A stretch of DNA of 34,024 nucleotides. Source: Candidatus Altiarchaeales archaeon. Lineage in GTDB: Archaea; Altiarchaeota; Altiarchaeia; IMC4; SCGC-AAA252-I15. The DNA lies in contig WJMO01000003.1 of assembly GCA_014727915.1 (NCBI GenBank), positions 1 through 34,024 of the forward strand, read 5' to 3'. Position numbers and translations under genes: made by a program. Below, piece after piece: positions 1-34,024 of the stretch (its first letter is position 1; each line of letters starts with the position of its first letter). Under the pieces are notes generated by a model. That model was not told the DNA's origin. It saw nothing but the letters and a program-made list of their open reading frames with translations, and made no database searches.

Positions 1-1
1 C

Positions 2-1165
2 CAAGAAAACCAGAACCTGAAAGACCAGGACGAGATAAAGAACGTCACCTTACTGAAACGACTAGCCGACGCCTACTGGTACATGGGAGAAGGAAACCGC
101 AACCTCGGAAAAGAAGACGAAGCCACAAACGCATACGAGGAAGCTGCAGGGATATACGGCACATGCGAGTTGGATGTTCACGCCAACCGTTCCAGGGCGC
201 TCAGTATGAAGGTGGAGGGGACGAAGGCCATAAAGTCCGGGGACTATGAGGTGGCGGAGGACAGGCTGAGGAAGTCGCTTGAGTTCATAGGGGAGGTCGT
301 TAAGGCCGGCGGTTTCGAGGTGGAGGAGATAAGGAAGCTGGAGCAGCACGAGGACGAGATCAACAAGATGCTCGAGTCGATAAAGGAGAAGCCTGAGATC
401 ATCGTGTCCGTCAAATGCCCGGAGACCTGCACGGTAGGCGATGAGGTGGCCTTCAATGTCGCCCTTACGAACCCGCTGGATTACCCATTGACAGGCGTGA
501 AGCCGGTGGTAAAGACAGCCGACGGTTTGGAGGTGGCTGAGACCCTCCAGCCTGTGGGGGAGATCGGAGCCAAGAAGACCGTGGAGGCTGGTTTCAGGCT
601 CAAGGCTTTGAAGGGGGGAGAGTACAGGTTCAACCCCTTGGACGTCTCATACGTGGACAACACCGGCAAGTCATTCATGAAGGGAAGCAACGAGGTAATG
701 TTGAAGGTGGTTGAAGGGGGTCCAGGACAGGCCAGGTCAGATTCGGACGCGGTGCCAGGCGAGGGTAAGGCCGTGGAAGAGCCGGTTGTTGGGAAGCCCG
801 GGGAGGCCGATGGCAGAGGGGTGGACGCGGAGCCGCCGAACGTCAAGCTCGAGTTCGGCGGTGATATGGAGGTGAAAGCCGGCGAGGAAGCTGATTTCCA
901 GGGCACCTTGACAAACCTGGGTTCCCAGGACGTATTCGGAGTCAGGATGATTGGAAGCCCATCCGACGACGTTGAGGTGTTGGACGTCCGGGGGGAGAGA
1001 GGTTCGTTGTCTGCTGGCTCTGAGATGGCAGTGTCCCTCAGGTTGAAGGCTGTTAGGGGGGGAAGTTTCAAGCTGACACCCGTTGAGTTGTTCTACAAGG
1101 ACAAGCAGGGCAAGAGGTACTTTAAGAGCAGCGAGGAAGTCGTTGTGAACAGCTCGAAGAGTTAA
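2..1165 (+). CDS. TPR-like helical protein with two C-terminal Ig-like (CARDB/BatD-like) domains; 5' end outside the window
   Basis: The frame of ORF 83..1165 is open back to base 2 (QENQNLKDQDEIKNVTLLKRLADAYWYM...). N-terminal TPR-like helices (ADAYWYMGEG, AIKSGDYEVAEDRLRKSLE) are followed by two similar beta-rich repeats (VGDEVAFNVALTN...LKALKGGEYRFNPLDVSYVDNTGK and AGEEADFQGTLTN...LKAVRGGSFKLTPVELFYKDKQGK). Confidence 0.6.
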   Translation, partial: QENQNLKDQDEIKNVTLLKRLADAYWYMGEGNRNLGKEDEATNAYEEAAGIYGTCELDVHANRSRALSMKVEGTKAIKSGDYEVAEDRLRKSLEFIGEVVKAGGFEVEEIRKLEQHEDEINKMLESIKEKPEIIVSVKCPETCTVGDEVAFNVALTNPLDYPLTGVKPVVKTADGLEVAETLQPVGEIGAKKTVEAGFRLKALKGGEYRFNPLDVSYVDNTGKSFMKGSNEVMLKVVEGGPGQARSDSDAVPGEGKAVEEPVVGKPGEADGRGVDAEPPNVKLEFGGDMEVKAGEEADFQGTLTNLGSQDVFGVRMIGSPSDDVEVLDVRGERGSLSAGSEMAVSLRLKAVRGGSFKLTPVELFYKDKQGKRYFKSSEEVVVNSSKS

Positions 1166-1198
1166 TTAAAAAGGCTGTTTCATATAGATTAAACGGCC

Positions 1199-2143
1199 AT
1201 GGTCGAAAGGGACAAGGATGTTTTCCAGCAGTTCCGCCAGCTGGGGGATGAGATACACAAGAGGGTCGTCGGCAACGATGACGTTATCGAGAACATAGTA
1301 ATCGCTATCTTCGCAGGGGGTAACATCCTTCTTGAGAGCGTCCCTGGTATGGGTAAGACCGTGCTCACCAAGACCATAGCGGAGACCATGGACATGGTGT
1401 TCCGGAGGATACAGTGCACGCCGGACCTGAAAGCCTCCGACATACTCGGGCGTGTTTTATATGATGATAAGACGGGGGAGCAGAGGCTGGAGAAAGGCCC
1501 GATATTCACCAACCTGCTTCTTGTGGACGAGATAAACCGGGCGCAGCCTAAGACGCAGTCGGCGCTGCTGGAGGCCATGGAAGAGAAGATGGTGACGATT
1601 GGAGGGGAGACTCACAAGTTGCCCCAACCATTCACTGTATTAGCTACTCAGAACCCAGTGGAGCAGATGGGCACATTCCCGCTGCCAGAAGCGCAGAACG
1701 ACCGTTTCATGTTCAAGTCCGTCATGCAGTATCTTACATTGGACGAGGAGATGCTCATCGTCAAGTCCAAGACCAAGGACACCGGCATAAGCAAGATATT
1801 CAACCCCCCCGAGATCCTCATCATAAGGGAGGAGATAGAGAACAGCATAACGATATCAGACTCTGTGCTCGAGTACCTTGTTAAGGTTGTGGAGGGCACG
1901 CGGGCCAGGAGGGAGGTGTCTACGGGTGGCAGTCCCAGGGCAACTGTTGTCTTCACCGCCGCTGTTAAGGCCAGGGCTTTCTTCAAGGGCAGGGATTTCG
2001 TGAACGCCGAGGACGTGAAGATGCTGGCATTCCCTATCCTAAGGCACAGGATACTCTTGAACCCGGACTCAAAGGATTTCGGGATAACAACAGATGACAT
2101 AATAGCTAAGGTTCTGGCTCGCGTGGAACCTCCGGTCGACTAG
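1199..2143 (+). CDS. moxR: MoxR-family AAA+ ATPase
   Basis: Walker A SVPGMGKT, RIQCTPDLKASDILG, Walker B LLVDEINRA, TQSALLEAMEE, ATQNPVEQMGTFPLPEAQNDRF and GGSPRA are all MoxR signatures. Confidence 0.95.
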   Translation: MVERDKDVFQQFRQLGDEIHKRVVGNDDVIENIVIAIFAGGNILLESVPGMGKTVLTKTIAETMDMVFRRIQCTPDLKASDILGRVLYDDKTGEQRLEKGPIFTNLLLVDEINRAQPKTQSALLEAMEEKMVTIGGETHKLPQPFTVLATQNPVEQMGTFPLPEAQNDRFMFKSVMQYLTLDEEMLIVKSKTKDTGISKIFNPPEILIIREEIENSITISDSVLEYLVKVVEGTRARREVSTGGSPRATVVFTAAVKARAFFKGRDFVNAEDVKMLAFPILRHRILLNPDSKDFGITTDDIIAKVLARVEPPVD

Positions 2144-2149
2144 GTGAAA

Positions 2150-4507
2150 ATGCGTTCAAAGACTTTAGCGGTTTCTGCGTTTGTGGTTCTGGCAATGTCA
2201 TTTTTAGTTGCAGGAGACGCTCCGCGAATGAACATGGAGGTCAAGTGGTCGCACACCGTGGGCGAGGATATTGGGGCCATCGCCATCGCTGACCAGAACT
2301 CTGACGGCAAGGACGAGGTATTCATCGGCCTCCAGAACAACACAGTCATCGTGTTGGACCGTTTCGGCACGAAGGTCGGGGAGTTCGTGGTCGGGACATC
2401 GGATAAGGTGGGTAAGATATACAGCATGGATGTCTACGACGTGGACGGAGACCACCGGGATGAGATCATACTCGGATTGGGAGGCGCAAAGGAGACGCGG
2501 ACATACGAGCCACAGGACTATGAGATAGACACCGAGGATGTGAGTATAAGACCAAAGGACAAGGTGCTGTACCGGGTTATCAGGTATCACGGCGGGGTCT
2601 ATGTGATAAACACTGATGGAAGCCCGGTATGGAGGTATCTCACAGATGACAGCGTTAAATCAGTGCATGTTATCAAGGGCATCACTGGAGGCAAGGAGGA
2701 TTACATCGCTGCGGGAGTGGGGGACACGGCAATATTCATTTACAATGAGAAGTCCGACGCGCCCATAGCGGGCGAGACCTGCACCAGCGAGGACATTACG
2801 GATGAGGAGTCGGGCTACGCTAGTGAGGAGCTGTGCCTTGACCCCAGCAGGTGCTGCTACGGTCTTCGGGACTGCAGCTGCTGGTGGTCTGAGAGCGAGG
2901 AGGTATGCTATAGGAGTTACACGAAGACCGTGTGCACCGAGGACGCTTCAGGCAGTGATACTGGATGGAGGTATGTCGAGTATAAGACGTTGAACGGTAG
3001 CGTCTTCTTCCTGGGCAAGGACGGGAGGCTCAAGCATAGGTTTGACGTTGTCCTGCTGGATAATAACTTCCGGCCTGTCAAGGACGTGGACAACACCATC
3101 AGGGATTTGACGAGCAAAGACTTGAACCAGGACGAGGAGGATGAGCTCTTGATAGCTTCCAACAACGGACAGATCATAGCATTGAACACTTCGAACATGA
3201 GCCATATCAGAGTATTATGGAAGGAGCGGAAGGCGTTCTCGGAGGGTGCTTCAGGCATCCAATTCGGCGACGAGATACGGAGGGTTCAGGCTGGAGACCT
3301 CAACGGCGACGGTTTCAACGAGGTCGTGGGGGGCAGCAATGCGGGTTTCCTCGTTGCCTTCGACCATAAGGGGCAAGTACTTTGGAAGCAGAGGGTCGAT
3401 GACTCCATATCGGACATAAGATTCTCGGACGTGGAGTTGGATGGCTTCCTCGACGTAATAGTGGCCGTCCGGGATGGGGACATCAACGTGTACAACTCCC
3501 AGGGGGCTGTCAAGTGGAGTTACCCTACTGGGAGGAGGTTGAACGGGATCAGGATAGAGGACCTTGACGGCAACGATCTGATGGAGGTCATCACGTTCAC
3601 GTCGAGGAACGTCACCGTCTTGGAGACGACCGAGTTCTACATAAAGAGGTTCAGGGCTGACACGTTCTATAACACAGCATACGACAACTTCGAAACGGGG
3701 GAGATCACCACCGCGAACGCCTATCTTGAGAAGGCAGAGGAGCTGTACAACGAGATAGGCGACAAGGACAGCCTCATGAAGGTCAATCTGCTGAGGACAA
3801 GGATCAAGGACGAGATAAGGATCAAGTACAAGCAGGACGCAGAGAGGCTTTACATGCAGGCCATGAACTACTATGCCATAAACGATTTCGAGAACTCCGT
3901 CAGGAAGCTCACGGAAGCCAGGGAAGTCTACAGGAAGATCGGGGATGACGAGGGAGTTAGCAAGTGCGACTCGCTTGAAAGGACCATAGCCGAGGACGCG
4001 AGGGGGCAGAGGAAGCTCGAAGCGGACAAGTACTACAACAAGGCGGGGATACTGTTTGAGTTCGGGAACTACACGGGTGCCGTGCAGCTCTTGGACACTG
4101 CAAAATCGATATATGACGAGATAAACCACTACAACGGAAGCGTTCAAACCGACATTCTAGTGACCAAGATAGCTGACAAGAACTATAAGATCGCCTTGAC
4201 CTCTTTCGAAACCAGGGAGTACGAGAAGGCTCTGGAGTTCGCAGAGTATGCTGGACAGCTATACAAGAAGGTAAACTACTACAACGCGTCAGTGAATGCA
4301 ATGAACCTTGCTCTGAAAGCCAATGAGAGCCTCCACAGCCGCCCTGATGTCGGCGAGGGCACGACTAACTATCTGCCTTACATAGCTGGTTTGGCGGTGT
4401 TGGGAGTTGTGATCATAGTGGGGATCAAGCTTCGCAGGCCAAAGTATGATAATCTGGACGTGGACATGACCGGATTGGACGATGACTTGGGGGAAGGGGA
4501 GATATAA
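2150..4507 (+). CDS. Type I membrane protein: signal peptide, FG-GAP/VCBS beta-propeller with Cys-rich insert, TPR region, C-terminal TM helix
   Basis: ATG at 2150 follows AGGTGA. Hydrophobic N-terminus; six DxxxDxxxE/D-type Ca-binding repeats (DQNSDGKDE, DVDGDHRDE, DLNQDEEDE, DLNGDGFNE, DVELDGFLD, DLDGNDLME); about four TPR-like repeats; TM helix YIAGLAVLGVVIIVGIKLRR; acidic tail. Confidence 0.8.
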   Translation: MRSKTLAVSAFVVLAMSFLVAGDAPRMNMEVKWSHTVGEDIGAIAIADQNSDGKDEVFIGLQNNTVIVLDRFGTKVGEFVVGTSDKVGKIYSMDVYDVDGDHRDEIILGLGGAKETRTYEPQDYEIDTEDVSIRPKDKVLYRVIRYHGGVYVINTDGSPVWRYLTDDSVKSVHVIKGITGGKEDYIAAGVGDTAIFIYNEKSDAPIAGETCTSEDITDEESGYASEELCLDPSRCCYGLRDCSCWWSESEEVCYRSYTKTVCTEDASGSDTGWRYVEYKTLNGSVFFLGKDGRLKHRFDVVLLDNNFRPVKDVDNTIRDLTSKDLNQDEEDELLIASNNGQIIALNTSNMSHIRVLWKERKAFSEGASGIQFGDEIRRVQAGDLNGDGFNEVVGGSNAGFLVAFDHKGQVLWKQRVDDSISDIRFSDVELDGFLDVIVAVRDGDINVYNSQGAVKWSYPTGRRLNGIRIEDLDGNDLMEVITFTSRNVTVLETTEFYIKRFRADTFYNTAYDNFETGEITTANAYLEKAEELYNEIGDKDSLMKVNLLRTRIKDEIRIKYKQDAERLYMQAMNYYAINDFENSVRKLTEAREVYRKIGDDEGVSKCDSLERTIAEDARGQRKLEADKYYNKAGILFEFGNYTGAVQLLDTAKSIYDEINHYNGSVQTDILVTKIADKNYKIALTSFETREYEKALEFAEYAGQLYKKVNYYNASVNAMNLALKANESLHSRPDVGEGTTNYLPYIAGLAVLGVVIIVGIKLRRPKYDNLDVDMTGLDDDLGEGEI

Positions 4508-5065
4508 GTGGACGATAAGAACGTCAAGGGGATAGTGTTGGTCCTTGGAGCCTCCATACTGGCACTTTTGTACATAGGCTTCGACTCCGGCTTCGCCCCT
4601 TATGTCATAATAGCTGCTCTTTTACTGTTGATAGTCTCTGCGAAGAGGGATGCGATAGAGGAAAGGATAGAGCCTTCGAAGAAGAATGTTCAGAGGCCGG
4701 GGGAGGACAGCATGGAGAACCGCGAGAAGAAGCTTCTTATGTATTACCTCCTTGAGCTGCTGGACCATAAGAAGACCATTGACATGAAGGAGATCGCCAC
4801 AGACCTTGACATAAGCATATACACGCTCACTGACATCCTGAAGTTCATGAGCAAGCACGACATCATAAAGGTCATATATCCCCCGATGAGGAGTTTTCCC
4901 GTCATCAGGGTGGATGACAAGGAGAAGAGCGAGGCTTTCAGGGAGAAGCTATTCCTCGCCCTTGCGAAGAAGGACTTGCTGGGGAACCCCGTCAAGGAGG
5001 AGTTCAACAAGGAAGTCAAGGAGTATGTGGAGGGCATGAAGCGAAAGAGAGACATCCAGTCATAG
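4508..5065 (+). CDS. Hypothetical membrane protein, two N-terminal TM helices plus a putative winged-helix domain
   Basis: GTG start directly after the upstream stop; two hydrophobic segments; LLDHKKTIDMKEIATDLDISIYTLTDILKFMSKHDIIKV matches a wHTH pattern. Confidence 0.6.
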   Translation: MDDKNVKGIVLVLGASILALLYIGFDSGFAPYVIIAALLLLIVSAKRDAIEERIEPSKKNVQRPGEDSMENREKKLLMYYLLELLDHKKTIDMKEIATDLDISIYTLTDILKFMSKHDIIKVIYPPMRSFPVIRVDDKEKSEAFREKLFLALAKKDLLGNPVKEEFNKEVKEYVEGMKRKRDIQS

Positions 5066-5554
5066 TCCCAATATCCACCCAAAAGTTGTCTTGAATACTG
5101 TGGACATGAGCGTAACCGCTAGGCCGGCGAATGCTATCCCCGCCGATATCGCGAGGAACGCCCTCCGGTTCTTCATCCCGAATATGTGGGCTGCCAGGGA
5201 CCCGCTGTACGCTCCGGTGCCAGGGAGCGGAACGGCTACGAAGAACGCCAGGCCCAACATACCATATCTTTCAACGTAAGGTTGTGCCTTCGACTGGGTT
5301 CTCTCTATGAACCTTTTCAGCGGGGTCTTCTTCATGAGTTCGAAGAACCAGTCCAGGAATATGAAGGCGGGGTAGATGACTGCGATGTTCACCATCACCG
5401 ATGAGACAAGGACCTGGAGGGGGTCGAGTCCGAGCTTCAATATGCCCACTGGTATGCTGCCTCTCAGCTCTATCCAGGGTATGCACGTTATCACCGCCAC
5501 CCAGAGGAGAGGATGCTCGCTAAGCCAGTCAACTGGTATGGAGGTCAGATCCAT
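5060..5554 (-). CDS. COG2426 / putative small multidrug export family membrane protein
   Basis: Signature motifs PWIELRGSIPVG and GLAFFVAVPLPGTGAYSG; several hydrophobic helices. Confidence 0.85.
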   Translation of the reverse strand: MDLTSIPVDWLSEHPLLWVAVITCIPWIELRGSIPVGILKLGLDPLQVLVSSVMVNIAVIYPAFIFLDWFFELMKKTPLKRFIERTQSKAQPYVERYGMLGLAFFVAVPLPGTGAYSGSLAAHIFGMKNRRAFLAISAGIAFAGLAVTLMSTVFKTTFGWILGL

Positions 5555-5596
5555 GGTGAGAGACTATATTTGTTATAAAGAGTAATATATACAGTG

Positions 5597-6742
5597 ATGA
5601 AACGCCTCGCGTCGTTGGTGCTTGTCATTATGTTGGCTGCTCTGGTCTTGAACGTGCAGGCGTTCGTGCTGAAGTCCTACCCCGAGGACACTGTGACCGC
5701 TGAATGGGATGTCTTCCCGGCCTCATACGGGTACGGCCACCATCTGGTATTGGCTGAGGATAGGGATTCGCTTGACACCGGCGACTGGGTGTTCACCGAG
5801 TTCGTGGGTGAGCGAGACGAGTATGAGATGACCTCCTTCGACCTTGCTGGGAGGAGGGTGCAACAGGTCGACCTGCACGTGAGCGGGGAGGCCGACCCCA
5901 CCTTGAACGCGGAGGCCAGCATATACATGGGGGAGTGGTTGGAATCCAAGCCTTTGGAGTTCAGCACTTCGGGGCCTGGTTGGAGGAAGCTGTCATGGCA
6001 GGGTTCCTGGGACCAGGCAGACTTCGACGATCTAAGAGTCGGGCTCACAGCCGTTGGCAGCGGTTCTGAGGTGGACGTTTTCGGTTTGTACGCGGACATC
6101 ATCTACGGTGAGGGCACGCCCGTGCTGTTCCTGGACGTGGGCAACGACACCGACTACGAGTGGGGGGCGGATGACACCTTCAGAGGTCCTGAGCGCCTGA
6201 CCTTGACCGGCGCCATCAACCATTATGTGAGGGGTGGGTGCTGGTGTGTCGGATGCGTGCTCGACGGTGGAAGCGGGAACTGCACGGTTCCCATAGTCAT
6301 AAAGGCGGACATGCCGGGTAACTTGACCGTGAACGACGTTGACCTGACATTCAGCAGGTCGAGGAGCATAGCAGAGGTAGGTTATGGGCAGCCCTTCCGG
6401 AGGGGTGGAGGAGGGTGCTGGAGGGTTGAGCACAGCCCGCCCGGCGGAGGAGAGTTCGTTCCAGAGGGGGGTGTTGCCTTTCCGGTCCCTGAGGACTATG
6501 ACGGAGCAGACTGCAACGCTGAAGTGGAACACCTCTACTCGAAGCTGGACACTAGCCCGCCAAACACAGACGACGCCGTGGACGATGCTATGTACCGGCT
6601 TTTGAACAACACATTGGACGTTAACGAGGATGGCATATTGGACATAGCCATAAACGAGAACATGAGCTTCCAATCAGAGGGTAGGATAGGGGTGCAGACC
6701 CTTTGGGGTCCGGTTCAGATGAGGTTGGTGGTATGGTCTTAG
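5597..6742 (+). CDS. Secreted pilus-locus accessory protein (hypothetical)
   Basis: Sec-type signal MKRLASLVLVIMLAALVLNVQA; acidic beta-rich body with a Cys cluster; C-terminal LWGPVQMRLVVW; overlaps the start of the downstream minor pilin gene. Confidence 0.6.
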   Translation: MKRLASLVLVIMLAALVLNVQAFVLKSYPEDTVTAEWDVFPASYGYGHHLVLAEDRDSLDTGDWVFTEFVGERDEYEMTSFDLAGRRVQQVDLHVSGEADPTLNAEASIYMGEWLESKPLEFSTSGPGWRKLSWQGSWDQADFDDLRVGLTAVGSGSEVDVFGLYADIIYGEGTPVLFLDVGNDTDYEWGADDTFRGPERLTLTGAINHYVRGGCWCVGCVLDGGSGNCTVPIVIKADMPGNLTVNDVDLTFSRSRSIAEVGYGQPFRRGGGGCWRVEHSPPGGGEFVPEGGVAFPVPEDYDGADCNAEVEHLYSKLDTSPPNTDDAVDDAMYRLLNNTLDVNEDGILDIAINENMSFQSEGRIGVQTLWGPVQMRLVVWS

Positions 6743-8079
6743 GCAACAGGGGATATGTTTTCACGCTCATAACCGCAATGCTGGTCTTGATAATACTCTC
6801 CATGATAATGTTCTTCACTGAGGTGTCAGCACCATCCTATGAGGACTCGTCCAACAGGATGAGCGTTGACGAGCTTCACTTCTACGTGGAGTCCGTGAAG
6901 AAGGACGCCAGCCGGGCCATATCCATATCCGGGCAGAGGGCTTCAGCATACGCCATAGACCACATAATACTGACCAATGAGACCTATGGAGGCTATGCCA
7001 TGGACAACTGCACAGGATTCAACTACTCCCTAAGTGGAGTGGAGGCTGCACTGGCCGAGCTGATGGTCTGCGGCACACTGGACAACGCCGAGGAGCCGAC
7101 GGGCAACATAAGGAAGTACATGCTCAACAATACCGTGCTATCATGGACTCGGAGGATGGGGGTAAACCAGACTGGCGGGCTCCCATACAATGTTACCGTT
7201 AAGTTCAGGAACATGAGCATGGGACAGTATGACCCCTGGCATTACGTGATAGTCAGCGAGTTCGACCTCCTGGTCAGGGACTTGTCGTCAAACAACGAGT
7301 ACAGGGGCTACGGCATCCCTGTGGTCTCAACAGTCGATGTTAGCACATTGGAAGACCCTTCGTTCCACATACAATATGACATACCAGCCGAACTGCGGAT
7401 ACTGGAGGAGTGCGGGAGAGAGGGCGTAGTGGACGGGGAGGTTTTGGACCTGTGGATCGATGAGGGATGCTACCATGGCTCGGGCAACAGGTACAATGCG
7501 CCCTCGTTCTTCGACCGCCTGGAAGGCCGGACGTCGCTGAGCCAGAAGTACGTGCTGAGGTCCAGGGAGCTGCTGGAGGATCTGGGGTATGAAATAGAGG
7601 AGATAGGCCTTGAAAGCCTTGTTAACGTGGATTTCCTGAGGGACTATAATGTTTCGGTGAATACCAACCTCAGCCAGGTGGACTACATGTACTGGAACGG
7701 TGTTGAGAGCACCTGCGGCGTATCAGGGATGGAAAAGCACCCTAATTTCAGGATTGACGTGGATCACGCGGTTAAATACGGGGTTAGGGGCCTCAACTGC
7801 GAGGTCGGTATCGATCAGGACCTGGATTTGGAGGATTTCTTCACGCCAGACACCATAACAGTGCCTGTGAACACCACCTTAACATGGGTGGACCACAGTG
7901 GGGTGGATGGAGGGCACGAGCTTTACATAATACCGAACGCATGGGTTGGAACCAAGAATGTGCCTGCTAACGGTAGGTTCCAGTGGTTTTTCAACGAGAC
8001 CGGCGATTACACTGTGATATGCACTTCAGAGGACCATGACGGCTTTTTCCCGATCCATGTGATGGCAGGGGTTGAGTAG
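6733..8079 (+). CDS. Large minor pilin (class III signal peptide) with C-terminal cupredoxin-like domain
   Basis: ATG at 6733 after GGTGG gives MVLGNRG|YVFTLITAMLVLIILSMIMFF (basic residue + Gly cleavage site, then hydrophobic helix). Many N-x-S/T sequons. C-terminus FTPDTITVPVNTTLTW...H...GDYTVICTSEDH resembles plastocyanin/azurin-type domains. Confidence 0.75.
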   Translation: MVLGNRGYVFTLITAMLVLIILSMIMFFTEVSAPSYEDSSNRMSVDELHFYVESVKKDASRAISISGQRASAYAIDHIILTNETYGGYAMDNCTGFNYSLSGVEAALAELMVCGTLDNAEEPTGNIRKYMLNNTVLSWTRRMGVNQTGGLPYNVTVKFRNMSMGQYDPWHYVIVSEFDLLVRDLSSNNEYRGYGIPVVSTVDVSTLEDPSFHIQYDIPAELRILEECGREGVVDGEVLDLWIDEGCYHGSGNRYNAPSFFDRLEGRTSLSQKYVLRSRELLEDLGYEIEEIGLESLVNVDFLRDYNVSVNTNLSQVDYMYWNGVESTCGVSGMEKHPNFRIDVDHAVKYGVRGLNCEVGIDQDLDLEDFFTPDTITVPVNTTLTWVDHSGVDGGHELYIIPNAWVGTKNVPANGRFQWFFNETGDYTVICTSEDHDGFFPIHVMAGVE

Positions 8080-8116
8080 TATTTATTGCACTGATAGAAT
8101 AATTAATCGACTGAAC

Positions 8117-10030
8117 ATGGAGGGTAGAGACGCTAATCCTCAGGTTACCGGGCAGAAGAGAAGGCTTTTAGACTTCATAAACTCTGTTGGGCGGATAAGC
8201 ATATCGGGCGCCGCCGAAGAGCTGGACCTGGACAAGATGATGGTGGCCAAGCTGTCGGAGGAGCTTTCCAACTCGGGGCTGATAAAGGTCGAAGCCCACT
8301 ATCTGAAAGAGCCTGACCTGGAATCCGTAGAATTCAAGGATAAGAAGAAGGACCTGGCTAAAGCGGAGGCGAAAGCAGTCTCGCTGCATACGCCGGAGGT
8401 CCCGAAGTCGAGGGAAGCCATAAAGCCCCACGTGGAAGCCAAACCCGCGGAAGCCCCTGCAAAGGCTGTTAAGGAGGTGTCTGCCCCGGCTGAGAGGGCT
8501 GCGCCGGTTGAGAAGCCACGGGAAGAGGAGAAGAAATTGGAGGATTATGTGATCTCCAACGAGGAAGTGCACTTCAACGTTAGGATCGTTGACACTGGCG
8601 ACTACGTGCCCCACTACATGGTCTCCATGCCCAAGATAGACTTCGTTACACGAGCCCTGTTGGACGAGACCAAGCGGTCGCTCATCGGGGAGGTGAAGAT
8701 AGAGACAAGGGACATATTCGACTCCATGAAGTTCCAGAAGCTCAGGTCAAGGTTCGTCACAAGGGCGAAGGACAAGCTCAGGAACGTATTGAAGAAGTCA
8801 TCCGACGAGTACGTCGCAACACTGAGCCGGCTGCTCGTGAACGAGATGCTGGGGCTGGGAGACCTGGAATACCTGCTCTTGGACGACAGGGTCGAGGAGG
8901 TGGTCGTCAACAACAGCAAGGAGGTGGCTTGGATATACCACAAGGAACGGGGCTGGCTCAAGACGAACATCGTGCTGCCTACCGAGGACCTGATAATGAA
9001 CTACGCATCCCGTGTGGCCAGGGAGGTGGGGAGGGAGATAACCCACCTAACACCCCTATTGGACGCGCACCTGTCCACGGGAGACAGGGTCAACGCCACC
9101 CTCTTCCCCGTATCGACCGCGGGCAACACGCTGACCATAAGGAGGTTCTCCAGGCAGCCGTGGAGCGCGGTGCACATGATCGGGGAGGACACGAAGACCT
9201 TGAACTCCGAGGTTGCGGCGTTCCTCTGGCTGGCGGTGGAGTACGAGCTGAGCATCATAGTCGGGGGCGGAACGGCCTCCGGTAAGACCAGCATGTTGAA
9301 CGCGATAATGCCGTTCATGCCCAGCAACCACCGGATACTTTCCATCGAGGACACACGGGAGCTCAACCTTCCAGAGTACCTGCATTGGATACCCATGACG
9401 ACAAGGCCCCCAAACCCGGAGGGTGAGGGAGGCATCACCATGCTGGACCTCATGCAGAACTCCCTGAGGATGAGGCCGGACAGGATCATAGTCGGGGAGG
9501 TCCGAGCGAAGAGGGAGACGGAGGTCATGTTCGAGGCCATGCACACCGGCCACTCTGTATACTCCACATTCCACGCTGAACGGGCTCAGGAGGTGGTGGA
9601 CAGGATCATAAGCCCGCCCATGAACATACCAGGCACGGTGATGAAGTCGCTCCACCTCATAGTCATACAGTACAGGAACAGGAGAACCGGCGAACGGCGG
9701 ACCCTGGAGATATGCGAGATAACAAAGGACGAGTCGGACACGCCCACGTTGAACACGCTGTACAAGTGGGACCCGAGGTCGGACACCATAAACAGGATGT
9801 ACCCGAGCCTGAGGGTGAAGGAGGAGCTCGCCCTGTTCACGGGAATGAACGACAAGGACGTCGAGGAGAACCTGGAGGGCAAGAAGGTGATACTAGAGTG
9901 GATGCATGAGAAGGGCATAAGGGACGTGGACAGCGTGGGCAGGATAGTGACGGAATACTACCTCGACAAGGACAAGATCCTCGAGCTGGCTCGAAACAAA
10001 GGCTCTATTAACCTCAATACAAATCAATAA
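8117..10030 (+). CDS. Type IV pilus assembly ATPase (VirB11/CpaF/ArlI family) with N-terminal winged helix
   Basis: Walker A GGTASGKTS, Asp box SIEDTRE, Walker B RPDRIIVGEVR, His box HTGH..STFHA. ATG at 8117 preferred over TTG at 8072. Confidence 0.95.
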   Translation: MEGRDANPQVTGQKRRLLDFINSVGRISISGAAEELDLDKMMVAKLSEELSNSGLIKVEAHYLKEPDLESVEFKDKKKDLAKAEAKAVSLHTPEVPKSREAIKPHVEAKPAEAPAKAVKEVSAPAERAAPVEKPREEEKKLEDYVISNEEVHFNVRIVDTGDYVPHYMVSMPKIDFVTRALLDETKRSLIGEVKIETRDIFDSMKFQKLRSRFVTRAKDKLRNVLKKSSDEYVATLSRLLVNEMLGLGDLEYLLLDDRVEEVVVNNSKEVAWIYHKERGWLKTNIVLPTEDLIMNYASRVAREVGREITHLTPLLDAHLSTGDRVNATLFPVSTAGNTLTIRRFSRQPWSAVHMIGEDTKTLNSEVAAFLWLAVEYELSIIVGGGTASGKTSMLNAIMPFMPSNHRILSIEDTRELNLPEYLHWIPMTTRPPNPEGEGGITMLDLMQNSLRMRPDRIIVGEVRAKRETEVMFEAMHTGHSVYSTFHAERAQEVVDRIISPPMNIPGTVMKSLHLIVIQYRNRRTGERRTLEICEITKDESDTPTLNTLYKWDPRSDTINRMYPSLRVKEELALFTGMNDKDVEENLEGKKVILEWMHEKGIRDVDSVGRIVTEYYLDKDKILELARNKGSINLNTNQ

Positions 10031-10031
10031 C

Positions 10032-10898
10032 ATGACCTCATTAGCCGAGTCCCCGAACATGCTGAAGATGTCGGAGCCGCTGGTAGAGTTCGCCCGCCAT
10101 CTTGAACCGCTCTTCCCCCACATGGAATGGGACCTCAAGAGGTCGGACTACACAATCGACAGCGCACAGTACCTGGCAGTGACGTTGTACGTGACATTGA
10201 CGGTCTTCTTCCTGTGCGCAGCAGCCCTCGTGGCTCCGGTGGCTTTCGTCAAAGGATGGGAGGAAAGCTACAGCGTCGTGTTGGTCACAATAGGCGTCAC
10301 GGGCATCATGTTCGTCTACATGCTCATAGTGCCGAAGGTCAAGATGAGCTCGCGGGCCCGGATAATCGACCGGGACCTCGAATACATGCTGAAGGACATG
10401 CAGATACAGCTGACGTCGGGTGTCCCGTTGTTCGACACCCTCGTGAACATCGCCCGGGGCGAATACGGCGAATGCTCGAAGATATGCGAGGACATAATAC
10501 ACAAGGTGGAGCAGGGCAACTCCATAACGGAGGTGTTGGACGAGATGGGGCTGCTTTCACCCTCTGAATACCTTAGGAAAACCCTGTGGCAGATAGTGAA
10601 CGCGCTGAAGTCCGGCAGCGACGTCGCCAAAGCCCTTGAGGCCATATCAACGGACATAAGGCTAGAGAAGGAGAACAAGATAAAAGCCTATGGTAAGGAG
10701 CTGAACCTACACGGTCTCATATACATGATGCTGGCCGTCATAATACCCTCCATGGGAGTCACGCTGTTGGTGATACTCTCAAGCTTCATAGGGGGAGGGG
10801 TGATAAATGAGAGCCTTTTCTGGGTGATAATGGCGGCACTGCTCATGTTCCAAGCTTTATTCATATCATTCGTAAAGAACAAGAGGCCCAACATATGA
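10032..10898 (+). CDS. Type IV pilus membrane platform protein (T2SS-F/TadB/TadC-like)
   Basis: Directly after the ATPase; IDRDLEYMLKDMQIQLTSGVPLFDTL...YGECS...SGSDVAKALEAIS pattern flanked by TM pairs. Confidence 0.9.
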   Translation: MTSLAESPNMLKMSEPLVEFARHLEPLFPHMEWDLKRSDYTIDSAQYLAVTLYVTLTVFFLCAAALVAPVAFVKGWEESYSVVLVTIGVTGIMFVYMLIVPKVKMSSRARIIDRDLEYMLKDMQIQLTSGVPLFDTLVNIARGEYGECSKICEDIIHKVEQGNSITEVLDEMGLLSPSEYLRKTLWQIVNALKSGSDVAKALEAISTDIRLEKENKIKAYGKELNLHGLIYMMLAVIIPSMGVTLLVILSSFIGGGVINESLFWVIMAALLMFQALFISFVKNKRPNI

Positions 10899-10919
10899 TG
10901 TTAGGTGAGGATAGATAAG

Positions 10920-12071
10920 ATGGCATCTCCAAGAGACCTAGTAAACCAGATGTCTAGGATGGTATCCCAGCTCGTCCGGGAGCTGATAGAGCTCATACTA
11001 TGGGCTGCGAAGATCATAATCTCCATCTTCATAGTATTCCTGAACATCATAATCACCACGGTCAAGCTGGTCATCCTCCACATACCGAAGCTCATAGCCC
11101 CCATGATACCCAAGAGGACGAGCAGCAGGCTTAACCAGCAGCTAATATACGCCGGGGTTGAGATGACCTCCGAGGAGGTGATAAGCATCACCCTGGTCTA
11201 CAGCGTTGTTGTGACCGTGATATCCTATCTCACTGCCGTGCTCTTGGAGGTCGCCCAGCCCATCCCATTGCTCGTTGTCACCGTCTCTTTCGCATCTGTC
11301 TGGGGGCTGCCGTTCATACTGTTGAACCTGCTGGCAAGCAGGAGGGCTGAGGCTGTGGAGACAGTATTGCCCGACGTGCTGAGCATGATAGGCCAGAACA
11401 TGAGCGCAGGGATGACATCCTCCAACGCCCTCTGGAGCGTCGCAAGGCCCGAGTTCGGACCGCTGGCAACAGAGATTCAGGATGTCGCCAAAGCCACCCT
11501 AACAGGAATACCTTTGACGGACGCTCTGGTGGGCATGACAAACCACATCAAATCCTCAAAGCTTTCCAGGAGCGTGAGGCTGATAATACAGGGGATGAAG
11601 TCAGGGGGGGACCTCCCAGCGGTCTTGCAAGCCATATCCCAGGACATGAGGAGGGAGTATAACCTGAAGAAGCAGATGGCGGCGGAGACCAACGCCCACG
11701 CGCTGTTCATACTGTTCGCGATAATGGTGGGGGCACCCCTTCTTTTCTCGGTCTCATACCAGTTCATCATGATATTCTCCACGATGATGGAAAAGCTCAA
11801 CATAGAGGAGCTGGGGAAGGAGGTCCCGCAGGGTAGCGGGATGATATCACTGAGCCCCCTGTCCATAACTCCAGAGTTCTTCCAGTTGTACGCTATTGGG
11901 ATACTCTTCATCTCCTCGGTTTCGGGCGCGCTGCTGGTGGGCATGCTAAGGACTGGCAACATAGTGTCGGGAGTCCCTAACATACCCGTTTTCGTGGTTA
12001 TCTCGATAGGGATGTTCATGCTCATGAAGTACGGGCTGGGCCTGTTCTTCTCACAGATAGTCACATTCTAG
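10920..12071 (+). CDS. Second type IV pilus membrane platform protein (T2SS-F/TadC-like)
   Basis: VETVLPDVLSMIGQNMSAGMT, FGPLATEI, SGGDLPAVLQAIS; multiple TM helices. Start is uncertain (GTG 10905 or ATG 10920). Confidence 0.9.
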   Translation: MASPRDLVNQMSRMVSQLVRELIELILWAAKIIISIFIVFLNIIITTVKLVILHIPKLIAPMIPKRTSSRLNQQLIYAGVEMTSEEVISITLVYSVVVTVISYLTAVLLEVAQPIPLLVVTVSFASVWGLPFILLNLLASRRAEAVETVLPDVLSMIGQNMSAGMTSSNALWSVARPEFGPLATEIQDVAKATLTGIPLTDALVGMTNHIKSSKLSRSVRLIIQGMKSGGDLPAVLQAISQDMRREYNLKKQMAAETNAHALFILFAIMVGAPLLFSVSYQFIMIFSTMMEKLNIEELGKEVPQGSGMISLSPLSITPEFFQLYAIGILFISSVSGALLVGMLRTGNIVSGVPNIPVFVVISIGMFMLMKYGLGLFFSQIVTF

Positions 12072-12796
12072 ATGCGGGAAAGGAGCGAACCCATCCTTTC
12101 AACCTCTTCGGGTGAGAGGGAATACTCTGATTTCGTGCGCAGTATGTGGTCGCATAGGCTGTCAAGGTCAACGACCTCTACTGAGGGGTTCTTCAACTCT
12201 ATCTCAGCGTCAGGGTTTGTGAAAACGAGCAGGCCATGCACCCATATGTGGGGGGCAGGGCCATTGAACACATCAGACTGGTGGGCGAGTATGTAGTCTT
12301 TCAAAACCTTGGAACTCCTCTTTACCTGGTTGCTGGGGCTGCCTATCTCAAGGTTGTAGGTGCTGCCGCCCCTTCCAACCTTTATCTTCTTCCATTCGTC
12401 TCCGTCGCAGGATATCCTGCCGCCATAGTTCTTGGCTTCCACCACGAATATCCCGTTCGGGCCGATCACCAGATAGTCTATGTCACCCCTGTTGGGAGGC
12501 ACAACCAACCCGCTTAGCAATATGTAACTGTCGCTCAAAGACCTTAAAACCTCTTTTACAGCCTCTTCCCCGAGAAAGCCCACGCGCCAGGCAAGATAGC
12601 TCTTGTAGGAGTATACTCCAAGCCCATAGGATATCGGGACTAGAAAAAGGCCTAAGCTCGAGTAGGGCACCTTGTTTAGTATGAACAGGGCGAGAGCGAG
12701 CATCAGCAGTAGCATGAAAAGGGCTATCCTGCTCTTGACAAGCTGTATGTTCTTCCAGACATACAGTGTTTTTCCGCTTGACGTTATGAGCCTCAT
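12068..12796 (-). CDS. Membrane-anchored NERD (PD-(D/E)xK nuclease-related) domain protein
   Basis: Two N-terminal TM helices, then GFLGEEAV...DIDYLVIGPNGIFVVEAKNYGG...SPSNQ, the NERD motif set. ATG at 12796 (MRLITSSG) preferred. Confidence 0.85.
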   Translation of the reverse strand: MRLITSSGKTLYVWKNIQLVKSRIALFMLLLMLALALFILNKVPYSSLGLFLVPISYGLGVYSYKSYLAWRVGFLGEEAVKEVLRSLSDSYILLSGLVVPPNRGDIDYLVIGPNGIFVVEAKNYGGRISCDGDEWKKIKVGRGGSTYNLEIGSPSNQVKRSSKVLKDYILAHQSDVFNGPAPHIWVHGLLVFTNPDAEIELKNPSVEVVDLDSLCDHILRTKSEYSLSPEEVERMGSLLSRI

Positions 12797-12897
12797 ATGC
12801 CCCCTACAAGTATTTATAAACACTCGTTTTTAATAATTCTGTAATATCGGGTTGGCTGACATTCTTAAAAAAATATTGAAAACTTGAGGTGAAAAAC
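12797..12897. promoter_or_regulatory. Divergent intergenic region with a palindromic TATA-like box and the pilin RBS
   Basis: AT-rich; TTTATAAA at 12813-12820; GAGGTGA just upstream of the pilin ATG at 12898. Confidence 0.55.
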
Positions 12898-13131
12898 ATG
12901 ATTGGAAGAAGAGGCCAAGGCGCCATGGAGTACCTTATGACCTACGGCTGGGCTATACTGGTCGTGATGATCGTGGGTATTGTCATGTGGCAGCTGGGCA
13001 TATTTAACATGGGCGGCACGACCGTGACAGCCACTGGTTTCGCGAAGATTAAGCCGCAGCTAGCAGGAACGGGACTGACGACCGCTGGAGTTTTTAAGAG
13101 CATATTTACCAACGGCGTCGGGACAACGATT
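12809..13131 (+). repeat. Diverged direct repeat, copy 1 (pilin promoter, leader and 5' coding region)
   Basis: Matches 25695..26004. Exact blocks: TTGAGGTGAAAAACATG (12884-12900 = 25757-25773) and a 27-nt block (12993-13019 = 25866-25892). Most other coding differences are at third codon positions. Confidence 0.85.
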
Positions 13132-13380
13132 ATAGTGCACAACGGAGGGAGCACGGAGCCATCCATAACGGACGGCACCACAGCCTGCACAAGCTTTACC
13201 GTGAACCCGGAAACCGTTTCCGCAGGGCAGAACTTCGTCTTGACTGCGAGTGGTTGCGCGACCGGTGAGCCAGGCGAGGTATACGACCTCACCGTATCGA
13301 TTCCCTACACGGTGTCGATAGGCACGACGTCTTCGTTCCACAGGGAGTCAGGAAGCATAAGAGGCCCGATGGAGCAGTAA
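12898..13380 (+). CDS. Archaeal type IV pilin 1 (candidate major pilin)
   Basis: MIGRRG|QGAMEYLMTYGWAILVVMIVGIVMW: class III signal peptide with Q+1 and E+5; own RBS and terminator. Confidence 0.92.
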   Translation: MIGRRGQGAMEYLMTYGWAILVVMIVGIVMWQLGIFNMGGTTVTATGFAKIKPQLAGTGLTTAGVFKSIFTNGVGTTIIVHNGGSTEPSITDGTTACTSFTVNPETVSAGQNFVLTASGCATGEPGEVYDLTVSIPYTVSIGTTSSFHRESGSIRGPMEQ

Positions 13381-13390
13381 ACCCGCTCCA

Positions 13391-13410
13391 TTTTTCTCTT
13401 TCTTTTTTTT
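13391..13410 (+). terminator. Oligo-T archaeal terminator after pilin 1
   Basis: TTTTTCTCTTTCTTTTTTTT begins 11 nt after the stop codon. Confidence 0.65.
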
Positions 13411-15235
13411 ATTTTCTTATCTGTTCAGCGTCTGACGTGTGCGACATGTAGGTGAGGTATTGCACGCCAGTGATGTTGTTCTCTAAGAGGTATTCTGTCG
13501 TCTTCTCACGCCAGGCCTCGCCTCCCCGGCCGCTTACGTATATATGAGAACCACGCTTGTGGTAGTATTCCAACACCTCTGGGAGGGTTAGTCCAGCATC
13601 CATGTAAGCAGCCACCAACCGAACCCTCTTATGGAGCTTGGGGTATGCGAAGTAAGGATACTCGCGGGTGAGGGAGTAGACAATAACTGAATCGTCGATT
13701 ATGTGCTCATCCAGTTCCAACGAGGTCTGCCATACCAGGTCCTTGTACAACCTTAATACCCTCAGATCGGCATAGGCTACGGAAGCAGAGTATGAGACGG
13801 ACAAGACCAGGAGGATGACCGTAAGTTGCCTCATCCTGGGCAGGTTCAACAGCGCAGCCGACGAGGCGATGAGGCCGACTGACAAGGCCGTGGGTATGAG
13901 CCTGGACGGGCCAACAGAGTATAGCCTATCTCCAGAGGCTAGCAGGTAGCCTGTGAAGGCAAGGAACAGGAAGGCATGGTATGCGAGCTCTCTCCTGCTC
14001 AAATAGCCTGCCAAGACGCTGATTGAATAGGCTGATAAAAGAGCTATGAATGGAAGGCAGTCTATGAAGTATCTTAGGCTGTAGGTCTCGTCTGCGCCGC
14101 CCCCGGATATCCTCAATGACAGTAGTATCTGAGCAAGTGAGAGAGCTGTGATGAACAGCATGGGCGCAACAGGAAACCTGCGTTTGACCATGAGATACGG
14201 CGCCAGAGCAGCGACTGTTATGAAGGGGGTGGACTGCAGTAGAGCCTTCTTGAAATCCCCCGTGTAGTCGGGAACATGCTTCATGTCGAAGAGCATGCCA
14301 TATGCGCGGGTCAAGGCCAGCCTGCCGGGGCTAAAGGATGAGATTGCCAGGATAGCCAACGCGGAGACAATCATCAAAAGCCTGAAATCCACATCCTCAA
14401 CTCTGAAATCGCGCCTGCGAAGTAGCTCGACGGCTGCGAAACATAGGGCAGACGCCAGGACACCAGCGGTAAGGTAGAAGTTAGCCTTTTCAGAGGGGTA
14501 GGAGGTCTCGAGGAAGCTTCCGAACATCTTTTGGTTTAGGTAACCCAGGAAAATAGCAGGCAGTATCATCCCTGCTATGAAGGGTTTGAAACTTCGGGGC
14601 ATGGCGAACCAGACGAAGAACATCTCGGCCATCAAGAAAACGCCGTTGGTGTAGCGGACCCCCACTGACATGAAGGAAAGGAAACCTGCGAGGAACACCA
14701 GACTGGCGGATGTTGAGCCCATGCAGTGCTCCCTTAGAAGAAGATATGCTGACGAGAGGACAAACAGTACGGATAGCATGTGAGGCCATAGCATCTGCGA
14801 GTATGCCAGTGTGAAGGTGAAAGCGTATAGTAGAGAGGAGAGGGCAGCCAACTCCCTGGAAAAGAGGAGGCATCCCATCCTGTAGAGCAGATAGACAGAA
14901 CAGCAGTATGCGATGACGTTCATGAGGTTCAAGCCATAGACGCCAAGAAGCAGATAGAATGGGGCGGCCATGAAAGTGTAAAAAGGTGCGGGTATCCCAT
15001 ACATCCTTATCTCAACCCCGTTGCTCACCAACTGCATGCCAGGCAACAAAAGCTCGGGGGTTTGCACCTCATCGAATCCGTTCCAAACATGCAATTCGCC
15101 CCTGTCCGCGAAAGAGGCCACCATCAGCAGATAGGTGGCCTCGTCCGTCACCCATATGCCCGGGGTCAGGGTAGCCACCAGGAATGCGAACAGGGACAGC
15201 ACAAAAGCCAGAACTAGGATGTCAACCCTTTCCAT
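13409..15235 (-). CDS. GT-C fold polytopic glycosyltransferase (PMT/ArnT-like)
   Basis: One TM helix followed by a loop with a DE motif (WVTDEATY); more than ten hydrophobic segments; RY motifs (GVRYTN, SLRYFI); soluble C-terminal domain. Confidence 0.75.
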   Translation of the reverse strand: MERVDILVLAFVLSLFAFLVATLTPGIWVTDEATYLLMVASFADRGELHVWNGFDEVQTPELLLPGMQLVSNGVEIRMYGIPAPFYTFMAAPFYLLLGVYGLNLMNVIAYCCSVYLLYRMGCLLFSRELAALSSLLYAFTFTLAYSQMLWPHMLSVLFVLSSAYLLLREHCMGSTSASLVFLAGFLSFMSVGVRYTNGVFLMAEMFFVWFAMPRSFKPFIAGMILPAIFLGYLNQKMFGSFLETSYPSEKANFYLTAGVLASALCFAAVELLRRRDFRVEDVDFRLLMIVSALAILAISSFSPGRLALTRAYGMLFDMKHVPDYTGDFKKALLQSTPFITVAALAPYLMVKRRFPVAPMLFITALSLAQILLSLRISGGGADETYSLRYFIDCLPFIALLSAYSISVLAGYLSRRELAYHAFLFLAFTGYLLASGDRLYSVGPSRLIPTALSVGLIASSAALLNLPRMRQLTVILLVLSVSYSASVAYADLRVLRLYKDLVWQTSLELDEHIIDDSVIVYSLTREYPYFAYPKLHKRVRLVAAYMDAGLTLPEVLEYYHKRGSHIYVSGRGGEAWREKTTEYLLENNITGVQYLTYMSHTSDAEQIRK

Positions 15236-16157
15236 CAGACCTTCCCTCCCTTACATATTCCCGCATAAGGTTCAAGCCAGCAACCGGGGAAAGCAGGAAA
15301 ACTGTGGAAACGGTGATAAAACGTTCTACGACGCCCACCAGCAAACCCTCGGCAAGTCCGTATCCCAGAAGCCCGGATGAGAAGCTGACCGCGAGCTCCT
15401 TGACTCCCAAACCGGCAGGAGTGAGGTTTATGAGCACGGAAAGCATGGAAACGATGGATATGAACACGCATGGAAGCAAGGCAACGTCGTAGCCAACGGA
15501 GTTGAATATCAGATAGAACCTGGCAACCACCAAGGCTGCAGTGAAGAGCTCAACACCCACCAAAGCCAGTAAGGTACGGTAGTCTCCGAATATGGCTGCA
15601 ACCCCGCTGAAGCTCCTGCCAACACGGCCGAGGACTGGATTGGAGGATTTGAAGGATGGTTTGAGCAGAGCCACGGAAACAGCAAACAGGCACAGAAGAC
15701 CGAAGAAACCTGCGAGTTCCAGGTTGAAAGAAGTCCCTGTTAACCCGATGTAAAGGACAGAGGAAAAGCCGAGAAGACCATACAATGAGAAGATCACGAG
15801 GTAGGTGGCTACCATGGTTGAAACGAATTTAGTGTAAGGAAAGCCATGTTTCTTCTTGAGATAGTAAGCCCTGAAGCCTGCCCCACCCCTGAAGGGGATA
15901 AGGTGATTGCCGACGGTCGTGAGTACTGCCAGGTTGAAAGACTCCCGAACTCCGAGTTGAACGTGGAAAACTCCCGTCAATACCTTTATCCGAAGGCCGT
16001 TGAAGAAAACACTCAGACACATCAGGAACAGGAGGGCTGGGAGATACGCCAGGTCGAAGTCGGGGACCTCTCTTAATCTTGCGAACAAGGCTGCCATAAC
16101 CGCCACGAGTACAGCCGTTAAGGCCAGCATCCAAGGCCATATCCTATCTGCCATCAT
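15222..16157 (-). CDS. UPF0104 / lysylphosphatidylglycerol-synthase-TM (flippase-like) membrane protein
   Basis: NHLIPFRGGAGFRAYYLKK and LTPAGLGVKE...ERFI motifs; polytopic. Confidence 0.8.
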   Translation of the reverse strand: MMADRIWPWMLALTAVLVAVMAALFARLREVPDFDLAYLPALLFLMCLSVFFNGLRIKVLTGVFHVQLGVRESFNLAVLTTVGNHLIPFRGGAGFRAYYLKKKHGFPYTKFVSTMVATYLVIFSLYGLLGFSSVLYIGLTGTSFNLELAGFFGLLCLFAVSVALLKPSFKSSNPVLGRVGRSFSGVAAIFGDYRTLLALVGVELFTAALVVARFYLIFNSVGYDVALLPCVFISIVSMLSVLINLTPAGLGVKELAVSFSSGLLGYGLAEGLLVGVVERFITVSTVFLLSPVAGLNLMREYVREGRSDGKG

Positions 16158-17676
16158 CGCATATCACCTTCCCATCCATGGACTCAGGGACTCGGCAGCC
16201 CATGAGGTCGAGTATAGTAGGAGCCACATCGGTTATCTCCAAACCGTGAATTTCCTGCATGCTCTCCACGCCCGCTCCGGACGCGATGAAAACACCATTA
16301 AGACGGTGGTTACCTGAAGTTTGAGTCTGAGGTTCGACAAAGAGCTTGTTTGAAACGAACGCGAACATCCCCGCCACCAGGTAGGAGAAGTCACGCATCG
16401 AATAGACCAGGTCAGGCATCCTATCCAAGTATTCGCCGGAGTAGAGTTCTTCCTTCCTCCATACCCGATCAACGAGCCTCTCCCCGCTTACAGGGTCTTC
16501 AAATCCCTCCAAATCACTTTGAAGGGATGATAGTAGCTGCTCATGGTCTCTGCCAGGCTCGACTATGCCCTTGGGCTGACGGCCTTTCAAGTTCGCGAAT
16601 ATCCCGCCGTATGAGCCGAAACTGTAGGCTCTGGTCTTCGACCAGTCGATGTCCTTGAAGGAGAAGGAGAAAAGGGAGATCAGTTTGTTGAAGACTTTGA
16701 AGTACTTGGCCTTCTTGGAGTGGCCGAACCGGCCCAGGCCGGCTTTAACAAGAGACAGGGGAGTTATGCCAGCCTTGAATAGGATCCTCTTGACAAACCC
16801 GACCCCCGAATCTTTCAGGGAAAGGTACCCCCTGTCACGGAGCCACTTGTTCAAAACAACGTTGTCCCTGCTGGGGCCACAGCCATGATCAGAGACCAAC
16901 AAAACCACAGCATCATCGGGCACGGACTTGATCAGCTCGCCGATCGCGTTGTCGACTCTAGAGTAAACCTCTTCAACGGCCGTCTCATACTCGGACCCGT
17001 CAGGCTCCATGGAACCGTCCATTTTTGAGTCCATGTACTTCCAATACCAGTGCTGGGCGTGGTCGACGCTCATGAAAGTCACCATCATGAAATCCCATTC
17101 CCGCTTTGAGAACAGGTATTTAGCAGTTTCCAGCTGTATGTCAACAAGCTCCAGAATATCCTCCAAAAAACGTTTCCTATCCTCCTCGCGGTCAGAATAC
17201 CTCGAATCCTCTATCAGCTTGAATCCTTTGATATTCTTCAGGAGCTCATCCTTAAGATTCAGAGGATGGGTGAAGTCGCTGTCCAATCCAGGGGTCATGA
17301 AACCCGAGACCATGAATCCGTTGACCTTCTGCGGCGGATAGGTGTAGGGGACGTTCACCACGCAACATGACCTGCCCTCGTCCGAGAGGTAATCCCATAT
17401 ACGCTTCACGGGGCCGCCGCCGTAGGAGTTTATCCTTATGTTATAGTCATCATCCAGGTGGTAGAAGTCGTATATTCCATGGGCGCCTGGATTCCTGCCG
17501 GTCAGCATGGAAGTCCACGCACATGGTGTGATGGGAGGTATGGTCGACTTCAGCTCGCCCCACATCCCAGAGTCCATCAGACCTGATATGTTCTTAAGCT
17601 TACCCTTGGCTGCCAGGGGTCGTATTATGTCGAATGTGGCACCGTCTATCCCAATGACCAAAACCCTGTATTTCAT
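16144..17676 (-). CDS. Alkaline-phosphatase-superfamily nucleotide pyrophosphatase/phosphodiesterase-like protein
   Basis: IGIDGAT, STIPPITPCAWTSMLTGRNPGAHG, DHAQH, VSDHG, GNHRLNG, DVAPTIL; no signal peptide. Confidence 0.88.
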   Translation of the reverse strand: MKYRVLVIGIDGATFDIIRPLAAKGKLKNISGLMDSGMWGELKSTIPPITPCAWTSMLTGRNPGAHGIYDFYHLDDDYNIRINSYGGGPVKRIWDYLSDEGRSCCVVNVPYTYPPQKVNGFMVSGFMTPGLDSDFTHPLNLKDELLKNIKGFKLIEDSRYSDREEDRKRFLEDILELVDIQLETAKYLFSKREWDFMMVTFMSVDHAQHWYWKYMDSKMDGSMEPDGSEYETAVEEVYSRVDNAIGELIKSVPDDAVVLLVSDHGCGPSRDNVVLNKWLRDRGYLSLKDSGVGFVKRILFKAGITPLSLVKAGLGRFGHSKKAKYFKVFNKLISLFSFSFKDIDWSKTRAYSFGSYGGIFANLKGRQPKGIVEPGRDHEQLLSSLQSDLEGFEDPVSGERLVDRVWRKEELYSGEYLDRMPDLVYSMRDFSYLVAGMFAFVSNKLFVEPQTQTSGNHRLNGVFIASGAGVESMQEIHGLEITDVAPTILDLMGCRVPESMDGKVICDDGR

Positions 17677-17679
17677 ATT

Positions 17680-18840
17680 TCAAACCAAAAAAGCACCATA
17701 TACCTTATGAGTCTCTGATGAAATGACATCCCATGTGAACCCTGAGAGGACTCTCTGCCTGGCATTCTCAGACAATCTGGCCAGTAGGGCATCGTCACCC
17801 AAAAGACGGTTTAACGCATCAGCCAATAGGTCGGGGCGCGCAGGCTCCACGAGCAGGCCGTTAACCCCGTCTTCAATCACGTCAGGCACTCCGTCTACGT
17901 TGGAGGCGACGACCGCTCTGCCGACGCTCATAGCCTCCAGCAAGACCAAGGGCATTCCCTCCGACAGTGAGGGAAGCACGAACACATCCGATGAAGCGAA
18001 GAGTGATGGGAGCTCCCTAACATCCCTGAAACCGAGGAATCTGACATTATCCGCGACACCTGCCCTAAGGGCCTGGCCTTCCAGTTCACCCCGTAACGGG
18101 CCATCGCCCACGACGGTTAACTCTACATCGGGGTATGATTCCTTCACCTTCTTCAAGGCCTCGATAAGGTACTTATGACCCTTCTTATCAACAAGCACGC
18201 CTGCAGTTATAATCCTGCGTCCATGAGCTTCTCGGCCCGCATGACAGAAGAGTTCAGGGTCCACGCCGTTGGGTATGAAATGGACCTTAGAACCGTCAAC
18301 GCCCAATTTCTCAAGCCTATCCATCATGCGGGTGTTGACCGCTATGACCGCATCACAGCCATTCAGAACCCAACTACCAATCGAGGCCATGAATCCCGAT
18401 TCGGGCAGGGTGTTAATGTCAAAGCCCTGAAGCGTCAGGACAACGGGCCTGCGCCTGGCTTTCTTAACCAGTACAGCGAGAAAGCCTGACAAAAGCCAGT
18501 GAGCATGCAATATGTCGCATTTACGTGAATGCTTGAAGGCGGAGATCAGATAGGACAGGAGGAAGAATGGCATTTGGAGCATCCCGGACAGTGTCTTAAC
18601 ATTGTACTGTAAACCTCGGTCGTAGGCGACCGAATGCCAAGACTTGAGGGGCATATACTGGAACCTTCGAACTAGAACACCTTCCAAATCCTCGACTGTG
18701 CGAGTATCCCTTCCGTGGGGTGCAAGAACCGAAACGTCCAAACCCCTCATATTCAGTTTTTTGGAGAGGGAGTGGACGAAATTTCCGGCATAGTCGCCAA
18801 CCTCCCGGGGATATGAAGTGGATAGCATCAATACCTTCAT
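17680..18840 (-). CDS. GT4 (GT-B) glycosyltransferase
   Basis: HAHW, IPNGVD, KKG, GDGPLR and FVLPSLSEGMPLVLLEAM (ExxxxxxxE). Confidence 0.95.
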   Translation of the reverse strand: MKVLMLSTSYPREVGDYAGNFVHSLSKKLNMRGLDVSVLAPHGRDTRTVEDLEGVLVRRFQYMPLKSWHSVAYDRGLQYNVKTLSGMLQMPFFLLSYLISAFKHSRKCDILHAHWLLSGFLAVLVKKARRRPVVLTLQGFDINTLPESGFMASIGSWVLNGCDAVIAVNTRMMDRLEKLGVDGSKVHFIPNGVDPELFCHAGREAHGRRIITAGVLVDKKGHKYLIEALKKVKESYPDVELTVVGDGPLRGELEGQALRAGVADNVRFLGFRDVRELPSLFASSDVFVLPSLSEGMPLVLLEAMSVGRAVVASNVDGVPDVIEDGVNGLLVEPARPDLLADALNRLLGDDALLARLSENARQRVLSGFTWDVISSETHKVYGAFLV

Positions 18841-19769
18841 TTTCTGGCGGACTCCATGTCGAATAACATGGCGAAAAATAGCGACTGCAATCCTGTTATT
18901 ATCAAAAACATAGGTAAGAACGCGCTGGAAGCCGTTATAGCGCCCACCTTTATCCTAACAAAAAGCATGTAGAAACCTGTAAGAATGCCAAGAGGCAGTA
19001 GTGTTAGACCGAGGAAGTAGAAGAACACAAGAGGATGGAGAGCCTTTAGAACATACTTTTCCTTTAGCCTCCAGAAGAATCCTCGGAAGAGAAGCCATGA
19101 GACTGACGGGATATAGTTCCATAGTCTTATCTTGGACTTCTCCTCGCCATATATTGGAGGCATAACAACGTCTATTACCCTGAGATTGTATGTGTTCATC
19201 TTTATCAGCATGTCATTGGGGTATCCATATCGGGGATATATCGTGTCCAAGGGCAGGGTCTCCAGGACATCCGAGGTTAAGGCTGTGAACCCATTCTGGG
19301 GATCCATTATATCCCAGTATCCAGAGGACACTTTGGTTAGGAGTGTGAGGATTGAATTTCCGAAAAGTCGCAGCAGGGGCATATTCGACCTGGCCTTGGT
19401 GCTCATCAGACGGTTGCCTTTGGCATAGTCGGCCTTTCCGTCAACGAGAGGGTCCAAAAGCTTGGATAATTGGATTGGGTCCATCTGGTTGTCTCCGGCC
19501 ATGACGACTACAAGTTCATATCCCGAATCCAGAGAAGCCCTATATCCAGAGAGTATCGCAGACCCGACACCCTGGTTCCCCTCATGTGATATTATTGTCA
19601 GATTGGGTAGATTCAACTTTTCCGCTTCATCCACAGTACCGTCCGTGCTTCCATCATCAACGAGAAATATCCGGTCAACATAGTCTGGTATTCGGGTCAA
19701 AGTCGTCGAAATTAGGTCCTGCTCGTTATATGCTGGGACGACAACAGCTAGCGACTTATCACGGTACAT
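18837..19769 (-). CDS. GT2 glycosyltransferase, polyprenol-phosphate sugar synthase-like, with two C-terminal TM helices
   Basis: VVVPAYNE, VDDGSTDGT, NQGVG, MAGDNQMDP, DPQNGF; hydrophobic C-terminal pair. Confidence 0.92.
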   Translation of the reverse strand: MYRDKSLAVVVPAYNEQDLISTTLTRIPDYVDRIFLVDDGSTDGTVDEAEKLNLPNLTIISHEGNQGVGSAILSGYRASLDSGYELVVVMAGDNQMDPIQLSKLLDPLVDGKADYAKGNRLMSTKARSNMPLLRLFGNSILTLLTKVSSGYWDIMDPQNGFTALTSDVLETLPLDTIYPRYGYPNDMLIKMNTYNLRVIDVVMPPIYGEEKSKIRLWNYIPSVSWLLFRGFFWRLKEKYVLKALHPLVFFYFLGLTLLPLGILTGFYMLFVRIKVGAITASSAFLPMFLIITGLQSLFFAMLFDMESARK

Positions 19770-19835
19770 GAAAACACCTGGAATCCTAAATCCTTTGACA
19801 TTAATAATTATAAGCGAGAATATATACTGTTTTAT

Positions 19836-20744
19836 ATGAGTATAAGCAGGTTAGAGTGGAAACACTTTTTTTCCCTGTTAAAGGTACTGATACTATTGCT
19901 CACAGTACGTTATCTTATACAATATGCCTTAGATTATGACATACCCAAGCTCATAAACCAGTCATCGGCGGAATATCTGGCTGTGGCATTCACACTGTTG
20001 CTTGTGAATTACTTTCTTCAGATTAGGCTGCTTATGATATTCTCCAGGGGAAAGCTGACTTTCATGGACTCGTTCTATGTTGAATTCTACACGATGCTGA
20101 TGAACACTAGCATAATGTCTTCATTTTTCTCCGTTCAGAAGATAGCCTTCCTTAACCAGAGGATAAAGAACCTGAGGGAGTCCATGCAGTTGTTCATAAA
20201 ACCGATGGCATTCGGGGTATGCATAAGGATGGCATTCATATTGGTCTCAGGCGTGGGGGCATACCAGGGTATTGCTGCTGCCATTATAGCGTCCGCAGGA
20301 TTGGCAGGTTTTTTCTTGATTATGGTATATGGCCCGAAGAGGAGGTATGTCGAGAGGGTCACGGGCCTTCCCGCAAAAAAAACCATCCAGGTGGGAGCCA
20401 TCATATCATCCGAGATAAGTCTGATATCAATAGCTTTCTTCTGCATTCTGGCTTCGCTGACTGACAGCGATTTGCATGTGTTTAATGTGGTCTTTTCTGA
20501 GGGTGTTGGGTATATGTCAGGGTTTTTCTCTCCGCTGCCATCAGGGCTGGGAGTCAGAGAGTTCGTACTGACCGAGCTTAATTCGGTGATGGGCATCTCG
20601 AAGGAAGTTGCATTTGCCGCAGCCATACTATACAGGTTCGTAATATTTGCCGATCAGGTATTAGCAGGTGTTTTACTGATCCTTTCGACAAAAGCATTTA
20701 AAAGACTAAGGAAGCCGGGCGTTAAGGGGATGGTTAGGTCTTAA
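19836..20744 (+). CDS. Second UPF0104 flippase-like membrane protein (divergent, AT-rich)
   Basis: PLPSGLGVREFVL...AAAILYRF motif; polytopic. Confidence 0.75.
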   Translation: MSISRLEWKHFFSLLKVLILLLTVRYLIQYALDYDIPKLINQSSAEYLAVAFTLLLVNYFLQIRLLMIFSRGKLTFMDSFYVEFYTMLMNTSIMSSFFSVQKIAFLNQRIKNLRESMQLFIKPMAFGVCIRMAFILVSGVGAYQGIAAAIIASAGLAGFFLIMVYGPKRRYVERVTGLPAKKTIQVGAIISSEISLISIAFFCILASLTDSDLHVFNVVFSEGVGYMSGFFSPLPSGLGVREFVLTELNSVMGISKEVAFAAAILYRFVIFADQVLAGVLLILSTKAFKRLRKPGVKGMVRS

Positions 20745-20777
20745 AATCGACAGGGGGTGAGACCAGAGATAACACCA

Positions 20778-21545
20778 CTATCTCAAGTAGAGTTTATCGG
20801 CCAGTTTCTTCCCATCCCTCAACGAGCAGTATAGGGGGTTTGAACTCAAGTATCCGTCCATGACATCCGCGTAATCCAAAAGAAGTTTTGAGAATAGAAC
20901 ATGGTAGGCGTCACCATTTGCTGTGTAATGGAAGGGGTGGAGAGAGACTTGGATGGTGTTTTCCCTTGCGCCCTTCACGAACTCATAGGGGTCCTTACCA
21001 TGGAAGCACATATGCGTATCTGATAGGTACAGGTCATCGGAGAAAATTCTATCATCATATGCATTTCGGTAACCATCGAAGAGGGGGTATTCACCGCCCA
21101 CGGACGGATTATGGAGGCTGACAGAAGTGGGTCTTTCACCTGTTATGGACTCCAGAAGTCCGGCTTCATAGTCCAGCTTCTCCGCCAAGGCCTGATTATC
21201 GTGTCCAGGGTATTGGGAGGGGTCAAAATGTACGCCTACCTCAAAGCCGGCACTTGAGATTTCACGGATTATGCTCTGGTTCTCTGAGGAGAGTGCGTTG
21301 TAAAGGGGACAATTCACCATTATGAAGAAAGAGGATGTGACATTGCATTCCCTTTCAATGAGGAATAGTCTACGGGCAGAGCGCATATTAAAGTCAACAT
21401 CATGCCTGAGGACGATGGCATTGTTCCCATCCCATCCGTCCAGGGATGTTACCTCAGATGTGTTTTTCATGTGTTCTATGAAATCGCGCAGTTTTTCGTA
21501 TTTGAAAAAATCAGCGAGGCCGCCATTCCCATGCGGTTCAGCCAT
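20778..21545 (-). CDS. Polysaccharide-deacetylase-like (NodB/CE4 fold, WbmS-like) protein
   Basis: LRHDVD, FEVGVHFD, SLHNP, YLSD and SLHPFHY motifs. Confidence 0.7.
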   Translation of the reverse strand: MAEPHGNGGLADFFKYEKLRDFIEHMKNTSEVTSLDGWDGNNAIVLRHDVDFNMRSARRLFLIERECNVTSSFFIMVNCPLYNALSSENQSIIREISSAGFEVGVHFDPSQYPGHDNQALAEKLDYEAGLLESITGERPTSVSLHNPSVGGEYPLFDGYRNAYDDRIFSDDLYLSDTHMCFHGKDPYEFVKGARENTIQVSLHPFHYTANGDAYHVLFSKLLLDYADVMDGYLSSNPLYCSLRDGKKLADKLYLR

Positions 21546-21608
21546 TATTGACTATTTTATTATCTGTTAATAAAGTCGGGGAATAGTATGTCCCGCAATA
21601 CATGTGAT

Positions 21609-22577
21609 TCATAGCCGCGTGTGAAGCTCCCCGAACATGCCTGTGTCAAGGTAGAATGTCTTCCAGTAATCACAGTTGCTGCATGGGCTCTCGTCCGATA
21701 TCCGGGAATTCATGTGTTTCTCACGAATAGCAGAGTATCTTTTGCTCTTCCATAGCTTGGATATGGAATCCCGGTTAACATCGCCCATGGCTTCTTTCCT
21801 ATCCCAGTCGTGGTTGCATATCGCAACCTCTCCGTTCCAGTATATGACAATGTCGGTTATCACCTTGGGGCAGGGAAAGCGGCATGGGAACACCGGGACT
21901 TCGGACTGGTCAACGCCGCCGCCGAAGCCTCCATTCTTGGAATGTTCCTTGTATATCCGGACACGATCGACCTTTGATGTCCAAAAATCGACGAAATCTC
22001 CGACATCATCCTTTGTGACCTCTGTTTCAACTAGTGAAACCTGTGTTTCTGGCAATGAAAGGCCAAGTTCCTCCCTGCGCTGACTAAAGTAGAGTATGTT
22101 GGACATGACTTTTTTGTATTCTGCCCCTTTTCGTTGCCTCGCATAGTTTTCCTCTGACGAGGCATCTATGCTGAAGGATATGAACTTAATCCCGGTTCCA
22201 AGTATGAAATCCGACATTTCCCTGTCGAGCAGTGTGGCATTTGTCGCAAGGCTTATGTCCTTCAAGCCATTACCAGCAGCATATTGTAGTATGCGTTTGA
22301 AGTCTGGGTGTAGTAGGGACTCCCCTCTGAAGAATAGCACAACCTTTGTGCTAATGTCCTCGGACAGTATCTCATCCATTATTTTACGGTATAAACCGAA
22401 GTCAAGGTAACCCCTTTCAGATGCCATGCTTTTCCTAGGGCACATGCTACAATTGAGGTTGCATTCATTGGTCAGTTCGACAGTAACCCTATCAGGAAAC
22501 CGAGAGAGTTTTGGGTCCCTGTCGAATTCCCTGAATCTATCAGTCCAGTATTCGACCTTCTCGCTGTCAAGATTCAT
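21609..22577 (-). CDS. Radical SAM protein with SPASM/twitch auxiliary-cluster domain
   Basis: CNLNCSMC (CxxxCxxC), GESLLHP, TNATLL, SIDA; C-terminal C...NGEVAIC...D...GDV...LW...CSNC. Confidence 0.92.
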   Translation of the reverse strand: MNLDSEKVEYWTDRFREFDRDPKLSRFPDRVTVELTNECNLNCSMCPRKSMASERGYLDFGLYRKIMDEILSEDISTKVVLFFRGESLLHPDFKRILQYAAGNGLKDISLATNATLLDREMSDFILGTGIKFISFSIDASSEENYARQRKGAEYKKVMSNILYFSQRREELGLSLPETQVSLVETEVTKDDVGDFVDFWTSKVDRVRIYKEHSKNGGFGGGVDQSEVPVFPCRFPCPKVITDIVIYWNGEVAICNHDWDRKEAMGDVNRDSISKLWKSKRYSAIREKHMNSRISDESPCSNCDYWKTFYLDTGMFGELHTRL

Positions 22578-23679
22578 CTTCTACTGCACCAACCAATGCC
22601 TCCACAACCGTTCTCTGGTCTCCCTCAGACAGTCCGAGATGGAGGGGGAGCGAGACACTGTTCCGGAAAAGACGCTCAGAGTTGCTAAGAGATGACCTGG
22701 AAGGAGCATCCTTGAAGAATGGCTGTAGGTGAAGCGCATAGGTCCCTATTTGAAGCTCTATCCCCTCTTTCCTCAGCCTTCTTATGACCTTGTCCCGGAT
22801 ACCATCTATACCGAGGAGTATGCAGTAGGTCTGGTAAGTATGGCGCACTTTACCTGTGGAGGAGGGGACTGAACACCAATCCAACCCATCCAGTAGTCCA
22901 TCATAGGTTCTCGCCATCCTTATGCGCTCTGATATCATGTCCTCGACCTTCTTCATCTGTTCAACGCCTATGGCGGATAATACGTCGCTCAGCTTATAGT
23001 TAACGCCCAAATGCCTGAACTCTGTTGTGAATCCATCGCCTGAAGGCCTGCCTCCGAACCTCTTGTAAAGCCTTGCCTTATCTGCGATATCATCGTTTTC
23101 TGTTACTAGCATGCCACCTTCCCCGGTGGTTATAAGTTTCCGGGGGTGGAAGCTGAAACATGTAACATCCGCGAAACAGCCTACTTTTCTGCCTTTAATT
23201 TCAGCTCCAAGCGAGCACGCAGCATCCTCGACCACGGACAGTTCATTCTCAGATGCGAGATCATACACCTCGGGGTCTATCGGATTGCCGAATAGCGAGA
23301 CCGGCAGGATGCATTTGGTGCTTCCTGTCAGGGAAGACCTTGCTGAGGCAACATCGATATTGTACGATTCAAGGTTGACATCAACCAGGACAGGGTCAGC
23401 ACCGACTATCCGAACAGCATCCGCAGTAGCGGGATAGGTGTAGTCTGGGACAACAACCTCGTCTCCAGGTCCGACACCCAAAGCCCTCAGCGCAACCTCC
23501 AATGCTGAAGTGCATGAGGTGAAAGCTATCCCATGACCGACACCCACATAAGAGGCTACCCTTGCCTCGAATTCCCTGGTTACCTCTCCTTCGGTCAGGT
23601 AGCCGGAATCCAGGACTTTTTTAACAGCCTTGTATTCAGCATCTCCCAGCGAAGGACCTGCTAACGATATTTTTCTCAT
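22567..23679 (-). CDS. DegT/DnrJ/EryC1/StrS PLP-dependent sugar aminotransferase
   Basis: TSCTSALE, VEDAACSLG, FSFHPRKLITTGEGGM (PLP lysine), GVNYKLSD. ATG at 23679 (MRKISLAG), just after the asnB-like stop, preferred over 23766. Confidence 0.95.
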   Translation of the reverse strand: MRKISLAGPSLGDAEYKAVKKVLDSGYLTEGEVTREFEARVASYVGVGHGIAFTSCTSALEVALRALGVGPGDEVVVPDYTYPATADAVRIVGADPVLVDVNLESYNIDVASARSSLTGSTKCILPVSLFGNPIDPEVYDLASENELSVVEDAACSLGAEIKGRKVGCFADVTCFSFHPRKLITTGEGGMLVTENDDIADKARLYKRFGGRPSGDGFTTEFRHLGVNYKLSDVLSAIGVEQMKKVEDMISERIRMARTYDGLLDGLDWCSVPSSTGKVRHTYQTYCILLGIDGIRDKVIRRLRKEGIELQIGTYALHLQPFFKDAPSRSSLSNSERLFRNSVSLPLHLGLSEGDQRTVVEALVGAVEDES

Positions 23680-23680
23680 A

Positions 23681-25582
23681 TTACTTGACCTTTGGCTTCC
23701 TAGGATCCCCCACAATGTACATGTTATACCATATCTCTGCGGCATAAAGGCTCCATATGAGGTCATAGTGCAGCCTTAGACGCGGGTTGGGGACCTCACC
23801 CAGTATCTTATCAAAGTATTCCTTCTTTATGAGCTTGTCGGATACTAGGCTTCCGTCTGGAAGAGCCTGCTTGGCCAGGTCTCTCAACTCACGTATGTAG
23901 GTGTCCATAGTGTTAGAAGCAAACCCCCTTTTCTCCTTCATGAGTACCTTTTTGGGTATTATGTCCTTAACTGCCTTGCGCAGTATGCTCTTCCCATTAG
24001 GGTCTGCGAGCTTTATTTCCGCAGGCATCTGGAATGACAGCTCAAGAAGGTCGTTTTCTAGGAAGGGGACTCGCGACTCCACGGAATTAGCGTTGGACAT
24101 GCGGTCATCCACAAGGAGGAAGTCATCAGGCAGCTTGACCATGAAGTCTGCCTTGAACACTTTGTCTATAAAAGTCCCCCTGCCGGAAAAGTACTTTTCA
24201 TATTCCAAGCGGACGGGATTAAGCTCTTTGGACATAAGCTTGCTCCCATATATCTTACAGAGATATTCGTCATTTAAAACCCGGTCGAGAGTCTGTGTGA
24301 TTAGGTATTGGTCTGTGTTATCTCCCAGGTAACGCACGGAATCCAGGTAATCTAGCTCGTCATCGTCAACTAGGCTCCCATACTTGGTTTGGAACTTAAT
24401 AAGCTTTTCGGCCGCCCTAGCGACCGCAGACCTTTCACGGGGGGTTATCCTGGACCTGATCCTATCTATCTTTGCAACATAGTTGTATTTGAATATGTAG
24501 CCTGCGAAGACTTCATCTCCGCCTATGCCACCTAGGACACACTTCACCTTCTTTGAGGCTAGTTCGTAGAGGTAGTATGGGTAGAGGTTCCTTTTGGGCT
24601 CGTCAGCGTACCATATCATCTTGGGGTACTCCTTGATCAGATCCTCCTCCTTTACAAGCTCGTGATGGTTTGTGCCGTATTCCTCAGCGACCAGCCGGGC
24701 ATCCTCGACCTCGTCTTCCGGATTGCCGAAACCCATGCTAAATGTGTTGATGTTTTCACTGGTGTTTCTGCTTGCTAAGGCGACTATCGTCGTGGAGTCA
24801 ATGCCGCCTGAAAGGCATATCCCAAAGGGGACGTCACAGACCATATGGCGCCTAACAGATTCCTCGAGTATTTTCCGAGTGCGTTTCACATAATATGACT
24901 CAGTATGGCTATCACCCCCCAGGGTAGGACTCCAATATCTGAGAGATTTTATGCTCCCATCCTCCCAGACCATCAGATTACCAGGTAGAAGGCGCTTAAC
25001 GCCCTTGAACATTGTGTTCTCTCCGGGAACGTATCTCAGGTTGATATAGTAGTGGAATGAGCGCATATCAACTTCCCGCCTCAACCCAGGATGTTGTAGA
25101 AGAGACTTGATTTCGGAAGCGAATAAAAAAGTTCCGCCAACCCAGGCATAATGAAGGGGCTTTATCCCGGACCGGTCCCTCGCCATAAGCAGCCGCTCAT
25201 CCCGAGAGTCCCAGAGGGCAAATGCGAACATTCCGTCGAACATTCGGACACATTCGTCCCCGTATTCCTCGTAGGCATGGACTATGACTTCCGTGTCAGA
25301 GTTGGATTTGAACGAATGACCCTTGGATTCCAGAGTTTCCCTCAACTGCATGAAATTGACTATCTCGCCGTTGTAGGAAACCCATATGTCGCCCTCCTCG
25401 TTGCACAATGGCTGATTCGCAGACGGGGACAGGTCTATTATGCTTAACCTGGTGTGGCCCAAACCAACATCTTTGTCCAAGTAGATGCCCTTGTTGTCAG
25501 GGCCCCTATGGGAGATAACAGAGGACATATCCTTAAGCAGCTTACGGTCGCCAGACCCGACAAAACCACACACTCCACACAT
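23681..25582 (-). CDS. asnB: Asparagine synthase (glutamine-hydrolysing) family amidotransferase, probably sugar-amidating
   Basis: N-terminal MCGVCG (Cys2 nucleophile), HRGPD, RLSIIDL, NGEI, LSGGIDS, GGDEVFAGY, ESRVPFL; located in a glycan cluster. Confidence 0.9.
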   Translation of the reverse strand: MCGVCGFVGSGDRKLLKDMSSVISHRGPDNKGIYLDKDVGLGHTRLSIIDLSPSANQPLCNEEGDIWVSYNGEIVNFMQLRETLESKGHSFKSNSDTEVIVHAYEEYGDECVRMFDGMFAFALWDSRDERLLMARDRSGIKPLHYAWVGGTFLFASEIKSLLQHPGLRREVDMRSFHYYINLRYVPGENTMFKGVKRLLPGNLMVWEDGSIKSLRYWSPTLGGDSHTESYYVKRTRKILEESVRRHMVCDVPFGICLSGGIDSTTIVALASRNTSENINTFSMGFGNPEDEVEDARLVAEEYGTNHHELVKEEDLIKEYPKMIWYADEPKRNLYPYYLYELASKKVKCVLGGIGGDEVFAGYIFKYNYVAKIDRIRSRITPRERSAVARAAEKLIKFQTKYGSLVDDDELDYLDSVRYLGDNTDQYLITQTLDRVLNDEYLCKIYGSKLMSKELNPVRLEYEKYFSGRGTFIDKVFKADFMVKLPDDFLLVDDRMSNANSVESRVPFLENDLLELSFQMPAEIKLADPNGKSILRKAVKDIIPKKVLMKEKRGFASNTMDTYIRELRDLAKQALPDGSLVSDKLIKKEYFDKILGEVPNPRLRLHYDLIWSLYAAEIWYNMYIVGDPRKPKVK

Positions 25583-25694
25583 CCTAGAGATTAATGAATT
25601 TTAGGATTAAAATAACCAGGTTCCGCATATGGCTCCTCGAATAAGTTATAACGCCCAAACACTGCATTTATTCGACATAATCCACGATTAAACG

Positions 25695-26004
25695 AGTATT
25701 TAAATAACCTGATTTAATATCTTATAACTGGTTGGTTGATTTTCTCGTATGAAAAATTGAGGTGAAAAACATGTTCGGAAGAAGAGGACAGGGTGCTATG
25801 GAGTACCTTATGACATATGGCTGGGCCATACTTGTGGTCATGGTCGTTGGGATTGCAATGTGGCGGCTGGGCATATTTAACATGGGCGGCACAACAGTGA
25901 CATCCACTGGATTCGCCAAGATAAAGCCGCAGCTGGCAGGAACCGGGATTGACACGGCAGGCACGTTCAAGGGCATATTCACGAACGGCGTCGGCACGAC
26001 GATA
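25695..26004 (+). repeat. Diverged direct repeat, copy 2 (pilin promoter, leader and 5' coding region)
   Basis: Homologous to 12809..13131; TATA-like TTTAAATA at 25699-25706. Confidence 0.85.
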
Positions 26005-26304
26005 ACCATAAGGGGCGTGAGTGTCTCAAGCTCCACCGGCGCAACGTGTCCTGGAGATCAGTGCGCAACAGCCAACAGCGATGTGACCCAGGCAGAGATG
26101 GCCGGGGCAGGGCAGGACATATCCGCAGGAGAGAACTTCTACATCGAGCTGATCTGCGGCGGCGTAGGAGCCTGCGGTAACATCGGCGGCGATAGAGGGG
26201 AAGTGTATGATGTGACGGTCGGCATCACCTACGATGTGTCAATAGGAACGTCATCACCACTCCAGCACACTGAGTCAGGAACCATTAGAGGCCCCTACGA
26301 GTAA
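25771..26304 (+). CDS. Archaeal type IV pilin 2 (paralog of pilin 1)
   Basis: MFGRRG|QGAMEYLMTYGWAIL; 69 of the first 78 residues identical to pilin 1 by manual alignment. Confidence 0.92.
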   Translation: MFGRRGQGAMEYLMTYGWAILVVMVVGIAMWRLGIFNMGGTTVTSTGFAKIKPQLAGTGIDTAGTFKGIFTNGVGTTITIRGVSVSSSTGATCPGDQCATANSDVTQAEMAGAGQDISAGENFYIELICGGVGACGNIGGDRGEVYDVTVGITYDVSIGTSSPLQHTESGTIRGPYE

Positions 26305-26314
26305 AGCCTCTAAC

Positions 26315-26340
26315 TTTCCTTCTTTTTCTTTTTTATTATT
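26315..26340 (+). terminator. Oligo-T terminator after pilin 2
   Basis: TTTCCTTCTTTTTCTTTTTTATTATT about 10 nt after the stop codon. Confidence 0.6.
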
Positions 26341-26361
26341 ATCTCTGGGTAATGTATTTAC

Positions 26362-26835
26362 ATGAGAGCTGTCAGAGGCCAGAACGCCATCGAGTACATG
26401 ATGACCTACGGGTGGGCCATACTCGTCATACTCATAGTAGGGGTTCTCGTGTGGCAGATGGGGATCCTCGAGTTGGGGAGGAACGTCACACCTGACAAGA
26501 GGGGCTTCAGCCAGATAACACCGTTGGACTGGGTGATGAAAAATAACGGGGACATGGAGATAGTCGTCCAGAACAACGCAGGCACCATCCTTAGGATAGA
26601 CCAGATAGGCGCCAACATGCTGGCAGGAGGCAGTGCCTGCTCGCCGTCAGCGCCGCCGGGGACTTTCCCTATAGAAGACTTCCGGCCCGCAGCATCCGAG
26701 ACATTGACATTCTCATGCATGTTGAACGCGGAACAGGGAGAATACTACAAGGTTAACATGACCATAACTTACACTAACCCCTCTTCCGGACTTCAGCACA
26801 TGAGCAATGGAGTAGTGTGGGGGCCGGTAGGCTAG
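26362..26835 (+). CDS. Archaeal type IV pilin 3 (more divergent, probably minor)
   Basis: MRAVRG|QNAIEYMMTYGWAILVILIVGVLVW; C-terminal GVVWGP parallels IRGP of pilins 1 and 2. Confidence 0.9.
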   Translation: MRAVRGQNAIEYMMTYGWAILVILIVGVLVWQMGILELGRNVTPDKRGFSQITPLDWVMKNNGDMEIVVQNNAGTILRIDQIGANMLAGGSACSPSAPPGTFPIEDFRPAASETLTFSCMLNAEQGEYYKVNMTITYTNPSSGLQHMSNGVVWGPVG

Positions 26836-28082
26836 CCCAGGGCCAAAGGCAGTTCATCTGTATCCACGGTTTTTTGCTCTTTGGAAGACATGTCCTTCAA
26901 CCCTACACTGCCTTCTTCCAGCTCCTTCTCGCCGACTATGACAGAGTACTTGGCTCCGCTTTCACTGGCATGCTGCAGGGCCTTGTTCAGCCTCCTCCCA
27001 GCAAGGTCGATTTCGACCGTCAGCTCAGGCCGGGCGCGGCGGATGTCACATGCTATCCTGAAGGCGTCCGCTCTGACAGCGTCGGACACCGCTAAGACGA
27101 AGACGTCAGGTTTCTTCACATGCACGTCAACGCCCTGCTCATCTAACGCTTCCACGAGGCGGTCCACGCCGAAAGCAAAGCCCACAGCAGGGGTGGAAGG
27201 GCCTGCAAAGGCCTCTACGAGGGTGTCATATCGGCCTCCCCCGCAGACCTGGTTCTGAGCGCCCAAGCCCTCGACTTTAACGTCGAATACCATGCCAGTA
27301 TAGTAGTCCAGACCACGAGCCATGCTGAAGTCCACCTCATAGGGAACTGACACGACGTCTAAGAGCGAGAGCGTGTCCTTCAAGCCCGTTAGCAAACGCT
27401 TCGCTTCACTGTCTGAGACATTCCTGATAGCCTCGCCCACAACCTCGGACGATCCCTTGAGTCCCAGCAAGTCCCTGAGCGCCTTATCCTGCACTTCTTC
27501 CTTCACAGCGTCCAGGCCGCGCTTGTCCAACAGTTGTATGAGCCGGTCCTGGCCGCCGACGCCGAGGCCCTGGAGTTCCAGAAGCCTCCGTAAGACGCCG
27601 ATGTTGCTTATCCTGAGCCGGTACTTCAAACCTAGGCGCTGAAGGCACTCTGAAGCGACTAGTATGGCTTCCGCATCGGCTTCGGGGCCTGACACCCCGA
27701 ATAACTCGACACCAGCCTGCCAGAACTCCCGGTACCTGCCCTTCTGAGGCTCCTCATACCTGAACATCGGCCCATAGTAGGAGAGACGCAGGGGCTTGGG
27801 CAGGGTCCTTAGGTCGGAGGCATAGCTCCTAGCCACCGAAGCCGTCATCTCCGGCCTCAAGCACAGCTTCCGCCCGCCCTTGTCCTCGAACACGTATAGA
27901 TGATCCCTTATGTCCGCGCCGGACTTCTGCTCGAACAGCTCGAGGAACTCGAAAGTGGGCGTCCCTATCTTCTTGTAGCCAAAAGAGCTGAACACATCGT
28001 ATAGTATGTCCTCTACGCAGACCCTCTTGCTCATCTCCCCAGGCCCGAAATCCCGGACACCCCTTGGGCGCTCAAATGCCAT
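26832..28082 (-). CDS. hisS: Histidine--tRNA ligase
   Basis: RGVRDF, LRPEMT, FRYEEPQKGRYREFWQ, RGLDYYTG, GGGRYD, AVGFAFGVDRL, plus the C-terminal anticodon-binding domain. Confidence 0.97.
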   Translation of the reverse strand: MAFERPRGVRDFGPGEMSKRVCVEDILYDVFSSFGYKKIGTPTFEFLELFEQKSGADIRDHLYVFEDKGGRKLCLRPEMTASVARSYASDLRTLPKPLRLSYYGPMFRYEEPQKGRYREFWQAGVELFGVSGPEADAEAILVASECLQRLGLKYRLRISNIGVLRRLLELQGLGVGGQDRLIQLLDKRGLDAVKEEVQDKALRDLLGLKGSSEVVGEAIRNVSDSEAKRLLTGLKDTLSLLDVVSVPYEVDFSMARGLDYYTGMVFDVKVEGLGAQNQVCGGGRYDTLVEAFAGPSTPAVGFAFGVDRLVEALDEQGVDVHVKKPDVFVLAVSDAVRADAFRIACDIRRARPELTVEIDLAGRRLNKALQHASESGAKYSVIVGEKELEEGSVGLKDMSSKEQKTVDTDELPLALG

Positions 28083-28140
28083 ATTGTAAAAGGATTAAAC
28101 AGGGGGAGTATAAATGCCGGCAGAGAAGGGGATTACCAGC

Positions 28141-30243
28141 TCATCCGCCAGGCACCGTACACTGCGGGTTGTCGTAGTCCGATGGTATGAGCCTAGTGTT
28201 ACACCCGTTGCATGTCGTCTCCCCGTCGTAGAATAGCATGTCCAGCATAACATGCCATGTATCCGAGGTTATAGTCCCTAAGAAGGGGGGCGGATAGTGC
28301 TCATCGAAGTCTAGTGTTATCTTGTCCCCTGTCACCTGCACGGTGGGGGTAACCCAGAAGTCGTTGAAGACTCCGGTATTTGGTATTCTGACAAGGACTC
28401 TGCTGCCTGTGAAGTCGTCGAAGACATCAGGGTCGCCGCTGCACCTGTCCACTTCGAAATGTCCGGTGATGTGATAGTCCCCGGATATCTCAACATCCCC
28501 TACGAGGTTGGCCTCACCCGCGGGCGGCTCAAAATATGAGTTGCCCTGGTGGTTCGTGTTCCACTGGAACATGGTGTTCCAAGAGGCAGCACCATACAGT
28601 GTGGTGGTCGTCGTCGAAGACGTCGTGGTCGTGGAAGTCGATGAAGTGGATGTTGTGGTGGTCGAAGACGTAGTCGTTGACGAAGTGGTTACTACGGTGG
28701 TTGTAGTCACCGTTGTGGAGGTCGTTGAGGTCGTCACAGGCAAAGCTGTGCACATGCAGTCTGGGCCGCAGTTCGGCGTCGCGGAAGGCATCGCCGGAAC
28801 CGGGTTGCAGTATGGGCTGCTCACAAAGTTGGGCGGCTCGCACTCCTCGCCAATCGCCGAGTCCACCACCCCATTGTTGCAAAGGTTCAATGTGGTGGAG
28901 GTCGTGGTGGAGGAGGTAGTGGTGGTCGTCGGATAGTTTCCGCAGCAGCATATCCCGTCTCCGGAGCAGATAGCCCTCTCCTGAAACTCCTCAGCCTCGC
29001 ATGCGCCGCTGAACCTGCAAGTCCCATAATCGTGATTGGCTTCGGCGCAAGCTTCGTCGCAGTTCTTGCAGCCGACACAAACCTTGAACTCCCAGTTATC
29101 ATCGGATATGAAAGTGAAATTATGTATGTTCTTGCATTTCACGTTCCACTCGTAGGAGCCGTCACCTATGTTGAAGTATTTGAAGTAGTTGGAGGACATG
29201 TTCCTCACGGAAGTGTCGGTGTCGCTGACCTCCCAAACCCCAGAGATGTTGGTCCAGAGCTCGCAGAACTGGATGGGCCCGTATGCAGACTCAAAGTATT
29301 GGAATTCCACGTCAACGGTCCCGGGTATCTCAGGGGGTATCGTCGAGGTCGTGGAGGTCGTCGTCAGGGTCATGCCAGGAGGCCCGGTTACGTTGATCCA
29401 AGTCTTCACCCAGTTGTTAACGTTGCCTGTCTCGTCTACTGCTGTGACGGTATACCAGTAGCAGCAGCCCCATATGGGGTTGAAGTTGGACTCGTCTATC
29501 GTGAACTGGTAGTGGCCGTCGGTCTGGTCGCCGGAAACTAGGTTCATGCCAACTCCAGAGAACACGCCCGAACCACCGGGTGCGGTGAGAGCGCCTGTGA
29601 CCGAGACAACGTTATCGTCGGGGTCGCTGACATCGCATTCGACAGTCACATCCTGCAGGTTCAAGAATTCGAGTTCGTTGGGGTTAGCCTCGAGGTTCTC
29701 CACAACAGGCCCGTACAATTCGCACTCCGTGTATGGGCCATAGCTGCCCTGGTTTGATATGAGCTTTGTGTGGCATCCATCACAGGATAGGTGACCCTCG
29801 TAGAACAGCAGATCCAACATCACATACCAGTCGCCGACATTTCGCGCTCCCATGTAAGGCCAGGGGTAGTGTTCGTCGAAGTCGATTGTTATCATGTCCG
29901 GAGTTACCTGGACATTCGCGTTCACCATGAGGAAGTCAAGGAACATGCCGGTATTCGGTATGCGGAGATATATTTTGTCACCCACGAAGTCATCCCATAT
30001 GTCAGGGTCTCCGCTGCATCTCCGAACCTCGAAGTGGCCGACAATGTGGCTGTCGACCGTTACATCCGCATATCCTGAGAGGTGTGCGTAGCCGCCGGGA
30101 GGAGGCGGGTATACGTCAACGCCTGAACCCCTGTGATTCCTGTTCCATTCGAAGTCCGTATCCCAGGTGATGGAGGCGGAAGCTCCATGTGCCAAGAACG
30201 CCAACAGGAGAAAGGCAGCTAAAGGCCTTTGGACCCAACTCAT
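28141..30243 (-). CDS. Secreted modular protein with duplicated unknown terminal domains, Ig-like modules, Cys-rich repeats and Thr/Ser linkers
   Basis: Signal peptide ending ASA; N- and C-terminal domains share GHFEV.RCSGDPD..DDF.G, RIPNTG.F.DF, DFDEHYP.P and W.VMLD.LFY.G...C.GC; CNNGVVD...GEECE repeat; three Thr-rich tracts. Confidence 0.8.
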   Translation of the reverse strand: MSWVQRPLAAFLLLAFLAHGASASITWDTDFEWNRNHRGSGVDVYPPPPGGYAHLSGYADVTVDSHIVGHFEVRRCSGDPDIWDDFVGDKIYLRIPNTGMFLDFLMVNANVQVTPDMITIDFDEHYPWPYMGARNVGDWYVMLDLLFYEGHLSCDGCHTKLISNQGSYGPYTECELYGPVVENLEANPNELEFLNLQDVTVECDVSDPDDNVVSVTGALTAPGGSGVFSGVGMNLVSGDQTDGHYQFTIDESNFNPIWGCCYWYTVTAVDETGNVNNWVKTWINVTGPPGMTLTTTSTTSTIPPEIPGTVDVEFQYFESAYGPIQFCELWTNISGVWEVSDTDTSVRNMSSNYFKYFNIGDGSYEWNVKCKNIHNFTFISDDNWEFKVCVGCKNCDEACAEANHDYGTCRFSGACEAEEFQERAICSGDGICCCGNYPTTTTTSSTTTSTTLNLCNNGVVDSAIGEECEPPNFVSSPYCNPVPAMPSATPNCGPDCMCTALPVTTSTTSTTVTTTTVVTTSSTTTSSTTTTSTSSTSTTTTSSTTTTTLYGAASWNTMFQWNTNHQGNSYFEPPAGEANLVGDVEISGDYHITGHFEVDRCSGDPDVFDDFTGSRVLVRIPNTGVFNDFWVTPTVQVTGDKITLDFDEHYPPPFLGTITSDTWHVMLDMLFYDGETTCNGCNTRLIPSDYDNPQCTVPGG
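28600..28737 (-). repeat. Low-complexity Thr/Ser-coding tract (mucin-like linker)
   Basis: Degenerate GTN/GAN triplet run on the + strand encoding VTTSTTSTTVTTTTVVTTSSTTTSSTTTTSTSSTSTTTTSSTTTTT. Confidence 0.9.
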
Positions 30244-30310
30244 TTTATCTAGTTAAAACTGTGTTTTTATAAATTAAATACCTATATGAGGTATCCTGAA
30301 CAGGTTGAAG

Positions 30311-31441
30311 ATGGGCGAAGAGAGAGACATGATAGGGTCCGAGGGGGTAAGACAGAAGGATAACGCCGAAGAATCACCCATGGGGGAGCCTTCCCCTGAG
30401 CCGGCAGAAGCCGAGAAACAGCCAGAAGAGCGAAACCCCGCCGAGGAGCAGAAGACCGGGGAGGAGGACAAACCGGGGAAAACGGCCAAGAAGACGAAGA
30501 AAAAGAAGAAGGCCAAAAGGAAGTCCAAGAAGAAAAAGACCTCCAAGAAGAAGGAAGCTCGCCTCGTGTCGGACGATGTGAAGGAACCCGACAGGCCCTC
30601 GCAATCGAACGACAGCCTCAAACTGATAGCAGGAGCGGCAATCGTGCTGGTAGTCCTGGTAAGCCTCATCTACTTCACAAAGGAGGACACCGGCTACAGG
30701 GTAGGCGTTACAACCACCACCTTAGCGGAGTCCATGGAAGAAGAAGCGCAGGTGGCAGGCGAATACGACATCGTGACGGTAGAGTACAAGGCCATGTTCC
30801 TGAACGGCACCGTATTCGACACCTCAGACAAGGAGGTCGCTGAGGCAAACGGCATAGTGGAGCCACTGAGGACATACGAGCCCCTAACATTCACCCTAGG
30901 CTATGAGACCCTCATCGACGGCTTCGAAGAGGCCATAATAGGAATGGAAGTAGGGGAGGAGAAGGAGATAGTCCTAGCCCCTGAGAAAGCCTACGGTTAC
31001 CCCATGAGAGACTTGATAGAGGTCATAGAGAGGGTGCAAGTCAGCTCGGTAGTGCAGAACGTCTCGGTGGAGAAGTTCAAAGAGGACATAGGAGTGGAGC
31101 CGACCGAGGGTCTGGTGTTCACGGTACCGAACAGGTCGTTCTACGAGCTCTCATGGACGATGAGCGTCCTTGAAATAAACAACGACACAGTAACGTTCCA
31201 GTACCACCCCGCGGAGAACAACACCATCAACACCGTATTCGGACCCGCGATAGTATACGGGATAGACGACGAGATACGCATAAAACTAACCGCTGAAGAG
31301 GGAGACAACATAATGACCGTGGCAGGACCTGCGAAAGTCATAGACGTCAACGAAGAGAACATAACAGTGGACTTCAACCACGAGCTAGCAGGCAAAACCC
31401 TGAAATTCTACATAAAACTCATCGGACTGGTACAACAATAA
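30311..31441 (+). CDS. Membrane-anchored FKBP-type (SlyD-like) peptidyl-prolyl isomerase
   Basis: VTVEY...NGTVFDTS, YEPLTFTLG, LIDGFEEAIIGMEVGEEKEI, PEKAYG, VDFNHELAGKTLKF; preceded by a charged extension and one TM helix. Start is uncertain. Confidence 0.9.
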   Translation: MGEERDMIGSEGVRQKDNAEESPMGEPSPEPAEAEKQPEERNPAEEQKTGEEDKPGKTAKKTKKKKKAKRKSKKKKTSKKKEARLVSDDVKEPDRPSQSNDSLKLIAGAAIVLVVLVSLIYFTKEDTGYRVGVTTTTLAESMEEEAQVAGEYDIVTVEYKAMFLNGTVFDTSDKEVAEANGIVEPLRTYEPLTFTLGYETLIDGFEEAIIGMEVGEEKEIVLAPEKAYGYPMRDLIEVIERVQVSSVVQNVSVEKFKEDIGVEPTEGLVFTVPNRSFYELSWTMSVLEINNDTVTFQYHPAENNTINTVFGPAIVYGIDDEIRIKLTAEEGDNIMTVAGPAKVIDVNEENITVDFNHELAGKTLKFYIKLIGLVQQ

Positions 31442-31450
31442 TATGAAGAT

Positions 31451-33766
31451 TCACCAGTCGCCCAAACTAGTCTGCCTGCCGAGACCCTTTAATTCGTCTT
31501 CCTGATATCCGAGCGCCTCCAATATCCTCAACACCGCGGGCAAAACCTGGTTGTTCACATAGTAGTCGGGGTCGTAGTCTCCCTCCTCGGCGAAGTCCAC
31601 GACCACAGCCTTGTCGCCGATGTTGGAACCGCTGCCCTTCGTGACAACATAGGTTATGATGTCTCCCTGTTTGAAGTCCATCCCCGCCTTCATCGCCTTC
31701 CGCGCCGCCGCGATGTGAGGGCCTTCGCTGACATATCCTCCGATGTTCCGGGTCATCTGCGTGTTGATGGTCAACTCGGACAACGGCACCTCCCCGGACT
31801 TTATACGCTGTACCATCTCACGGACCGTCTCAGCCGCCTTATCAGGGTCCCTGTCCCTCAACAGCGCATCCAACACCTTCTGCTGGGTTGACTTCGCAGC
31901 ATCGCACCAGTCGCGCCTGCGAGTCTCCAAACCCTTCACTGTCAGCTTGCCCTGGGTGTCAATCAACGCATACCGCTTCTTGGTTATGAACACGCCACGT
32001 GGGTAGAATCCCTCGAACTCCAACTCCATCGACTCGGGCAGCTCCGCGTTGATCTCCTTCTGGAAGTCCTTGGCAACCCTGATAATCTCGTCCACATCCT
32101 CCAAGCCCGACTTGGTTATGTACACGCTATCAGTGTCGCCGTAGACGACGTTAAAACCCTTGGACTCCGCTATCTTGATGGTCTTCTGAATGTACTTCCG
32201 CCCCCATCCGGCAATAGCCTCCGCACACTCCCGACAATACCACCTGGCCCGCTGGAAACCATAGTAGCCGTACATGCTGTTAGCCAACAGTTTCATCGCC
32301 TGCTGCTCGACATCCAACAACGACTTCCGCTCCAGATCCTCCTCGGACTTCATCTCCGCCTTCAAGCTGACCCTCCTGTCGAGCAAGCCCTTCAATACCC
32401 CCGGTATGAAGCCGACCCCTTCAAGGCAGAAGTGGTGGTTGTTAGGCGCTCTAGGAGCCTTCCCTTCACAGCAATCACAGTCCAGCTTGGAGGGATCCAC
32501 GTTATGGGAGATGATGATGCTAGGGTACAGGCTCCGGAAGTCGAACAACACGATGTTGTCGTGTATGCCCTTAACAGGGTCCACGACGAACGCGCCCTCG
32601 TAGGGGCTGTCATCCCGGTCGCCGTACTCGCGATCCCCCGGACGGTTAGGCACTACAATGCCCTGCTTGTATGCCTCGTCTATCAGCAGGTACTCGACCC
32701 GCTGCCCGCTGCCCATCCGGGCAGTCTCATAAACCGGCTGCCGTATAACCTTAGAAAGCTCATACATCAACGGCAGCATCCTCAAAGCGATCTTCAGCGT
32801 CGCCACCGCGTCGGCCATCGAATACTCGCAGAGTATCTTGAACTTCTCACTGTCCTCGGACTCGTAGAACTCGGTTATCTGGCTGACCTTGATGTCCAGC
32901 TTCCGCTCCCCGAAGAGGCTCTCATAGACGTCCTCCAGCTGGTACCTCGGAAGGTTGAACACCTGACGGCAGACGGGGTACATGTCAACGTGGGGCCTGC
33001 CCGCAACCCGGGCTCCCATGTTCATGCCCCTGCGCTCCATCCTCACCTCGGACCCGTCAAAGCCCAGGTTCAGCTTAACATTGTTCTTCTCAGCACGGTC
33101 CTTCAAGTAGGGAAAGTCGAAGTTGTCGCTGTTGTAGCCGGTTATTATGTTTATCTCCTGGGTGCGGACCGTCTCGACAAGCTTCTCCAGCATCTCACCC
33201 TCAGAGCCCACGGCCTCGACATATTCCAGTCCCGGGTTATCCTTGCCTGCGACCCAAACCCTCTTCAAACCCCTGCTGTCAGCGTAGCTTATCATCGCCA
33301 CCGGATGCCGGTTAGCGTTGGGCTCACCCCCGGAAGCGACTTCGATGTCAACGGATGCGACGTTCAACTCGACCTGGTCCGAACCATCCATCGGAACGAT
33401 GCCAGAGTCGATTATGTAGCGCCTCGCGAATGGTATGTCCGCCTCCCGGTAGCCCCGGCAACTATCCAGACGCAGGACCGCCTCCCTCAACTGGGGCACA
33501 TCCTTAGGGATGGAAGCGAAGACCTTGACAACATCTACAGGGTCTCCGTTGTCCACCATATGCTTCTCCTCGACCCGCACAACCCCTGACAAACCCCCCA
33601 ACTCCTCGGACAAAACCTTGGCATCCGCCACGGGAAGGGCGTAAAAATAGGGTTCCACACCCTCAACCAACTCTATGCCAGCACCCTCAGAGGTCTTGAC
33701 ATACAACCTGACTATCGGCTTGCCATCCCTCACAATGTAATCCGCGTCCAAAACGCACATGACCAT
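31451..33766 (-). CDS. polB: Archaeal family B DNA polymerase (PolB3-like), intein-free
   Basis: Exo I DIE, Exo II YNSDNFD, Exo III YSMAD; polymerase motifs DFRSLYPSII, KLLANSMYGY, YGDTDS; KGLETRRRDW; C-terminal PIP-like QTSLGDW. Confidence 0.97.
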   Translation of the reverse strand: MVMCVLDADYIVRDGKPIVRLYVKTSEGAGIELVEGVEPYFYALPVADAKVLSEELGGLSGVVRVEEKHMVDNGDPVDVVKVFASIPKDVPQLREAVLRLDSCRGYREADIPFARRYIIDSGIVPMDGSDQVELNVASVDIEVASGGEPNANRHPVAMISYADSRGLKRVWVAGKDNPGLEYVEAVGSEGEMLEKLVETVRTQEINIITGYNSDNFDFPYLKDRAEKNNVKLNLGFDGSEVRMERRGMNMGARVAGRPHVDMYPVCRQVFNLPRYQLEDVYESLFGERKLDIKVSQITEFYESEDSEKFKILCEYSMADAVATLKIALRMLPLMYELSKVIRQPVYETARMGSGQRVEYLLIDEAYKQGIVVPNRPGDREYGDRDDSPYEGAFVVDPVKGIHDNIVLFDFRSLYPSIIISHNVDPSKLDCDCCEGKAPRAPNNHHFCLEGVGFIPGVLKGLLDRRVSLKAEMKSEEDLERKSLLDVEQQAMKLLANSMYGYYGFQRARWYCRECAEAIAGWGRKYIQKTIKIAESKGFNVVYGDTDSVYITKSGLEDVDEIIRVAKDFQKEINAELPESMELEFEGFYPRGVFITKKRYALIDTQGKLTVKGLETRRRDWCDAAKSTQQKVLDALLRDRDPDKAAETVREMVQRIKSGEVPLSELTINTQMTRNIGGYVSEGPHIAAARKAMKAGMDFKQGDIITYVVTKGSGSNIGDKAVVVDFAEEGDYDPDYYVNNQVLPAVLRILEALGYQEDELKGLGRQTSLGDW

Positions 33767-33829
33767 CTTCAACCAGTAAACGTGTAAATAGGTGTACGGG
33801 TTAATAAGGGAAGAACATGAGAGGGAGAT

Positions 33830-34024
33830 TCAACCCGGAGCGAGCCGTCCATACAATTCGATCATCTGGGGGACTATGGCTTTCCTCCGTTTGCCGCTGC
33901 GGTCCAACAAACTGTTAGCACCCTCCACCAACCTCTCGCACACGTCAGGATTATCAAGAAGATAACAGAACGCATCAGCCAACGCCACAGGATCACCCGG
34001 AGGAACCAAAAAACAATCCCCCAA
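33830..34024 (-). CDS. C-terminal fragment of a GT4 glycosyltransferase (truncated by window edge)
   Basis: FLVPPGDPVALADAFCYLLDNP...IELY resembles a GT-B C-terminus; compare LLVEPARPDLLADALNRLL in 17680..18840. Confidence 0.65.
   Translation of the reverse strand: MGDCFLVPPGDPVALADAFCYLLDNPDVCERLVEGANSLLDRSGKRRKAIVPQMIELYGRLAPG

Follow-up and report, generated by a model that had tools for sequence, protein, structure and literature searches.

The window, by which we mean the whole 34,024-nucleotide stretch analysed here (contig WJMO01000003.1 of an uncultured Candidatus Altiarchaeales archaeon), contains three pilin genes and a set of pilus assembly genes. The assembly genes (6703..12071, + strand) encode a 458-aa minor pilin, an ATPase and two TadB/TadC-type platform proteins. 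A gene for a NERD-domain membrane protein follows (12068..12823, - strand); it is a conserved marker, which in most of the relatives seen lies upstream of the main pilin. Pilin 1 (12898..13380, + strand) is likely the major type IV pilin. A GAGGTGA ribosome site precedes its ATG, its class III signal (RRG/QGAMEY) leaves 154 mature residues, and orthologues are present in relatives. Pilin 2 (25771..26304, + strand; 171 mature residues) is PilA-like, and pilin 3 (26362..26835, + strand) is of a distinct type.

Exactly ten ORFs lie between pilins 1 and 2, and all are of glycan type. The initial annotation described them in this way, with a GT-C gene convergent on pilin 1, and ORF and domain calls agree. 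The GT-C-fold glycosyltransferase (13409..15235, - strand; 608 aa) is separated from pilin 1 by 28 bp. Beside it are flippase-like protein 1 (15222..16157, - strand), which is over the cut-offs of both LPG_synthase_TM (PF03706) and TIGR00374 and is a putative flippase, and an AlkP-superfamily phosphodiesterase/nucleotide pyrophosphatase (Phosphodiest; 16144..17676, - strand) which lacks TM segments and a signal and is predicted to be cytoplasmic. Profile matches identify a GT4 glycosyltransferase (17680..18840, - strand; semi-conserved core). The GT2 (18837..19769, - strand) has two C-terminal TM helices; it is AglJ/PpgS-like, under cut-offs, and is likely a polyprenyl-phosphate sugar synthase. 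Flippase-like protein 2 (19836..20744, + strand) is a second LPG_synthase_TM protein by profile match (PF03706). The polysaccharide-deacetylase-like protein (20778..21545, - strand) has no Pfam match and is named from a structural look-alike in the Atlas (cluster named polysaccharide deacetylase, TM 0.84), which is a lead only. A radical SAM/SPASM enzyme (21609..22577, - strand) and a DegT/DnrJ sugar aminotransferase (22567..23679, - strand; likely start 23679) are assigned by profile matches. The AsnB-like glutamine amidotransferase (23681..25582, - strand) is over the TIGR01536 cut-off and is likely involved in sugar amidation; four additional full-length paralogues are encoded in the same genome. 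A search of a phage collection gave 0 matches, and a search of RNA runs listed no RNA holder.

The GT-C has no Pfam match itself; its identity is based on PMT_2 matches in relatives (11/35 family members), on a conserved D31-E32 pair, and on a structure model which matches GT-Cs. The PMT domain PF02366 gives no match in the query and matches two of the 35 family members, with a best E of 2.4e-5. Single-sequence fold prediction was unusable (pLDDT 41); the model used here has a pLDDT of 90.9 and a pTM of 0.92. It has the multi-TM GT-C superfamily fold (Z up to 25.6), and all 27 Foldseek matches at E<=0.001 are GT-Cs. The top VIA match is Pmt4 (Z 25.6, rmsd 4.2, 345 aligned), followed by Pmt1/2 (24.2), ALG12 (24.1), ArnT (24.0), STT3 (23.9) and AglB (23.4). 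These matches lie within about 2 Z units at 10-12% identity, and the Foldseek order differs, with AglB first. The modelled fold is about equally close to PMT, ALG12, ArnT and AglB, and it does not tell the acceptor. TfpW, TfpO and AglS are not among the fold matches listed, which does not exclude kinship.

D31 is found in 97/97 sequences and E32 in 90/97; together they form an acidic DE motif in the first external loop. H152, R194 and R388/Y389 are also listed as invariant, R388 across the 97 sequences. WWD, from the WWDYG motif of AglB, occurs in 0/35 and 0/97 family members. Residues 516-594 are modelled as alternating strands and helices, forming an alpha/beta C-terminal domain; neither this model nor Pfam matching shows a TPR domain. 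Searches of PDB sequences with family profiles gave nothing significant (best TMEM260, E 0.42). The N-terminal 240 aa match the LA_3751/LA_3752 family of putative glycosyltransferases (NF047440; E 1.2e-15), also an Atlas structural neighbour at TM 0.65, but the 57.3 bits are below the curated cut-off of 200; a literature search with the LA_3751/LA_3752 names found no paper. The GT-C belongs to a large family, which comprises 753 clusters at E<=1e-30 and has four further copies in the same genome.

The GT-C gene is conserved directly downstream of the PilA-type major pilin gene, and convergent on it, in 11 genomes from five genera and two families (identity 27-48%). These PilA-locus GT-Cs form one subfamily in trees (9/10 at 94/98; 11/11 at 0.969). 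The PilA clade also holds 11 unplaced members, for which sequon-free pilin neighbours are predicted. A check suggested with the initial annotation was whether GT-C presence tracks sequon-free pilins, and it does: the canonical main pilin lacks N-x-S/T sequons in 10/11 linked genomes versus 1/32 unlinked ones. Within the window's family the figures are 9/9 and 1/8, and in a broader pilin set 18/21 and 3/50. The 12 linked pilins carry one sequon where 16.1 are expected (0/5000 shuffles are as low); 38 unlinked pilins carry 74, with 57.2 expected. Only PilA types show the depletion, and only in genomes that carry the PilA-linked GT-C clade. Pilin-3 types in linked genomes retain sequons (6/6), as does the canonical pilin of G007, G032, G033 and G034, which have non-PilA GT-C paralogues only; other GT-C-like genes adjoin sequon-bearing pilins in G026 and G034. 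GT-C paralogues also adjoin VirB2-like pilins poor in Ser/Thr (0.06-0.12). There are exceptions: the G008 pilin and one G009 pilin adjoining the GT-C each carry a sequon, and G043 is the single unlinked genome with a sequon-free pilin, its locus having a different tandem GT-C. The pairing of a PilA-adjacent GT-C with sequon-free main pilins across relatives supports the core idea of a pilin-dedicated enzyme; since the main pilins beside the GT-C are almost all sequon-free, it likely decorates the pilus itself.

Only about three evolutionary events underlie the association. Well-supported branches give just two independent pairs, and three are obtained when every branch is used. The sign test is not significant (p = 0.5), and the Fisher values therefore overstate the association. 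Trees give three changes of GT-C linkage versus four of sequon loss. Descent from a single horizontally moved block of pilin and GT-C was considered; placing the linked pilins in one clade is rejected (AU p 0.031), in what is, at 152 columns, a weak test.

The window itself had been read as evidence in two ways, through missing sequons and through Ser/Thr richness. The counts are correct: pilins 1 and 2 have no sequon, with Ser+Thr at 36/154 and 32/171 mature residues, and sequons are carried by pilin 3 (NVT, NMT) and the minor pilin (11). Shuffling gives the absence of sequons with P = 0.21 for pilin 1 and 0.30 for pilin 2; this is chance level, so the window alone shows nothing about sequon loss, and the argument was dropped. 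Ser/Thr richness was rejected as a sign of O-glycosylation, as the content is ordinary for such pilins: the share is 0.182 in 12 GT-C-linked main pilins versus 0.198 in 38 others (p = 0.23). O-glycosylated pili of Sulfolobales, as described in PMC7347861, have about 37% Ser/Thr, an enrichment not seen in the linked pilins; according to the same source, archaeal filaments in which O-glycan density is slight or absent also stand at about 20%. Comparison of linked and unlinked pilins found no acceptor motif specific to the former.

Direct modification of the pilin by the GT-C at a residue other than Ser/Thr (Tyr, Cys, or an Asn that is not part of a sequon) would fit the lack of Ser/Thr gain and the normal Asn content of linked pilins (5.3% versus 5.6%). 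The C-terminal alpha/beta domain also aligns along AglB/STT3, and for Haloferax an N-glycosylation has been described that does not depend on AglB and whose OST is unidentified (PMC8241124). However, conserved Asn, Tyr and Cys positions of linked pilins are common to unlinked ones, and the DE motif is PMT-like (as described in PMC12331936), though common to GT-Cs. We regard such an acceptor as improbable.

The initial annotation treated the ten genes as one pathway, which does not survive comparison. At ten other GT-C-linked loci the AlkP, deacetylase and AsnB genes are never found (0/10), GT4 and GT2 each occur at 7/10, and 6/10 have a flippase-like gene, either type 1 or type 2. The GT-C is the sole gene between the pilins at three loci (G037, G039 and G009:C116). 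Linkage of the cassette to pilins in relatives holds for the GT-C, which is constant beside the pilin in the 11 genomes, but not for the genes behind it, which vary from 0 to 9. GC3 is low from GT2 to AsnB (0.51-0.60; median 0.72). Pilin and GT-C together are the unit that is conserved, and the tailoring genes form an interchangeable insert. GT2 matches at E<1e-100 are found only in six genomes, all of them GT-C-linked; GT2 orthologues are missing from the G037 and G039 genomes.

Alternatively, the pilin locus would be just a hotspot for surface-glycan islands; the GT-C would attach a side sugar either to a lipid or to a glycan that another pathway makes (ArnT-, Gtr- or AglS-like), and the sequon loss would be a coincidence of a few shared ancestries. 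ArnT and ALG12 nearly match PMT in Z score, the low GC3 marks GT2-AsnB as a recent insert, and about three events lie behind the association. GT4 and flippase-like protein 1 weakly match glucosaminyl-phosphatidylglycerol synthase and flippase models, under cut-off. A GT2, a flippase-like protein and a GT-C, which occur together here and at about half of the loci, are arranged as in bacterial three-component systems that modify glycans (GtrA/B/X type), as set out in PMC11127046; the flippase-like protein here is PF03706, not GtrA/MATE, the invariant partner is a pilin gene in place of a polysaccharide locus, and G037 and G039 have neither GT2 nor flippase-like gene at the locus. Against the hotspot view, it is the GT-C and not the island that stays constant beside the pilin, three loci have no other glycan gene, and the depletion stays within PilA types and genomes with the PilA-linked clade. 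AglS-like branching of pilin N-glycans would require sequons, and the sequon-free neighbour pilins argue against it. A side-sugar role is unlikely on this evidence.

AglB is absent from the window, as first noted, yet the genome encodes one elsewhere (C6:85471-88377, WWDYG at residue 667). AglB is found in 10/11 GT-C-linked genomes, so AglB loss is rejected as the cause of sequon loss. The claim of an AglB-independent, pilin-dedicated system stands in part: the GT-C lacks WWDYG, stays beside the pilin at 27-48% identity, and coexists with sequons in pilin 3; the Ser/Thr argument and the ten-gene pathway fall away. Pilin 1 is the proposed acceptor of the GT-C and pilin 2 a likely second one; pilin 3 is likely an AglB substrate and serves as an internal control.

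The reading we hold to be reasonably probable, judged from sequence and model comparisons, is that the GT-C is a pilin-dedicated, AglB-independent glycosyltransferase which works like TfpW of Pseudomonas and probably makes O-links to Ser/Thr. It likely replaces AglB-dependent N-glycosylation of the likely major pilins. TfpW, from P. aeruginosa group IV strains with D-arabinofuranose O-glycans, is a GT-C encoded directly downstream of pilA (10.1101/2020.04.19.049825). It shares with the archaeal protein a size of about 610-650 aa, multiple TM segments, an extracytoplasmic C-terminal domain and an acidic motif in the first external loop, as described there. TfpO is alike in gene position. The archaeal system differs in its class III pilin, the convergent orientation of the GT-C gene, a small alpha/beta C-terminal domain in place of the TPR domain of TfpW, and coexistence with AglB. 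Donor genes lie in the same locus and point to amino/amido hexoses, not arabinose. With PMTs (PF02366/PF13231; motifs as described in PMC12331936) the GT-C shares the DE motif that follows TM1 and an Arg/Tyr conserved within a late external loop, and Pmt4 and Pmt1/2 are its best VIA matches. Unlike them, the GT-C has RY instead of Rx2Y, no second invariant Asp in loop 2 and an extra C-terminal domain, and plain mannose is unlikely as its donor. AglB/STT3 aligns over almost the full length (Z 23.4, rmsd 4.3, 424 aligned) but differs in the WWD motif, in the true AglB encoded elsewhere, and in the neighbouring pilins being sequon-free.

Under this TfpW-like reading, the GT-C would act outside the membrane, taking a sugar or short glycan from its lipid-phosphate carrier and attaching it to the likely major pilins. 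GT2 would charge dolichol phosphate with a nucleotide sugar, which GT4 may extend. The sugar would be tailored by DegT, AsnB, the radical SAM enzyme, the deacetylase and AlkP; these genes may be an exchangeable strain-level module which also needs enzymes encoded elsewhere. After flipping by a PF03706 protein, the donor would be used by the GT-C, with D31 as base, to modify pilin 1, and probably pilin 2 as well, before the filament is assembled. Once coated in this way, the major pilins may have lost their N-x-S/T sequons; AglB would continue to act on pilin 3 and the minor pilin. The transfer step could be divided differently, with a general enzyme elsewhere priming Ser/Thr and the GT-C only extending or capping with the cassette sugar. 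Many other GT-C-like genes are encoded in the genome, the glycan-extending ALG12, ALG9 and ALG3 match at Z of about 20-24, and G037 and G039 are without a GT2 orthologue. However, a non-systematic search identified no priming enzyme that tracks the trait, and in the bacterial precedent loss of TfpW abolishes even single sugars, as reported in 10.1101/2020.04.19.049825; the probability of separate priming is low.

Archaeal O-glycosylation occurs on S-layers and some pili. A 2018 review lists the enzymes as unidentified (PMC6098224), and the Sulfolobus O-glycosyltransferase is termed "currently elusive" in a 2024 article (PMC11607397). A literature search, which left subscription journals mostly uncovered, found no report of an archaeal enzyme for such pilin decoration, nor of this locus. 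Tentatively, the subfamily may be an archaeal protein O-oligosaccharyltransferase for the major pilin. Altiarchaeota lineages would then have gone through repeated switches between pilins N-glycosylated by AglB and sequon-purged pilins O-glycosylated by the GT-C; the hypervariable sugar cassette may provide a strain-specific pilus coat, plausibly against pilus-binding viruses, and a sister clade may serve VirB2-like pili. The locus makes the question testable by co-expression, as it provides a concrete enzyme with D31 as presumed catalytic residue, pilin 1 as a small candidate acceptor, and in pilin 3 a negative control that is already built in. The trade-off between N-sequons and the GT-C is also a sequence signal by which further enzymes of this kind can be sought.

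The pilin/GT-C unit is real and well conserved, the donor cassette is variable, and the GT-C is a good candidate for an archaeal pilin O-glycosyltransferase. The window is an entire 34-kb contig of a 1.81-Mb genome (G000; 90.6% complete). It carries a type IV pilus locus (minor pilin, ATPase, two platform proteins, NERD gene) followed in order by pilin 1 (12898-13380, +), ten genes, pilin 2 (25771-26304, +), pilin 3 (26362-26835, +) and hisS; a prepilin peptidase gene is on a separate contig. Gene calls and annotation confirm the ten intervening genes and a GT-C (13409-15235, -) converging on pilin 1. The Ser/Thr counts of the initial annotation (36/154 in pilin 1, 32/171 in pilin 2) and its sequon pattern were reproduced on recount; in the head domains Ser/Thr makes up 28% and 22%, respectively.

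Pilins 1 and 2 have identical start contexts, GAGGTGAAAAACATG (12885-12900 and 25758-25773), and T-rich tracts after both; pilin 3 has neither, a difference consistent with major versus minor subunits. At most of the loci viewed from the order, the membrane-anchored, nuclease-related NERD gene (12068-12823, -) adjoins the main pilin gene, a lasting position which may hint at DNA uptake by the pilus. A MoxR AAA ATPase, an FG-GAP/TPR membrane protein and neighbours (83-5065) also lie upstream of pil genes in G051, G040 and G039. A secreted 700-aa protein (28141-30243, -) with a repeated domain, two long Thr/Ser runs and 143 Ser+Thr is kept in G051 and G040; it is an obvious candidate substrate for general O-glycosylation.

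The 608-aa GT-C has no Pfam match, and its NCBIfam match (LA_3751 family) is below cut-off. Residues D31, E32, R194, R388 and Y389 are invariant among 35 aligned family members, 11 of which match PMT_2; D31, Q334 and R388 are invariant among 97 wider homologues, none of which has WWD. The structure predicted from 46 sequences (pLDDT 90.9) gave 27 Foldseek matches at E<=0.001, all of them GT-Cs, with AglB ranked first. The best VIA match is Pmt4 (Z 25.6, rmsd 4.2, 345 aligned), followed by Pmt1/2 (24.2), ALG12 (24.1), ArnT (24.0), yeast STT3 (23.9) and AglB (23.4). The fold matches and the absence of WWD identify the modelled protein as a GT-C and not AglB, but the fold does not name the acceptor. 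The DE motif is shared with PMTs (available text of PMC12331936), but by Pfam the protein is not a PMT-family member. TfpW, as described in the accessible part of 10.1101/2020.04.19.049825, appears alike in gene position and enzyme class but has a TPR domain, which the GT-C lacks. The wider family comprises 753 clusters at E<=1e-30; from homologue listings and amino-acid bias, its distant branch is probably bacterial. Nearest homologues carry the label Candidatus Altiarchaeota.

Within the class, the family is present in 15/61 genomes at E<=1e-25 (16/61 at 1e-10, single-protein query). Eleven of these genomes, hereafter linked (G000, G051, G036-G041, G050, G008 and G009), have a member that converges on a gene of PilA type; that of G050 is assembled only for its C-terminal 260 aa. 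IQ-TREE clusters nine of ten PilA-locus GT-Cs at 94/98, with G008 outside, and FastTree (77 rows) places all 11 PilA-locus rows in one 22-member clade (support 0.969). The adjacency is long-kept. In G009 the unit appears repeated: a pilin, a GT-C and a further pilin are followed, on the adjoining contig, by another GT-C and a GT2 (L047, L155/L030; C116, C59; junction inferred).

Pilin matches were found in 56/61 genomes. The test set held 118 complete pilins from 48 genomes (loci fetched for most), excluding partial or X-containing sequences and those below 120 or above 230 aa. The canonical main pilin was called, for 43 genomes, by a set N-terminal pattern that takes no account of the head domain; across the sample many genomes are incomplete. 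This pilin is sequon-free in 10/11 linked versus 1/32 unlinked genomes, the association with GT-C presence that the initial annotation had proposed to test; the figures are 9/9 versus 1/8 within the window's family and 18/21 versus 3/50 under a looser pilin pattern. Linked pilins (n=12) carry 1 sequon against 16.1 expected (0/5000 shuffles as low), and unlinked pilins (n=38) carry 74 against 57.2. Within the window alone, pilins 1 and 2 are indeed sequon-free, but only at chance level (shuffling P 0.21 and 0.30). The depletion is specific, and the genomes showing it still have AglB: sequons persist on pilin-3 types in 6/6 linked genomes, and AglB was found in 10/11 (missed in G038 at E<=1e-12). 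Absence of AglB holds for the window, but its genome encodes aglB elsewhere, with WWDYG. Canonical pilins also keep sequons in G007, G032, G033 (contig stopping just past the pilin) and G034, which carry only non-PilA GT-C paralogues.

A role in branching pilin N-glycans fits poorly, because the neighbouring pilins have lost the sequons it would need. A GT-C acting on a lipid, or on a glycan unrelated to the pilin, accords with a fold that leaves the acceptor unnamed; set beside the kept adjacency and the sequon depletion, it seems unlikely. Direct O-glycosylation of pilin by the GT-C is the reading we hold somewhat probable. The likeliest attachment site would be Ser/Thr, on the precedent of PMTs and of the pilin-linked GT-Cs already known, which modify these residues, and not on grounds of composition. 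Ser/Thr richness, initially taken as a sign of O-glycosylation, does not differ (linked 0.182, unlinked 0.198), and no residue is specifically gained in linked pilins. To attachment through another linkage we give slight credence. According to the available portion of PMC7347861, O-glycosylated Sulfolobales pili have heads of ~37% Ser/Thr, others ~20%.

Counter-cases are one sequon-bearing pilin each in the linked genomes G008 and G009, and G026 and G034, where unrelated GT-C-like genes lie near sequon-bearing pilins. The unlinked exception, G043, has sequon-free main pilins, and its pil locus encodes a tandem GT-C-like protein of 1131 aa (L094:2715-6110, about 17 TM). The N-half of this protein is weakly related to the GT-C family (E 2.5e-16), and the C-half shares 28% identity with a 641-aa protein encoded beside the main pilin of G026; the fusion may be an independent replacement enzyme. 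The GT2-like match in G043 is interrupted by two TGA stops. A tree of 30 genomes built from EF-2 + RpoB, with both traits available for 27, needs three changes of linkage and four of sequon loss; independent pairs agreeing in direction number two on well-supported branches and three on all (sign test p 0.5). The pilin tree also requires three changes, and linked pilins as one clade were rejected (AU p 0.031).

Linkage of the whole cassette to pilins was borne out for the GT-C, which faces a pilin in all 11 genomes, but not for the genes behind it, which number 0 (G037, G039, G009:C116), 3 (G036), 4 (G051), 8 (G038) or 9 (window) before the next pilin. At the ten other linked loci (two contigs joined by inference for G040, G041, G009 and G050; G008 truncated) GT2 and GT4 each occur at seven, flippase-like genes at six, DegT at two, a radical SAM match at one, and AlkP, deacetylase and AsnB at none; other loci instead encode methyltransferases, acyltransferases, an epimerase or a radical SAM enzyme of the B12 type. 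Six of 61 genomes, every one GT-C-linked, have a GT2 match at E<1e-100 (G008 adds a 52% fragment); no GT2 orthologue was found in G037 or G039. The GT2-AsnB genes have GC3 values of 0.51-0.60, whereas the median across 848 long ORFs, which may include spurious frames, is 0.72. From annotation, the cassette appears not to be self-contained, because it lacks any dehydrogenase or dehydratase that could supply DegT. In the proposed pathway GT2 and GT4 would make a lipid-linked sugar donor, the variable enzymes would tailor its sugar, a PF03706 protein would flip it and the GT-C would move the glycan to the major pilins. That the GT-C only extends an O-glycan primed by an enzyme elsewhere is improbable. 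A part of the pilus glycan in defence is speculation, by analogy with the available text of 10.1101/150227.

Our literature search found no description of a pilin/GT-C locus or of this GT-C family. The available parts of earlier papers record archaeal PMT-domain proteins, with O-mannosylation then undescribed there (PMC4973528), and term the enzymes of archaeal O-glycosylation unidentified or elusive (PMC6098224, PMC11607397). In the accessible main text of a 2026 archaeal type IV filament survey (PMC13705601), 'Altiarchae' and 'glycosylation' have zero occurrences.

The window's genome has four more full-length GT-C paralogues; none adjoins a type IV pilin, and two neighbour a VirB2/TrbC-like pilin. 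In several Altiarchaeota, members of sister clades within the family are encoded close to VirB2/TrbC-like T4SS pilin genes, often amid other GT-C-like genes (G000:C3:77071-81722, L007/L008; also L045, L048, L049, L051, L050 and L055). In G000, what we take to be a PrgI-like gene lies near such a pilin and the paralogues. Five VirB2/TrbC-like pilins checked are poor in Ser/Thr (0.06-0.12). A series of small genes resembling VirB2-type pilins by eye directly adjoins aglB (G000:C6:83780-88377).
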